NCBI RefSeq assembly: GCF_016649425.1
Contig: NZ_JADRCR010000007.1
Coordinates: forward strand, 151,934 to 215,933
DNA: 64,000 bases
Reading direction: 5' to 3'
Source of the DNA: Limnobaculum allomyrinae
Lineage (GTDB): Bacteria > Pseudomonadota > Gammaproteobacteria > Enterobacterales > Enterobacteriaceae
How positions within the stretch are numbered: the first letter of the stretch is position 1; every line of letters starts with the position of its first letter. The position numbers were made by a program, and so were the translations under genes. A model generated the notes under the pieces. That model did not search any database and was not told the origin of the DNA. It saw only the letters and a program-made list of their open reading frames with translations. Below, piece after piece: positions 1-64,000 of this stretch.

Positions 1-12
1 TTGTGTTGTCAT
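1..12 (-). CDS. dmsB: DMSO reductase subunit B, first 4 codons only (MTTQ...), gene continues beyond window start
   Basis: Reverse complement of 1-22 reads aaggagccgccaATGACAACACAA: an SD followed by MTTQ, the canonical DmsB N-terminus. It lies immediately downstream of the dmsA stop at 23. Confidence 0.5.
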
Positions 13-22
13 TGGCGGCTCC

Positions 23-2461
23 TTAAACTTTCGCAACTTCAACTAAGTTTGTATGCTGAGGATTACCTTTCGCCAGCGGTGATGGTCTAAGCGTAGTCAG
101 CACGTTAATGCTACCCGCATGGTCGACACCTTTGCTGTCTGGCGTATACCAGGCACCCTCACCTAATGCCACTACACCCGGCATCATACGTGGAGTCACT
201 TTGACATTAATCTGGGTTTCACCCCGATCATTGAACATGCGGATCATGTCACCGTTTTTAATGCCGCGTTTCTGAGCATCAATTGGGTTCATCCATACTT
301 CCTGACGTGCAGCTGCTTTCAACACATCGATATTGCCGTAAGTCGAGTGACAACGTGCTTTATAGTGGAAGCCGATCAACTGCAATGGATAGTTTTCACG
401 CATAGGATCGTCTGCCCCTTCAAAAGTCGAGACATGAATAGGCAGTGGTGAAATCACATCGCCTTTTGGCAGTTCCCAGGTTTTAGCCATTTCAGCCAAA
501 CGCTCTGAATAAATCTCGATTTTGCCTGAAGGCGTTCCTAATGGATTGGCCTGAGGATCGTCACGGAATGATTTATAGGCAATAAAGTGCCCGGCTGGAT
601 CTTTGCGCTTGATGATTCCCATTTTGCGGAACTCTTCAAACGAAGGCAGCAGCGGATCTTTCTCACAAGATTGTTGATACAGATGGCGCAACCACTCTTC
701 CTGAGTACGGCCTTCGGTGAACTGGGATTCAACCCCCATACGCTTGGCAATTTCAGAGGTCATCTCATAAATAGAACGACACTCGAACTGAGGCTCAATA
801 GCTTTATCGGCAAAAATGACATAGCCCATGTTTCCTGATGAGGCATCCAGACAGAAGTCCATCTGTTCTGAAGTAGTCAGGTCTGGCAGCAAAATATCAG
901 CACAGCGAGCGCTGGCTGTCATGTGGTTTTCAATCACTACCACCATTTCACACTTGGTATCATCACCAAGAATCTCCAGCGTCTTATTGATATCAGAGTG
1001 CTGGTTTAGCATGCTGTTACCAGCATAGTTCCAGATAAATTTAATCGGCTGCTTCAGCTTATCGGTACCACGTACACCATCACGGGTTGCCGTCATTTCC
1101 GGGCCACGCATAATTGCATCGGTCCACAGGAAGAAAGAGATACTGTCTTTAACCGGGTTTTCCAGCGTTGGAAAACGCACAAATGGAATGGCGTAGGAAC
1201 CTTCACGAGCGCCAGTGTTACCACCAGTAATCCCCACATTACCGGTCAGACAGGCTAATACAGCTATCGAACGGGCAACTTGTTCTCCATTCGCATGGCG
1301 CTGAGGCCCCCATCCCTGACAAATATAGGCAGGTTTAGCGGTACCAATTTCACGAGCTAACTTGATAATACGATCGGCAGGAATAGCAGTAATTTTAGAC
1401 GCCCATTCTGGCGTTTTAGCAATACCGTCATCTCCTTCACCCAAGATATATGCTTTATAGTGACCATTGCTTGGTGCGCTTGCCGGTAATGTCTTCTCGT
1501 CATAACCTACACAATATTTATCCAGGAACGGCTGATCCACTAAATTTTCGGTGATCATCACATAAGCCAGTGCAGAAACTAACGCTGCATCAGTACCTGG
1601 CGTAATTGGGATCCACTCATCTTCACGCCCTGCTGCTGTATCACAATAGCGAGGATCGATGACAATCATTCTGGCATTAGACTTTTCCCGGGCTTGCTCC
1701 AGCAGATAAGTAATGCCGCCACCGCTCATGCGGGTTTCTGCCGGGTTATTACCAAACATCACTACCAGTTTGGTATTTTCAATATCAGAAATACTGTTGC
1801 CGGAGCCACCGCCATAGGTATAACTCAGGCCAGTGGTAATTTGCGCTGTACTATACGTGTTATAGTGGTTCAGATAGCCACCGCAACAGTTCATCAGGCG
1901 AGCAATCAGTGACGTTCCTGGCGGCCATGAACGAGTTACCGTTCCACCCAATGTCCCGGTCGCATATTGAAGATAAACAGCTTCGTTACCATAATCCTTA
2001 ATAATACGCTTCAGATTATTAGCAATTTCATCATAAGCCTCTTCCCAGGTAATGCGTTTAAATTTACCTTCGCCACGCTTACCAACGCGTTTCATCGGAT
2101 ATTTTAAACGGTCTGGATTATAAACCCGACGGCGCATTGAGCGGCCTCGCAGGCAGGCCCTGACCTGATGGTCTTGATAGACATCATCACCAGTGTTGTC
2201 TGTCTCAACATACTTAATTTCGCCATTTACTACATGCATACGCAATGGACAACGGCTACCGCAGTTTACGGTACAAGCACTCCAGACGGTTTTAGCCTCT
2301 GGCGCAGTACTGTTACTAACAGTTTCTTCTGCATTCGCGGTACCAAATGGTAATGCAACACTACCAGCCGCTACTGCCAGGCCACCCAATGCGCTGGTTT
2401 GCACGAATTTACGTCGGCTTACCGGCATCAATACTGGATTTTTCTGATCGTCAAGGCTCAT
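23..2461 (-). CDS. dmsA: Anaerobic dimethyl sulfoxide reductase catalytic subunit A (molybdopterin, Tat-exported)
   Basis: 812-aa ORF with a twin-arginine signal (SRRKFVQTSALGG), a Cys-cluster motif (CTVNCGSRCPL) and a full-length molybdopterin oxidoreductase fold. The E. coli-like serS-dmsA synteny supports the call. Confidence 0.9.
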   Translation of the reverse strand: MSLDDQKNPVLMPVSRRKFVQTSALGGLAVAAGSVALPFGTANAEETVSNSTAPEAKTVWSACTVNCGSRCPLRMHVVNGEIKYVETDNTGDDVYQDHQVRACLRGRSMRRRVYNPDRLKYPMKRVGKRGEGKFKRITWEEAYDEIANNLKRIIKDYGNEAVYLQYATGTLGGTVTRSWPPGTSLIARLMNCCGGYLNHYNTYSTAQITTGLSYTYGGGSGNSISDIENTKLVVMFGNNPAETRMSGGGITYLLEQAREKSNARMIVIDPRYCDTAAGREDEWIPITPGTDAALVSALAYVMITENLVDQPFLDKYCVGYDEKTLPASAPSNGHYKAYILGEGDDGIAKTPEWASKITAIPADRIIKLAREIGTAKPAYICQGWGPQRHANGEQVARSIAVLACLTGNVGITGGNTGAREGSYAIPFVRFPTLENPVKDSISFFLWTDAIMRGPEMTATRDGVRGTDKLKQPIKFIWNYAGNSMLNQHSDINKTLEILGDDTKCEMVVVIENHMTASARCADILLPDLTTSEQMDFCLDASSGNMGYVIFADKAIEPQFECRSIYEMTSEIAKRMGVESQFTEGRTQEEWLRHLYQQSCEKDPLLPSFEEFRKMGIIKRKDPAGHFIAYKSFRDDPQANPLGTPSGKIEIYSERLAEMAKTWELPKGDVISPLPIHVSTFEGADDPMRENYPLQLIGFHYKARCHSTYGNIDVLKAAARQEVWMNPIDAQKRGIKNGDMIRMFNDRGETQINVKVTPRMMPGVVALGEGAWYTPDSKGVDHAGSINVLTTLRPSPLAKGNPQHTNLVEVAKV

Positions 2462-3126
2462 AAAATCACCTGTTATTTTATCGTTAGATTATGGGTTTCT
2501 GTTAAATTGCTTCTCTGTGGGAAAAGTAAATATAAAAGGTAGTCAGCAATAGCTAATATCAGGAATAAAAAAGTCAGACTGAATAAGTAATGGCTTATTC
2601 AATGAAGGTATCTGCATCCATTTCACACACTCGATCCTACCTAATCTATCAACTAACATACTACGTTAACATCGCCAGAAATTATTGCGTTCAATCAATT
2701 ATGACTGCATTAAAATAGCCAGAGTCTACATTAGAATAAATAATAATCGGGTTATAATATTGTGATTACATGAACAATTAATGCAATTAACACTATGATT
2801 TATATAAAAAATAAAAGGATAATGAAAATAATTCTTATTTATTGAAGGGGTGTACCATATCCTTTAATAAGAAAATGAAGGTGTTAATAAACTTTATATT
2901 AGATGGAATTCAGACCGTTTCTTATTTCAACTCATCATTAATCAGATAATAATTCTGATAGCAGGAATAAATTAGTATTTGATAAGTAACTATCCAGGGA
3001 TTTCATTTATCTGTTTTAGCTAAATATAATATATCACTTGTTTCAGCCAGAGATATGAACAGATTTTTCCGTAAACAATATGTGTACTATATGAATAAAA
3101 TTGCATTTATTGTGCATATAGTTTCA

Positions 3127-3160
3127 AGCGTATAAAAAAGCCCCGGGGTAAACCCGAGGC
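3127..3160 (-). terminator. Rho-independent terminator downstream of serS
   Basis: Minus-strand RNA reads ggcctcggg-tttac-cccggggc followed by TTTTTT, just 3' of the serS stop (3182). Confidence 0.6.
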
Positions 3161-3181
3161 CATTCGATTAACGAATACCTA

Positions 3182-4561
<1,380 letters not shown>

Positions 4562-4578
4562 TTACCGCAACCAACAGG

Positions 4579-5922
4579 TTAACGGTAGCGTTTTATGGTG
4601 CTATTTTGATCCTGCTCAGCCAACCAGCTCAGCTTTTCTGCAATCTTGGTTTCTAAGCCACGCGGCTCAGGAAAATAATAACGTTGGCCAGCCATTTCCG
4701 GTGGAAAATAATTCTCTCCTGCCGCATAAGCGTTTGGTTCATCATGAGCATAACGATACTCTGCACCAAGCCCCATCTCTTTCATCAATTTAGTCGGGGC
4801 ATTACGCAAATGTTCTGGTACATCAAAATCTTTCTGATGTTGGGCATCCTGCATTGCAGCCTTAAACGCTTTGTATACCGCATTACTTTTTGGTGCACAG
4901 GCCAGATAAACAATCGCCTGCGCGATAGCTCTTTCGCCTTCTGCCGGGCCTACGCGAGTAAAACAATCCCAGGCGGCAATTGCCACCTGCATACCACGAG
5001 GGTCCGCGTTACCAACATCTTCTGAAGCAATCGCCAGCAAACGACGGGCAACATACAACGGGTCGCCACCGGCAGTGATTATTCTGGCATACCAGTAAAG
5101 TGCCGCGTCAGGTGATGAACCCCGTACCGATTTATGTAGTGCGGAAATCAGATCGTAATAACGATCGCCTTTATTATCAAAACGGGCGCTACGTTCACCG
5201 GAAGTCTCTTTTAACAGTTCAGGTGTTAAAACACGTTGACCATCAGCAGAAATCTCGGCCATATCCGCCATCATTTCAAGGCTGTTTAGTGCCCGACGAG
5301 CATCACCACCCACTAATTCGGACAACATGCGTCGAGTTTCATCGGGTAAAACAATATTCTGTTTACCATATCCCCGCTCATCATCATTCATTGCCTGCAG
5401 CAGAACTTGCTCAATATCACCGCTTTCCAAAGATTTCAGCAAATAAACTCTCGCTCGGGATAACAGAGCCGAGTTTAATTCAAATGAAGGGTTTTCAGTA
5501 GTTGCGCCAATAAAAGTAATGGTGCCATCCTCTACATGAGGCAGAAAAGCATCCTGCTGGCTCTTATTAAAACGATGAACTTCATCTACAAACAGAATGG
5601 TTCTTCGACCGGCATCACGATTATTACGCGCCCGTTCAATGGATTCGCGAATCTCTTTAATACCAGAAGTTACTGCGGATATTCGTTCGATATCCGCATT
5701 ACCATAATGACCAATGATTTCAGCCAGCGTGGTTTTTCCGGTGCCCGGCGGCCCCCAAAGGATCATTGAGTGCAAATGTCCAGCTTCTATTGCCCGTGGT
5801 AATGGCTTACCTGGAGAGAGCAAATGACGCTGGCCGATGTATTCAGCCAGCGTCCGGGGCCGCATGCGAGCGGCCAGAGGCTGAAACTCATTTTGAGAGA
5901 AATCGAGTGACAGAGTACTCAC
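4579..5922 (-). CDS. rarA: Replication-associated recombination protein A (AAA+ ATPase)
   Basis: 447 aa; Walker [12 protein letters not shown] and Walker [11 protein letters not shown]; colinear with the MgsA/RarA family. Confidence 0.93.
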
Positions 5923-5929
5923 TAAGACC

Positions 5930-6541
5930 TCACTGGCGCTGATCGTCGATGGTCACGCCTTTTGGTGGTGTAAAGGTGAATTTAGCAGCATCAACTGAAC
6001 CGCTTTGCTGGCCTTTTAAGGTATAGGTGCTGCGTTGTCCATCTTGTTCTACCGCAACAAAACCTTTAATGACACCATCACCAGTCACATTAATAGAAAA
6101 TGCTTTAAGGTTGCCTTTAGCTGCCTTTGGTTTTAACTCAAACTCATCGCCTTTTTGCACTACATCATACTTACTCCAGTCAGTAGCGCTATTGCGAGTG
6201 ATCAGCATAAATGGCGTATCACCGGTAACGCTGTCTAACCAGGTTGCCGTTGCCTGCTCAACAAATGGATTAAAAAACCAAAGGGTTTTACCATCAGAGA
6301 CTAAAATACTTTCATCCGGTGAAGTCATATGCCAACGAAACAGGTTAGGACGCTTAACCCACAGTTCACCCTCTCCCTGTTGAATTGCAGCACCGCCGGC
6401 ATCTTTCACTGACTGAGAGAAACTGGCATGAAAACTATTCACCTTATTTAAACGACTCTGCAAGTCTGAACGGTCATCAGCCAATACGGCTGATGACACC
6501 AGGCCAGACATCAGGCAACAGGCGATAAATAATTTCTTCAT
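5930..6541 (-). CDS. lolA: Outer-membrane lipoprotein carrier protein LolA
   Basis: Start set at [10 protein letters not shown] (ATG 6541, SD ggag 6 nt upstream) rather than the upstream in-frame ATG of the ORF track. Signal peptide and LolA fold features are present. It sits between rarA and ftsK as in E. coli. Confidence 0.9.
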
Positions 6542-6730
6542 TGTTGCAATTACTCCCATCTATTATCAATAAAGCGTCAATTAAACGCGTTGAATATCAC
6601 CGCCAACTCTACCTGACAATCACCCGTCGCGTATAGTCTTGAATCAGTAAGTATATGATCTTTTACTTATCTTTTCAGTTAGCATAAGGGCCGCATTTTG
6701 CGGCCCTTAAACAACAGTTGTTGCCTTAAA

Positions 6731-9700
6731 TTAATCAAACTGACCGCGGGCTAAAACCTCCCGGTTACCATTATGCCCCGGAGGACTCACAATACCCTGA
6801 GCCTCCATTTGGTCAATAATGCGCGCAGCACGGTTATAACCAATGCGGAACTGGCGCTGAATTCCGGATATTGATGGCTTTTTCTTTTCCACCACAAAAG
6901 CCACGGCCTGATCGAACAGTGCATCAAGCTCTTCATCCGCTTCCAGTCCAAAACCACCTTCACCTTCTTCTGAGGTTGCTGTGATGCTATCAATATACTG
7001 AGGACGGCCACGCGCTTTCCAGTCCTGAACTACCGCATGAACTTCCTGATCGCGCACGAAAGCACCATGAACACGCACCGGCATCGAGGAGTTAGGTGGT
7101 AAATAAAGCATATCACCCATCCCCAACAAGGATTCTGCGCCACCCTGATCGAGAATGGTTCGCGAATCAATCTTGCTTGATACGGTAAATGCCATACGGG
7201 TTGGAATGTTAGCCTTAATCAGACCCGTTATCACATCTACTGATGGACGCTGGGTTGCCAACACCAGATGAATACCTGCAGCACGAGCTTTTTGTGCCAG
7301 ACGAGCAATCAACTCTTCAACTTTCTTGCCTACCGCCATCATCAGATCGGCAAATTCATCAACCAATACGACGATATAAGGCAGTTTTTCCAGCATTGGT
7401 GGTGATACATCCATGCTTTCGCTTGGCTTCCAGAATGGATCCGGTATTGGACGACCCAGACGTTCAGCCTCTTCAACCCTTTCGTTGTATCCCGCCAGGT
7501 TTCTTACCCCAAGGGCAGACATCAACTTATAGCGACGTTCCATCTCGCCAACACACCAGCGAAGCGCATTGGCGGCGTCTTTCATATCAGTAACCACTTC
7601 GGTTAGCAGGTGAGGAATTCCCTCATAAACTGATAACTCCAGCATTTTGGGGTCGATCATAATAAAGCGAACATCTTCTGGCTTAGCTTTATACAGCATG
7701 CTCAGAATCATGGCGTTCACACCTACCGATTTACCTGAACCTGTCGTACCAGCTACCAGTAAATGAGGCATTTTAGCCAAATCGGCAACCACTGGTTGCC
7801 CCGAAATATCTTTACCTAACACCACAGTAAGTGGAGAAGGCGTGTCGGTAAACTCTGGAGTATCCAGCACTTCACGCATATAAACCGTTTGGCGACGTTC
7901 ATTTGGCAATTCCAGACCAACATAGGGCTTGCCCGGAATAACCTCTACCACACGCACCGCCGTTACCGACAGCGAACGAGCTAAATCTCGCGCCAAACTG
8001 GAAATTCGGGACGCTTTCACGCCCGGCGCTAAATCTAATTCAAAACGAGTAATCACCGGCCCCGGCAAAATATCAACCACATGTGCTTTAACTCGGAAAT
8101 CGGCAAGGCGACGCTCCAGTAAACGAGCGGTCTCTTCTAGCGCTTCCACATCTACCGGATCCTGATTCAATGGAGGTGAAGCCAGTAAATCAAGAGAAGG
8201 TAGTGGCGTAGTTGGTTTTTCTAACGGCCGTTCATTACGCATCAGGAACGGATGAATTAAGCCGTCCATTGAAGGCTGAGCGGGTTGTGGCTCTTCTTTA
8301 GGCGCTACAGGTTGGAAAGGTGATGGCGTTTGTGATGTTACATTCACACCATGCGATGACTGCGTATAACCTGACGCTGTAACCGGTGCCTGTGGCACTG
8401 GAGCTACCGGACGTTCAACAGGTTGTTGATAACCATAAGATGAAGTAACCGACTGCGTAACGTCATTGATATTACCAAAAGGAACATCATCAGTGCGTTC
8501 TACGTCACCTACCTGGGAAGGTAAGGTAAACAGTGGTTCAACTGGACGTTCATCAGGAACCTCATCGTCAACATCATCCCGGGCAGAAATACCGTACAGT
8601 GGGTTATCGACCATATCCTCATCGTTATCATCATCCTGATAACGATCACCATAGCGTTGACGCTGTTCTTCTTCAAACGCCCTTCTCAATGCTTCTTGCT
8701 CTATCGCCTCATCATCGTCTTCACTAACAGCGAAGTCATTCACCATTGGCTTATTACGGTTAAGACGATCGCGTTCACGCTGCTCCGCCTCCCGTTGTGA
8801 CGGCAGTTTAATCCCATAGGAAGCAAGTTCGCGGCGAGTGGGGATTCGAACAGGATTTGGACGCGGAAGCTCTGGGCCAACCCCCTGTTTAACCTGCGGC
8901 TGACTACCGGCTACAGGAGTAAACGTCATGGTTGGCACAGATGAAGTAGCTGTTCCTGCGGCAGCGGCCGTGACAGCAGCCGTTGCTGCACCAAATGTCA
9001 GGTTGCTTGATAATGCATCCGTATTTGGTGATGTATTATCCTGTGCCGTTGCATCAAAATCTCCCGATATCAACGGCTCTGTTGGTTCATCTGGTGATGT
9101 ATCAGCAACAACCGGTGGATTAATCGGAGAATAAGGATTAGTGAACTCGCTACGCTGAGTTTCTGACGGGTTAACGGTTACCGTCTGTGGTTCAGAATTG
9201 CTGAAAGTATAGGTTGTCGGACCAAAAGAAATCGCCGGTTGTTCTGACGAAGAAATCGTTGGTTCAGCGGGAACCTCGGGCTCATGTTGAACAGGTGCGT
9301 GACTTTCGTTATTCATCCTGTCAGTCACAAGATCTACCGAACCAAATGTTGCTGGTTCAGGTGATTCTTGTAGTTCAGGCAAATCGTCCAGCGCTGCATT
9401 AAAAGTAAACTCCTGCTGCAGTTCATTGACCTCTGCGTCATCATCAGCCTGAGTCAACTCATCGTCAGATCTTACGCCTGGCGCAGTAAACAAAACATCA
9501 TCCGCTGCGGTCGCAGCAAAAGAAGAAGCGCCAACGGTAGAGGTGATGACGTTGTCATTAACGTTATCCTGATCGTAATCGGTAACATCACGCTCTTTGC
9601 GAGTTTTATTTGAGGCAAAGGTCAGGATACCCATAACAAAGGCACCTATCTTTTCAGCAATCGTTAACCATGACCAGCCGGTAAACAGTGTTAGCCCTAC

Positions 9701-10216
9701 AGCCCATACGCTGAGCAAAATCAGTGTCGCACCTACGCTGTTAAAATGAGGTAACAACGCACTATTGATCAAACTACCAATCACACCGCCGGAGGCAAAA
9801 TAGTACCAGTCATCAATACTGATAGCCGACAGGCCACAGGATGAAAAAATCAGAGCTAGCAGCCCGATAAAGCGTAGTGAAAAGGAGAATAGATCAACGG
9901 CTTTCTGCTCACGCTCGTGGCGATACAGCATCCAGCACTGAAAAACGATCATTGGCGGTACGGCATAGGCCAGCACCCCAAAAATAAATAACAGGGTATC
10001 TGCCAGCCAGGCTCCGGTTTCACCACCTATATTATGAATAGGTTCGTGCCAGGCTGTTTGTGACCAGCTAGGGTCGGCAGGATTAAAACTAATTAACGCC
10101 ACCATAAGGTAAATGGAGAAAATAACCACCAATAATAAACCAGCTTCAAAAAGCCGCTGGCGGCTACTTAACTTCTTCAACTTAGGCTCTTTATCTTCTA
10201 TATATTCCTGGCTCAA
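6731..10216 (-). CDS. ftsK: DNA translocase FtsK
   Basis: 1161 aa with N-terminal TM helices, a long Pro/Gln/acidic low-complexity linker, a C-terminal motor with Walker A GTTGSGKS and the gamma domain. Confidence 0.95.
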
Positions 10217-10344
10217 GAAAGGCTCTCCAGGTTACCGTAGTACCGAGTAATAAAACGGCAGCGCCAGGAGTACCCAGCGCTGAAACTGTATGAATACACA
10301 GGAGTGTAACGGAAGTTAGCAGATTTTGCACCTGCAACGATGAA

Positions 10345-10839
10345 TTATCGTGTTTTGATAACTAAGTGGTTACTTTGTTTGACTTCTTCCATTACTACAT
10401 AAGTACGCGTATCGTTTACACCCGGTAAGCGCAACAGCGTCTCACCTAACAGTTTTCTGTATGCAGACATATCTGATACACGAGTTTTCAGAAGATAGTC
10501 AAAGTCACCGGATACCAGATGACACTCCTGAATTTCTTCCAATTTTTGCACAGCCGTATTGAACTGTTCAAACACATCTGCTGCGCCACGGTTTAAGGTG
10601 ATTTCCACAAACACTAACAGCGATGCGTCCAGATAGTGTGGATTTAATAACGCCGTATAACCTTGAATAAATTTTTGTCTTTCCAGACGACGTACGCGCT
10701 CCAAACATGGAGTTGGAGATAAGCCAACGCGTTTTGACAGTTCAACGTTGGAAATGCGACCATCCAGTTGTAATTCATTCAAAATATTACGGTCAATGCG
10801 ATCAAGATCTTTGCTAGGGCGTTTTTTATTGTCTACCAT
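10345..10839 (-). CDS. lrp: Leucine-responsive regulatory protein (AsnC/Lrp family)
   Basis: 164 aa, essentially colinear with E. coli Lrp, with HTH and RAM domains. Confidence 0.95.
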   Translation of the reverse strand: MVDNKKRPSKDLDRIDRNILNELQLDGRISNVELSKRVGLSPTPCLERVRRLERQKFIQGYTALLNPHYLDASLLVFVEITLNRGAADVFEQFNTAVQKLEEIQECHLVSGDFDYLLKTRVSDMSAYRKLLGETLLRLPGVNDTRTYVVMEEVKQSNHLVIKTR

Positions 10840-11362
10840 TTTTTTTCTCTCAATATCTTCCTTGTTTCTGATACACCATTATCTATCCAAAAGATATCTG
10901 GCGCCTCCGTTCAGGCCAATCTTGTAGTTACCAGGTAAATCTGCCATCAGGCAGTTTCTCGTTACCGTTTTTCGCACAATAACGAAGCATTACATCAACT
11001 GGATTAACTAAAACTAACAACCTAAAACATACCACTATTGTGATCCGCGAAGTTCCGCAATTCTACGCTAAACTATCATTTGAACATATCGTATTATGCG
11101 GTCAATCTATATAAATAAAGTGTATGTATCTATCATCTTGCCAAATTATCTATACACTGTTGCTTTATTAATATAATTACCAGCGTAATCACAGAATAAT
11201 GTTTTCGCAAATAGCTACCTTATTGTCAAAGCAAATGATTAAAAAAAAGCACAATTCTCTATAAAAATCCGTTTCGGCTTCATTTTTAATCTAAAAATCA
11301 TTTTTTGATAGATAAAAGCTATCACATCGATTGGTAACAATGTAGCTAATAACTTTTTTTAA

Positions 11363-12379
<1,017 letters not shown>

Positions 12380-12417
12380 TAGCTATTGTGTGAACTGAAA
12401 GTGTGACACAACATAAC

Positions 12418-12446
12418 AAGGCGGCTAATGGCCGCCTTCTTGTTTC
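12418..12446 (+). terminator. Rho-independent terminator after trxB
   Basis: Hairpin ggcggc-taatg-gccgcc followed by ttcttgtttc. Confidence 0.6.
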
Positions 12447-12501
12447 ATGGATACTAATGGTATCCTAAGCCCAACTTTAGTTATCAGAACCAGTCTATTT
12501 T

Positions 12502-14280
12502 ATGTCTAATATGAATAAGGTACGGCAACGTGAGTTAACACGTTGGTTAAAGTCTCAGGGTATTCTGGCTCAGCGCTGGTTACGGATATCTACCCTGTTA
12601 GGACTACTCAGCGGATTGTTAATCATTGCGCAGGCCTGGTTACTGGCAACTCTGCTGCACTCGCTGATTATTGAAAATATCCCCCGCAACGAGTTACTTA
12701 ATTATTTTCTGTTGATTGTGGTCACCATCGTGCTGCGTGCAGTGCTGGCCTGGTTTCGTGAGCGGGTTGGTTTTATGTATGGCGCAGCGATACGTCAACA
12801 CATTCGTCGTCAGGTGCTAAATCGCCTTGAACAACTTGGCCCAGCCTGGATTCAGGGGAAGCCAGCAGGTAGCTGGGCCACCATGATTCTTGAACAGATT
12901 GAAGATATGCAGGATTTTTACTCCCGCTATCAGCCTCAAATGATGTTAGCGGTGATTATCCCGCTGTTAATTCTGGCCACTGTATTCCCTATTAACTGGA
13001 CTGCCGGTCTGATCTTACTGACCACTGCCCCACTTATTCCAATATTTATGGCGTTGGTCGGCATGGGTGCGGCGGATGCGAATCGACGTAACTTCATTGC
13101 ACTGGCACGTTTGAGTGGTAACTTTCTTGACCGATTAAAGGGTCTGGAAACCTTGAGATTGTTCCACCGTGCAAAAGCGGAAACGGAACAAATTGCTCAG
13201 GCCTCAGAAGACTTCCGTTCACGTACCATGGATGTGTTAAAGCTGGCCTTCCTCTCTTCCGCTGTTTTAGAGTTTTTTGCTTCAGTATCTATTGCTGTGG
13301 CTGCGGTTTATTTTGGCTTCTCATATCTGGGGGAACTGAATTTTGGCTCATACGGTTTGCCGGTTACGCTATTCGCCGGATTTCTGGTATTGATTCTGGC
13401 GCCAGAGTTTTTCCAGCCGCTGCGGGATTTAGGAACCTATTACCATGCCAAAGCACAGGCTATTGGTGCCGCTGAATCTCTGCAAACCTTCTTACAATCA
13501 GAATCAACACAGTCTAACGGTGAAGGTACTCAAGATTTAGTCCAATGTGATCAGGTCACCATCAAAGCAACAAACCTGCATATCCTCTCTCCACAGGGAA
13601 AAAGCCTGGCTGGCCCACTCAATTTTATCTTAACTCCCAACCAGCGTATCGCGATTGTCGGGCATAGTGGCGCAGGTAAAAGCTCTTTGCTTAATTTGTT
13701 ATTAGGATTTTTACCCTATCAGGGTTCGATCACTATTAATGATATTGAGTTGAGCTCTCTTCGCCCTGCTTCATGGCGAAGAGAGCTCAGTTGGGTGGGA
13801 CAAAACCCTCACCTGCCGGAGCAAACGCTGCGTGGAAATATTTTATTGTCTAATCCACAAGCTACCGATGAGGCTCTAAAGCTGGCAATACAGCGAGCCT
13901 ATATTGATGAATTTGTGACACAGCTTCCTGATGGACTGGATACCGTAGTCGGCGATCATGCGGCCAGACTATCTGTAGGTCAGGCCCAACGAGTCGCCGT
14001 TGCCCGGGCACTATTATCCCCCTGTCACTTATTGCTGTTGGATGAACCCACCGCCAGTCTTGACGCCAACAGTGAACGTCTGGTGATGAAAGCCTTAAAT
14101 GAAGCCTCGCTCCACCAAACCACTTTGCTGGTTACCCATCGTCTCGAAGATCTTGAAGGTTACGATCAGATTTGGGTGATGGATAAAGGCCAAATCATTG
14201 AACGGGGAGATTTTATGACTCTCAGCCAGTCAGGTGGCGCGTTTGCCGCTTTAATGTCTAACCGAAATGCAGAGGTCTGA
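12502..14280 (+). CDS. cydD: Cysteine/glutathione ABC exporter subunit CydD (cytochrome bd biogenesis)
   Basis: 592 aa with a TMD plus ABC NBD. Walker A GHSGAGKSS, signature LSVGQAQR, Walker B LLLDEPT. Confidence 0.92.
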   Translation: MSNMNKVRQRELTRWLKSQGILAQRWLRISTLLGLLSGLLIIAQAWLLATLLHSLIIENIPRNELLNYFLLIVVTIVLRAVLAWFRERVGFMYGAAIRQHIRRQVLNRLEQLGPAWIQGKPAGSWATMILEQIEDMQDFYSRYQPQMMLAVIIPLLILATVFPINWTAGLILLTTAPLIPIFMALVGMGAADANRRNFIALARLSGNFLDRLKGLETLRLFHRAKAETEQIAQASEDFRSRTMDVLKLAFLSSAVLEFFASVSIAVAAVYFGFSYLGELNFGSYGLPVTLFAGFLVLILAPEFFQPLRDLGTYYHAKAQAIGAAESLQTFLQSESTQSNGEGTQDLVQCDQVTIKATNLHILSPQGKSLAGPLNFILTPNQRIAIVGHSGAGKSSLLNLLLGFLPYQGSITINDIELSSLRPASWRRELSWVGQNPHLPEQTLRGNILLSNPQATDEALKLAIQRAYIDEFVTQLPDGLDTVVGDHAARLSVGQAQRVAVARALLSPCHLLLLDEPTASLDANSERLVMKALNEASLHQTTLLVTHRLEDLEGYDQIWVMDKGQIIERGDFMTLSQSGGAFAALMSNRNAEV

Positions 14281-14282
14281 AA

Positions 14283-15998
14283 ATGAAAACATTATTACCA
14301 TTTTTAGCCCTGTATCGTCGTCATTGGTTCCGTCTCTCTTTAGGGATTGTACTGGCTATTGTCACTATTTTAGCCAGTATCGGTCTGTTAACGCTTTCAG
14401 GATGGTTTCTGGCAGCATCGGCACTGGCAGGTATTGCCGGTATCCTGTTTAACTATATGTTACCGGCTGCTGGAGTACGTGGCTCTGCGATTTTCCGTAC
14501 AGCCGGACGTTATGCTGAGCGCGTAGTTACTCACGATGCCACTTTCCGTGTTCTGGCTCACCTGCGAACCTTCACTTTTAAGAAGCTGATGCCTCTTTCG
14601 CCTGCCGGTATTGCCCGTTTCCGTCAGGCAGAATTGCTTAACCGACTGGTGGCTGATGTAGAGACACTGGATCACCTCTACCTACGGCTTATCTCACCTC
14701 TGGTCAGCGCCATTGTCGTTATTATGGTGGTGACATTTGGTTTAAGCTGGCTGGATGTCTCTCTGGCATTTACGCTTGGTCTGATCATGCTGGTGTTGCT
14801 GTTCACTATTCCGGCTATCTTTTATCGGGCCGGTAAACCTGTGGGAGCAGATTTAACCGCATTACGCAGTGACTACCGGGGACAACTCACTTCATGGCTA
14901 CAGGGGCAATCTGAGCTGGTTATTTTTGGTGCTTTGACTGCATTTCGCCAAAAACTTGATGTGATTGAGCTTCGCTGGTTAGAACGTCAAAAGCAACAGG
15001 CTTCATTAGCCGGTTCATCACAATCTCTGATGATTGTGGCATCCGGATTAACTTTCGTTCTGATTCTCTGGATGGCAGCAGACGGAGTTGGTGACAATTC
15101 CCAGCCCGGAGCGCTTATCGCTCTGTTTGTATTTATTTCTCTGGCTGCCTTTGAAGCACTGGCTCCCGTTGCCGGAGCTTTCCAGCATTTAGGTCAGGTG
15201 ATGGCCTCTGCTGAACGCGTTAACCAGTTAATTGAACAAAAACCGGAAGTCACCTTCCCACATCATCAGACAGCTTTCGCGGAGCAAGCCTCGCTGTCAC
15301 TGGACAATGTAAGCTTCACCTATGAAAAGCAGCCTTTCCCGGCAATAAAGAATGTTTCATTGAATCTGCAATCCGGTGAGCATATCGCCCTATTGGGTCG
15401 TACTGGCTGTGGCAAGTCCACCCTGCTACAACTATTAACTCGCGCCTGGGATCCACAGCAAGGTACTATCCTACTTAACGATCGTCCTTTGACCGACTAT
15501 GATGAAGCCACTCTGCGGGAAATGATGGTGGTGGTTACCCAACGTGTTCATATCTTTAGCGCTACGTTACGTAACAACTTATTATTGGCCGCCCCTGATG
15601 CCAGTGATGAACAACTCACTTCTGCTCTGATTAAAGTAGGTCTTGATGCTTTACTGGAACAGGATGGACTCAATACATGGATAGGTGAAGGTGGTCGACA
15701 AATCTCCGGCGGCGAACAACGTCGTATCGGTTTAGCCAGGGCGCTGCTGCATAAGGCCCCGTTAATACTGCTGGATGAGCCTACAGAAGGGTTGGATGCC
15801 AACACAGAACATCAAATTCTGATGCTGTTAAAAGAACACTGCCAGCATAAGAGCGTTATCCTGATAACCCACCGCCTGTCAGGATTAGAACGAATGAATC
15901 AAATCTATGTAATGGATGCGGGTCGAATTATTGAACAGGGAACCCATCACAGTCTGCTGGAACAACAAGGTCAGTATTACCGTTTCCACCAACGTTAA
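14283..15998 (+). CDS. cydC: Cysteine/glutathione ABC exporter subunit CydC
   Basis: 571 aa; Walker A GRTGCGKST, signature ISGGEQRR, Walker B ILLDEPT. Its start overlaps the cydD stop, indicating coupling. Confidence 0.92.
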   Translation: MKTLLPFLALYRRHWFRLSLGIVLAIVTILASIGLLTLSGWFLAASALAGIAGILFNYMLPAAGVRGSAIFRTAGRYAERVVTHDATFRVLAHLRTFTFKKLMPLSPAGIARFRQAELLNRLVADVETLDHLYLRLISPLVSAIVVIMVVTFGLSWLDVSLAFTLGLIMLVLLFTIPAIFYRAGKPVGADLTALRSDYRGQLTSWLQGQSELVIFGALTAFRQKLDVIELRWLERQKQQASLAGSSQSLMIVASGLTFVLILWMAADGVGDNSQPGALIALFVFISLAAFEALAPVAGAFQHLGQVMASAERVNQLIEQKPEVTFPHHQTAFAEQASLSLDNVSFTYEKQPFPAIKNVSLNLQSGEHIALLGRTGCGKSTLLQLLTRAWDPQQGTILLNDRPLTDYDEATLREMMVVVTQRVHIFSATLRNNLLLAAPDASDEQLTSALIKVGLDALLEQDGLNTWIGEGGRQISGGEQRRIGLARALLHKAPLILLDEPTEGLDANTEHQILMLLKEHCQHKSVILITHRLSGLERMNQIYVMDAGRIIEQGTHHSLLEQQGQYYRFHQR

Positions 15999-16010
15999 TC
16001 TCCCCGTTCG

Positions 16011-16042
16011 CATTCCCCGGTAAGTCGCCGGGGAATCATTTT
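16011..16042. terminator. Bidirectional hairpin between convergent cydC and the 16036 gene
   Basis: ttccccgg-taagtcg-ccggggaa followed by tcattttg. It overlaps the stop of the minus-strand gene. Confidence 0.5.
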
Positions 16043-16755
16043 GCCTCAACCGTAATCATAGTGACATAAGGATAATGTTGGTAATACACCGGCGATTCAG
16101 GGGTATACATATTAGAAATGCTACCGTCCAGATAGAGTAAATCTCTTATCTTTAGCCGATCACGCGCATAGTAGGTAAAATCGTAAAAACTCATCGCCTG
16201 CTTACTGAGTAAAAACACGACCTTCCCTTTATCCGTAATTCCAACACCATGCCGAATTTTTCGGGATTCAGACGTATTGCTAAACTTATTATTAACCACA
16301 CCTTTGTTAATTAGTAGCGGGCCAGACTGCACGGCAAAATCAGCTACTGGTGTTAAGCGAAATTTTTCCAGCGTATCAATACGTACAACGCCATTACGCA
16401 CAGAAAACACACCGCCCGGACGAATGAAGAAATTACCTTTCCCTTTTTGCCGATTCAGCTTACTTAGTACTTTACCTTGCTCAATATAAAGTCCTTCTGG
16501 TTGGTAACTTTTGCTGTATATCCCACCGTTAATTACCATGTGGATTTGCCGAGTCTTCCCTTGCATATCCAATAAATTATTAATTGTTTTATACGGCGTT
16601 CCATCGTCTTTGAGCCAATACATGCGGATGGTTTCAGTTGCCAGATCTGGCGTATAGGTCAACATTACTGAATCCGAATCTGCCCGAGCAGCATGGGTCG
16701 CGACCAATAACATCACCATCATCAACACCCGAGCTAATTTATATTGTAATCCCAT
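16036..16755 (-). CDS. Secreted phosphodiester glycosidase family protein (DUF2233/NAGPA-like)
   Basis: Signal peptide (LLVATHAARADSD) and a conserved core (FFIRPGG...VQSGPLL...GVGI). Start chosen at MGLQYK. It lies between cydC and aat, where E. coli has no gene. Confidence 0.6.
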   Translation of the reverse strand: MGLQYKLARVLMMVMLLVATHAARADSDSVMLTYTPDLATETIRMYWLKDDGTPYKTINNLLDMQGKTRQIHMVINGGIYSKSYQPEGLYIEQGKVLSKLNRQKGKGNFFIRPGGVFSVRNGVVRIDTLEKFRLTPVADFAVQSGPLLINKGVVNNKFSNTSESRKIRHGVGITDKGKVVFLLSKQAMSFYDFTYYARDRLKIRDLLYLDGSISNMYTPESPVYYQHYPYVTMITVEAK

Positions 16756-16994
16756 CAAATAACCTCTGTTCCAGTATTCCGTTACCCACATGCTATGACG
16801 TTATGTCGCGGCACCAACTGCGATAATCTATTGCTGGCTGGCATTATACAATGGTAAATAGTGGTAAAGCGGGTCATTCTTCCCATTCAGGAATCTATTT
16901 GTCCTATCTCTCACCCATTTCTGGTAAACTAGCGTCCGTTGTTATTTGTCCGATAATTATCCTGAGAGATAATTTTGATAGGTTATACGTTATT

Positions 16995-17687
16995 ATGCCG
17001 CTGATTCAGCTATCGCCAGATTCCATCGATTTTCCACCGGTAAAGTATGCGCTGGAAGATCCTAATGGTTTGCTGGCGCTGGGTGGCGATCTCTCCCCGG
17101 AGAGACTACTGAATGCTTATCAGAATGGTATTTTTCCCTGGTTCAGTCCTGACGACCCAATATTATGGTGGTCACCCGATCCTCGAGCCATTCTGGTACC
17201 AGAACAGTTGCATGTCAGTCGTAGCATGATGAAATTTATTAGCAAGACATCCCTGCGTGTAACGTTGAATACCGCGTTTCATCAGGTGATTGAAGCCTGT
17301 GCCAGTGAGCGAGATGAAGGAACCTGGATTGATCCAACTATCCAGTATTCTTACATTCAGCTTTACCTACAAGGAGTGGCACATTCTGTTGAAGTATGGG
17401 ATCAACAGAAACTGGTGGGGGGCTTGTACGGTGTTGAACAAGGTTCGCTATTTTGTGGCGAGTCGATGTTCAGTCGTCAAACTAACGCTTCCAAACTGGC
17501 TTTATACGTATTTTGTCAGCATTTTATTCGCCATGGTGGTAGATTAATCGACTGTCAGATTTTAAATCCCCATACTGAGTCATTGGGCGCTACCGAGATC
17601 CCTCGCTCAGATTATTTACAATTTTTATACAAATTACAGCAACAGCCGCTCTCTCCGGCCTGTTGGGCTCCTCAAGATTTGCGTTGA
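16995..17687 (+). CDS. aat: Leucyl/phenylalanyl-tRNA--protein transferase
   Basis: Start set at [15 protein letters not shown] (ATG 16995), which aligns with the E. coli Aat N-terminus (MRLVQLSRHSIAFP). The 48 upstream in-frame codons in the ORF track are likely untranslated. Conserved [20 protein letters not shown] motif. Confidence 0.85.
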
Positions 17688-17809
17688 AACCATCATATGA
17701 TGAGCCAACAGAGTGAAAATAAAGCAGCTTAACCTGCTTTTCTTTACACTCTGTCCTTTACACTTTGCTCGTTTTTCGGCATTATCTTGCCGGTTAAAAA
17801 CTAAGGTAG

Positions 17810-18046
<237 letters not shown>

Positions 18047-18096
18047 TAAACGGTACTCCGCATTCATATTGCGGAACCCGTTGGAGTTAATCTCCT

Positions 18097-18130
18097 GCGC
18101 CCTTACCTGTTGGCAAGGGCGTTTTATTTA
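18097..18130 (+). terminator. Rho-independent terminator after infA (also downstream of convergent clpA)
   Basis: gcgccctt-acctgttggc-aagggcg followed by ttttattta. Confidence 0.65.
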
Positions 18131-18141
18131 CAGTTAATGGA

Positions 18142-20424
18142 TTACTGGACGGCCTTCTCAATTTTCGGTTTTTTCATTTTCTCAAACCGATAAGCCAGGT
18201 CATTTGCCTGAGTATCCAGCGTTACACTGACTGAACCACCGTTCACTAAAGAGCCAAACAACAGTTCATTAGTTAATGGTTTCTTCAAATGTTCCTGAAT
18301 AGCTCTGGCCATCGGACGGGCTCCCATCGCTTTGTCGTAGCCTTTTTCAGCTAACCAGTGACGAGCATCCTGACTGACTTCCAGAGAAATTCCCTTGGCA
18401 TCCAACTGTGCCTGCAACTCAACAATAAACTTGTCTACCACCAGTTGAATCACTTCCGCTGACAAATGGTTAAACCAAATGATACCGTCTAAACGGTTAC
18501 GGAATTCCGGTGTAAACAGACGTTTAATTTCACCCATTGCGTCAGTACGATTATCCTGATGTTTAAAACCAATGGACTCTCGCTGAGTTTCCTGAACCCC
18601 GGCGTTGGTAGTCATTACCAGAATCACATTGCGGAAATCAGCTTTACGGCCATTGTTATCCGTCAACGTACCGTTATCCATTACTTGCAGCAACAGGTTG
18701 AATACATCCGGATGGGCCTTCTCAATTTCATCCAACAGCAGAACCGAATGAGGATGTTTAATTACCGCATCAGTAAGTAAGCCGCCTTGATCGAAACCTA
18801 CATAGCCAGGAGGCGCACCAATCAAACGGCTGACGGTGTGGCGCTCCATATACTCGGACATATCAAAACGCAGCAGCTCAACGCCCAGCGCCTTTGCCAG
18901 CTGTACAGTAACTTCGGTTTTACCCACACCGGTTGGGCCGGCAAACAAGAATGAACCTACCGGTTTGCGCTCATCCCCTAACCCTGCACGGCTCATTTTG
19001 ATAGCTTCAGTCAGAGCGTTAATCGCTTTATCCTGACCGAAAATCATCATGCCCATACGTTCAGCTAAGGTTTTCAACACAGTACGATCGTTAGCCGAAA
19101 CGGTTTTCTCCGGAATGCGGGCAATACGAGCAACGATGGTTTCGATATCGCTGACGTTGACCGTCTTCTTACGTTTGCTGGCTGGCATTAAGCGGCAATA
19201 GGCTCCAGCCTCATCGATCACATCGATGGCTTTATCCGGCAGATGACGGTCGTTAATATATTTCACCGACAATTCAACCGCTGCGCGAATCGCTTTAGCG
19301 GTATAACGCACGTCATGGTGTTTTTCATACTTCGGCTTCAGCCCGGTAAGAATTTGCACCGTTTCTTCTGCGGTAGGCTCAGTAATATCGATTTTTTGGA
19401 AACGACGTGCCAAAGCACGATCCTTTTCAAAGATATTGCTGAATTCCTGATAGGTGGTTGAACCCATCACCCGAATACGTCCATTGGAAAGCATTGGTTT
19501 AATCAGGTTTGCTACATCAACCTGACCGCCTGACGCCGCACCGGCACCAATAATGGTGTGGATCTCATCAATAAACAGAATGCTGTTTTTATCTGCTTCA
19601 AGCTGCTTTAAAAGCGCTTTGAAACGTTTTTCAAAATCACCACGGTACTTGGTACCAGCCAGTAATGAGCCAATATCCAGAGAGTACACGGTGCAATCCG
19701 CCACCGCTTCAGGAACATCTCCCTGAACAATTCGCCATGCCAAGCCTTCGGCAATAGCGGTTTTACCCACGCCAGATTCACCAACTAATAATGGGTTGTT
19801 TTTACGACGGCGGCATAAAACCTGAATAGTACGTTCCAGTTCCATCTCCCGACCAATTAACGGATCGATACTGCCGTTTTGAGCTAATTGATTCAGATTG
19901 GACGTAAAGTTATCCATGCGATCTTCTGCACTGGTTTGTTCATCTTCACTGGGAATAGAGCCTTGAGGGCCAATATCATCCTGTGATCCATCTTTACGGG
20001 TACCGTGAGAAATAAAGTTCACAATATCCAGACGGCTGACATCATGTTTACGCAGTAAATAGGCCGCGTGGGATTCTTGCTCGCTAAAAATAGCCACCAG
20101 CACATTAGCGCCGCTGACTTCGGTTCTGCCAGATGACTGGACATGAAATACTGCACGTTGCAGCACCCGCTGGAAGCTCAGGGTTGGCTGAGTTTCAGAC
20201 TCGGGACTGCCATCCGGTAAGTGAGGCGTGTTCTGTCCAATAAATGACTCGAGTTCGTGATGTAACGCGACAATATCTACCTGACAGGCTTCAAGTGCCT
20301 CTCTCGCTGCCGGATTGCTCAATAATGCCAGCAACAGATGTTCGACGGTCAGGTATTCATGACGCTGTTCCCTGGCTGTAGCAAACGCCATGTTGAGACT
20401 GAGTTCCAGTTCTTGATTAAGCAT
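18142..20424 (-). CDS. clpA: ATP-dependent Clp protease ATP-binding subunit ClpA
   Basis: Start set at [14 protein letters not shown] (ATG 20424), matching E. coli ClpA. The ORF track's extra MEVP comes from an upstream GTG. Two AAA+ modules are present (GESGVGKT and GPTGVGKT). Confidence 0.95.
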
Positions 20425-20449
20425 GGGCACCTCCACATAAATGACCTTT

Positions 20450-20782
20450 TCAGGCTTTTTCTAACGTACACAACAATGGATGCTCATTCTCTCGCGCGTA
20501 GCGATTAATTTGCGTTACCTTCGTTTCTGCAATCTCTGCAGTAAAGACTCCACACGTTGCCTTACCTTGATAATGAACGATTAACATCAATTGTGTTGCC
20601 CGTTCAATGTCATAGGAGAAGAATTTCTGTAACACCTCCACCACAAATTCCATCGGCGTATAGTCATCATTATTCAGTATAACCTGATACATCGGAGGTG
20701 GTTGTTTCAGCTTCTCATCTAATTCTGAGTCAGCCAGCTCTTCCAAGCTTAGCCAATCGCGTAAATTATTCATTTCCAACAT
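20450..20782 (-). CDS. clpS: ATP-dependent Clp protease adaptor ClpS
   Basis: Conserved core [27 protein letters not shown]...[12 protein letters not shown]. The start could instead be the ATG 9 nt downstream (MNNLRDW). Confidence 0.9.
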
Positions 20783-21209
20783 GCCGTTTTACTCTGGTAC
20801 TTACCCTGATGGGATATCTGTCAGATAGTTTGCCTGAGTTGATAAAAGAATGGTGATTATACGTGAAACCACCCCTGACTTCGCCGGTTGCGTCGGAATT
20901 TACCGACCCAATTACCGCTATCTGAGACAGCTCTGACTTGCAGAGCAAGAATATATCTATGGATATACCGTCAGGCAGCGCACAGATTTTTCTGTTACTG
21001 CTTTTACTGAATAATGACTTTTTATCACATGATAATCAAAATGTTTTGACCTCTTAAAGCAATAATAAGTTCGTTATCTGGGGATAAGTGGCAGCCAAAA
21101 TAAAAAAGGAAATTCACACAAAATAACATTTGGATACAAAATCACGGTCTGAACGCTGAAATATTAACCATTCATGCCACGTTCAGACCGCTAAAGTGAT
21201 AGATAAAAC

Positions 21210-22880
21210 TTAATTACCAGCCCGGCCTCGAGCCAGCCATAAAATACGAGAAAACATACGCTTTAGTAGCGGAGGAATACTTTCTGTTCCCATCTGCCCT
21301 GCCCGTTCAGCTACCTCAATAGCCAGATCGGGTTTAGAACTGTGTTGAATCGCTTTACTAATAATTTTACGCATTGGCATATGAACATTAGAAGGAATCC
21401 CTGCCGCTTCGTAATAAACGTTGCTAAACCCTTCTTTGAACATAAAATTCTCCATATCCAGCGCCGGTAATTGAGTCAAACGCTCCCGATCGCTATCTCC
21501 ACCACCATTAATAAATGAACGAACCGTATCGGCGTATTTTTTGCCAGCATCATCACCGTCCACCAGCACGTGCCACTCGATTCCCATCTTACTGGCATAT
21601 TTTAATAAGGGTCGTAAACCACTTTGCGCAAATTCAATGACCTTAATACCTTCCGTTTCAAAGTGATATCCACACTGACGCGCCAGTTCGGTCAATAACC
21701 ATACTTCAGTTTCCCCTTCCACCAACAGCCAGCTACGGGCAAACAGTGAAGAGGCTCGGTTTAAACGAATATGAAACGAAATACGTCTGCGTTCCTGAAT
21801 ATTCAACTCACCCGCCTCAATTCTAAAAGCGGCGACTCTATTAGACTGACGCACTAAACGATAGACACTCTCCAGAGGTACCAGAGAAAGTAAATCCCCT
21901 GAGTTGGTGGTAGTGATCTTTTGCAGCGGTAGATTATTCAGCAACCCCCAAGCCGCAGATAACATAATCGGGTGTAGCCGACTTTCCGGATCTTCAATCA
22001 GCAGTAAAGGTACCGCTTTGGCATCCAGGTTTTCCGTGCCTCTGGCCTGAATCAAGGTTGAAAACACTCCCAGCAAAATCATACGCATATTGCGACTTTC
22101 GGGTTCAGAAATAAGCTGATTCAGGTAGTTTAATGATTGCCACAATTGCGTGTTATGACGGTACTTCTCATCCTTATAACGGATATTTTCACTGCTTTCT
22201 TTGGCATTCAAGGCGATAAAGTAGTGTTTAAGCAAAGCGTGAATCGCCTGTAATCCCTGTTTCAAATCCTTATTGCTTAACTTTTGAGGATTACACTCGA
22301 GTTCTTCCGCCAGTCTGGCTAATTGTTGACTTAATGCTTCGTTTTCCTGTTCCTGCAACTGTGCTGTTTCCTGACGGAAACGTCGGCCAAAACGGGCATC
22401 CCGTAATCGTAATACCGGATGCAGGCGAACAATCTCACGGGCTAATACATCAATATGATCCAGTTCCATGGCATGACCAGCTGCATCCAGAAAAGAACGA
22501 GCTGTTATTACATTGCCCTCTTTCTGAACCTCACCCTCCAGACGATAGAGAATTCGAGACAGTCCATCATTGCCTTTTATCCATAATGGGGAAAGCTTGC
22601 GAAACTTAGGCATCTCCGGAGAATCAACTTCTCGGGCACAGAAGGTAAAGACCATATGTAAATGGTCCTGACGGGATGATTCATTTCCCATCGGATAATG
22701 AAAATCCTGCAATTTAAAAGAGTAAAGATCGCTACCGGGAGAAAAGAGCAGCGTTAATGCATCCAGCAGGCTTGATTTACCCCAGGCATTTTCACCAATT
22801 AACACTACGTTTTCATTTAACGTCAGCGACAGGCGATTAATTCCTCTGAATCCTACTATTTCAACGCGCTCTAAATACAT
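21210..22880 (-). CDS. ybjD: OLD-family ATP-dependent endonuclease (YbjD-like: ABC-type ATPase N-terminus, Toprim C-terminus)
   Basis: 556 aa; N-terminal Walker A GENAWGKSSLLDA and a C-terminal Toprim-like acidic cluster (WLLVEGETE). Its position next to lysO/hcp matches E. coli ybjD. Confidence 0.8.
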   Translation of the reverse strand: MYLERVEIVGFRGINRLSLTLNENVVLIGENAWGKSSLLDALTLLFSPGSDLYSFKLQDFHYPMGNESSRQDHLHMVFTFCAREVDSPEMPKFRKLSPLWIKGNDGLSRILYRLEGEVQKEGNVITARSFLDAAGHAMELDHIDVLAREIVRLHPVLRLRDARFGRRFRQETAQLQEQENEALSQQLARLAEELECNPQKLSNKDLKQGLQAIHALLKHYFIALNAKESSENIRYKDEKYRHNTQLWQSLNYLNQLISEPESRNMRMILLGVFSTLIQARGTENLDAKAVPLLLIEDPESRLHPIMLSAAWGLLNNLPLQKITTTNSGDLLSLVPLESVYRLVRQSNRVAAFRIEAGELNIQERRRISFHIRLNRASSLFARSWLLVEGETEVWLLTELARQCGYHFETEGIKVIEFAQSGLRPLLKYASKMGIEWHVLVDGDDAGKKYADTVRSFINGGGDSDRERLTQLPALDMENFMFKEGFSNVYYEAAGIPSNVHMPMRKIISKAIQHSSKPDLAIEVAERAGQMGTESIPPLLKRMFSRILWLARGRAGN

Positions 22881-23124
22881 ATCATCTCACTTAGCCTGCG
22901 GCAGAAAGTGTTTTGTCTTACCTATAATTTACTGAGTAACAAGATAATTATATGTTAGCCAACGCTAAAAACTATAAACCCAATGAAAATAACTGGCTGA
23001 ATAGCAATGAATCATTCTTTAATTCTTTCTATACGTGGCACTTTACTCCCCCCACACTTTTAGTTAGCGTATAAATTCATTAACTAAAACTAAACAAAAT
23101 CAGATGGCTTACTACCAATAAACT

Positions 23125-24027
23125 ATGTATTCAGGTCTAATCATTATTCTGCTGCCGCTGGTTATCGGTTATCTGATCCCAGTCAAAAGTTTGCCTTTAT
23201 TACGGCGTATTAACCGTCTGTTAAGCGCGATGGTGTACGTTATTTTATTTTTTATGGGTATCAGCCTGGCGTTTCTCGATAACCTGAGCGCTAATTTACA
23301 GATGATCTTTCTGTATGCCGGCGTATTTTTTGTCTGTATTTTTATTGCCAACGTACTGGCGTTAAAACTGCTGGATAAACAATGGCCATGGAAAAATAAT
23401 CATCGCCAGGAAAAGCTCCCCTCTCGTCTGCATATGGCGCTGGAGTCATTACAGCTTTGTGGCGTGGTAGTTCTCGGATTTTTGTTAGGATTAAGCCAGT
23501 GGTGTTGGTTCACCTACGCTTCTCGAGCCAGCGAATTTGCATTGATATTTCTGCTATTACTGGTGGGTATCCAGCTTAGAAATAGCGGTATGACACTAAA
23601 AGAGATCACACTAAATAAGCGTGGAATGGTGATTGCTCTGGTAGTCACCGTCAGCGCATTGGCTGGCGGAGCACTGGCGGCGTTGTTGCTTGGATTGCCA
23701 ATAAAACATGGTCTGGCCATCTCTTCGGCTTACGGCTGGTATTCCCTGTCGGGTATTTTACTTACCGACTCTCTCGGCCCGGTACTCGGGAGTGCTGCTT
23801 TCTTTAATGACCTCGCCAGAGAGCTGGTGGCTATTATGTTGATTCCCACGCTGGTACGCTCCAGCCCTTCTGCTGCCCTCGGCGTTTGCGGCGCAACCTC
23901 CATGGATTTCACCCTCCCGGTGCTGCAACGCAGCGGCGGCGTTGAAATGATCCCCCCGGCAATCGTACATGGATTTATTCTTAGTTTGCTGGCCCCGGTG
24001 TTGATGGCGTTTTTTGCTGCTCCCTAA
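23125..24027 (+). CDS. lysO: Lysine exporter LysO (YbjE)
   Basis: 300-aa polytopic membrane protein colinear with E. coli YbjE (MFSGLLIILVPL...GATSMDFTLPVLQR). Confidence 0.88.
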   Translation: MYSGLIIILLPLVIGYLIPVKSLPLLRRINRLLSAMVYVILFFMGISLAFLDNLSANLQMIFLYAGVFFVCIFIANVLALKLLDKQWPWKNNHRQEKLPSRLHMALESLQLCGVVVLGFLLGLSQWCWFTYASRASEFALIFLLLLVGIQLRNSGMTLKEITLNKRGMVIALVVTVSALAGGALAALLLGLPIKHGLAISSAYGWYSLSGILLTDSLGPVLGSAAFFNDLARELVAIMLIPTLVRSSPSAALGVCGATSMDFTLPVLQRSGGVEMIPPAIVHGFILSLLAPVLMAFFAAP

Positions 24028-24059
24028 ACTTGCCCTTAATCTCTTAATTCTTAGCCTTT

Positions 24060-24340
24060 GACCTTTAAGAGCACTGGAATTCAGCTGACGACTGAGAGAG
24101 GGTAGCACGCCCAACATGGATGTTTGGCGAGGCACTGCTTCGCCTGACAAAATTGCAGGAGCAATTTTGAACAGCACAACGTGCTGGCCCCGTAGGGGTG
24201 AGCCTCATGGATGAGGCGAATAAACCGAAGCAGTGCCGGTGCGTAAGCCCGAACGAAGGAGGAAGGTAGTCGCATAGCGACCTGGATTCGGGTGCGAAAG
24301 CGCGGGATTGTTAAGGGGGTTCGCCAACCCCCTTAACTCG
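24060..24340. repeat. GC-rich structured intergenic element (nested inverted repeats; possible MITE/REP-like element or ncRNA)
   Basis: About 58% GC in an AT-rich intergenic region. Internal inverted pair ggcactgcttcgcc / ccgaagcagtgccgg; duplicated catggatg motif; perfect 9-bp stem ttaaggggg-ttcgccaa-cccccttaa at 24311-24338. Only spurious overlapping minus-strand ORFs cover it. Confidence 0.45.
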
Positions 24341-24529
24341 GCCACGTATTCCACGGTTAATTCATACTCTGCACTATTAGTGGTCGAAACTTTCTCATTA
24401 CTCAACCCATCCTTTTTTTGATTTAAATCAACAACAGTTAAAGTTGCATTTAAAATACCTTTTTAACCTTCACCCATCGTCTTATGATAAACATGAATTC
24501 AAAATACAACTTATAAAGGTGTCATGATT

Positions 24530-26179
24530 ATGTACTGCGTACAATGTGAACAAACGATCCGCACCCCTGCCGGCAACGGCTGCTCTTATGCACAAGGTAT
24601 GTGTGGAAAAACAGCTGAAGTATCTGACCTGCAAGACCTGCTGGTGGCCGTGTTGGAAGGCTTGTCAGCATGGGCAGTCAAAGCTCGGGATTTAGGTATT
24701 ATCGATCATCATGTTGATGCGTTCGCGCCAAAAGCCTTCTTCTCGACCTTAACTAACGTCAACTTTGAATCTGACCGCATTATTGGCTATGCCCGCGATG
24801 CCATTATCCTGCGTGAATCTTTGGTTAGCCGTTGTCGTGTAATTGATAGCAACCTGCAACTGGATCATCCAATGGCAAATCTGCAACTGGCCGCCACGCT
24901 GCCAGCTATTTTGCAACAGGCTACCGAATTTGCGCTGAACAAAGATAAAGCTGAAATTGGTGACGATATTCACGGCTTACGTATGCTGTGTCTGTATGGT
25001 CTGAAAGGTGCTGCTGCCTACATGGAACATGCGCTGGTTCTCGGTCAGCATGACGACGCCATTTATGCCGAATATCACCAGCTAATGGCGTGGTTAGGTA
25101 CCAATCCAACGGATATGGCCACCTTACTGGATAACGCCATGAATATTGGCAAAATGAATTTCAAGATCATGGCGATTCTTGACCATGGCGAAACCAGCAT
25201 TTATGGCGATCCTACCCCTACATCGGTTAACGTCAAACCGGTTGCCGGTAAAGCGATCCTGATATCGGGTCACGACCTGAAAGACCTACAAATGCTGTTA
25301 CAACAAACAGAAGGCACCGGTATCAATATCTATACCCATGGAGAAATGCTTCCGGCCCATGGTTATCCTGAACTGCGCAAATATAAGCATCTGGTAGGTA
25401 ACTACGGCAGCGGCTGGCAAAATCAACAAACCGAGTTTGCCAAATTCCCGGGGCCTATTGTGATGACGTCAAACTGTATTATCGATCCTAATCCGGGTAA
25501 TTATATTGACCGTATCTGGACTCGCAGCATTGTCGGCTGGCCGGGAGCAAAACATCTTGAAGGTGATGACTTCAGTGCCATCATCGCTCAGGCTCACTCT
25601 CTGGCAGGTTTTCCTTATAGCGAAATCGAGCACTTAATCACCGTTGGTTTTGGTCGCCAGACTTTGCTCAATGCCGCAGATACCGTGATTGATTTAGTAT
25701 CACAGAAAAAGCTACATCACGTATTTCTGGTTGGTGGCTGTGACGGTAGTCGCGGTGAACGTAGCTATTACACCGATTTTGCCCGTAGCGTTCCGCAAGA
25801 CTGTCTGATCATGACGCTGGCCTGTGGTAAATATCGCTTTAACAAACTGGACTTTGGTACGCTGGAAGGGTTGCCTCGTTTACTGGATGTTGGTCAGTGT
25901 AATGATGCTTACTCCGCTATCATGTTGGCGGTTAAGCTGTCCGAAAAACTGGGTTGTACCGTTAATGATTTACCGTTGACTCTGGTACTTTCATGGTTTG
26001 AACAGAAAGCTATTGTCATCTTATTAACCTTACTGGCACTGGGTGTTAAAGACATCTATACCGGCCCAACAGCACCAGGTTTCCTGACGGATAACTTGTT
26101 AAATGTACTGAAAGAGAATTTTGGTATGCGTTCTATTACCACCGTAGAACAAGATATCAATGAAATTTTGGCTGCCTGA
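24530..26179 (+). CDS. hcp: Hydroxylamine reductase / hybrid-cluster protein
   Basis: Start chosen at MYCVQCEQT (SD aaggtg 8 nt upstream). N-terminal Cys motif CVQCEQT...C...C with the hybrid-cluster fold. Followed by hcr as in E. coli. Confidence 0.92.
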
Positions 26180-26240
26180 TTAGGCATCATCCTGTGGAGG
26201 TGATCCTTCTCACCTCCACCTTATAGACTGAGTTTACCGT

Positions 26241-27248
26241 ATGACAATGCCGACACCCCTTTGTCCTAATGCGATGCAAATACACAGTATCCGGCAGGAA
26301 ACTGCCGATGTCTGGACACTGGAACTCATCGCTCAGGATTTCTATCCCTATCTTCCAGGTCAGTATGCCCTGGTTAGTATTCGCAATAGCGAAAGTACCC
26401 TCAGAGCCTATACGCTATCTTCATCCCCCGGATTAAGCCGCTTCGTTACTTTAACTGTGCGTGCATTACCCGATGGAGAAGGATCTTCCTGGTTAACTCA
26501 AGAAGTCAAACCCGGTAATACCCTATGGCTTTCCGATGCTCAGGGAGAATTTACCTACGCTAACGTAGCGGACAAACACTATCTGATGCTGGCGGGTGGC
26601 TGTGGCGTGACACCGATTATGTCAATGACTCGCTGGCTGTTAGCCAATCAACCTGAAAGCAATTTGATTGTTTTTTATAATGTGCGAACTCCGGCAGATG
26701 TGATATTTGCGCAAGAATGGCAGCAATTAGTTCAACGTTACCCGACTCAACTGACCTTGTATTTGATGGCCGAACATCAGGCAAATGAGGGTTATCTGTC
26801 TGGTCGGATTTCCCGGGAACTGATTGCTGAAAAGGTCGGTGATATTGCCACCCGTACAGTCATGACCTGTGGCCCGGCTGTCTATATGGATCAAGTAGAA
26901 GCTATCAGCTACGCATTAGGCATCAGTAATGAGCGCTTCCATAAAGAACAGTTTCATACCGCTGCCGAGTGTATTACCGGTAATGAACCCATGCTAAATA
27001 TTTCGGTAATTCGCACTAACCAGCAGTTTACTGCACCGGTAGGTACCACCCTGCTATACGCGCTGGAACAGAATAAAGTACCGGTTATTGCCGCCTGTCG
27101 TTCCGGGGTATGTGGTTCATGTAAGACGCTAATTGTTAAAGGTCATTACACCACCACCAGCCAAATGAGCCTGACGGAAGATGAAATCACCCAAGGTTAC
27201 GTGCTGGCCTGTAGCTGCCAGTTAACCGGAGATGTTGAAGTAGCCTGA
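26241..27248 (+). CDS. hcr: NADH oxidoreductase for Hcp (FNR-like flavin reductase with C-terminal 2Fe-2S ferredoxin)
   Basis: 335 aa; flavin/NAD-binding motifs (RAYTLSS, GGCGVTP) and a C-terminal CRSGVCGSC...C cluster. Confidence 0.9.
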   Translation: MTMPTPLCPNAMQIHSIRQETADVWTLELIAQDFYPYLPGQYALVSIRNSESTLRAYTLSSSPGLSRFVTLTVRALPDGEGSSWLTQEVKPGNTLWLSDAQGEFTYANVADKHYLMLAGGCGVTPIMSMTRWLLANQPESNLIVFYNVRTPADVIFAQEWQQLVQRYPTQLTLYLMAEHQANEGYLSGRISRELIAEKVGDIATRTVMTCGPAVYMDQVEAISYALGISNERFHKEQFHTAAECITGNEPMLNISVIRTNQQFTAPVGTTLLYALEQNKVPVIAACRSGVCGSCKTLIVKGHYTTTSQMSLTEDEITQGYVLACSCQLTGDVEVA

Positions 27249-27473
27249 TATTTTGCACTACCAATAATATTCCCCTATAGCCGGTCAGATCACAGAGTAT
27301 TAATACGTTAGATTCTGGCTGGCGATCCATTTTCAAGCACCTTTGTGTAACACAACACCCATCGCTTATTTTTTGCTATTCCCCTGAAAACCTAACTATT
27401 TCTTCTTTCTTATGCTACCCTTCACAACAGATAACAATTTATTAACCTAATAAAAACATATCAGGGTCACACT

Positions 27474-28934
27474 ATGATGCCACAACGTATATTAATCCTC
27501 GGAGCCAGTGGGTATATTGGGCAAAACCTTATCCCCTATCTGACGGCGCAGGGACATCACGTTACTGCTGCGGCCCGGCGCATTGAGTGGCTAAAAGAAC
27601 AACAAATCCCTAATGTTCATTGCCAGTATGTCGATCTATTTAAACCAGAAACTATCACTCCTGCACTGGATAACATTGATGTGGTCTACTATCTGGTTCA
27701 CAGCATGGGCGAAAAAGCTGATTTTTTGTATAGCGAAAAAATGGCAGCGCAAAACCTGCAACAGGCATTAAAACAATCCGCTGTAAAACAGATTGTCTTT
27801 TTAGGCGCCATACAGCCGAAAGAAAGTGTCTCTTCTCAACACTTACTGGCGCGTCAAATCACCGGCGATACGTTACGTGACAGTGGCATTCCGGTAACCG
27901 AGCTACGGGCTGGAATTATCATTGGTGCTGGTTCTGCCGCCTTTGAAGTGATGCGAGATATGGTATATAGCCTGCCAATCCTTACGCCTCCCCGCTGGGT
28001 TCGCTCCAAATCATCCCCCGTAGCGCTGGAAAACTTGTTGGTCTATCTATCTGAGATTATCAATTATCCTTCATCAGAAAACCGGATATTTGACGTTGCC
28101 GGGCCGGAGTACATCAGCTACCAAAATATGTTTGAGCGTTTTATTAAAATTACCGCCAAGAAGCGCTGGATTATTCCTATTCCGCTGCCAACGCAGCTGA
28201 TTTCCGTATATTGGTTGAATATGATTACCACCGTTCCAACCACCACGGCCAAAGCCTTGATTGAAGGTTTAAAACATAACCTACCGGCAGACGCAGAGCC
28301 TTTACAACAGCTGATTCCACAAAAGCTGATCAATTATGATGAAGCGGTTATCAGCACCATGCATAAAGAACAGTCAGCAGTAAACTCTGCCGACTGGGGA
28401 TACGACCCAGAGGCCAGAGCTCGTTGGCGCCCCGGTTATGCCTTTTATCCTAAGCATGCAGGCTACACCATAAAAACCAAAGCCAGCGCCGAAAGCCTGT
28501 GGCAGGTTATTCAACAAATTGGCGGCCAGGAGGGTTACTTCTATGCTAATTATTTGTGGAATATCCGCGGTTGGATGGACGATATGATAGGTGGGGAAAA
28601 ACGCTATGGCAGACCCGATAAAGAACAACTGGCAATAGGCGACCATATTGACTCATGGCGAGTGATTTCTATCAAGCCACTGCGTCAGTTAGCCATGCTA
28701 TTTGGTATGAAAGCGCCCGGATTAGGTCGACTCACTTTAAGTATTAATGATAACAAACAGTTCAGGGAACTGGATGTTCGTGCCTGGTGGCACCCTGCCG
28801 GTTTTGGTGGGCTACTGTACTGGTTTGTAATGATGCCGGCCCATTTGTTTATTTTTAAAGGCATGGCAAAGCGAATTGCTTACCTGGCTGAGCAACTGGA
28901 TAAGCAGTCTGACGCTGAAAACGATCGCTCTTAA
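27474..28934 (+). CDS. ybjT: NAD(P)-binding Rossmann protein with C-terminal DUF2867 (YbjT-like)
   Basis: N-terminal GASGYIGQ Rossmann motif; 486 aa, similar in size and order to E. coli ybjT next to amiD. Confidence 0.75.
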   Translation: MMPQRILILGASGYIGQNLIPYLTAQGHHVTAAARRIEWLKEQQIPNVHCQYVDLFKPETITPALDNIDVVYYLVHSMGEKADFLYSEKMAAQNLQQALKQSAVKQIVFLGAIQPKESVSSQHLLARQITGDTLRDSGIPVTELRAGIIIGAGSAAFEVMRDMVYSLPILTPPRWVRSKSSPVALENLLVYLSEIINYPSSENRIFDVAGPEYISYQNMFERFIKITAKKRWIIPIPLPTQLISVYWLNMITTVPTTTAKALIEGLKHNLPADAEPLQQLIPQKLINYDEAVISTMHKEQSAVNSADWGYDPEARARWRPGYAFYPKHAGYTIKTKASAESLWQVIQQIGGQEGYFYANYLWNIRGWMDDMIGGEKRYGRPDKEQLAIGDHIDSWRVISIKPLRQLAMLFGMKAPGLGRLTLSINDNKQFRELDVRAWWHPAGFGGLLYWFVMMPAHLFIFKGMAKRIAYLAEQLDKQSDAENDRS

Positions 28935-28943
28935 TCCGGTTGA

Positions 28944-28962
28944 CCGCTGTTTTCAAAAGCGG
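28944..28962. terminator. Weak hairpin between convergent ybjT and amiD
   Basis: ccgctg-ttttcaaa-agcgg; no clear U-tract. Confidence 0.3.
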
Positions 28963-28969
28963 CCTGCCA

Positions 28970-29809
28970 TCAGGAACGATATTTTTCCAGTAAAGCATCA
29001 AGAATCGCTAAGGTTTCCGCATCCGGAATGCCTGAGTAGTTAGCCTGCCGAAAATGCATCTGAAATGCCTTAACCACCCTGCGGGTTTCATCATCCAGAA
29101 CACCATTTGAAGGTACCTGATAACCATAACGATTCAGGTTATTTTGCAGCGCCGCAATATCCGGGGCTTCCTCTAATTGACGAATCGCTAAATAGTGGCT
29201 CACTCGCTCGTCATCCGGCCATGCACCAATGCCTGCCTGCGCCAACTTTTGCCATGGGAACAGCGGGCCAGGATCAACCTTACGCTGGGGAGAAATATCA
29301 CTGTGGCCCAATACATTCTCCGGCTTGATTTGATTACGTTTGATAATGTCATCAGATAAAGCAATCAGTAATGCAATTTGTTCATCGGTATAGGGCTCCC
29401 AACGCCGTTCGGCTCCCACTTTATGATAACCCGGATTAACCAGTTCAATACCTACCGAAGTATCATTCAGATTCATGCGACCACGCCAAAAGCTGGCGCC
29501 AGCATGCCAGGCTCTACGATTTTCGGGCACCAGTTGCAACACGACCGGCTTCCCTGAAACCTCATCCGGCAAAGGATTGATCAGATAATGCACACTGACA
29601 TTCTCCCCGGTTAATACCGTTAATGAATTCGCTTCATCCTCTGCCGTATAGTGAAAAATCAGGAAATTAACTCGTGGCTCATTCCCCATGGCAATATGGC
29701 TGTCATCCACCCAATAGCTTCCGCGATCGTGAACAGCACTACAGCCCGAAATCAGCCCTGCTATCACCGATATGATGAGAAAACAGACAACACGCCCGTA
29801 CCTGAACAT
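28970..29809 (-). CDS. amiD: N-acetylmuramoyl-L-alanine amidase AmiD (lipoprotein, amidase_2 plus peptidoglycan-binding domain)
   Basis: 279 aa; lipobox LISGCSA; amidase_2 zinc ligand region (HYTA...EDE...H). C-terminal PG-binding repeat. Confidence 0.85.
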   Translation of the reverse strand: MFRYGRVVCFLIISVIAGLISGCSAVHDRGSYWVDDSHIAMGNEPRVNFLIFHYTAEDEANSLTVLTGENVSVHYLINPLPDEVSGKPVVLQLVPENRRAWHAGASFWRGRMNLNDTSVGIELVNPGYHKVGAERRWEPYTDEQIALLIALSDDIIKRNQIKPENVLGHSDISPQRKVDPGPLFPWQKLAQAGIGAWPDDERVSHYLAIRQLEEAPDIAALQNNLNRYGYQVPSNGVLDDETRRVVKAFQMHFRQANYSGIPDAETLAILDALLEKYRS

Positions 29810-30066
29810 AACCTGACCTTTACATTAACCATTAGCATTTTGCAGATAGTATAAAATAATAATTTATCTTTTAATAAGTTAACTTTACCTGTCTTTAACA
29901 CATTGTATTCCTGAGATTATCCAACCAATCCGGGCAAATATGAGATCCCATTCTTTTTTTGTTGCGAGAAATATCAAAAAAGACTCTATTTTAGCTACCA
30001 AAGCAGGCTAAAACCTGATTTACTTAGGACAATTTTGTAATCGCCACCGTTTGAGAAAGGACTCTA

Positions 30067-30711
30067 ATGACGCTCTTCTTGCAAAACTGTTTAGCTTTTC
30101 CGGTTATCATTTTCAGCGGCCTGTTATTAATCGTCCTGTTCTATTGGATATGTGCTTCTTTTGGCCTGCTGGATATCGATATTCTCAATATTGATGGTAT
30201 CGACGCCGACATTGATGCTGGTGATATTTCCGGCATTGCCGGCTGGATGACTAAACTCGGTCTGGCAGGTATTCCCCTCACTATTATTATCACCTTCATT
30301 ACCTTAATTGGCTGGCTACTCAGCTATTTCACTGTCCATTTGATGCTACGTTTTATTGAAACAGACATTCTCCGTTATCTGCTGGGAACTGTTGCTCTGT
30401 TTCTGATCGGTTTTATTGCTCTACTGATTACCTCATTTCTGTTAAGACCTTTACAACCCAAATTAACCAAAATGAAACAGGGTCAGGGAGTAAAGAATTT
30501 AATCGGTAAAGTAGCTGAAGTGCGTTCTTCCGTAGTCACTGAACAACGCGGAGAGGCCCTGATGGAAGATGGCGGTGCTGGCCTGATATTACAAATTCGT
30601 GCACCACAAGATGCCGAAATAGTCAGAGGAGATCGTGTGGTACTTATCAGTTACGATACGGCAACTAACAGCTATAACGTCGTCAGTGAGCTTGAATTTA
30701 ACCGGCTTTAA
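30067..30711 (+). CDS. NfeD-like inner-membrane protein (YqiJ/DUF1449 family, C-terminal OB-fold)
   Basis: 214 aa with four predicted TM helices then an NfeD OB-fold segment (IGKVAEVRSSVVTEQRGEALMEDGGAGLILQIRAP...RGDRVVLISYD). Sits upstream of the flotillin as in yqiJK. Confidence 0.75.
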   Translation: MTLFLQNCLAFPVIIFSGLLLIVLFYWICASFGLLDIDILNIDGIDADIDAGDISGIAGWMTKLGLAGIPLTIIITFITLIGWLLSYFTVHLMLRFIETDILRYLLGTVALFLIGFIALLITSFLLRPLQPKLTKMKQGQGVKNLIGKVAEVRSSVVTEQRGEALMEDGGAGLILQIRAPQDAEIVRGDRVVLISYDTATNSYNVVSELEFNRL

Positions 30712-30911
30712 AACAGAACATATCTTAATAATCTATCGCAGGAACCTTTGATGAATTCACTGAGTTCCAATACCTTTCCTGCGCCAGATTATTGTATCTA
30801 ATTAGTCGTATGAAAACCCCCTGCTCAACTCAGGGATGAACAAAAGTAACGTAAGGCCACGTGAGACGGTAATTAACCAGTCAACAGCCTGAATAACATG
30901 GAGAAACACCT

Positions 30912-33089
30912 ATGGCTATGGCAGAACTAATGCCGTTCTTAACCATTGTTGCAGTGATCATTGTTGCAATTCTGGGTCTGTTTGGGCTGTTTAAAGCGTT
31001 TTATATTAAGGTGCCACAGGGAACAGCCCTGATCGTCAATGATATGTCATCACAGCCGAAGGTTCACTTCACTGGTGCATTAGTCTATCCGGTCATTTAC
31101 AAGAAAGAGTTTATGCGTATTTCTTTACTGACACTGGAAGTTGACCGCCGTGGTAAAGATGGTTTGATCTGTAAAGATAACCTGCGTGCTGACATTACCG
31201 TTGCCTTCTACCTGCGAGTAAATGAGACTACCGAAGACGTACTGAAAGTCGCTAAAGCTATCGGCGTAGATCGGGCATCCGATCATCAGGCAGTCAGTAC
31301 CCTGTTCAGCGCCAAATTCTCTGAAGCGCTAAAAACGGTAGGTAAGCAATTTGAGTTGGCTAAACTGTTTGAAGACCGTCAAAACTTCCGCGATCGTATC
31401 GTAGACGTTATCGGTAAAGACTTAAACGGCTATGCGTTAGAAGATGTCGCCATTGACTATCTGGAACAAACGCCGAAAAGCTCCCTCGATCCAAATAATA
31501 TCTTCGACTCCGAGGGTATTCGCAAAATTACTGAAATCACGGCTATTCACAATATCGAAACTAACCAGAAAGAGCGCGATCAGGAACTGGCAATTAAGAA
31601 GAAAAACGTGGAAACCCGTGAAGCCAGTCTGGCTCTTGAACGCCAACAGGCTGATGCGGAAGCCCGCCAACAGCGTGAAATCGAAAGTATTCGTGCCCGA
31701 GAAGCAGCCGAAACTCTGCGCGTAAAAGAAGAAGAGCGTTTGAAAGCTGAGCAGGCCCGAATTCAGACTCAGCAAGAAATCGAGATTCGTGAAGAAAACC
31801 GTCTGCGTGAAGTTGAAGTTGCGCAGCAGAACCGTACTCGTGCCGTAACCATTGAAATCGAAAAAGTAACTCGCGCGAAAGATCTGGAAATAGTCTCCCG
31901 TGAGCGGGAAGTTGAGTTACAGCGTATTGAAAAAGAGAAAGCGCTGGAAGAAGAGCGTAAAAATATTGCCAACGTTATTCGTGAACGTGTCGCGGTAGAA
32001 AAGACCGTAGCTCAGGAAGAAGAACGTATTAAAGAAGTTCGTATGGTTTCTGATGCTGACCGTCAGAAACAAGTCACCATTATTCAGGCACAGGCAGAAG
32101 CCGAGCAAGAACTGGTGCGTCAGGTTAAACAAGCTGAAGCAGATGAAAACAGCGCCAAGCACAAAGCGTTAGAAATTAGCACCATGGCTCAGGCAGAGCT
32201 GGAAGCCGCAGCTAAGCAGGCTGAAGCCAAGAAACGCATGGCAGAAGGTATTGAGGCAGAACAGGCCGCACTGGGATTAGCAGAAGCACGAGTTCGTCAG
32301 GCTCAGGCCGAAGCGGAAGAGAAAGAAGGCTTAGTACAGGCAAATGTCACCGCTGAAAAACTGCTGGCTGAAGCCCGTGGTAATCAGGAAAAAGGTCTGG
32401 CACAGGCTCGTATTCAGGAAGCTCAGGCTGCCGCCTCTGAGAAGCAAGGTCTGGCAGAAGCCAAAGTGCTGGAAGAGAAACTAACAGCTCAGGCTCGTGG
32501 TGATGAACAACAGGCTCTGGCGAAAGAAAAACTGGGTCTGGCGGATGCTAAAGTTCTGGAAGAGAAGCTGGCAGCACAAGCCCGTGGTGAAGGCCAGTTA
32601 GGTTCAGCTCAGGCAGAAGTAGTTCGTCAGCGCCTGAAAGCAGAAGCAGATGGTTTAACCGATAAATTTACCGCTATGGGTAACCTTAATACTACCGCTC
32701 GTGAGCACGAAGAGTTCCGTATGCAGCTTGAAAAACACTTCGAGCAGGCCATGGCCTCTATTGCGGCAAACAAAGAGATCGCCAGAGAACAAGCCGATGT
32801 TCTGGCCGCGGCATTAAGTAAAACCAATATTGATATCGTGGGTGGTGACGGTAGCTTCTTTAATACCTTCTCCAAAGCGCTCAGCGTTGGTAAAGCCATT
32901 AATGGCGTAGTCGATAAGAGCCCATTGGTACAAGACGTAGTTCAAAAGCTGATGAGCAGCAAAGAAGGTCAAAAGCTGGATCTGGAAAGCCTGCTGCAAA
33001 ATCCGGAAGTTCGCGATTTAATTCAGCAGTTCACCACCGCTAAAAAACTACCAACTGTTACAACTGGCTCTCGTTCTATTGAAGAGTAA
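30912..33089 (+). CDS. Flotillin / SPFH (band 7) family protein, YqiK-like, with extended Ala/Glu/Gln-rich coiled-coil
   Basis: 725 aa; N-terminal TM helix, an SPFH domain, then a roughly 350-residue EA-rich heptad region and a C-terminal flotillin tail. Confidence 0.85.
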   Translation: MAMAELMPFLTIVAVIIVAILGLFGLFKAFYIKVPQGTALIVNDMSSQPKVHFTGALVYPVIYKKEFMRISLLTLEVDRRGKDGLICKDNLRADITVAFYLRVNETTEDVLKVAKAIGVDRASDHQAVSTLFSAKFSEALKTVGKQFELAKLFEDRQNFRDRIVDVIGKDLNGYALEDVAIDYLEQTPKSSLDPNNIFDSEGIRKITEITAIHNIETNQKERDQELAIKKKNVETREASLALERQQADAEARQQREIESIRAREAAETLRVKEEERLKAEQARIQTQQEIEIREENRLREVEVAQQNRTRAVTIEIEKVTRAKDLEIVSREREVELQRIEKEKALEEERKNIANVIRERVAVEKTVAQEEERIKEVRMVSDADRQKQVTIIQAQAEAEQELVRQVKQAEADENSAKHKALEISTMAQAELEAAAKQAEAKKRMAEGIEAEQAALGLAEARVRQAQAEAEEKEGLVQANVTAEKLLAEARGNQEKGLAQARIQEAQAAASEKQGLAEAKVLEEKLTAQARGDEQQALAKEKLGLADAKVLEEKLAAQARGEGQLGSAQAEVVRQRLKAEADGLTDKFTAMGNLNTTAREHEEFRMQLEKHFEQAMASIAANKEIAREQADVLAAALSKTNIDIVGGDGSFFNTFSKALSVGKAINGVVDKSPLVQDVVQKLMSSKEGQKLDLESLLQNPEVRDLIQQFTTAKKLPTVTTGSRSIEE

Positions 33090-33098
33090 TTGATCGAG

Positions 33099-33136
33099 CT
33101 GGCTACCGTTGTATTTACGGTAGCCAGTTATTTTTT
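33099..33136 (+). terminator. Rho-independent terminator after the flotillin gene
   Basis: ctggctaccg-ttgtattta-cggtagccag followed by TTATTTTTT. Confidence 0.7.
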
Positions 33137-33139
33137 GCG

Positions 33140-33183
33140 TTAACTAAGATAAGCCGTTTATTAAAACGATTTATCTTAGTTAA
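33140..33183. promoter_or_regulatory. Perfect 13-bp inverted repeat (ttaactaagataa ... ttatcttagttaa) upstream of the giant ATPase gene; candidate operator or second hairpin
   Basis: Arms at 33140-33152 and 33171-33183 around an 18-nt AT-rich spacer, roughly 110 bp upstream of the 33292 start. Confidence 0.4.
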
Positions 33184-33291
33184 TTTCTCCGAACACTATG
33201 ATGGCGCTTCACTCTACAGGACGTTTGCCATGATACGGAACAATGACTAACGCGACGAAAGCAAACATTGATCAAGGGAACGTTAAACGCC

Positions 33292-36200
33292 ATGTCAGAT
33301 AACCAAGTGAATAATCGAGATCGAGAATTACTGGATAACGCCGTTGCAGAAGGCGGTGCCTACGATATTTTACGTAAACGTTTATCTGAACAGGGTCAGC
33401 AACTGCATGAAAAAGCCTGGACCCTCAACGAGCGGCGCCTGGCTGAATTTGGCAAAAGCCAGATGGATATCATCGGTCGAATTCGTATTCGTACTGAAAA
33501 TAACTGTGTTGCTCGCGATATCGTCCGCGTTGGTGAATGGCTGCTGTTTGGCTATAACGTATTTATTGGCCTGAAGAAAGAAACCCGAATTGAGGATGTT
33601 TTTTCGCTATATCGTTTAACTGAACAAAACGGGGAGTATGATGTTGAACCCGTTGCACTGAGCGGAACTTTCCTGAACATCACCAGCTTTGTTCAGGATT
33701 TCAATGAGCTTTATACCTATTATAAAAATACTCAACTATTACAACTGGTAGAACGCGACGGTAAACTCCTCGCCAGCTTCCAGATTGGTGAACGCATCAC
33801 TGATATTCGTGTGTTCCGCTGGTCCATTTCCAGCGATAAAAAAGAAATTAAGTACATTGATAATCGAGGCGAACGAGATATCGCTCTGCCACCAGCCTAC
33901 GATTTCGAATGGCATAAAACCACCCGCGAAAATACCGTCAATGGCCGCTATCCACATATGAATATTCTGGATACGGTATTTGTTGAAACGATTGGTGGTG
34001 ACCTGACCATCAAATGTGAAAACAACACCGAAGATGGTCTGGGTATCTACCGGGAAGCCGTTCTGGATAAAACCCAATCGCTGGACGATGCGCAAATTGA
34101 ATATGCACAAACGGGCAGTCTAATCCTGCTGAAGATCCTACCCTATAGGGAAGAAAGCTGGCGCTATCTGGTATATAACACCCTGACACAAACTGCCCAA
34201 CGAATTGATGCTATTGGTTTAGCCTGTATTCAGTTGCCCGAAGATCACGGCATTATTTTCCCCGGCGGTTACTATCTGCAAAATGGTGAATACAAAACCT
34301 TCGACCAGCCAATGACCGGTATGCGTTTTCGCCGTATTCGTCGTTCACCTAATGGTGAAGACGTGCTGTATATTTTTTACGAACCAAATTTTGGTCGCAT
34401 CGCCCTGTTCAATTACAACATGATTGAACGTAAGCTACAGAACCCATTGTTTGGTCATGGTTATGCCATGTTGGAAGATGGCCGCATGGTGCTGTTTGAA
34501 GGCCAGTCAGATGAACCCACCCGCATTCATCCAATGCAAGTTTGGCAAACCCCCTTCTATTCTGATGAGTATGCCGCCCTTCAGCCTGCAAAAAACAGTT
34601 TCTTTGGTCGCATCGGTAATGCGGAATTGGTGCGTGGTATTTCTGACTTGTACCACATCGCCAGAGAGATCGAACAACAACAAATCTCTTCCCAGCTGTA
34701 TGAAAAACTCTCTCTGGATGCTAAACGATTAATTGATATCTATTACTGGCTAAATGATGAACATAGCCTGCATGCCTCCATTTTGCTAAAAGAGATTGCC
34801 AATACCGGTGAGCTGGTACTGGACGAATATGAAAAAGTAGAAAGTATTCGCCGCCAGTCCTCCCGGGCAATGAATGAAGCGACCAGCCGTCAGAAACAGC
34901 TGTTATCCTCCATGCTGCCAGACAGCTGGATTAATGCACAACAATTTGTTGACGCGTTGAATGAACTCAACGTGCAACGTGGTCATCTGATCACCCTGCG
35001 CGATTACCGCTATATTGATTTAGCCAGCCTGGATGAGATGGAACAGCAACTGACTGCCAGTCAGGAGCGTATCTCTCTTGCTACCGCCGAATTTCTCGCC
35101 AGTGAAAAGGCGCTTCAGCCTTTTACCCTACAGCTGCAGGAACTGGAGAAACAGACTCAGGAAGCACGCAACAGCGCCCAACTTAATGAGCCGCTGGCAG
35201 GTATGGATAAAATGTCGGCGGATCTGGATATGTTATCTAATCTGATGGCATCACTGAAATTTGAAGACACCACTCAGCAAACCGGCATTATTGAATCTAT
35301 TTCAGAGATTTATGCCCGCCTGAATCAGGCCCGGGCTCGCCTGCAACAGCGTCGTAAAGAGCAAGGCTCCGTTGAATCTGTCGCACAGTTTGGTGCTCAA
35401 TTTAAGTTATTCAGCCAGGGGATTACCAATGCCTTAACGCTGGCATCAGATCCGGAGCGCTGTGATGAACAGCTTTCACGCCTGCTGGTTCAGTTAGAAG
35501 AGCTTGAGAGTCAGTTCAGCGGCCAGGAAGAGTTTCTTGGTGATATTCTTAGCAAACGTGAAGAGCTGCTGGAAACCTTCGAAACCCATAAGCAATCTCT
35601 ATTAGACGAACGCCAACGTAAATCGCAAAATCTTCAGGTAGCCGCTGAACGTTTATTAGATAGCCTCCGTCGCCGAACGGCTAAATTCCTGACGCTGGAC
35701 GAACTAAACGCCTTCTTTGCCGCCGACCCACTATCGCTGAAAACCCGTGAAATCATTGAGCGCCTGCGGGAGTTGAAAGACAGCGTAAAAGCTGACGATA
35801 TTGACGCCAAATTTAAAGCCGCGCGCGATCAGGCAATACGCAGCCTGCGTGATAAGTCAGAGATTTTCGAAGACGGTGGCAGCGTTATTAAACTGGGGCC
35901 ACGCCATCGCTTTAGCGTTAATACTCAAGAGTTAGATCTCACCATCCTACCTCGGGGTGAACAACTTTATCTGCATTTGACCGGTACTGATTATCAGGAA
36001 CCTATTGATAGCTCAGAGTTAGAGGCACTAAAAGATTACTGGAATATCGCTATTGAATCAGAGTCACCGGAAGTCTATCGGGCTGAGTACCTCGCCTATT
36101 CACTGATCTATGCCGCCAGTAAAGAGCAAGATGGACTGACTTTCGACCTGCTCAAAGCCCAGCAAAATCAACCAGAAATATTAGAGAAAACCGTACGTGA

Positions 36201-38229
36201 TTTCGCTGCCCCCCGCTATAAAGAGGGGTATGAAAAAGGGATTCACGACCATGATGCGGTTGCAATTCTACGCAAGCTACTACCGGTTGGGGAAAGCGCC
36301 GACCTGCTGCGTTTCAATCCACTGGCTCGTAGTCTCGCCGTTTTGCTATGGCAATATAAGTACTCAGAAGAGTTACCATCCCTGTGGCCTGAACGCGCCC
36401 GTACCAGCCTGAATATTAAACAACTATTCCGCAGCGATGCCGGTCTGCTAGACCTACAGGCAGAAATAGAAGCGGAACTCAGTCTGTTTCTGGAACAGTA
36501 CCCTATTCCTTGCCAACCGTATCAGCAGTCACAGGCGGCTGAATACCTTAGCCTGGTCTTGGGGAGAACACCATTAGAGTTCAGCTTTAGCAAATATGCT
36601 CGTACCCTGTCGGAAGGATTACAGGCTCAGTTGGAAAAAGCTCACATGTGGAGTGATTTTAGTCACTCACAACAAAACCTGGGTAATCGCTTATCTCAAC
36701 GTTGGATGCTGATAGAAAACTGGCTAAAGGGATTATGTTCTCTGCCTGAGTATCAGGGACTAACCGAATATATTCCGGAAGCCGTGGTACTGATGTTACT
36801 GGATAAATCAGTCATTACCCGCTTCAGTGAAGTTGATTTACATTTCAGCGTCAGTGACCTGATGGGGGAACACCCTCGCATTCAACAGCAGACGCTAACC
36901 TTAAGTCTGGATGACTATTTCAGCCGTATGCGCTACCAGCGTAAGGTATTTATTCCTGCCTACCAGCGTTATCAATCAGTCAGACAACAAGTATTAAATC
37001 AGCAACGCAATCAACTGCGTTTACATGAGTTTAAAGCACGCCCTCTGAGCTCTTTCGTACGTAACAAACTGATTAATGATGTTTATCTGCCTATCATTGG
37101 TGACAACCTGGCGAAACAGATTGGGGCCATTGGTGAAGGTAAACGAACTGACCTGATGGGGCTACTGTTAATGATCTCCCCACCGGGTTACGGCAAAACG
37201 ACTCTGATGGAATATATTGCTAACCGCCTGGGTCTGATTTTTATGAAAATCAACGGGCCAGCATTAGGTCATGATGTTCTTTCTCTGGATCCGGAGCAGG
37301 CGCCTAACGCTACCGCTCGCCAGGAGTTAGAAAAACTCAATCTGGCATTAGAGATGGGCAACAACGTGATGTTATATGTTGATGATATTCAGCATACTCA
37401 TGCGGAATTTTTACAGAAGTTCATCTCATTATGTGACGGTACCCGGCGTATTGAAGGGGTCTGGAAAGGTAAGACTAAAACCTATGATATGCGCGGTAAA
37501 AAATTCTGTGTTGTGATGGCTGGTAACCCTTACACCGAATCCGGTGACGTCTTCAAAATCCCGGATATGTTGGCAAACCGCGCGGATATTTATAATCTGG
37601 GTGAAGTATTAGGCGGTATGGAAGAGGCATTCGCTCTCAGCTATATCGAAAACAGCCTGACCTCTAATCCTGTGCTGGCTCCTATGGCACTGCGGGATAT
37701 GAATGACCTCTATCTATTAGTCGATAAAGCACTGGGTAAACCTTTCTCCAGTAATGCTCTTAGCCACCAATATAGCGAAGCTGAAATTAGTGAGATTGTC
37801 GCTATTCTTGAACGTATTATGGCTATGCGTGACGTGGTATTAAAAGTGAATCAACAGTACATTGCCAGTGCGGCACAGTCTGATAAATACCGTACCGAGC
37901 CAGCCTTCAAGCTACAGGGTAGCTATCGTAATATGAACAAACTTAGTGAGAAAATTTCAGCCGTTATGAACCCGGCAGAAGTCCGTCGAATCATTGACGA
38001 CCACTATTTAGGCGAGGCGCAGTTACTCACCAATGGCGCTGAAGAAAACCTGCTAAAACTGGCTGAAATCCGCGATATGATGTCCCCTGAAGAAGAAAAA
38101 CGCTGGGCTCAAATTAAGCATGACTTTATGAGGAATAAATCATTAGGTGGTGACAATACAGATATCGGAGGACGGGTTGTTGCACAGTTAGCCGATCTGG
38201 TTGAAAGCGTTCAGGCCTTAAGGAATTAG
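33292..38229 (+). CDS. Giant multidomain protein (about 1645 aa): beta-rich N-terminal region, long coiled-coil/helical middle, C-terminal MoxR/AAA_5-type AAA+ ATPase domain
   Basis: Start chosen at ATG 33292 (aaggga 12 nt upstream); the track's 33268 is a TTG. C-terminal Walker A LLMISPPGYGKTTLMEY, Walker B VMLYVDDIQH, and AAA_5/MoxR-like sensor segment VVMAGNPYTESGDVFKIPDMLANRADIY. Central heptad-rich segments. No recognisable partner VWA domain. Confidence 0.7.
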   Translation: MSDNQVNNRDRELLDNAVAEGGAYDILRKRLSEQGQQLHEKAWTLNERRLAEFGKSQMDIIGRIRIRTENNCVARDIVRVGEWLLFGYNVFIGLKKETRIEDVFSLYRLTEQNGEYDVEPVALSGTFLNITSFVQDFNELYTYYKNTQLLQLVERDGKLLASFQIGERITDIRVFRWSISSDKKEIKYIDNRGERDIALPPAYDFEWHKTTRENTVNGRYPHMNILDTVFVETIGGDLTIKCENNTEDGLGIYREAVLDKTQSLDDAQIEYAQTGSLILLKILPYREESWRYLVYNTLTQTAQRIDAIGLACIQLPEDHGIIFPGGYYLQNGEYKTFDQPMTGMRFRRIRRSPNGEDVLYIFYEPNFGRIALFNYNMIERKLQNPLFGHGYAMLEDGRMVLFEGQSDEPTRIHPMQVWQTPFYSDEYAALQPAKNSFFGRIGNAELVRGISDLYHIAREIEQQQISSQLYEKLSLDAKRLIDIYYWLNDEHSLHASILLKEIANTGELVLDEYEKVESIRRQSSRAMNEATSRQKQLLSSMLPDSWINAQQFVDALNELNVQRGHLITLRDYRYIDLASLDEMEQQLTASQERISLATAEFLASEKALQPFTLQLQELEKQTQEARNSAQLNEPLAGMDKMSADLDMLSNLMASLKFEDTTQQTGIIESISEIYARLNQARARLQQRRKEQGSVESVAQFGAQFKLFSQGITNALTLASDPERCDEQLSRLLVQLEELESQFSGQEEFLGDILSKREELLETFETHKQSLLDERQRKSQNLQVAAERLLDSLRRRTAKFLTLDELNAFFAADPLSLKTREIIERLRELKDSVKADDIDAKFKAARDQAIRSLRDKSEIFEDGGSVIKLGPRHRFSVNTQELDLTILPRGEQLYLHLTGTDYQEPIDSSELEALKDYWNIAIESESPEVYRAEYLAYSLIYAASKEQDGLTFDLLKAQQNQPEILEKTVRDFAAPRYKEGYEKGIHDHDAVAILRKLLPVGESADLLRFNPLARSLAVLLWQYKYSEELPSLWPERARTSLNIKQLFRSDAGLLDLQAEIEAELSLFLEQYPIPCQPYQQSQAAEYLSLVLGRTPLEFSFSKYARTLSEGLQAQLEKAHMWSDFSHSQQNLGNRLSQRWMLIENWLKGLCSLPEYQGLTEYIPEAVVLMLLDKSVITRFSEVDLHFSVSDLMGEHPRIQQQTLTLSLDDYFSRMRYQRKVFIPAYQRYQSVRQQVLNQQRNQLRLHEFKARPLSSFVRNKLINDVYLPIIGDNLAKQIGAIGEGKRTDLMGLLLMISPPGYGKTTLMEYIANRLGLIFMKINGPALGHDVLSLDPEQAPNATARQELEKLNLALEMGNNVMLYVDDIQHTHAEFLQKFISLCDGTRRIEGVWKGKTKTYDMRGKKFCVVMAGNPYTESGDVFKIPDMLANRADIYNLGEVLGGMEEAFALSYIENSLTSNPVLAPMALRDMNDLYLLVDKALGKPFSSNALSHQYSEAEISEIVAILERIMAMRDVVLKVNQQYIASAAQSDKYRTEPAFKLQGSYRNMNKLSEKISAVMNPAEVRRIIDDHYLGEAQLLTNGAEENLLKLAEIRDMMSPEEEKRWAQIKHDFMRNKSLGGDNTDIGGRVVAQLADLVESVQALRN

Positions 38230-38236
38230 AACAGCA

Positions 38237-38809
38237 GTGAAACTGTGGATACAACAGCGCATTAAAATCCTGAGTCTGATAACCGTCATTCTCGTTGGTT
38301 TACAATTGGTGAATACGCTGACCGGTGGGTTTCTGAACCATTTTGGTATTCTGCCCCGTTCAGCCCAGGGATTATTGGGTATTTTATTTTCGCCTTTTTT
38401 ACATCAGGACTGGCAACACTTATTAAGTAATTTACCCATATTGCTTATCTTAAGTGCACTGTTATTAACGCACTCGGTGCGTTACTACATTAGTGCCAGC
38501 GCTTTTATTATTTTATTCGGTGGACTGCTGGTATGGGTTTTTGCCCGTAGTGCTATTCATATTGGTGCCAGCGGCTGGATCTTTGGCTTATGGATGTTAT
38601 TGCTGGCAAACGCATTCACTCGAAGAAAAATACTCGATTTTATTTATGCTGTATTAATTCTTCTTTATTACGGAGGATTAGCTTCAGGCTTGTTGCCAGG
38701 TGCCCCGGATATTTCCACCGAAGGCCATATTGCTGGCGCTGTGGCTGGTCTCTGTTTTGCACTGATAACCAGAAAACTTATTCCAACCAATAAGACAAAC
38801 ACCCCTTAG
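38237..38809 (+). CDS. Rhomboid-family intramembrane serine protease (minimal 6-TM core)
   Basis: 190 aa, GTG start 8 nt after the giant gene's stop. HxxxN (HLLSN), GxSG catalytic serine (GASGWIFG) and TM6 catalytic His (GHIAGAVAG) are all present. Confidence 0.75.
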   Translation: MKLWIQQRIKILSLITVILVGLQLVNTLTGGFLNHFGILPRSAQGLLGILFSPFLHQDWQHLLSNLPILLILSALLLTHSVRYYISASAFIILFGGLLVWVFARSAIHIGASGWIFGLWMLLLANAFTRRKILDFIYAVLILLYYGGLASGLLPGAPDISTEGHIAGAVAGLCFALITRKLIPTNKTNTP

Positions 38810-39008
38810 CTTTATAAAAAAGCTAATAAAATTACATTTCAGGATGATTATCTGCCTAAATCACTGTGAACGCGGCATTATCACAAGACACCCTTATATC
38901 TTTCCCATCAAAAAAACTAATCTTCCGGTTTTAGCTAACAAATTTGACATTAACGTCTTTATTTTACTTTCTGATTACCGCAAACTATCAGCGCTTTATA
39001 CTAGCGTC

Positions 39009-39054
39009 TCGTTCGAAATTAGAATAATTAAAATATACCGCGGTTTCGTTCGAA
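39009..39054. promoter_or_regulatory. Direct repeats t(c/t)tcgttcgaa x2, 37 bp apart, flanking an accgcggt palindrome, 65-110 bp upstream of the PLD-like gene
   Basis: tctcgttcgaaatt (39007-39020) and tttcgttcgaatac (39044-39057); each contains the palindromic ttcgaa core. Confidence 0.3.
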
Positions 39055-39118
39055 TACATAAGTTTTGGTAAGCAGAATCTATTTACTTATCTCATTGATT
39101 TATGGATGAAAGCAGGTT

Positions 39119-39802
39119 ATGGATAATAAAGAACTCGAGCACTATCTTGAAAATACTCTGGCAGATTTAACCTTAAGTCAGAGCGAACGCGTAAAACTGA
39201 GAGAATTAAGTCAGGTTCTGGATACTGAGCAATCTGGATTTATGCGTAATCGCGCTTTTGATTTAGTTCGGGCTCAATTAAATGCCGCACCGGAAAATCT
39301 TCAGCCAGTATTAAAGTGGCTGGAAATGGTGATCAAAACCATTGATATTGCTAACCAACGCCAAAAAGTCACCTCTTCTGCCTGTTTTTCACCGGGAGAT
39401 AGCTGCCGAAAAAAAATCTGTGAAATACTGGCACAAACCACATCAAAAGTAGATATCTGCGTATTTACTATCGCCGACGATATCATTACAGAATCAATCC
39501 TTGCCGCTCATCAACGTCAGGTTCAAGTAAGAATTATTACTGATAACGAAAAATCTGAGGATGATGGCAGTGATATTGAGTATCTACAGCGTAAAGGTAT
39601 TTCGATTGTGATGGATAATAGCCCCTATCACATGCATCACAAATTTGCCATGTTTGACGATCGCTACTTACTCAATGGCAGTTTTAACTGGACCAGAAGT
39701 GCATCCCAATATAATTATGAGAATATTCTTGTAACTGATTCCCCTACGCTACTCGCCTTTTATCAACAGGAGTTTACCCGGCTGTGGCAGCGATTCAGTT
39801 AA
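39119..39802 (+). CDS. Single-HKD phospholipase D/Nuc-like family protein (putative nuclease or phosphodiesterase), cytoplasmic
   Basis: 227 aa; HKD motif HHKFAMFDDRYLLNGSFNWT (HxKx4Dx6GSxN); about 90-aa helical N-terminal extension; no signal peptide. Confidence 0.7.
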   Translation: MDNKELEHYLENTLADLTLSQSERVKLRELSQVLDTEQSGFMRNRAFDLVRAQLNAAPENLQPVLKWLEMVIKTIDIANQRQKVTSSACFSPGDSCRKKICEILAQTTSKVDICVFTIADDIITESILAAHQRQVQVRIITDNEKSEDDGSDIEYLQRKGISIVMDNSPYHMHHKFAMFDDRYLLNGSFNWTRSASQYNYENILVTDSPTLLAFYQQEFTRLWQRFS

Positions 39803-39992
39803 TGATGAAATCAGGGAAAACGTGGGGAATGGAAGCGGTAAACTGGTGGTTGGCTTTTCAGTTTACCCCCCGTAAAAAGGCAGATATACTTCAAAACAAA
39901 GGGAGTATCACACTGCGCAATGATTGCATACCGTTTCTATTCATTATGCCTGCTATGCAATCCCGTGACTTTCTCCATACAACAGAAATAAT

Positions 39993-41363
39993 ATGAATAA
40001 TAAAATCAAACGCTTTATTTTTTGTAGTGGCATTGTTTTTACCCTGGCAGCCTGTTCGAATCCGCCATCACGCCAAAACTTTGATTACTCACTTTCGCAA
40101 GGACAACTCGAATTAGCGCAGAAAATTGCATTAGAAGAAGGAGTCGCTTCTGACGCAGATATAGCTACTGAGTTGCTATGGTCTCTTGAAGCAGGTTCAT
40201 TGTTGCGGATGAACAGTGAATTGGATCGTTCAACCAAAGTTTTTGATACCAGCGAAACGTTGATTAAAGAAAATGAAACACAAAATCTGGCAGCGTCCGG
40301 ATTTAGTCAAGCCGCTTCGATGGTGGTTAACGATAACATTATGAGCTATACCCCCCGGGTATATGACCGCGTAATGGTTAACACATACAAGGCATTGAAT
40401 TTTTGGCAGCAGGGTAATTTTAATGATGCCCGAGTAGAATGGAATCGGGTTGACGATCGTCAACGTCGTGCAGCTGAGTACTTCTCCAAAGAGATTAATG
40501 CGCAAAAAGATAGTGTGAAGAGTAACAACCTGAGCGATACCTATTCTGGCGCAATGGAAAGACTGGGAGATTCAGGAATTGATGTCGCTAAATGGGCACC
40601 TTACGATGGCTATATCAATCCGGCCTCGCTTTACCTGCACGGCCTGTACTTTTTGATTAATAACGAAAGTGCTGCCGATCTGAATAAAGCCAAGGAGAGT
40701 CTGAAACGTGCCTATGCTCTGACCCGCAGCAAACAGATCCGCGCCGATCTTAATCTTGCTAACGGTGGTCGCAAAGTTGCTCCTGGCGTTTGGATTGTGT
40801 TTGAAAATGGTACCGCAGCTTATAAAGTAGAACGCCGCATTGACCTACCACTGTTTTTAGTGACCAGTCGTGCTGTCTATACCGGTATTGCATTGCCAAC
40901 GCTTGAATCCGGTAGCCCGGCGTATCCTTATCTTTCAGTCAACGGAGGGAGACAAACGGAATCATTCGCCAACATGGATAAAATTATTCAGGGTGAATTT
41001 AAAACGGAATTTACAGGTATTCTGATCAAAGAGTTGACGCGTGCCGTACTAAAAACTGCGGCTCAGGCGTCGATGAGAAACTCTGATAATAAAACCGTCA
41101 GAATACTTGGAGCTCTTACCGGTATCGCCCAAGCGGTCACTACACAGGCAGATATTCGTAGTTGGCATACCCTACCCTACGAGTTTCAGGTAACCTATGT
41201 GAAATGGCCAAAAGATGGGCAGCTTCAGATTAATCCATCAGGTGGTGCTGCTATTCAGGTTGATTTACCAGCAACGCCTCAGCCGGTAGTGGTTTATGTA
41301 AGGGCATTGAATGCGAATACGGTTCCACAGGTCAATCTGTTAACCAGTAAAAACGCAATCTAG
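39993..41363 (+). CDS. Large lipoprotein (456 aa), helical TPR-like N-terminal part; first gene of a three-lipoprotein operon
   Basis: Lipobox FTLAACS; predicted secreted. Start overlaps or abuts an upstream region with no terminator. Followed 44 bp later by the LpoB-fold lipoprotein. Confidence 0.6.
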   Translation: MNNKIKRFIFCSGIVFTLAACSNPPSRQNFDYSLSQGQLELAQKIALEEGVASDADIATELLWSLEAGSLLRMNSELDRSTKVFDTSETLIKENETQNLAASGFSQAASMVVNDNIMSYTPRVYDRVMVNTYKALNFWQQGNFNDARVEWNRVDDRQRRAAEYFSKEINAQKDSVKSNNLSDTYSGAMERLGDSGIDVAKWAPYDGYINPASLYLHGLYFLINNESAADLNKAKESLKRAYALTRSKQIRADLNLANGGRKVAPGVWIVFENGTAAYKVERRIDLPLFLVTSRAVYTGIALPTLESGSPAYPYLSVNGGRQTESFANMDKIIQGEFKTEFTGILIKELTRAVLKTAAQASMRNSDNKTVRILGALTGIAQAVTTQADIRSWHTLPYEFQVTYVKWPKDGQLQINPSGGAAIQVDLPATPQPVVVYVRALNANTVPQVNLLTSKNAI

Positions 41364-41419
41364 CTCTGTTTAACAGGCAGAATTATCATTCTAATCATTA
41401 AACTGTATTGAGAACTTTC

Positions 41420-42037
41420 ATGATGAAAATTTTAAACAAAAAAACGCTTCTTGCTGCGGCTGTTGCTTTCTCACTGGTTGGTTGTGCTGAACAAGGCGCA
41501 TACTATGTTGACAGCAAAAATGACAGCGTAGCAGTTATGGGGCTGGATTATAAAGACTTTGAAATGGCAGCTACCAATATGGTTGATGACATGCTGAGTT
41601 CCGATCTGCTGGTTCATCCTCAGGGTGGTCGCTATGTATTAACCGTAACGGGTATTGTGAACGATACCAATCAGCGCATTGATACCGACCAGTTGACTAA
41701 AAAAATTCGTACCAGCCTGTTAAATTCAGGACGTTTCGTAGTGACTACTGCCATTAACGCGAATGGGCCGGAAGATGAAATGACTCGCAAAGTTCGTGAA
41801 CTGCGTAAATCAAAAATGGTTAACCAAAAAACAGTGAAGAAAGACGGACGTGTTATCGCACCTGACTTCTCATTAACCGGTAAGATCATTCAGCAGAATC
41901 AACGTGTAAACTCCAGCACTCAACAAGTTGAGTACTATTTCCAGCTAACCCTGACCAATCTGGATGATGGTTTAGCCTATTGGGAAAAAGAGTATCCAAT
42001 CATCAAGCGTGGCGACAACCGTACAGCTAGCTGGTAA
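41420..42037 (+). CDS. LpoB / GNA1162 (DUF799)-fold lipoprotein (COG3417-like)
   Basis: Lipobox SLVGCAEQ. Core resembles the LpoB C-terminal domain (LTVTGIVNDTNQRIDTDQLTKKIRTSLLNSGRFVV vs E. coli LpoB LLVDSVNNRTNGSLNAAEATETLRNALANNGKFTLV). Start placed at the first ATG (the track's 41408 is a TTG). Confidence 0.65.
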   Translation: MMKILNKKTLLAAAVAFSLVGCAEQGAYYVDSKNDSVAVMGLDYKDFEMAATNMVDDMLSSDLLVHPQGGRYVLTVTGIVNDTNQRIDTDQLTKKIRTSLLNSGRFVVTTAINANGPEDEMTRKVRELRKSKMVNQKTVKKDGRVIAPDFSLTGKIIQQNQRVNSSTQQVEYYFQLTLTNLDDGLAYWEKEYPIIKRGDNRTASW

Positions 42038-42110
42038 TGATTGTCTGGCGTAATGTTGCGAATTAATTCGCAGCATTACAAAACCAACTTAATCCATTAG
42101 GGATGTCCGA

Positions 42111-43490
42111 ATGAAAAAATGGATCCTGGTACTTGTCGCTTTCTTCGCGTTTTCATCTGCTGCTTATGCAAAAATTGAAACCGTTGAAGCACAAGGATAC
42201 GGTGAAACCTACGAAAAAGCAGTTGATGCCGCACTGGCCGATGCCGTTCGTCAGGTTAATGGAATGACCGTTTCAACACAGTCAGAACGTGCTGGTAACT
42301 ATGTTCGCATCAATGATAAAAGCGATGCTAGTGGTGATGTTAAAGGTACCAGCGTTCAGGACGACCAAAATAAAGATGATTCCTTTCTGAGTAATAAGAA
42401 AGGTAATAGTACTTATACCGAAAATATCAACATCAACGCTGCTGCGAACAGTAATCGTGATGTTACGGTCAATGCCGGCCAGAGTGCACAAATCAATACT
42501 CAAAGTGCGGGTATCGTTAAAGGGTATAAAGTAAAAACCCGTGATTGTGATACTAAGGGCTGTACGGTTGTCTTAACTGTTGAGGTTGATAAAGTTGAAC
42601 GTAAAACTTCACAGGCATCTTCTCAGCGTGACCGTTTAGCCATTATTACTACAGGCAACCGTAGTCGTTCAGCCTTTGCCAATACGCTTCGTCAGGAAAT
42701 CACCGATCGCATTGTACAGTCACAACGTTTTACCGTACTGGATCGTAGTGCTACTAACGAAAAAGCCTTTGCTCAGGAAGAAAAGATGTTGGAAGGCCGT
42801 TCTGATAATGCCGCCAGCGTCGGGCAAACAGCCCTGCTTGCTGACTATATTCTGGTCATCAATGTCACTGAAGCGGGAGTGAAAACAACCACTAAAGTCA
42901 CCAGCGTTGATTTAACCGGTGAGTTTGACGTTAGTAGTTCGCACAGAACCAAAGTAACCGTACGCTATTCCCTACTGGAAGCGGCAACCCATGGTATCCA
43001 GTGGTCTGACTCCAGCGTATTTGAACAGGGTGGCAGATATATTGAAACTGCCCGTAAGCAGATCAGTGATGTAATTGCCGATAAAATTGTCAATAAACTG
43101 ACACCAGCCAAAGTGGTTGCTGTGACTAACGGTCAGGTAGTCATTAACCGTGGTGAAGCTATGGTTTATGACGGTGACCGTTTTGATATTTATTCTCAAG
43201 GCGAGCAATTGGTCGATCCAGATACCGGAGAAGTTCTGGGAGCTGCTGAAGAGAAAGTGGCAACTATCCTGATTACCAACATTAAAGACAAAATTTCTTA
43301 CGGTATTGTTGAAAGCGGTAAGATCGATGTCATCGAGAAAGGTGCTGTTGCTCGTTTAGCTGCGCCGTTACCGAGTGAAAATAAAGCCCCAGCGGCTAAA
43401 AAGACGACGTCAACAAAACCTAAGGCAAAAGCCAAACCGGCCGCCAATGAACAGCGCCTGGGTGATTCAGGCGGCGTGTTTTTGAAATAG
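42111..43490 (+). CDS. Secreted CsgG/LpoB-fold family protein (459 aa) with Lys/Ala-rich C-terminal tail
   Basis: Signal peptide (AFFAFSSAAYAK). Central segment RLAIITTGNRS...RFTVLDRSATNEKAFAQEEKMLEG...ADYILVINVTEAGVKTTT has a CsgG-like pattern. C-terminus is AKKTTSTKPKAKAKPAA. Confidence 0.55.
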   Translation: MKKWILVLVAFFAFSSAAYAKIETVEAQGYGETYEKAVDAALADAVRQVNGMTVSTQSERAGNYVRINDKSDASGDVKGTSVQDDQNKDDSFLSNKKGNSTYTENININAAANSNRDVTVNAGQSAQINTQSAGIVKGYKVKTRDCDTKGCTVVLTVEVDKVERKTSQASSQRDRLAIITTGNRSRSAFANTLRQEITDRIVQSQRFTVLDRSATNEKAFAQEEKMLEGRSDNAASVGQTALLADYILVINVTEAGVKTTTKVTSVDLTGEFDVSSSHRTKVTVRYSLLEAATHGIQWSDSSVFEQGGRYIETARKQISDVIADKIVNKLTPAKVVAVTNGQVVINRGEAMVYDGDRFDIYSQGEQLVDPDTGEVLGAAEEKVATILITNIKDKISYGIVESGKIDVIEKGAVARLAAPLPSENKAPAAKKTTSTKPKAKAKPAANEQRLGDSGGVFLK

Positions 43491-43814
43491 TCGTCATCAG
43501 CTACAAAACTTTATCAATAGCCAACCTCAGGGTTGGCTATTTTTTTAGTCTCGGTTTTTCTCACCACTCTGACATTTTCCATATCAAAAACGATGCAATC
43601 AACGGGCGATCAGCATTATTATTGATGGAATATTGTATCCCTTCTTGCTGAACACAATTTTCGCTAAATAGAGGATAAAATCAGTAGTGGGATTTAATCT
43701 GTTTAAATAACTGAAAACCTCAATCCATTTTGATTTGTTATTTAATGCGTTTTCCAATTAAACGCCCAATATTAGCTAACATATCCCTGACAACGACAAT
43801 CAATGGTGCTGAAT

Positions 43815-44969
43815 ATGTTTAACTTTGATTATTACAACCCGACTCGCATTATGTTTGGTACCGAACGTATCAAAGACCTTGGTGCCCAATTACCTGAAGA
43901 TGCCAAAGTGCTAATCACCTATGGTGGTGGAAGTGCAAAAAGGTATGGCACCATCGATGAAGTGATCCAATCATTAGGAAAACGAAAGTACATTGAGTTT
44001 GGTGGTATTGAACCCAATCCTCACTACGATACTTTGATGAAAGCAGTCGAAATCGTTAAAGCAGAAAAAATTGATTATTTGATTGCGGTTGGTGGTGGTT
44101 CTGTCATCGATGGTACTAAATTCATTGCTGCCGCAGTTTATTTTGAGGGCGATGCCTGGGAAACATGGATTAGTAACGCACCATTAAAACAAGTCTTGCC
44201 TATTGGCTGCGTATTAACTCTTCCGGCGACTGGCTCAGAGATGAATGGTACAGCAGTAATTAGTAATACCGCGCTCAATGCGAAGTTAAGTCATAAACAT
44301 CCCCTACTCTTCCCACGCTTTGCCATTCTTGATCCAAGAAAATCTTATACACTTCCAACCAAACAAATGGCAAATGGTGTGGTAGATGCTTTTGTTCACG
44401 TTGCCGAACAGTATCTGACCTATCCGGTATATGGCAAAGTACAGGACCGCTATGCTGAAGGATTAATGTTAACCTTAATTGAAGAAGGTCTAAAAGCCTT
44501 AAAAGAACCTGAAAACTACGATGTCAGAGCCGCCATTATGTGGAGCGCCACTCAGGCGTTGAATGGCCTCATCGGTGTTGGTGTACCGCAAGATTGGGCC
44601 TCACATCGTATTGGATACTATTTTACTATCTACCATGGTCTTGACCATGCCCAAACATTAGCCATTCTTCTTCCTGCGGTATTAGATGTGCAGAGAGAAA
44701 ATAAACGGCTAAAACTACTGCAATATGCAGAAAGAGTATGGCAACTCACTGAAGGATCTGACGAAGAACGGATAAATAGTGCGATTATTCTTACTCGCCA
44801 ATTCTTTGAAAGTATGGGGCTACCGACTTATCTTAGAGCATACGGAATCCCTGAATCAGCTATTGAAGAAGCAATTAACTATTTAAAAAGATTTAATTTA
44901 TTACCTCTCGGAGAGCATAAAGATATCTCAGTAATAGAAGTCCGAAAGATTTTAAGTTTAAGTTACTAG
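43815..44969 (+). CDS. Iron-containing (group III) NAD(P)H-dependent alcohol dehydrogenase, YqhD/DhaT-like
   Basis: Start at MFNFDYYNPTRIMFG (GGTG SD 6 nt upstream), paralleling YqhD MNNFNLHTPTRILFG. Contains GGGSxxD and Fe-ligand His motifs. Confidence 0.85.
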   Translation: MFNFDYYNPTRIMFGTERIKDLGAQLPEDAKVLITYGGGSAKRYGTIDEVIQSLGKRKYIEFGGIEPNPHYDTLMKAVEIVKAEKIDYLIAVGGGSVIDGTKFIAAAVYFEGDAWETWISNAPLKQVLPIGCVLTLPATGSEMNGTAVISNTALNAKLSHKHPLLFPRFAILDPRKSYTLPTKQMANGVVDAFVHVAEQYLTYPVYGKVQDRYAEGLMLTLIEEGLKALKEPENYDVRAAIMWSATQALNGLIGVGVPQDWASHRIGYYFTIYHGLDHAQTLAILLPAVLDVQRENKRLKLLQYAERVWQLTEGSDEERINSAIILTRQFFESMGLPTYLRAYGIPESAIEEAINYLKRFNLLPLGEHKDISVIEVRKILSLSY

Positions 44970-45177
44970 TACTAATCGGCAGAGAATAATAATACTATAA
45001 ACGCTTGTTCATTCTCTGCCGACATACTATTATATATGCGTCAACGGGACGATACCGTCGATACTCTGGTATAATATTATTCACCAAGCAGTTTATCACC
45101 TAACGTAACATTTACTTATGCTAGTTTGGCTCGCTTGGGCTACCATTCAATTTAGTCTGCAATAAAAGTAAAATATA

Positions 45178-45390
45178 ATGTGCGATATTGATTATTTAAT
45201 GATGTTCCGCAAATGCTCTAATCACGATAGCTTAGAGCGCCTTTATGATAAATTAAATTATTCTTTAGTGGATAATAATGTATTAGCTAATATGTATCGT
45301 GCTGCCGATCATCGTCGTGCAGAATTAGTAGCAGGTAAACTATTTGACTTAGGTAAAGTACCTAAAACCATCTGGTCTCAGGTCAAATAA
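45178..45390 (+). CDS. Hha/YmoA-family small nucleoid-associated modulator (H-NS co-regulator paralog)
   Basis: 70 aa. [18 protein letters not shown] ... [17 protein letters not shown] aligns with Hha DYLMRLRRCQTIDTLERV ... SAADHRLAELTMNKLYD. Confidence 0.7.
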
Positions 45391-46152
45391 TTTATTTTAT
45401 AAATTAAGAATTGCTATTCATTATTTATCTTAATTTGGCTTGCTATCTGCATAGGTCAGCCAAAGTTTAAGTGTGCTTATTTGCACTTATAAATTATATG
45501 TATTTAGTAAGTTCGATAATGGTTTAGCGTTAGCTATCTCCGCAAGATAGCTAATGAGCTACCCGCAAACGTTCACCATCAAACCATCCTCCCATATATT
45601 CCTGTCTGCATAACTAACATATTAAATACAATATATGTAAATTCTATGTAACAAATTTTATTTAGAGTTACACACTTACATTAATAAGTGATCATATGGA
45701 TATAAGACCTAATATAAAGAAATATAACATTATCTGAATGAAACCCTCCAACACTTAATTTTAATCATGAAATAACTATTGGCGTAATTTAGTAAAAAAG
45801 CCGCTATTATATATTGAGCTCATCTGTATTTTATTCTGTCCCAACTACTAATATTGGGGAAATACATTTATTCCATCCAAAGATAAACAGCACTTCAATA
45901 GATAACATTTCGAGAAACAATACACTATATTCCAGTCATTCCATTATTGCCTGCAGTTACATTACTCTTCATCGTTATTGATAAGAAACGCCCTGATTGA
46001 GTTACTTTCTATTAACTCAATATTGATACCCCATTTATCCAATTTTTTTGCATATCCCTCCAAAGCAAAGCTCTTCTATACTTATTGTTTAAGTCATCAT
46101 CAGGACATCTTTTCATCAGAACGCATGATCAACCACAGAATGAGAGGTATAA

Positions 46153-46707
46153 ATGAAGTATTGTTTATCAATGATATACAGCTTATTAATCACATTTGGG
46201 TTAGCTGGATGTGTGGTAACAGAAACTAGGGTAAGCCATCACTATGGTTCTAACGATCCGGCGATGACAGCTCAAAAATTTTATAGCCAGTACTTCATGA
46301 GCGGCAGTGCCGGACTTCCCACAGAAACTCAACTTGCCTCCTTTAAACCTTATATAAGTACGGCACTCTATCAATCACTGGAAGCAGCAAAGAAGCGTCA
46401 GCTTGAAGAGATAAAACGGTACCCTGACGAAAAACCATCACTGGTTGATGGCGATCTATTTTCCAGCCTGTTTGAAGGCCCTACTTCTGTTGATATACCC
46501 TCTATTCCAGTATTACCCAGCGCTAACAGTGTAACCTTGCAGGCGAATTTTACTCGTACAGAGCAAGGCAAAGACATTCTCCACTGGAGTGACGAAATCA
46601 AAATGATAAAGCAGAACGATAATTGGGTGATTGATGATTTGGTATATAAAGGTAACTGGGAATTTGCGGCTAAAAATACACTGAAAAAAACATTATCTAA
46701 TCAATGA
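46153..46707 (+). CDS. DUF3828-family lipoprotein (YbjP-like)
   Basis: 184 aa; lipobox FGLAGCV. Size and composition resemble E. coli YbjP, which also lies in the ybj region. Confidence 0.55.
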   Translation: MKYCLSMIYSLLITFGLAGCVVTETRVSHHYGSNDPAMTAQKFYSQYFMSGSAGLPTETQLASFKPYISTALYQSLEAAKKRQLEEIKRYPDEKPSLVDGDLFSSLFEGPTSVDIPSIPVLPSANSVTLQANFTRTEQGKDILHWSDEIKMIKQNDNWVIDDLVYKGNWEFAAKNTLKKTLSNQ

Positions 46708-46841
46708 ACAGCGAAAACATCTCCACCATTTTGTTTAACATCACGCCAATTTGTTCAGTTGATGAACACTCAAATTGAAGTTGATAATTTAGCGTTGACA
46801 GCCTGAATAGAGATGGATATGATTCGCCCCGTTCAGACGAT

Positions 46842-46917
46842 TCCTCTGTAGTTCAGTCGGTAGAACGGCGGACTGTTAATCCGTATGTCACTGGTTCGAG
46901 TCCAGTCAGAGGAGCCA
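46842..46917 (+). tRNA. asn tRNA: tRNA-Asn (anticodon GTT)
   Basis: 76 nt TCCTCTGTAGTTCAGTCGGTAGAACGGCGGACTGTTAATCCGTATGTCACTGGTTCGAGTCCAGTCAGAGGAGCCA, identical to enterobacterial tRNA-Asn. The 3' end is followed directly by island DNA with no terminator. Confidence 0.97.
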
Positions 46918-47088
46918 AATAACTATTTTAGGTAGTATGGATGCGTCCACACAAGACCTAGGATAGAAAAATATAGTTAGTTATCAATAGCCTCTCTTCC
47001 ACTCACGTGCATGGAGGCTTTTTGACATCCAAAGAATTTGGGGGCTTAATTGGGGGCCTGTCGGTTTGATAAAAAACGGAGCCCCCAC

Positions 47089-47511
47089 ATGCCGCTTACA
47101 GATATTGCCATCCGCAGCGCCAAGCCCACTCATAAGCCTTACAAGCTCAGTGATAGTCTCGGCCTGTATCTCCTCATCAAACCCAATGGCTCAAAACTCT
47201 GGTACTTGAAGTATCGGATTGATGCGAAGGAACGTAAGCTTGCCTTTGGTGGGTATCCCACTATCACACTCAGCCATGCCCGCTCTCAACGCGAGTTAGC
47301 TCGTTTAACCCTGAGTCAGGGGCTCGATCCCAGTCTTCAAAAACAGCGGGAAAAACAGTCCAGGAAAAACGACCATACTTTTGAATCGGTCGCTCGCAAA
47401 TGGGTTAAGAATCAGCATAAATGGTCAACGAATCGTTCGGCACGAACACTCAGAACGCTAGAGATGTATCTTTTTCAAAAGGCAGCCGGTGTTTGGATGA
47501 CCGCCGGTTAA
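47089..47511 (+). pseudogene. int: Truncated P4-type (tyrosine) integrase; only the N-terminal DUF4102/arm-binding region (about 135 aa) is retained
   Basis: MPLTDIAIRSAKPTHKPYKLSDSLGLYLLIKPNGSKLWYLKYRIDAKERKLAFGGYPTISL is a typical P4-like integrase N-terminus. The ORF ends after about 140 residues with non-homologous tail KAAGVWMTAG. No catalytic R..HxxR..Y domain follows. Confidence 0.75.
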
Positions 47512-47721
47512 GGCGTTGCCTTGCAGGTCAGGGCAACTAGGGTCGTGATCGCCCGAAGGCGCTTCTTTCAGATCACTGGTGCAGATAAACCGCACGGAAG
47601 CTTTCGGGGTGTTGTCTGCGACAACGGTAGGACAAGAGGAAGTCTATAGGTATGAGCAAAAAAGAGGAGCGAAAACACTAAACGCGATGAAGAGAATTTT
47701 TATTGTGATGGGTAATTTGTA

Positions 47722-47907
47722 CTAGCTCATAGCCGAACCGCGAGGTTGCCCATGAAGCAAAGACGTTAGTTGGTCGGATTCTAAATTTAGGATTTTGGCG
47801 ACCTGACTATCACCTAGTTTTCTGTCCTTAATGATTTGGCGAAGGTGTCTTACAAACTCAGATTTGACCATGAGATCCTCGGCCAGCGCCCTCTCAATTT
47901 TTGACAT
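47722..47907 (-). CDS. Small hypothetical protein (61 aa), overlaps the Ner-like gene's stop; possible DNA-binding or accessory partner
   Basis: ORF only. A 14-nt overlap with the upstream gene suggests translational coupling. Weak helix-turn-helix-like segment GDSQVAKILNL. Confidence 0.35.
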   Translation of the reverse strand: MSKIERALAEDLMVKSEFVRHLRQIIKDRKLGDSQVAKILNLESDQLTSLLHGQPRGSAMS

Positions 47908-48169
47908 AACGATCTCCTAAACTCGGTTTTCTTTTCTGATAGCGTGAAGGCCAGATTTCGGCAGGTTCACATTCCAGGGCCCTAGCTATCAGCATTTCAC
48001 CCTTAGGCCAAGGCCTGATTAAGGCATTAGCTAGCGTTGAAGATGCTAGGCCTGCCTCTCTTGAAACCGCCGCCAGTGTTGTCCCCCGCTTTTTTAGGCC
48101 AGCAAGAATATCAGCCGGATGCCAGTCATTTTGAACCATTTGTTTTACTCCTCCATATAACGCATTCAA
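47894..48169 (-). CDS. Ner/Nlp-family DNA-binding transcriptional regulator
   Basis: WHPADILAGLKKRGTTLAAVSREAGLASSTLANALIRPWPKGEMLIARALECEPAEIWPSRY matches the Ner/Nlp (Sfs7) signature. It is divergent from the XRE pair. Confidence 0.75.
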   Translation of the reverse strand: MNALYGGVKQMVQNDWHPADILAGLKKRGTTLAAVSREAGLASSTLANALIRPWPKGEMLIARALECEPAEIWPSRYQKRKPSLGDRYVKN

Positions 48170-48243
48170 CCAATTATCCTATTTTGGGATAATTGCGTAA
48201 ATGGTTGATATTCGATTTTGGGATATCAATCAAGGTTAAAAAA

Positions 48244-48537
48244 ATGACGTCAATTTATTCAGATGAATATCAATTGGTTATAAAAGCTCTTCGGGAGGTT
48301 AGAATTGAAAAAAACATAACTCAAGCAAGCTTAGCCCAGGCTTTAAAGCGACCCCAATCATTTATCGCTAAAGTGGAAAACGGAGAACGGAGGTTAGACG
48401 TGATCGAGTTCTTACATATTGCCTACTTACTATCCATAGAACCAGAAGCTATCTTGAAAGACATATTGACTAAAATTCAGTCAAAAACTCAGATTTGTCA
48501 TATATCACGCAAACAATCCCATTTTGGGATTATTTGA
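48244..48537 (+). CDS. XRE-family (Cro/cI-type HTH) transcriptional regulator, paralog 1
   Basis: Start at MTSIYSDEY (SD aaggttaaaaaaATG). HTH ITQASLAQALKRPQSFIAKVENGERRLDV. Confidence 0.7.
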   Translation: MTSIYSDEYQLVIKALREVRIEKNITQASLAQALKRPQSFIAKVENGERRLDVIEFLHIAYLLSIEPEAILKDILTKIQSKTQICHISRKQSHFGII

Positions 48538-48581
48538 CAACTGATTGATATTTAATCCTAAAAACTGATGGGATTAAGTAT

Positions 48582-48854
48582 ATGGCTTCAATTTATTCTA
48601 ATGAATATCAAATAGTTATTAAAGCACTCCGTGAAGCACGTATAGCCAAGGGGATCACGCAGGAAAGCTTAGCCCAAGCATTAGATCGTCCTCAGTCGTT
48701 TATCGCCAAGGTTGAAAATGGCGAGAGAAGATTAGATGTGGTGGAGTTCGTCCATATTTCTAGTTTGTTATCTCTTAATCCCGCAGATATTATCGAAAAA
48801 ATCATCCCAAAATATACATATTTCGATAAGAAAACAAATTCCAAGAGGAAATAA
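48582..48854 (+). CDS. XRE-family (Cro/cI-type HTH) transcriptional regulator, paralog 2 (tandem duplicate of 48244-48537)
   Basis: About 70% identical to paralog 1 over the first 75 aa (SIYSNEYQIVIKALREARIAKGITQESLAQALDRPQSFIAKVENGERRLDVVEF). Confidence 0.7.
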   Translation: MASIYSNEYQIVIKALREARIAKGITQESLAQALDRPQSFIAKVENGERRLDVVEFVHISSLLSLNPADIIEKIIPKYTYFDKKTNSKRK

Positions 48855-48877
48855 ATTTGGCCTTTGGGAAATATAAA

Positions 48878-49222
48878 TCAGCATAAAAATATGCTTAACA
48901 GCTTGGCATAGACTATCCAATTGGGCCAGTTTGAGTTGACCACTATAATGATCATCCAATCACTATCCGCTATGTTTAATCTAATACTCAGCAAGGACAC
49001 CGCCCTACCTAAAAATTCAGCCGTAAAAGTAAGTTCAGGATCAGATTTAATCAGGTCGCTAACCACACCATCAAACTCGTCGGGCTTATTCCATTTAGTG
49101 AAATCTACACAATATTCTATGACCATCGGCGTCTTGCATAACGGATGATCGATAGCCAATGTCGCCAGCCCGTGCCGGGCCAGGAAGTTTTTAACCGCCT
49201 GATATTCAGATGGCCAAGCCAA
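48878..49222 (-). CDS. Hypothetical protein; the first roughly 75 aa look coding, the 3' part may be frame-shifted read-through
   Basis: ORF only. N-terminal part MAWPSEYQAVKNFLARHGLATLAIDHPL... has protein-like composition. The C-terminal 40 aa are hydrophobic, low-complexity and AT-driven. Confidence 0.3.
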   Translation of the reverse strand: MAWPSEYQAVKNFLARHGLATLAIDHPLCKTPMVIEYCVDFTKWNKPDEFDGVVSDLIKSDPELTFTAEFLGRAVSLLSIRLNIADSDWMIIIVVNSNWPNWIVYAKLLSIFLC

Positions 49223-49474
49223 CAGCGCGGTAGGTCAACTTCATTTTTGGTAGCATCCACTGCCCTATAAGGGATTACGCTAGCATCAGTGAGTAGTCAT
49301 AAAGTAATTCAACATAGAGGACAAAACAGGACATATCAACAGGGATGGCATCAGCGGTCAGGCTTTCAGTCAAAAATGGCAATAGGAAGTTATGGAATAC
49401 AGATCGTAGATTGTTATAAATATAAGCATTAGTCGCTAAAATATTATCTTCATCAATCTTTCGGAGGGAGTCCG

Positions 49475-51430
49475 TTGAATACCGCAGAACAGCAGATTGT
49501 AAAACTAGGGGCTCCAGTAGGAAAAGCAGATGCTTATTTACCACTGGAGCTTATGGAGCCTAAAACGTTTGAGCTATTTTGTTGTGAACTCATCAAAAGA
49601 CGGCTGAAAATCGAAGACGGTAAGATAATTGATGCCATGACGATTGGTATTTCCGGCCAATCACAATTTGGTGCGGATATTGTGTCACATCGCCAGCATG
49701 GTAATCAGGACGTTTATTCGCTGTACGAAGTGAAACGTTGTAAAAAATTTACAGAAAGTCACTATATTTCCACTGTTAAGCGCTTTAATGAACATCGGGA
49801 AAAATGGCAGGTGAATATCAACGAATTTTACATTTTCCTTTGTGAGAAAGCTTCAGCGAAATTAATTGCGGAATACAAAAAACAAGAGGCTCTTTTTAAA
49901 GAACTGAATGTAGTGCATCGTTTACTTGATACGGAAATGATCCACGACTGGCTGAAAAATCTGTATTGTCCGGATCTATTGTATCGCTTTTGTCATGAGA
50001 GTTGGGTCTCTCTCTTTTACGGTGAGCGGGCACTGCTGAATATTAAAAATTATGGCTTGTGGGACTATAATGAATCTTCTGCCTGGCGAAATTACACGCA
50101 TCCATATGAACACATTAATGGTGATACCTATACACTTCAGAACGATCATGTGTTTATTCAGGCGTTTTTACCTAACCTGAAAGGGAGCCGCCTTTCCTGT
50201 TTTATTGATTTTCGTAATGGCCGCTATAGCCATGCTTTGCTGACAATGAGTCAGAATGACCTGCTAAATTCAGCCTTCGAAGGGGCTTATAGCCCACCAG
50301 AGGCGGGGGTCAGACCATGGGTTTTAAAAGAACTTTATGGCGAAAATTATTATTGTGATATCGGTAACTGCCGCCTTGCACTAACCCTAAATGAAACCCG
50401 CTCCCTCTGTGATGCTTTTGATAAATTCTGGAGGTGCTATAAACAGCGCATGGAAGAGATTGACCGGATTTGTCGCACAGTTGATTTCTCGAACAGTACA
50501 CCACTCGGCGATAATATTCATCTCATTACCATTCCTTACTGGCTATGGGGCCGCATCAACGTTTTTTGTCAACATCATGACTATCTGGATACCGAAGGGG
50601 AATGGTCGATATTTAACCCCATGCGTGAACGTCTTATGGTCTTCACCCGTCATAAAAACGAGGTAATGAACGGAGGACATCACGTCACGCTATTGGCCAA
50701 CCGCGATCCTAATTTTGATCGCCTGACTAATCATCGCGTGGCGCTAATCTGGCAACCTCCCAGTCGCTACAATCTCGATAGTCTGGAAGAGGATGTTGTT
50801 GGGCCACGTAATTACTGGGATGCGCTGACGACATATCGCTGGCTAGTGGAGAAATTAATCCCTGCCGCGGATAGCTGGTATTGCGCTAATTTCTTTCCAG
50901 AACGCAGTGGATGGCAACGGCTGTCATTTCTCGTCCCCCGCCATATCCCCTATACATCCGATGATATTTATTCGCACTATCAACCCGAAAGTAATATCTC
51001 TGTTGAACAGGTAGACAGCAAACAGAGTCTGCTGGTGTTACTGACTGAACTACAGAATTTCTTCAATATTTACACTCGACGGGTGTACTTTCGGGCAAGT
51101 GAATTTGAGCAACTCTGCGATGCCTTTCTCTTTTTGTTGAACAAAACTACCGTCAATTACTGGGGTTATATCCGCGGTAGCGTCAATGCTTCGCAGGAAG
51201 AGCGAGAGTCTGTGGTAGCTGCATTACAAAAGTATCGGAGAGAAAGTACGTTTTATGATAAGAATTCATCACTATGTGACTATCTGCTTCGAGGCATGAT
51301 GGCGCTATTTCGCGATGGTGACTGCCATATTAACGAAGTGGAAGCGATAAAGGTTGCGACGCTGTTACGCCCCTTTGTGGATAAGGTGTCGGAGGGACGT
51401 TTTTTGCGGCGCTGTCAGAAGCGGTTATGA
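49475..51430 (+). CDS. Large uncharacterised protein (651 aa) with N-terminal Mrr-like PD-(D/E)xK restriction-endonuclease-fold domain; first gene of a four-gene island operon
   Basis: TTG start with a strong SD (ggaggga, 5-nt spacer). Motif GADIVSH ... YSLYEVKRCKKF gives D ... E-x-K spacing typical of Mrr_cat/PD-(D/E)xK. No Walker motifs. Cys/Trp-rich remainder. Confidence 0.6.
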   Translation: MNTAEQQIVKLGAPVGKADAYLPLELMEPKTFELFCCELIKRRLKIEDGKIIDAMTIGISGQSQFGADIVSHRQHGNQDVYSLYEVKRCKKFTESHYISTVKRFNEHREKWQVNINEFYIFLCEKASAKLIAEYKKQEALFKELNVVHRLLDTEMIHDWLKNLYCPDLLYRFCHESWVSLFYGERALLNIKNYGLWDYNESSAWRNYTHPYEHINGDTYTLQNDHVFIQAFLPNLKGSRLSCFIDFRNGRYSHALLTMSQNDLLNSAFEGAYSPPEAGVRPWVLKELYGENYYCDIGNCRLALTLNETRSLCDAFDKFWRCYKQRMEEIDRICRTVDFSNSTPLGDNIHLITIPYWLWGRINVFCQHHDYLDTEGEWSIFNPMRERLMVFTRHKNEVMNGGHHVTLLANRDPNFDRLTNHRVALIWQPPSRYNLDSLEEDVVGPRNYWDALTTYRWLVEKLIPAADSWYCANFFPERSGWQRLSFLVPRHIPYTSDDIYSHYQPESNISVEQVDSKQSLLVLLTELQNFFNIYTRRVYFRASEFEQLCDAFLFLLNKTTVNYWGYIRGSVNASQEERESVVAALQKYRRESTFYDKNSSLCDYLLRGMMALFRDGDCHINEVEAIKVATLLRPFVDKVSEGRFLRRCQKRL

Positions 51431-51598
51431 GCGAGAAATTCTAACAAACGTATAATTAAAAGCGTTTTATAAAATCTGTTTGCAAAACACAAATGAAGCA
51501 AAATTGTTCTATTTCTCTCAGCAGAAAGGTTAAGATTACATTTTATTCATCGAGTCATAGTGAATATAATTCCCAAAAGATGTTTTAAGGATTTAAAC

Positions 51599-53488
51599 AT
51601 GAGGATTACCGCTACCCAACTCGAACAATGGGCCGATTCAAGAGACGCTCAGGGAATGTTACCCATTTTAATCCGGCGATTAATTAGCTCGACCTCCACA
51701 ATAACGGCGTTGAGTATGCCGGGAGGAGATTCAGTTTCATCTCCAGGATGGGATGGTATCGTTCAGGTCGAGAAAGGAAACGCTTGGGTTCCTGATGGCT
51801 CATCTTTTTGGGAAATGGGATGCTCTTCCGATATTATTGATAAAGCACGTAGAGATTTCCATAAGAGAAAACATTGCATTTTGCCTTCAGAAGCAGCCAA
51901 AAGTTGTTTCATATTTATTTCTCCTCGCCGTTGGCCGAAAAAAGATAACTGGCTTAAAGAAGCTAAAGCTGAAAATTTTTGGAGCAACGTCTATGCACTT
52001 GATGCCGACGATCTGGAAGCATGGCTAGAAAATACTCCGACTGTATCTCTATGGTTTGGTGAACTAATCGGTCACATCGGAGCTGGAGTTGAATCTGTCT
52101 CCCATTTCTGGGAACGATGGCGTAATCAATCACGGATTCCACTGACCAAAGAGGCTTTACTGGCAGGTAGAGAAAACGAGGTAAAGAGTCTGGATCGCTG
52201 CCTATTAGATGAAAAAGAACACATTGTTATCAAGGCAGACAGCCAGGAAGAAGCCATTGCTTTTGCTTGTGCCAGATTAATAGAACAAGGTTATGAGAAC
52301 GTTTCTGCATGCATTACCTCCAATGATGGATGGCGTTTTATAGATAGAAACCCATCAATTAAGTTTTGTTTGGCGATAACCAGTCGTATTGCCAGAGAAA
52401 ACAGCGCCCATCCGGAACAAACAACCATTACGCCATTATCGCTGGGCGATCATGCTAGTGCTCACCATAAGTCTACAGATACTATTACGTTAGAACGCCT
52501 TACCAGAAGTAATTTTGAAGAACGCCTCTGTACGCTTGGAGAAGAAGAGTCCGACGCCCGAAGGTTATCACGAACAACAGGACGTTCTTGGTCCGTATAT
52601 CGACGTCTCAGGGCTAAAAATCCGGCTATATCATCACCTTCATGGCTTACAACACCATTAGTAAATGCATTAATAACCTTAACTTTAATCGGATGTTGGA
52701 ATGCCAAAAAGGAAGGTGATAAATATTGCATTGAAATGCTCACACAAAGAAAATATGAAGAGTTAGAACGAGAATTATGTGATATTTCGCTTTTAGACGA
52801 CTCTCCCGTATTGCAAATTGGATATATCTGGAAAGCTAAATCATCGATTGAATTATTGTATCAGTTAGCCCCCCGGTTTACTGAAAGTAACTTGGCTCGT
52901 TTTTTTCTAGTTGTAAAAACGATATTGCTTAAACCAGATCCCGCACTGGAACTCAAAAGCGAAGAACGTTGGATGGCCGCCATCCATGGGAGAGTCCGCT
53001 CGGAATCAGATTTTATCCTGAAATCAATTACTGACTCACTAGTGAAGCTCAGGGTTTATGCCGAAAACAGTGAAGATATTAACTCACGTTACATCATAAC
53101 GGCTATTGATGAACTCGTTCATGACCTGTTGATAGATGCCGATGGTGAAAGATGGCTGTCATTAGCAGATGTGTTATGTCCATTAGCTGAAGCATCACCA
53201 GACATCTTTTTAAAATCAATAGAGATTAGCCTATCTTCAAAAGAGGCCAACGTGACTCGCTTGTTAACCGAAACGAGTGAAAGCACAGGATTTGGCATGC
53301 GTTGCTGGCATGCGGACTTATTAAATGCGTTAGAAATCCTGGCCTGGAACCCTAGGCGATTACTCAGGGTCGCGACTATTCTTACAACACTATCTGCATT
53401 AGAAATTAAGGGGAATTGGGCAAATACGCCAGAAAACACCCTAGACTCTTTACTTCGGCCTTATTGGCCACAGACCATTGGCTACTGA
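51599..53488 (+). CDS. Large uncharacterised protein (about 629 aa); N-terminal conserved-looking block followed by a helical repeat region
   Basis: Start at ATG 51599 (SD aagga, 7-nt spacer); the track's 51560 is a GTG. Block PGGDSVSSPGWDGIVQVEKGNAWVPDGSSFWEMG. Possible HEPN-like Rx4-6H (RDFHKRKH). No NTPase motifs. Confidence 0.55.
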   Translation: MRITATQLEQWADSRDAQGMLPILIRRLISSTSTITALSMPGGDSVSSPGWDGIVQVEKGNAWVPDGSSFWEMGCSSDIIDKARRDFHKRKHCILPSEAAKSCFIFISPRRWPKKDNWLKEAKAENFWSNVYALDADDLEAWLENTPTVSLWFGELIGHIGAGVESVSHFWERWRNQSRIPLTKEALLAGRENEVKSLDRCLLDEKEHIVIKADSQEEAIAFACARLIEQGYENVSACITSNDGWRFIDRNPSIKFCLAITSRIARENSAHPEQTTITPLSLGDHASAHHKSTDTITLERLTRSNFEERLCTLGEEESDARRLSRTTGRSWSVYRRLRAKNPAISSPSWLTTPLVNALITLTLIGCWNAKKEGDKYCIEMLTQRKYEELERELCDISLLDDSPVLQIGYIWKAKSSIELLYQLAPRFTESNLARFFLVVKTILLKPDPALELKSEERWMAAIHGRVRSESDFILKSITDSLVKLRVYAENSEDINSRYIITAIDELVHDLLIDADGERWLSLADVLCPLAEASPDIFLKSIEISLSSKEANVTRLLTETSESTGFGMRCWHADLLNALEILAWNPRRLLRVATILTTLSALEIKGNWANTPENTLDSLLRPYWPQTIGY

Positions 53489-55346
53489 TGAACAAAAGCT
53501 TCTCGTACTAGATATGATTATTAAAAATCAGGATACCATTGCATGGCGCTTTCTCTACGCTCAAATTAGTTCTTTTAATCATCTTTATATGGAAAATGCC
53601 AGACCTAAATGGCGAGATGACGATGCAGGTAGTGCACAGATGAGAGGTACTTTTTTCGCCGCATACTACTCCGATCTTGGGGAACGAATACTCACATTAG
53701 CGGAAGGCAATACGGAAAGGTTAGCTGGCTTAATTAAGCATATAGACCACTTTGAAGGTTCCTATCAGACACGGCTAATTCACCTAGTTAAACAAGCGAT
53801 CTCTTTTCCCGATGAGGAAAAAGAAATTATAAGAGAAGCCTTGTGCCATTATCTACATTGGCATAATTCTTATAATACATCTGGAGATAAAAAAAGCAGA
53901 GCCACAGCTGAACTATTAGCACCTTTATTTAATCTATTATCGCCTAAAGATATCATTCTTGATAAACGCCGACTATTTACCCATCATTATCCTGATTTGC
54001 CAGAAGGAGATGATAAAGATTATATTAAGCGTAGTGAAAGAATAAAGAATCTGCGGATTGAGGCAATAGAAGAAATTTATTCGATTCAAGGATGGAGCGG
54101 TATATCATCATTATTAATATCCGTGCAATCTTCGTCAGCAATTGGTGACACATTGGCTTTTAGTTCTATCTCTTACATAGATTCGTTTTCATGGATTATA
54201 GAAAAATTTTCAGAGGACGACTTCCCCTTCCACTACCAATTAATTAGTTCATTTTATAATTGGTTGCCAACAGAAAAACAGCAAGCTTTAATCAACTCTT
54301 CAATATTGAATAATGAGATAAACAATGATGTAAAAATAGCAGCGTTCTTCTCTGCGCTCCCGCTGAATATGACAACTTGGAAAATACTTCTAAAATATAC
54401 AGAAAGCGCTCGAACTCTATATTGGAAAAAGATAAGCCATCAAAATTTCTGGATCGATAACGACGACGAAGCTGACTATTTTATCGATAAAATGATATCT
54501 GTTGGGAGATATATATCAGCATTCAATTTAGTTAAGCATCATCTGGAAAAAGTATCTTGGCAAAACATACTAAAGCTATTAAATGGGTTCAGAAACACTA
54601 CTGAAAAAGATGTTCCATTGCCAAACGGTTGGTATTTATCTAAAGCGATTGAATACTTAGAGTTATCAGGGAAAGTTTCTCGTTTAGACTTAGCATTGCA
54701 GGAGTTCTTCTTTTTCTCTGCATTCAGAAACAGTGAGAAAGAAGCAAAAAATCTTTATGCCGAATTACTTTCTAACCCACCTCTTTTTATACAACTGGTA
54801 TCTCTTGCCTATAAGCCAACGTCCGATCCAAATTATAAACTGGATGAATCCCTACATTCTGCTGCACAACAAGCTCATAGAATACTAGATCATAGCAATG
54901 GATTACCTGGTCAAGAAGAAGATAACGACATTAATGAGTCTCTATTTCACCATTGGATCCATGAAGTCAGAAAACTGGCAATGGAGAACGATAGATGCGA
55001 TATCACCGACTATCTAATAGGTAAATGGCTCGCCACTTCACAATATCAAAATGATGATTTGTGGCCATGTTCATTCGTCAGGCATCTACTAGAAGAAACA
55101 GAAAACGATAGTATTCGAGAGGGTTTCTACTTTGGTATTATTAGTAACCGTGGTGTAACTATGCGAGGCTATCATGAGGGCGGCGACAAGGAAAGAAAGT
55201 TGGTCGATAAATATCGTGAGATTGCTAATAAATTATATTTCTCCTACCCTAAAGTAGCCAGTATTTTTGACGAACTGATGTCTTATTATAATTTTGATGC
55301 TATAAATGAAGATCAAAACGCAAAATTAAGAACCGAAGGTTATTAA
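53478..55346 (+). CDS. Large uncharacterised all-helical protein (about 622 aa); start overlaps the upstream stop, possibly a frameshifted continuation of the preceding gene
   Basis: Frame opens with a TTG that overlaps the 51599 gene's stop by 11 nt. The next in-frame ATG is 53514 with a poor SD. Helical repeat composition matches the C-terminal half of the upstream protein. Confidence 0.5.
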   Translation: MATDEQKLLVLDMIIKNQDTIAWRFLYAQISSFNHLYMENARPKWRDDDAGSAQMRGTFFAAYYSDLGERILTLAEGNTERLAGLIKHIDHFEGSYQTRLIHLVKQAISFPDEEKEIIREALCHYLHWHNSYNTSGDKKSRATAELLAPLFNLLSPKDIILDKRRLFTHHYPDLPEGDDKDYIKRSERIKNLRIEAIEEIYSIQGWSGISSLLISVQSSSAIGDTLAFSSISYIDSFSWIIEKFSEDDFPFHYQLISSFYNWLPTEKQQALINSSILNNEINNDVKIAAFFSALPLNMTTWKILLKYTESARTLYWKKISHQNFWIDNDDEADYFIDKMISVGRYISAFNLVKHHLEKVSWQNILKLLNGFRNTTEKDVPLPNGWYLSKAIEYLELSGKVSRLDLALQEFFFFSAFRNSEKEAKNLYAELLSNPPLFIQLVSLAYKPTSDPNYKLDESLHSAAQQAHRILDHSNGLPGQEEDNDINESLFHHWIHEVRKLAMENDRCDITDYLIGKWLATSQYQNDDLWPCSFVRHLLEETENDSIREGFYFGIISNRGVTMRGYHEGGDKERKLVDKYREIANKLYFSYPKVASIFDELMSYYNFDAINEDQNAKLRTEGY

Positions 55347-55632
55347 GCTTAATGATTATTTAAGGATTATACAATGGGAAAAAACAGTAAGCTAAAACGA
55401 GATTTAAAAAAGAAAAAAGACAACAAGAGGTCTAATATAAAATCTTTTAGCCGAAAAAAATCAATAGCTCTTCCCTCCCCATTCAACTTTAAAAAAATCT
55501 ACCGATGATAGTATTTCACAAGTAAGGATTAAGCTGATCTCTATTTTTTCAGAATATAATCCTTTAGACCTACTCCTTACTATAAGCATCTCTGAATTAT
55601 GGCTACCTAATATTTCTGCTCAAGTTAAGCAC

Positions 55633-58600
55633 ATGTTAGCCCTTAATATTTTACTATCAATGAAAACCAATGAATTCAATAATAAAGAAATAAAAACATA
55701 CGAACAAGGGAGCGAATTTCTTAACTCTCTCTATAAGCTATTACCTAACATACCCCAACTAGAAGATTATATCCCTGAACAGGACTGGGGAGAAGTAAAA
55801 GTATTATGGGATAAGAGTATTTACAAAATTTTCTATGGTGGTGCAATAGAGCGAATTTATGATTATATCAAAGCATTTGAACTTTGCTATAGTGAATATC
55901 CTAATATCCTTAAGCAGATGGAAAATATTCTTATTTTGCAAAACAGTTTTTTATCAGAAATGAATGCAAATGACTTTATTTTCAATCAAGAGTTCTCACC
56001 TGGTTATATCGAAATCCCTTCCGAAAAATTCTGGTCGATTTGTCGTCAAAAGTTGATTAATACTAATGAACTATTTCAAAAACTAATGCCTGATATTGAT
56101 AGTAGCTTTATTAAAAACATTGGCGATATAAAAAGTATTAATAGCACTAATGAACTCGCTAATACCATTATGGAGGGAGTAGCTCTTCCTGCTATTGGTA
56201 TAAGAATTGAGAATAATATTTATCCATTATCATTTCGGGGAATGGTAAACGTTATTATAGAATATTGTTCATCAATACATACAACTGTCGAATTTTCTGA
56301 TGCTTTATCAAAATTTATATCACAACGTTTTGATAATATCATTGAAGAACCATTTTTACTTCGCCAGGAGCAAAAAACGCTTCCATATAAATTCTCAGGA
56401 CTATTACAAGAAAATAATAAGATTTTCTTATTCATACTGTTTGATATTAAAACACCTGAAAAATTAAAGCATTTAGCAAAGGAAGTTTATCAATGTTTAG
56501 CTAATGGCCGATGGGATTTAAAAACCATTTATTCTCCACATAGAATAAGTATTCAAAATACATTAGGAAAAAAACCAACAATAGATGATATTGAATTTAT
56601 TTTTGTAAGCTCTAATGTTTCAACTAGCATGTATTTTTTTGAACCACCAGAGTTGAAATGTAAACATCATATATTTTCATTAACTGAATTTATCGCTTTA
56701 TTTGATTCAATAAATAATATCGATGAATTATCATCATTTTTATCTTATCTAGAGAAGTACAATAAAAAAATTAGCCCATTCTCTTCTGTGATAGATAAAT
56801 TTGCATCATTTAGAGGGAGTCACTCTGTTTTAGAAGATGGTGCTATTGGTTTTAATATGATTTCCCTTGACCCTCATTGGGGTTCTAACTGGAGGTATGA
56901 TGAACTGAAAAAATACTGGTCACAGGCACCTTTAAACTTTCCTGATATTGATGTGAAATGGGATATCAGAGATAATTATCAAGGTAACGTTTCATTAATA
57001 TCAAAAAGACATTTTTATATATCATGGACGACTCAAATAAATAATTGCACAATACATTTCTGTGCTAATTGCGAGCCATTAATAAATGAAGACCATCTCA
57101 ATGGTCAACTGCTCACATTATTTTTAGAATGTATATGTGACGCCCTATCACAACGAAAAGATATTTTAGAGAATATATCATTCTTAGGCATCGAGAAAAT
57201 CTCGGTTTATTGTTCAGTTGATAACGAATATTTAGTCAGCAGTGAATTAGATATCATTGAAAACACTTCTCATGAATTATTTTCACATACATCTCTGATT
57301 AGTAGCAATACATCCTCAGCAATCATAGATCTGAGTGTTAATTTGCCTTTAATCCAAAATAGACTCAATAAACCAAAAGATGCAAGCTTCCAGGCGGATA
57401 TTTGCATTGTATTTTTAAAATTACTCTCAAATATACTTCACATTAAATTTCCAGAATCCGTTGAAAACCAGATTAATAATACAAGAAACAATGCTCCAAG
57501 AATGGCAATTTCCAGTGAAGAACGCCCATTCGATACGCTAGAAATAAAACCCAAAACTCCCGAACCCAAACATTTTAAATTAGCTAGAAAAACATTAGCT
57601 GGCAGAATAAAAGACACTGGTATTAAGGAAGGAATTTACGAGTTGCAGGCAGCTAAAGATATTATTAATTCTTTAGCTGATTTTTTCAGAGAAAAAATCC
57701 ATGCGCAAATATCCTCATTACATAGAGATAGCCTGCTGTGTTTTGTACTTGAAAATTATGATGCTTATGTAGCTGAAGATCAGCGAAAGAAGAATAATAT
57801 TATTTTAAGTCTTCAACATGAAGTCAACTATGACAGAGCAGAAAAACTGGCTAAACAAAGCACAGAATTCAACCGCATATCTTCTAATTATAGATACTTA
57901 CTGGAATGCACTTTAAGCCTTAATTCTAAAAACGAAAAGATACCGACTAACAATGAAATATTACAACTCATTGCTGACATTGATTGGCTAATGGTCCTTT
58001 ATAATTTTAGTGATATACTGCATAACGATATAGATGTTGGTGGTGTAATAATTGATAATCTTTATATTCCCCAAGTATTCTTCTCTGAAGACCGAGAATT
58101 AAAAGAAAATAAATTTAGTGAAGAGCAAGCCAATTATAAACTTGGCTATAATTTAAATGAAAATGATGAAGTCGAACCCAATATTATAAATGATAAGTTG
58201 GATTCCCTTGATAGGGTATTCTTACAAGATCTTGACTTTAAGTATTCAAATTTACTGGCTGTTTTTTCTATTTTATTTCAATGGTCTAGAATAAATCATT
58301 CTCAAATTAGCCTTTCATATCAAACAACAAAAGCAGAATTGATAAAAGTAATTTTAAATAATTGTATAAACTTAGCAGAAGAAGAGGCAAACAGAATCGT
58401 TGATTTTCTGATTTTAGATCCAAATAAAATACGAAAACTATTAGGCTCTGAAATTAATTCGTTTGATGTTCCCATATCAGATCACAATAAAAGAGCACAC
58501 AGATATAACATCAGGCCATTAATTGAACTCAACAATGGTAATATTATTTGGGGAGCTGCTGCTGCCTATCGAGCTGGCACAATATGGATATCTCATATAG

Positions 58601-59154
58601 CAAATGGGTATCTTCCAGCTGAATTTGAATGGAGTCATATTTCTCATGAAGTACGTCAAATAAAAGAGCAAATTGAAAAGCAATTAGAGATGATGACGTT
58701 TAATATAGTAAAAAGATTTGCGACGCGACTTGAACAGGGTATTGATTTTAAAAAACGCTTTCCAAATGAAAATTTTCCTACCGTCGGGGATTTTGATACC
58801 TTAGCATACTTCCCCGAAAAAAATACTTGGCTAAATATAGAGTGTAAATATAACCAGCCATACTATTGCATTAAGGATATGCGCCGCTTAAGAGAGAAAA
58901 TTTTTGGCCGAGGAGATAAAAGAGGGCAAATTGGAGAAATAGAAAATAGAATGAAGTTTTTAATGCTTAATCAAGATAAGCTGCGCTCACTATTAAACTG
59001 GAATCAACCATCAACTGACTGCCAAGAAAAAGTTATTAACCTATATATTAGCAGACAGATTTATTGGTGGTTAAGAAACCCTCCATATGAGACAGACATT
59101 AACTTCATACAAGTAGATGCTTTAGAAAGCTGGTTGCAACAAAACTTAAAATAA
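55633..59154 (+). CDS. Very large uncharacterised protein (1173 aa), markedly AT-rich, with a C-terminal PD-(D/E)xK-like motif
   Basis: About 30-32% GC versus about 43% at the start of the operon. Near the C-terminus TVGDFDTLAYFPEKNTWLNIECKYNQ gives D ... E-x-K. No Walker motifs, signal peptide or TM helices. Confidence 0.55.
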   Translation: MLALNILLSMKTNEFNNKEIKTYEQGSEFLNSLYKLLPNIPQLEDYIPEQDWGEVKVLWDKSIYKIFYGGAIERIYDYIKAFELCYSEYPNILKQMENILILQNSFLSEMNANDFIFNQEFSPGYIEIPSEKFWSICRQKLINTNELFQKLMPDIDSSFIKNIGDIKSINSTNELANTIMEGVALPAIGIRIENNIYPLSFRGMVNVIIEYCSSIHTTVEFSDALSKFISQRFDNIIEEPFLLRQEQKTLPYKFSGLLQENNKIFLFILFDIKTPEKLKHLAKEVYQCLANGRWDLKTIYSPHRISIQNTLGKKPTIDDIEFIFVSSNVSTSMYFFEPPELKCKHHIFSLTEFIALFDSINNIDELSSFLSYLEKYNKKISPFSSVIDKFASFRGSHSVLEDGAIGFNMISLDPHWGSNWRYDELKKYWSQAPLNFPDIDVKWDIRDNYQGNVSLISKRHFYISWTTQINNCTIHFCANCEPLINEDHLNGQLLTLFLECICDALSQRKDILENISFLGIEKISVYCSVDNEYLVSSELDIIENTSHELFSHTSLISSNTSSAIIDLSVNLPLIQNRLNKPKDASFQADICIVFLKLLSNILHIKFPESVENQINNTRNNAPRMAISSEERPFDTLEIKPKTPEPKHFKLARKTLAGRIKDTGIKEGIYELQAAKDIINSLADFFREKIHAQISSLHRDSLLCFVLENYDAYVAEDQRKKNNIILSLQHEVNYDRAEKLAKQSTEFNRISSNYRYLLECTLSLNSKNEKIPTNNEILQLIADIDWLMVLYNFSDILHNDIDVGGVIIDNLYIPQVFFSEDRELKENKFSEEQANYKLGYNLNENDEVEPNIINDKLDSLDRVFLQDLDFKYSNLLAVFSILFQWSRINHSQISLSYQTTKAELIKVILNNCINLAEEEANRIVDFLILDPNKIRKLLGSEINSFDVPISDHNKRAHRYNIRPLIELNNGNIIWGAAAAYRAGTIWISHIANGYLPAEFEWSHISHEVRQIKEQIEKQLEMMTFNIVKRFATRLEQGIDFKKRFPNENFPTVGDFDTLAYFPEKNTWLNIECKYNQPYYCIKDMRRLREKIFGRGDKRGQIGEIENRMKFLMLNQDKLRSLLNWNQPSTDCQEKVINLYISRQIYWWLRNPPYETDINFIQVDALESWLQQNLK

Positions 59155-59338
59155 ATATGAAAATCAATGGAGTATGCAGTTCAAAACTTACCAGCATATA
59201 ACGGTAAAACAGATGTGGAGTGTTAGTTTATTGTACTTGACGTATATACGGGAAAAAAAGGTGGTCACTCTGGTGGTCTTGACAACCCTAATTTTTAAGT
59301 TTAGCCTAACAATCAGCCAGTTATTGGCAAATGCGATC

Positions 59339-59354
59339 CCAGTCAGAGGAGCCA
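59339..59354 (+). repeat. attR: 16-bp direct repeat of the tRNA-Asn 3' end (ccagtcagaggagcca)
   Basis: Exact match to 46902-46917. Followed by a copy of the native tRNA downstream terminator. Confidence 0.85.
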
Positions 59355-59359
59355 CATTT

Positions 59360-59397
59360 AGAAAGGCCCGCTATTTATTAGCGGGCCTTTTGCTTTC
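59360..59397 (+). terminator. Displaced native tRNA-Asn terminator (aaaggcccgc-tatttatta-gcgggccttt + tgcttt)
   Basis: Near-identical to the terminator after the second tRNA-Asn (62442-62473). It may also terminate the convergent GGDEF-EAL gene. Confidence 0.7.
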
Positions 59398-59407
59398 CAG
59401 CTTTTAT

Positions 59408-61975
59408 TTACTTCTGTAACTCTGGCATTTGCCATTCATCCAGTGGGATTGGTCGTCCAAAATAGTAGCCCTGTCCTCTCGGACAGCCTAACTGATATAG
59501 CCTGTCCGCTACCTCTCTGGTTTCAATTCCTTCAGCAATAAGAGGAACCCCTAATCCTTTCGCCAAACGAATCACAGATGAAATAATCGCCTCATTTCGA
59601 GCGTTCTCCAAAATACCACTAACAAAATCCCGATCTATTTTTAGACAATCAAACTGTAAGCGATGTAAATAAGAGAGGCTGGAAAAACCGGAGCCAAAAT
59701 CATCGATCGCGACAAAAACGCCTAATGCGCGAATTCTCCCTAATTGCTCACTAATAACCGTGCCCTTTTCAAGCAAAATGGATTCGGTTAGCTCTACGGT
59801 CAGGTTACATGCTGATAGCTGAAACTCATTTAGCGTGGCTACAATGACATCATAAAAATCGGCCTGATACAGTTGGCGAGCAGAAACATTAATATGAATA
59901 TTAAAATCAGACGGCCAGCCTGAAGCTATTTTTAATGCCAGTTGTCGACAAGATTCTCTCAACACCCAGCGACCAATAGATAAAATTAAGCCCGACTCCT
60001 CTGCCAGAGGAATAAATTTATAGGGGGGAACCATACCATAGGCTTTGCTCTGCCAACGAATCAGAGCCTCTGCGCCAATAACCTTATGACTGTGTAAATC
60101 AATTATCGGTTGGAAATAAACTCTCAGCTCCTGATTCAACTCAGCCTGATTAAGTTCCGTTAGCATTTGAGTATTTTCAATGGCCCGGCCCATCATTTCC
60201 GGACGATAAATTTCAAAGGCACCTGCACCTTTTTTTCTGGCGGTAGCCAGTGCGACAGAAGCATTTCTTAGAATCACCGCTAACGTTTTGTCATCAAATT
60301 CTTCTTTAACTAAACCAATGTTGCCGGCAAACAGTGGATGTTCACTTTCACAACCCAGAGAGTTAATATAAATATGCACATAACGAGCGATTTCATCCTC
60401 AGCGCACTCAGCACCACAACCTTCAGGGTAACAAACGGCAAACTCAATATCGTTAACTCTTGCCAATAACGTACAGGAAGGCACAATTTCTTGTAGTTGT
60501 TTAACAAACTCACACAACAGCGCCTCGCCTTTCTGATAACCAAGGCTATTATTCACCGCATTGATATTATCCAGACTCAGCAATATCAGCCCCTTCCATG
60601 CAGTGGCATGTTCCTGAGCACTTAATACCTGGATCTGCTTTTGTAGCCCTTCTTTACTCAACAAACCAGTGACAGAATCATAATAAACCTGATGCTCCAA
60701 TCGGGAGAAGGCCGTCGATAACGCTGATGACATCTCATTAAAGGCATCATTTAATTGCTTAATCTCTTTCAATTCAAAAGAAGATTGATGAGCAGGAGAC
60801 CATTTTTGTCCGGCTAACAGACGAGCCTGAGTTGCTACATATTGAATTGGGGTAGTCACTCTGGAGAGAATAACCCAGGCCATCGTGACGCCCAGTAAAA
60901 AAATGGCAAAAATCAAACTGAAGGTCGTTTTTCTTTCATCATTAAGTTGGCCAACAAAATCACTTTGAGGTATAGCGACAACAATACGCCAGTTATGTAA
61001 CCCTAACTCTTTACCAAAAGAGACAACTCTCCCATAGTAAGTTTCACTATCAATATGTAAGGTCATCTTGCTATGTTCAGGATGAGATAAGTAAGGCGCA
61101 ATAGCGCGAATAATCACACTCTCACTATTTTCCGGCGTTAACAAATGAGCGCGTTCTTGTTCTGGCAGACTCCCCTCAGGTTTGATGATCGGTTTTTCTA
61201 TTGTCGAATGAGAAATAATTTCATTGTTATCATTAACGATGAAAATGACGCCATTACCCAAATTAGGAATCTGCTGCAAATAACGATTAAACCGGTTCAA
61301 CTTAATATCGCTTGATACCACACCAACATAGCGGTTATGCATATCATAAACTGGGCTACTGTATGAAATACTGATGCCTCTTATTGCATCCAAATCCCAA
61401 TAGGCTCTGGTCCAGGATGGTTTTTGGCTGGCATTCACATCACGAAACCAGGGGCGAGTACGGGGATCGTATTTCTCTATGGTTTTGATGATTGAATTTT
61501 GAATCCCCATTCCCGAGTAGAAATTCAGCGTTCCTTGAGTTCGCTTATCTTTCAAAATTAACGTATAGGTATCGGTAACCGTTTCACGACTAACCCCAAT
61601 ATAATCGCCATTTACTGCACCAAACGCTACCAGACTAAGCTGAGGGGAATATGGAAATACCCGTTTCATGGTTGCTATCAGTGGTGATTCAAACTCATCC
61701 AGATTAACCATCTCGCCAGACAGGAGCTCTTGCATTGTCATTTCAATCGATGCATTGGCCTGTATTGGAATTTTCAAAAAGTTAAACAAATTGGTATGAA
61801 CATACTCAATATGGGCAGAAATCAGCTTATCACTAAGGCTATCGAAGATGCGGTTTTCACTGCGATATTGCAAAAAGACCGCTAAACCAAACATGATGGT
61901 TAATATAAAGACAAAAAGCGATGTCACAATCAGTTTTAAAGAGATTGAGTTTAATAATCGCACTGATTTCACCAC
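59408..61975 (-). CDS. Membrane sensor c-di-GMP phosphodiesterase: TM - periplasmic Cache-like domain - TM - HAMP - degenerate GGDEF (NDIEF) - EAL
   Basis: 855 aa; two TM helices bracket a roughly 300-aa periplasmic domain. The GGDEF region begins YYDSVTGLLSK but the signature is LARVNDIEFAV (GG lost). The EAL region has QPIIDL...GAEALIRW and downstream catalytic acidic residues. Confidence 0.8.
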   Translation of the reverse strand: MVKSVRLLNSISLKLIVTSLFVFILTIMFGLAVFLQYRSENRIFDSLSDKLISAHIEYVHTNLFNFLKIPIQANASIEMTMQELLSGEMVNLDEFESPLIATMKRVFPYSPQLSLVAFGAVNGDYIGVSRETVTDTYTLILKDKRTQGTLNFYSGMGIQNSIIKTIEKYDPRTRPWFRDVNASQKPSWTRAYWDLDAIRGISISYSSPVYDMHNRYVGVVSSDIKLNRFNRYLQQIPNLGNGVIFIVNDNNEIISHSTIEKPIIKPEGSLPEQERAHLLTPENSESVIIRAIAPYLSHPEHSKMTLHIDSETYYGRVVSFGKELGLHNWRIVVAIPQSDFVGQLNDERKTTFSLIFAIFLLGVTMAWVILSRVTTPIQYVATQARLLAGQKWSPAHQSSFELKEIKQLNDAFNEMSSALSTAFSRLEHQVYYDSVTGLLSKEGLQKQIQVLSAQEHATAWKGLILLSLDNINAVNNSLGYQKGEALLCEFVKQLQEIVPSCTLLARVNDIEFAVCYPEGCGAECAEDEIARYVHIYINSLGCESEHPLFAGNIGLVKEEFDDKTLAVILRNASVALATARKKGAGAFEIYRPEMMGRAIENTQMLTELNQAELNQELRVYFQPIIDLHSHKVIGAEALIRWQSKAYGMVPPYKFIPLAEESGLILSIGRWVLRESCRQLALKIASGWPSDFNIHINVSARQLYQADFYDVIVATLNEFQLSACNLTVELTESILLEKGTVISEQLGRIRALGVFVAIDDFGSGFSSLSYLHRLQFDCLKIDRDFVSGILENARNEAIISSVIRLAKGLGVPLIAEGIETREVADRLYQLGCPRGQGYYFGRPIPLDEWQMPELQK

Positions 61976-62358
61976 TTATTGTTTGTTTGATTCAACATAC
62001 TCAGGGACTATCAAAAAAACATTCGAATTATCGACACAATAACCAACATTATCAGCAGATAGCCATATCTTTAGCTAAGGATAGCTTAACTCTATATTAT
62101 TTTTGACTAAAACCATCTCAAATACAAAATTTACCTAAAAAATGTATTCAAAATCGATACCGTTCAGGTTATCTATTTTCAAACAAGCAATATTGATGCT
62201 GTTATCGTTACTAATATGAACAATAGTTGAACTAACTGACTAAAACAAAAGCGATCGTCTGACATTTTGAGTGAAGTATAAGCAAACACGCTATTTTCCC
62301 ATGTTGAGCGGTTGACAGAGTTGGCAATGGCGGATATCATGCGCCCTGTTCACACGAT

Positions 62359-62434
62359 TCCTCTGTAGTTCAGTCGGTAGAACGGCGGACTGTTAATCCG
62401 TATGTCACTGGTTCAAGTCCAGTCAGAGGAGCCA
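62359..62434 (+). tRNA. asn tRNA: tRNA-Asn (GTT), second copy
   Basis: 76 nt, identical to the first copy except G to A in the T-loop (GGTTCAAGTCC vs GGTTCGAGTCC). Own terminator follows. Confidence 0.95.
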
Positions 62435-62441
62435 TATTTAG

Positions 62442-62473
62442 AAAAGCCCGCTTTTTAGCGGGCTTTTTGCTTT
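62442..62473 (+). terminator. Rho-independent terminator of tRNA-Asn copy 2
   Basis: aaagcccgc-ttttta-gcgggcttt followed by ttgcttt. Confidence 0.75.
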
Positions 62474-62596
62474 CTGATTATTATCACTGCGATACAACTA
62501 TTTAATTCACATCCCTGCCATCATTAATCAATTCGCTCTGCTGACTACTTTTGCCCTCTCCCTGTTAATTTGGTTTATAAAATTAACGATCCATCT

Positions 62597-63610
62597 TTAC
62601 TCATAGGTTACATTCAAAATAGCGACACTATTTGCCTGTCCCGGCATGACTTTTGTCAGGGTTTGGTAATAGCGAGTCTTGAATGTAACCCGTTCCGTAG
62701 TTAACGCCGAATTTACCAGCTCAATTGGCTGATTAAGCCTTAATGGTTGTGAGTTATAGAGTATTTGAACGCCAAGACCACTGGCGATTCCAGGTGAACC
62801 TTCATTAGTTAATGCCAATACACTATCATCACCCACATCGGTACTCGGCACACCTTCCAACGTTGCCGCAATTTTAGCGCTTTCATTTCCGGTACAGTTA
62901 AAATCAACATTAAAGGTATTTTCAGTGCTTGTTGGGCCAATTTGATTCAGTGTTCCCGCATAAACGTCTCCAAGTGAGACCGGAACATTAGGCGTTGTGG
63001 TATTACAGGTTAAGGACTGCACGACTATATTTGTTGTGCCTGGAATAGAAAGTTGTGATGTGAATGTGCTGCTGTAATAGTAAACAAACAGTCCTGAGTT
63101 AGGGAGCGTGACCGCTACTGGCTGAATAGTATCGACGACAATCAACTCTACTCGATACATCATTGTTGAAGGGTATGAGGTACCAACAACAAAATTAGGA
63201 GAAAATGGCACATCAACTTGAGGGTAATATCCTGTAGCTGAATATGAAAGGTTCGTGGTATTAGAATAATGTATCCTCATGCCAATTGAGGGATTACTGG
63301 TAGCATAAACACCATCGTAACCTGAGATTGATGTCATTGGATATTCATAACCAACCCGTGTCTTATTCCCTCCCTGAATGCATCTAACTGACGTCGAACC
63401 AGCGTTATACCATTCACTATCCCAAATAGTCGTTCCCGGTTGAATATTTCTCTTTACTGAAATAGTTGCCGGTAAGCTGATTGTGCCATCAACCTTACCG
63501 CCTGAGCCATCAAATAAACAGTCAGCATTCGCTACCGTACTACACAAAAGTCCGAAGGCTAGTAACAACATGATATAAATTATCTTTTGCCAATAAATAT
63601 TACGATTCAT
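62597..63610 (-). CDS. Chaperone-usher fimbrial tip adhesin (two-domain, about 338 aa)
   Basis: Start at MNRNIYWQK (SD aggaag). Signal peptide ...STVANADC. The C-terminus ...NSVAILNVTYE is a typical pilin donor-strand-accepting terminus. Its length fits lectin-plus-pilin adhesins. The ORF track's upstream extension lacks an RBS. Confidence 0.7.
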   Translation of the reverse strand: MNRNIYWQKIIYIMLLLAFGLLCSTVANADCLFDGSGGKVDGTISLPATISVKRNIQPGTTIWDSEWYNAGSTSVRCIQGGNKTRVGYEYPMTSISGYDGVYATSNPSIGMRIHYSNTTNLSYSATGYYPQVDVPFSPNFVVGTSYPSTMMYRVELIVVDTIQPVAVTLPNSGLFVYYYSSTFTSQLSIPGTTNIVVQSLTCNTTTPNVPVSLGDVYAGTLNQIGPTSTENTFNVDFNCTGNESAKIAATLEGVPSTDVGDDSVLALTNEGSPGIASGLGVQILYNSQPLRLNQPIELVNSALTTERVTFKTRYYQTLTKVMPGQANSVAILNVTYE

Positions 63611-63683
63611 ATTAATCTTCCTGCTTAACACCTTGTTATGTATGACTATCCCATTAACACCATTTTCATTATCTATATAAATA

Positions 63684-64000
63684 TCAGTCATATATAAAAG
63701 TAACCAACATCGCACCAGAAATGCTGCCTGATGTTGCATTTCCAGTGGTGCTATAAACACGAGCCAGAAAATCAAAATCGGCTGAATGTGTTAGCGATGA
63801 AACGCCTTTAATCCAACGCCCATCTACTGGCGACAGAGAGTTATCACTCCAGACAGAGTTTGCTGGTATCACTTTTATACCGATATTCTGTGCGCTTCCC
63901 GTACTGCCATATCCCGAATTATCATCCGGATAAGGTAGACCGGAGAATTGAGCGGTTACGGAGGTTGTGCTTTCGGGACAATCCTTAACGGTAATTCTAA
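63684..64000 (-). CDS. Fimbrial minor subunit, C-terminal part (partial; gene continues beyond window end)
   Basis: The frame is open from 64000 to the stop at 63684 by manual translation: ...ITVKDCPESTTSVTAQFSGLPYPDDNSGYGSTGSAQNIGIKVIPANSVWSD...GSISGAMLVTFIYD. The Cys and the alternating hydrophobic C-terminal strand are pilin-like. The ORF track shows only the part after an internal GTG. Confidence 0.55.
   Translation of the reverse strand, partial: RITVKDCPESTTSVTAQFSGLPYPDDNSGYGSTGSAQNIGIKVIPANSVWSDNSLSPVDGRWIKGVSSLTHSADFDFLARVYSTTGNATSGSISGAMLVTFIYD

What the first reader, a model, noticed from the sequence alone, without database searches (positions are those of the whole stretch)
49475..59154. 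Four-gene operon of large uncharacterised proteins (651/629/622/1173 aa) in a tRNA-Asn island: candidate novel nuclease-based defence or conflict system
The four ORFs are co-directional and tightly spaced (130 bp, an 11-nt overlap, 286 bp) and total about 9.7 kb. They are the only large cargo of a tRNA-Asn island whose other genes are regulators. None has a Walker A/B or helicase motif, a signal peptide or TM helices, so they are not an ABC, helicase or secretion system. Two carry PD-(D/E)xK-like signatures: the first gene's N-terminus (GADIV...YEVKRCK) and the last gene's C-terminus (GDFDTL...NIECKY). The middle two are helical-repeat proteins. I could not match this gene set to any defence system I know (e.g. 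Druantia, Zorya, Lamassu, Hachiman, Wadjet, BREX, DISARM, Shedu, PARIS, Septu), all of which contain recognisable ATPase or helicase components that are absent here. Island context plus nuclease folds plus giant NTPase-free partner proteins makes this the best candidate for an undescribed system in the window.
Basis: partly seen in the sequence, partly recalled or inferred. Interest (0 to 1): 0.82.

Follow-up and report, generated by a model that had tools for sequence, protein, structure and literature searches.

The report
Three separate nuclease-sensor defence genes
The supposed four-gene operon is really three unrelated single-protein "nuclease plus sensor" phage-defence-type genes stacked in a decayed tRNA-Asn island; two of them (an Avs-like and a Upx-like gene) are each broken by a one-base insertion, and only the first, which belongs to a large unannotated family, is intact.

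Summary
The ORFs, their spacing, the tRNA-Asn island and both PD-(D/E)xK motifs are real. The "four-gene NTPase-free system" is not.

- **ORF2 and ORF3** are halves of one 1248-codon gene (A), split by one extra G at about 53480.
- **ORF4** is the 3' part of a 1259-codon gene (B), cut by an extra A in an A7 run at 55491-55497.
- **B** is a divergent Upx homologue. Its family profile hits the Upx cryo-EM chain 9wuf (E 2e-8), with the catalytic D/ExK aligned.
- **A** is an Mrr/FokI-type nuclease joined to a STAND (Avs/NLR) fold that has lost its P-loop, followed by a helical region. It has weak similarity to PD-lambda-4A (Avs8A).
- **ORF1 (g1)** is intact. It has a Cap4/Mrr-type nuclease and a roughly 440-aa C-terminal module. 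That module recurs in about 1,500 protein clusters fused to HNH, DUF4365, PNP, Schlafen, TIR-like or caspase effectors, and matches no searched library.

Co-occurrence fails. g1 was next to A in 0 of 79 A loci. B was next to A only in one Enterobacterales clade. A, B and g1 each stand alone in defence islands elsewhere.

Verdict: a defence-island remnant holding variants of known kinds. The g1 C-terminal module is the only real lead.

The parts
46842..46917 (+). tRNA-Asn (GTT), the integration site and left end of the island
   Evidence: ARAGORN. Its 3' end is repeated at 59339.
47050..47511 (+). Remnant of a P4-type tyrosine integrase: 153 codons where intact relatives have about 420
   Evidence: NCBIfam integrase domain, E 2e-21, covering profile positions 6-142 of 413. 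About 70-75% nucleotide identity to the integrases of the Klebsiella and Photorhabdus islands.
47894..48169 (-). Small HTH gene of the island backbone, homologous to the HTH_35 gene that precedes the cargo site in related islands
   Evidence: blastn, 70-72% identity to the HTH_35 gene region of L001, L010 and L015.
49475..51430 (+). g1, intact, 651 aa. An N-terminal PD-(D/E)xK nuclease (D68, E85, K87) is followed by a C-terminal module (about aa 215-651) that relatives share under swapped effector domains.
51599..53488 (+). Gene A, 5' part (629 codons): PD-(D/E)xK nuclease (D52, E72, K82), a STAND-like NBD-HD-WHD without a P-loop, and the start of the helical region
53478..53482 (+). Frameshift site in gene A. 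The window reads ATT GGC TAC TGA; the inferred ancestral reading is ATT GCT ACT GAT. One extra G.
   Evidence: Sequence. Family consensus WPQTxAxxEQ. Deleting one G gives a 1248-aa ORF. The split products occur on 2 contigs.
53478..55346 (+). Gene A, 3' part (622 codons): the presumed sensor region. Its structure was not predicted.
   Evidence: phrog_18693 positions 638-1250. Full-length homologues are 70-72% identical.
55374..55508 (+). Gene B, original start (MGKNSKLKRDLKKKK...), ending at a premature stop after the frameshift
   Evidence: Translations compared with the Klebsiella homologue's N-terminus. Reconstruction.
55491..55497 (+). A7 run, the frameshift site in gene B. An A6 run would restore the frame.
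   Evidence: Sequence. Reconstruction gives 1259 aa.
55633..59154 (+). Gene B, remaining ORF (1173 codons): a Upx-like protein with a C-terminal PD-(D/E)xK (D1053/D1055, E1070, K1072). It lacks the conserved N-terminal LWLPNIS..VKH motif.
   Evidence: 67% identity to residues 77-1247 of the Klebsiella homologue. NCBIfam Upx E 3.8e-6. Family profile against PDB 9wuf_A (Upx) E 2e-8, with catalytic residues aligned. Invariant columns.
59339..59377 (+). Right end of the island: a direct repeat of the tRNA-Asn 3' end plus its downstream sequence
   Evidence: the repeat finder family D2, 92% identical to 62419-62457.

Best explanation
The stretch is the cargo of an immobilised tRNA-Asn integrative island (46917-59354). 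The island's integrase is reduced to a fragment.

The cargo is three independent cassettes. Each encodes one large polypeptide that joins a PD-(D/E)xK nuclease effector to a large recognition region, the design of abortive-infection immune sensors.

1. **g1** is intact. It has an N-terminal Cap4/Mrr-type nuclease and a roughly 440-aa C-terminal module. Inferred: the module binds a phage-derived cue and releases the nuclease.
2. **A** (ORF2 plus ORF3) is an Avs-like protein. It has an Mrr/FokI-type nuclease, a STAND nucleotide-binding fold whose P-loop is deleted, and a helical sensor. Inferred: it binds a phage structural protein and oligomerises without NTP, as proposed for KpAvs8.
3. **B** (ORF4 plus about 85 upstream codons) is a divergent Upx. 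Inferred by analogy: its N-terminal region captures the phage large-terminase ATPase domain and activates the C-terminal nuclease.

A and B travel together as a two-gene block in Enterobacterales, but each also occurs alone elsewhere. In this genome A and B each carry a single-base insertion, so they are most likely recently inactivated. g1 is the only obviously functional gene.

Shown: gene structure, folds, homologies, lack of co-occurrence, frameshifts. Inferred: triggers, activation mechanism, defence phenotype.
For: **Gene structure.** ORF2 and ORF3 are one gene. ORF4 is N-terminally truncated. Single-base repairs restore 1248-aa and 1259-aa ORFs with no other stops.

**B is Upx-like.** NCBIfam Upx matches 13 of 31 family members, best E 6.6e-8. 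PADLOC Upx matches. The family profile hits 9wuf_A collinearly, 734-1158 against 742-1179, with GDxD...ECK aligned on Upx D1161/E1176/K1178 (residues from PMC13099982). Upx senses terminase (PMC13601566).

**g1.** Nuclease fold. The C-terminal module occurs in 1559 clusters, fused to HNH, DUF4365, PNP, Schlafen, Mrr, caspase and TIR-like N-termini. BLASTP aligns g1 219-651 with 301-759 of a PNP fusion, E 1e-33.

**Independence of the cassettes.** (0 of 79, and 7 of 79), plus 20-22, 28-30, 102, 103, 112 and 113.

**Defence-island neighbours.**
- For A: CBASS, Wadjet, type I RM, Gabija, SIR2 and toxin-antitoxin pairs.
- For B: HepT/MNT and a P2-like prophage integrase.
- For g1: a 2054-aa STAND protein, PemK and anti-restriction genes.

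**Mosaic origin.**
Against: - No experiment shows defence for g1, A or this B clade.
- The B-to-Upx match covers only the C-terminal third and scores far below NCBIfam's equivalog cut-off (24 against 1900 bits).
- The A-to-Avs8A similarity is about 130 residues. It is absent for the window's own halves and for 18 of 30 members.
- The STAND assignment rests on a predicted structure.
- The 3' half of A and all of B were not modelled.
- The g1 C-terminal module has no structural or sequence relative of known function, so "sensor" is inferred from domain-swapping alone.
- Conservation of the A-B block at similar divergence (A 70-72%, B 67-68% aa) could reflect functional coupling rather than mere linkage.
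Confidence: 0.75

Rival explanations
1. A and B form a cooperating two-gene system, for example a Upx-like terminase sensor paired with a P-loop-less STAND-like nuclease. g1 may be an accessory. In that case the locus would be one system.
For: - A and B are adjacent on the same strand, 27-44 bp apart, in every member of the Enterobacterales clade.
- They diverge in parallel: A 70-72% and B 67-68% aa identity, as one 7.6-kb blastn block.
- Evans et al. report that some Upx genes are genomically associated with an Avs1 variant or a second Upx (PMC13601566).
- A lacks an NTP-binding loop and might depend on a partner.
Against: - A occurs without any B-family neighbour in 72 of 79 loci across many phyla.
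- B relatives occur without A.
- SeUpx, HpUpx and Avs8A each work as single proteins (PMC13601566, PMC12236752).
- g1 was next to A at none of the 79 A-family loci, and the g1 homologues examined in other genera have neither A nor B beside them.
Confidence: 0.15
2. The frameshifts are not inactivating. They could be sequencing errors. They could be bypassed by slippage at the A7 run or by +1 frameshifting at UAC-UGA. Or the split products could be functional, so all genes would be active or phase-variable.
For: - Each gene has exactly one single-base insertion and no other stop.
- One insertion lies in an A7 homopolymer.
- Catalytic residues are intact in all parts.
- Homologues are also found split in other assemblies, L003 and L017.
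Against: - The identical split proteins are recorded on 2 contigs, under NCBI's MULTISPECIES Limnobaculum label.
- The insertion in A is G to GG, not in a homopolymer run, and I saw no stimulatory element in the sequence just upstream.
- A7 is short for efficient transcriptional slippage (general knowledge).
- The 1173-aa ORF lacks the nearly invariant LWLPN..K motif of the family.
- Truncated and deleted copies elsewhere (L069, P0019, P0020) point to recurrent decay.
Confidence: 0.12
3. The genes are not anti-phage. They could be toxins or addiction modules serving the island itself, or tools of conflict between mobile elements, or degraded phage genes.
For: - A belongs to a PHROG family, so it occurs in (pro)phage genomes.
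- All three genes sit on mobile islands with toxin-antitoxin pairs.
- No phenotype has been measured.
Against: - B is homologous to an experimentally validated defence protein.
- A has the architecture and fold of validated Avs proteins.
- The N-terminal domains fused to the g1 C-terminal module match effector models of CBASS and pAgo-associated systems and a PADLOC caspase model.
- Prophages and satellites are well-known carriers of defence genes.
Confidence: 0.08

Closest known systems
Upx (Gao et al. 2020; NCBIfam NF042954; PADLOC PDLC02221; cryo-EM structure PDB 9wuf)
   Same: Gene B is a single polypeptide of about 1250 aa. Its family profile aligns collinearly with the Upx middle and C-terminal region, and the D...ExK catalytic triad falls on Upx D1161/E1176/K1178. 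It occurs as a stand-alone gene in islands and next to prophage integrases.
   Different: Similarity is very low: 24 bits against the 1900-bit equivalog cut-off. No detectable sequence match exists in the N-terminal, terminase-binding two thirds. In Enterobacterales it is always paired with gene A. Here it is frameshifted.
Avs8 / PD-lambda-4A (Vassallo 2022; PMC12236752; PMC13581612)
   Same: Gene A has the same order of parts and a similar size, 1248 aa against a 1283-position profile: an N-terminal Mrr-type nuclease, a STAND fold, then a C-terminal region. The HMM similarity is weak but recurrent and collinear. KpAvs8 is reported to have degenerate Walker motifs.
   Different: The A family has no P-loop at all in any of the 43 aligned sequences. 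HMM similarity is limited to about 130 residues. There is no Avs8B-like partner. The trigger is unknown. Identity with KpAvs8 could not be tested.
Avs4 / Avs5 (antiviral STAND proteins; PDB 8dgf, 9jap, 9nc9)
   Different: No sequence similarity was detected. These proteins have working Walker motifs and need ATP.
Cap4-type and Mrr-type nuclease effector domains (CBASS Cap4, Lamassu LmuA, the Avs N-terminus)
   Different: No SAVED domain, CD-NTase, LmuB/SMC partner or STAND module is present. The remaining 440 aa match nothing known.
NTPase-free effector-sensor single proteins such as Dsr1 (SIR2 plus the Avs7-type sensor; PMC13581612)
   Same: g1 and its relatives combine one conserved large C-terminal module with interchangeable immune effectors and have no NTPase.
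   Different: The module is different and shorter (about 440 aa), and there is no experimental evidence.

Membership tests
Upx | Single polypeptide of about 1240-1270 aa | tested here: inconclusive
   The window ORF is 1173 aa because of a frameshift. Removing one A restores 1259 aa. Intact homologues are 1245-1249 aa.
Upx | C-terminal PD-(D/E)xK nuclease with catalytic D...ExK (SeUpx D1161, E1176, K1178) | tested here: met
   D1053/D1055, E1070 and K1072 are invariant and align with 9wuf_A GDIDLL...IECK.
Upx | Score above the NCBIfam equivalog cut-off (1900 bits) | tested here: not met
   24.4 bits, E 3.8e-6, covering only profile positions 729-1150. 13 of 31 family members match, best E 6.6e-8.
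Upx | N-terminal sensor that binds the phage large-terminase ATPase domain | not testable with these tools
   No sequence match to the Upx N-terminal domain.
Avs (antiviral STAND), including Avs8/PD-lambda-4A | Central STAND (NBD-HD-WHD) fold | tested here: met
Avs (antiviral STAND), including Avs8/PD-lambda-4A | Walker A / P-loop NTP-binding motif | tested here: not met
   No [GA]xxxxGK[ST] pattern. The beta-1 to alpha-1 connection is two residues long, within the conserved 'EADSxEEA' stretch, in all 43 aligned sequences.
Avs (antiviral STAND), including Avs8/PD-lambda-4A | N-terminal effector domain (Mrr-type nuclease in Avs8A and Avs4) | tested here: met
Avs (antiviral STAND), including Avs8/PD-lambda-4A | Sequence membership in PD-Lambda-4_A | tested here: inconclusive
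   12 of 30 members match, best E 1.4e-6, always at about 525-670 against profile 557-688 of 1283. The window's halves give no hit at E 0.1 or below.
Avs (antiviral STAND), including Avs8/PD-lambda-4A | C-terminal repeat (TPR-like) sensor | not tested
   Residues 416-629 of the model are all-helical. The 622-aa 3' half was not modelled.
   g1-family profile: 0 of 79 A loci. B-family profile: 7 of 79, all in one clade. g1 stands alone in 3 genera. The blocks have different nucleotide identity.
Lamassu (LmuA) | LmuA together with an LmuB SMC-like ATPase partner | tested here: not met
   The PADLOC LmuA hit (E 6.6e-4) covers only the nuclease domain, aa 24-143. No SMC-like gene is in the island or next to g1 homologues.
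CBASS Cap4-type effector | A SAVED or CARF ligand-sensing domain and a neighbouring CD-NTase | tested here: not met

The most novel reading that the evidence does not exclude
The C-terminal module of g1 (about 440 aa, roughly residues 215-651) may be an undescribed, widespread, NTPase-free phage-sensing or regulatory domain. It would define a new family of single-protein immune receptors. About 1,500 clusters at 50% identity carry it, and at least seven effector types are swapped onto it: Mrr/Cap4 nuclease, HNH, DUF4365, PNP nucleosidase, Schlafen, TIR-like and caspase. Separately, the A family would be a STAND immune receptor that has dispensed with nucleotide binding across a whole, phylum-spanning family.
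Probability: 0.4. Interest if true: 0.7.

Novelty: new variant of a known kind. Interest (0 to 1): 0.45.

Why it matters
- **Annotation.** It corrects a tempting over-reading. Adjacent large unannotated ORFs in an island can be stacked single-gene systems and pseudogene halves rather than an operon.
- **The g1 C-terminal module.** It joins many classic immune effectors, yet Pfam (2025), PADLOC (2023), NCBIfam (June 2026) and the PDB have no match for it. It is a concrete target for trigger screens.
- **The A family.** It is a natural test of whether a STAND-fold receptor can signal without a P-loop, a question already raised for KpAvs8.
- **Maintenance of defence genes.** The A-B block shows a Upx-type gene travelling with a STAND-like nuclease. 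Both are repeatedly broken in different genomes, which bears on the cost of keeping such genes.

Tried and rejected
- **A and B as paralogues or "a second Upx".** Rejected: hhalign probability 0.2% and BLASTP shows nothing.
- **Profile searches of A and g1 against PDB sequences.** No meaningful hit.
- **Pfam on all ORFs and on all g1-family members.** Nothing found.
- **Megablast of the region against E. coli genomes and plasmids.** No match.
- **Promoter and terminator scan.** Counts were no higher than in shuffles, so it says nothing about operon structure.
- **Full-length A structure.** Shorter homologues P0060 and P0114 lack the nuclease N-terminus, so only the 5' half was modelled.
- **Supplementary tables of the Upx and Avs papers.** Wanted to check whether these accessions are already classified. 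They are not held.
- **afdb50 fold library.** Unavailable.
- **Programmed frameshifting.** Considered, judged unlikely, and kept as a low-confidence rival.
Full report
**Observation**

- The four co-directional ORFs exist at the stated coordinates and spacings.
- The window comes from Limnobaculum (Budviciaceae). ORF4 is 100% identical to a "MULTISPECIES: hypothetical protein [Limnobaculum]", and ORF1 matches a protein of L. allomyrinae BWR-B9.
- tRNA-Asn lies at 46842-46917. A 39-nt direct repeat of its 3' end plus downstream sequence lies at 59339-59377.
- The island is therefore about 12.4 kb. It holds a 153-codon integrase remnant, small HTH genes, and the region in question.
- No Pfam family matches any of the four ORFs at E 0.1 or below, apart from one sub-threshold hit for ORF3 (YozE_SAM_like, 16.6 bits against a cut-off of 25). 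None carries a Walker A pattern.

**Gene count: three genes, two of them broken**

- ORF2 and ORF3 match positions 4-629 and 638-1250 of a single PHROG family of 1258 positions.
- A fused translation finds more than 500 full-length relatives of about 1250 aa. The closest, at 70-72% identity, are in Klebsiella, Serratia, Salmonella, Photorhabdus, Pectobacterium and E. coli.
- The family consensus across the junction is WPQTxAxxEQ. The window reads ACC ATT GGC TAC TGA where ACC ATT GCT ACT GAT would give WPQTIATDEQ. Deleting one G yields an uninterrupted 1248-aa ORF.
- ORF4 aligns with residues 77-1247 of a 1247-aa Klebsiella protein.
- The missing start, MGKNSKLKRDLKKKK, sits at 55374 in another frame. 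Deleting one A from the A7 run at 55491-55497 yields a 1259-aa ORF.
- The annotated 1173-aa product lacks the nearly invariant LWLPN..K motif of the family.
- The exact split proteins are recorded on two contigs, so the insertions are probably real. Each gene has only this one lesion, so inactivation is recent.

**Gene B (ORF4) is Upx-like**

- The NCBIfam model for the anti-phage protein Upx matches it at E 3.8e-6. It matches 13 of 31 family members, best E 6.6e-8.
- The PADLOC Upx model matches the intact homologues.
- A profile of 31 family members hits one PDB chain only: 9wuf_A, the Upx cryo-EM structure. The match has E 2e-8 and is collinear (734-1158 against 742-1179). It ends with GDfDvLAY...niECKY over GDIDLLAW...vIECKD.
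- Those are the Upx catalytic residues D1161/E1176/K1178 (PMC13099982). The corresponding residues are invariant in the B family.
- Upx is a single-protein system whose N-terminal part senses the phage large terminase (PMC13601566).
- The match is far below the equivalog cut-off and does not reach the N-terminal two thirds. B is therefore a distant relative, not an equivalog.

**Gene A (ORF2 plus ORF3) is Avs-like without a P-loop**

- The AlphaFold2 model of the 5' half is confident (pLDDT 89.6, pTM 0.83).
- Foldseek independently ranks EfAvs5 (E 5e-8), AVAST5, Avs4 (E 6e-6), SAMD9, NLRP14 and Apaf-1 on top.
- The nuclease motif is D52...E72...K82. D52 and E72 are invariant, and K82 is conserved in at least 90% of sequences. 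The lysine sits on the following helix.
- Where a STAND protein has beta-1, GxxGxGKT and alpha-1, all 43 aligned sequences have a two-residue turn within the conserved "EADSxEEAVAFACA" stretch. The nucleotide-binding loop is absent.
- hhalign shows no relation between A and B.
- Twelve of 30 A-family members weakly match PADLOC PD-Lambda-4_A, best E 1.4e-6. The match is always at A 525-670 against profile 557-688 of 1283.
- PD-lambda-4A is Avs8A: an Mrr nuclease, a STAND NTPase and a repeat sensor. It binds HK97-fold capsid protein and then degrades DNA, and its partner Avs8B is dispensable (PMC12236752).
- A 2026 survey notes that KpAvs8 has degenerate Walker motifs (PMC13581612). A may be that kind of protein, but I could not obtain the sequences to test this.

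**Gene g1 (ORF1) is a nuclease on a shared, unannotated module**

- D68 and K87 are invariant, and E85 is nearly invariant.
- The word-indexed search found only 15 relatives. An exhaustive profile search of 1.84 billion representatives found 1559 at E 1e-3 or below, 773 at 1e-10 or below, and 180 at 1e-30 or below.
- Of the best 150, 63 have the nuclease plus the module. Another 60 have the module behind an unrelated N-terminus, and these N-termini fall into 10 sequence clusters.
- Those N-termini include HNH (40 proteins), DUF4365 (10), PNP_UDP_1 (3), Schlafen AlbA_2, Mrr_cat, caspase and TIR-like sequences.
- PADLOC recognises only these N-termini: as effectors of CBASS and of pAgo-associated systems, and with its caspase model. 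It never recognises the shared module.
- BLASTP aligns g1 219-651 with 301-759 of a PNP fusion (E 1e-33).
- One conserved module with interchangeable immune effectors is the signature of a sensor-effector defence protein. The sensing role itself is inference.

**Co-occurrence and context**

- A genome-collection scan returned 79 loci with A homologues. They span Proteobacteria, Acidobacteriota, Verrucomicrobiota, Bacillota, Streptomyces, Elusimicrobia, CPR phyla and others.
- The g1-family profile finds no neighbour in any of them. The B-family profile finds a neighbour in 7, all from the Enterobacterales clade whose A is at least 90% identical to the Klebsiella copy.
- Elsewhere A sits alone next to various defence genes:
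  - CBASS and ParDE;
  - an AAA_15/RloB pair in an integrase island;
  - HepT/MNT;
  - Wadjet JetBCD, type I RM methylases and recombinases;
  - Gabija plus SIR2.
- B relatives stand alone next to HepT/MNT in Nitrosomonas and next to P2-like prophage integrases.
- g1 relatives stand alone in three genera:
  - Salmonella, beside PemK and a 2054-aa STAND protein;
  - Providencia, in an island with anti-restriction genes;
  - Saccharospirillum.
- At the DNA level, the g1 cassette (49471-51430) is 90% identical to the Salmonella copy, with sharp edges. The A-B block (51536-59161) is one 7.6-kb segment at about 72% identity to Klebsiella and others.
- The Klebsiella (A-B cargo) and Salmonella (g1 plus STAND cargo) islands share the same backbone: a P4-type integrase, an Integrase_1 gene and an HTH_35 gene. 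The window keeps remnants of it. This cargo site therefore accumulates different defence cassettes.

**Mechanism**

- Each gene is best read as a self-contained abortive-infection sensor. A recognition region holds a PD-(D/E)xK nuclease in check until a phage cue is bound.
- For B, the cue is probably the large terminase, by analogy with Upx.
- For A, it is probably a conserved phage structural protein, with oligomerisation through a nucleotide-free STAND fold.
- For g1, the cue is unknown.
- In this genome only g1 is intact.
- The main rival is that A and B cooperate. It rests on their strict adjacency and parallel divergence within one clade, and on the published note that some Upx genes are linked to an Avs1 variant. 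I give it about 0.15.

**Verdict**

- The four-gene-system interpretation is refuted by its own co-occurrence criterion. The defence-island and nuclease parts are right.
- B is a new divergent member of a known system.
- A is a P-loop-less variant of the Avs design, possibly already covered by Avs8.
- The g1 module is the one element absent from every library searched.

Noticed in passing
window 48175-48854: Two tandem paralogous XRE-type HTH genes lie at 48193-48537 and 48582-48854, with near-identical cores (...YQLVIKALREVRIEKNITQASLAQAL.RPQSFIAKVENGERRLDV...). Three copies of a 17-nt palindrome-like motif, TATCCTATTTTGGGATA, lie at 48175, 48209 and 48515. These are probably operator sites of an island regulatory switch.
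   Followed up: no
window 62332-62457 and 46815-46920: A second tRNA-Asn (62359-62434) has a 106-nt stretch 94% identical to the first. The sequence downstream of this second copy matches the island's right end. The island therefore inserted into one of two near-identical tRNA-Asn loci.
   Followed up: partly
L003 8711-12453; L017 13734-17540; L069 10001-12944; P0019, P0020: The A-B block is broken in other genomes too. B is split 251+994 aa in a Klebsiella assembly and 1015+237 aa in Photorhabdus akhurstii. In P. luminescens only internal A (aa 230-538) and the 3' part of B remain. Truncated A proteins occur in Enterobacter and Photorhabdus. This recurrent decay suggests a fitness cost.
   Followed up: partly
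window 53000-59200; L001, L004: GC falls from about 0.43 (g1 and the 5' part of A) to 0.36 (the 3' part of A) and 0.31 (B). The same gradient (A 0.41-0.42, B 0.33) is kept in Klebsiella and a second host, whose flanks are 0.52-0.60. The block is compositionally foreign everywhere and is a likely H-NS target.
   Followed up: partly
L014-L017, L020, L069 (and L004 18370-19512): A Fic-domain gene (355-380 aa) lies on the opposite strand immediately downstream of B in most Enterobacterales A-B islands. It is absent from the window.
   Followed up: no
P0263 (873 aa), from the g1-module search: One relative carries Schlafen AlbA_2, HATPase_c_4 and an APAZ-like region, matching a PADLOC pAgo model over residues 40-424. 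The g1-type module then sits where that 1121-position pAgo model continues for about 650 further positions. This may be a module replacement in a pAgo-type architecture.
   Followed up: partly
window 59408-61975 (-) and 62597-63775 (-): Outside the island lie a dCache-GGDEF-EAL signalling protein and a fimbrial adhesin-like protein (Pfam hits). These are ordinary chromosomal genes and not part of the finding.
   Followed up: no
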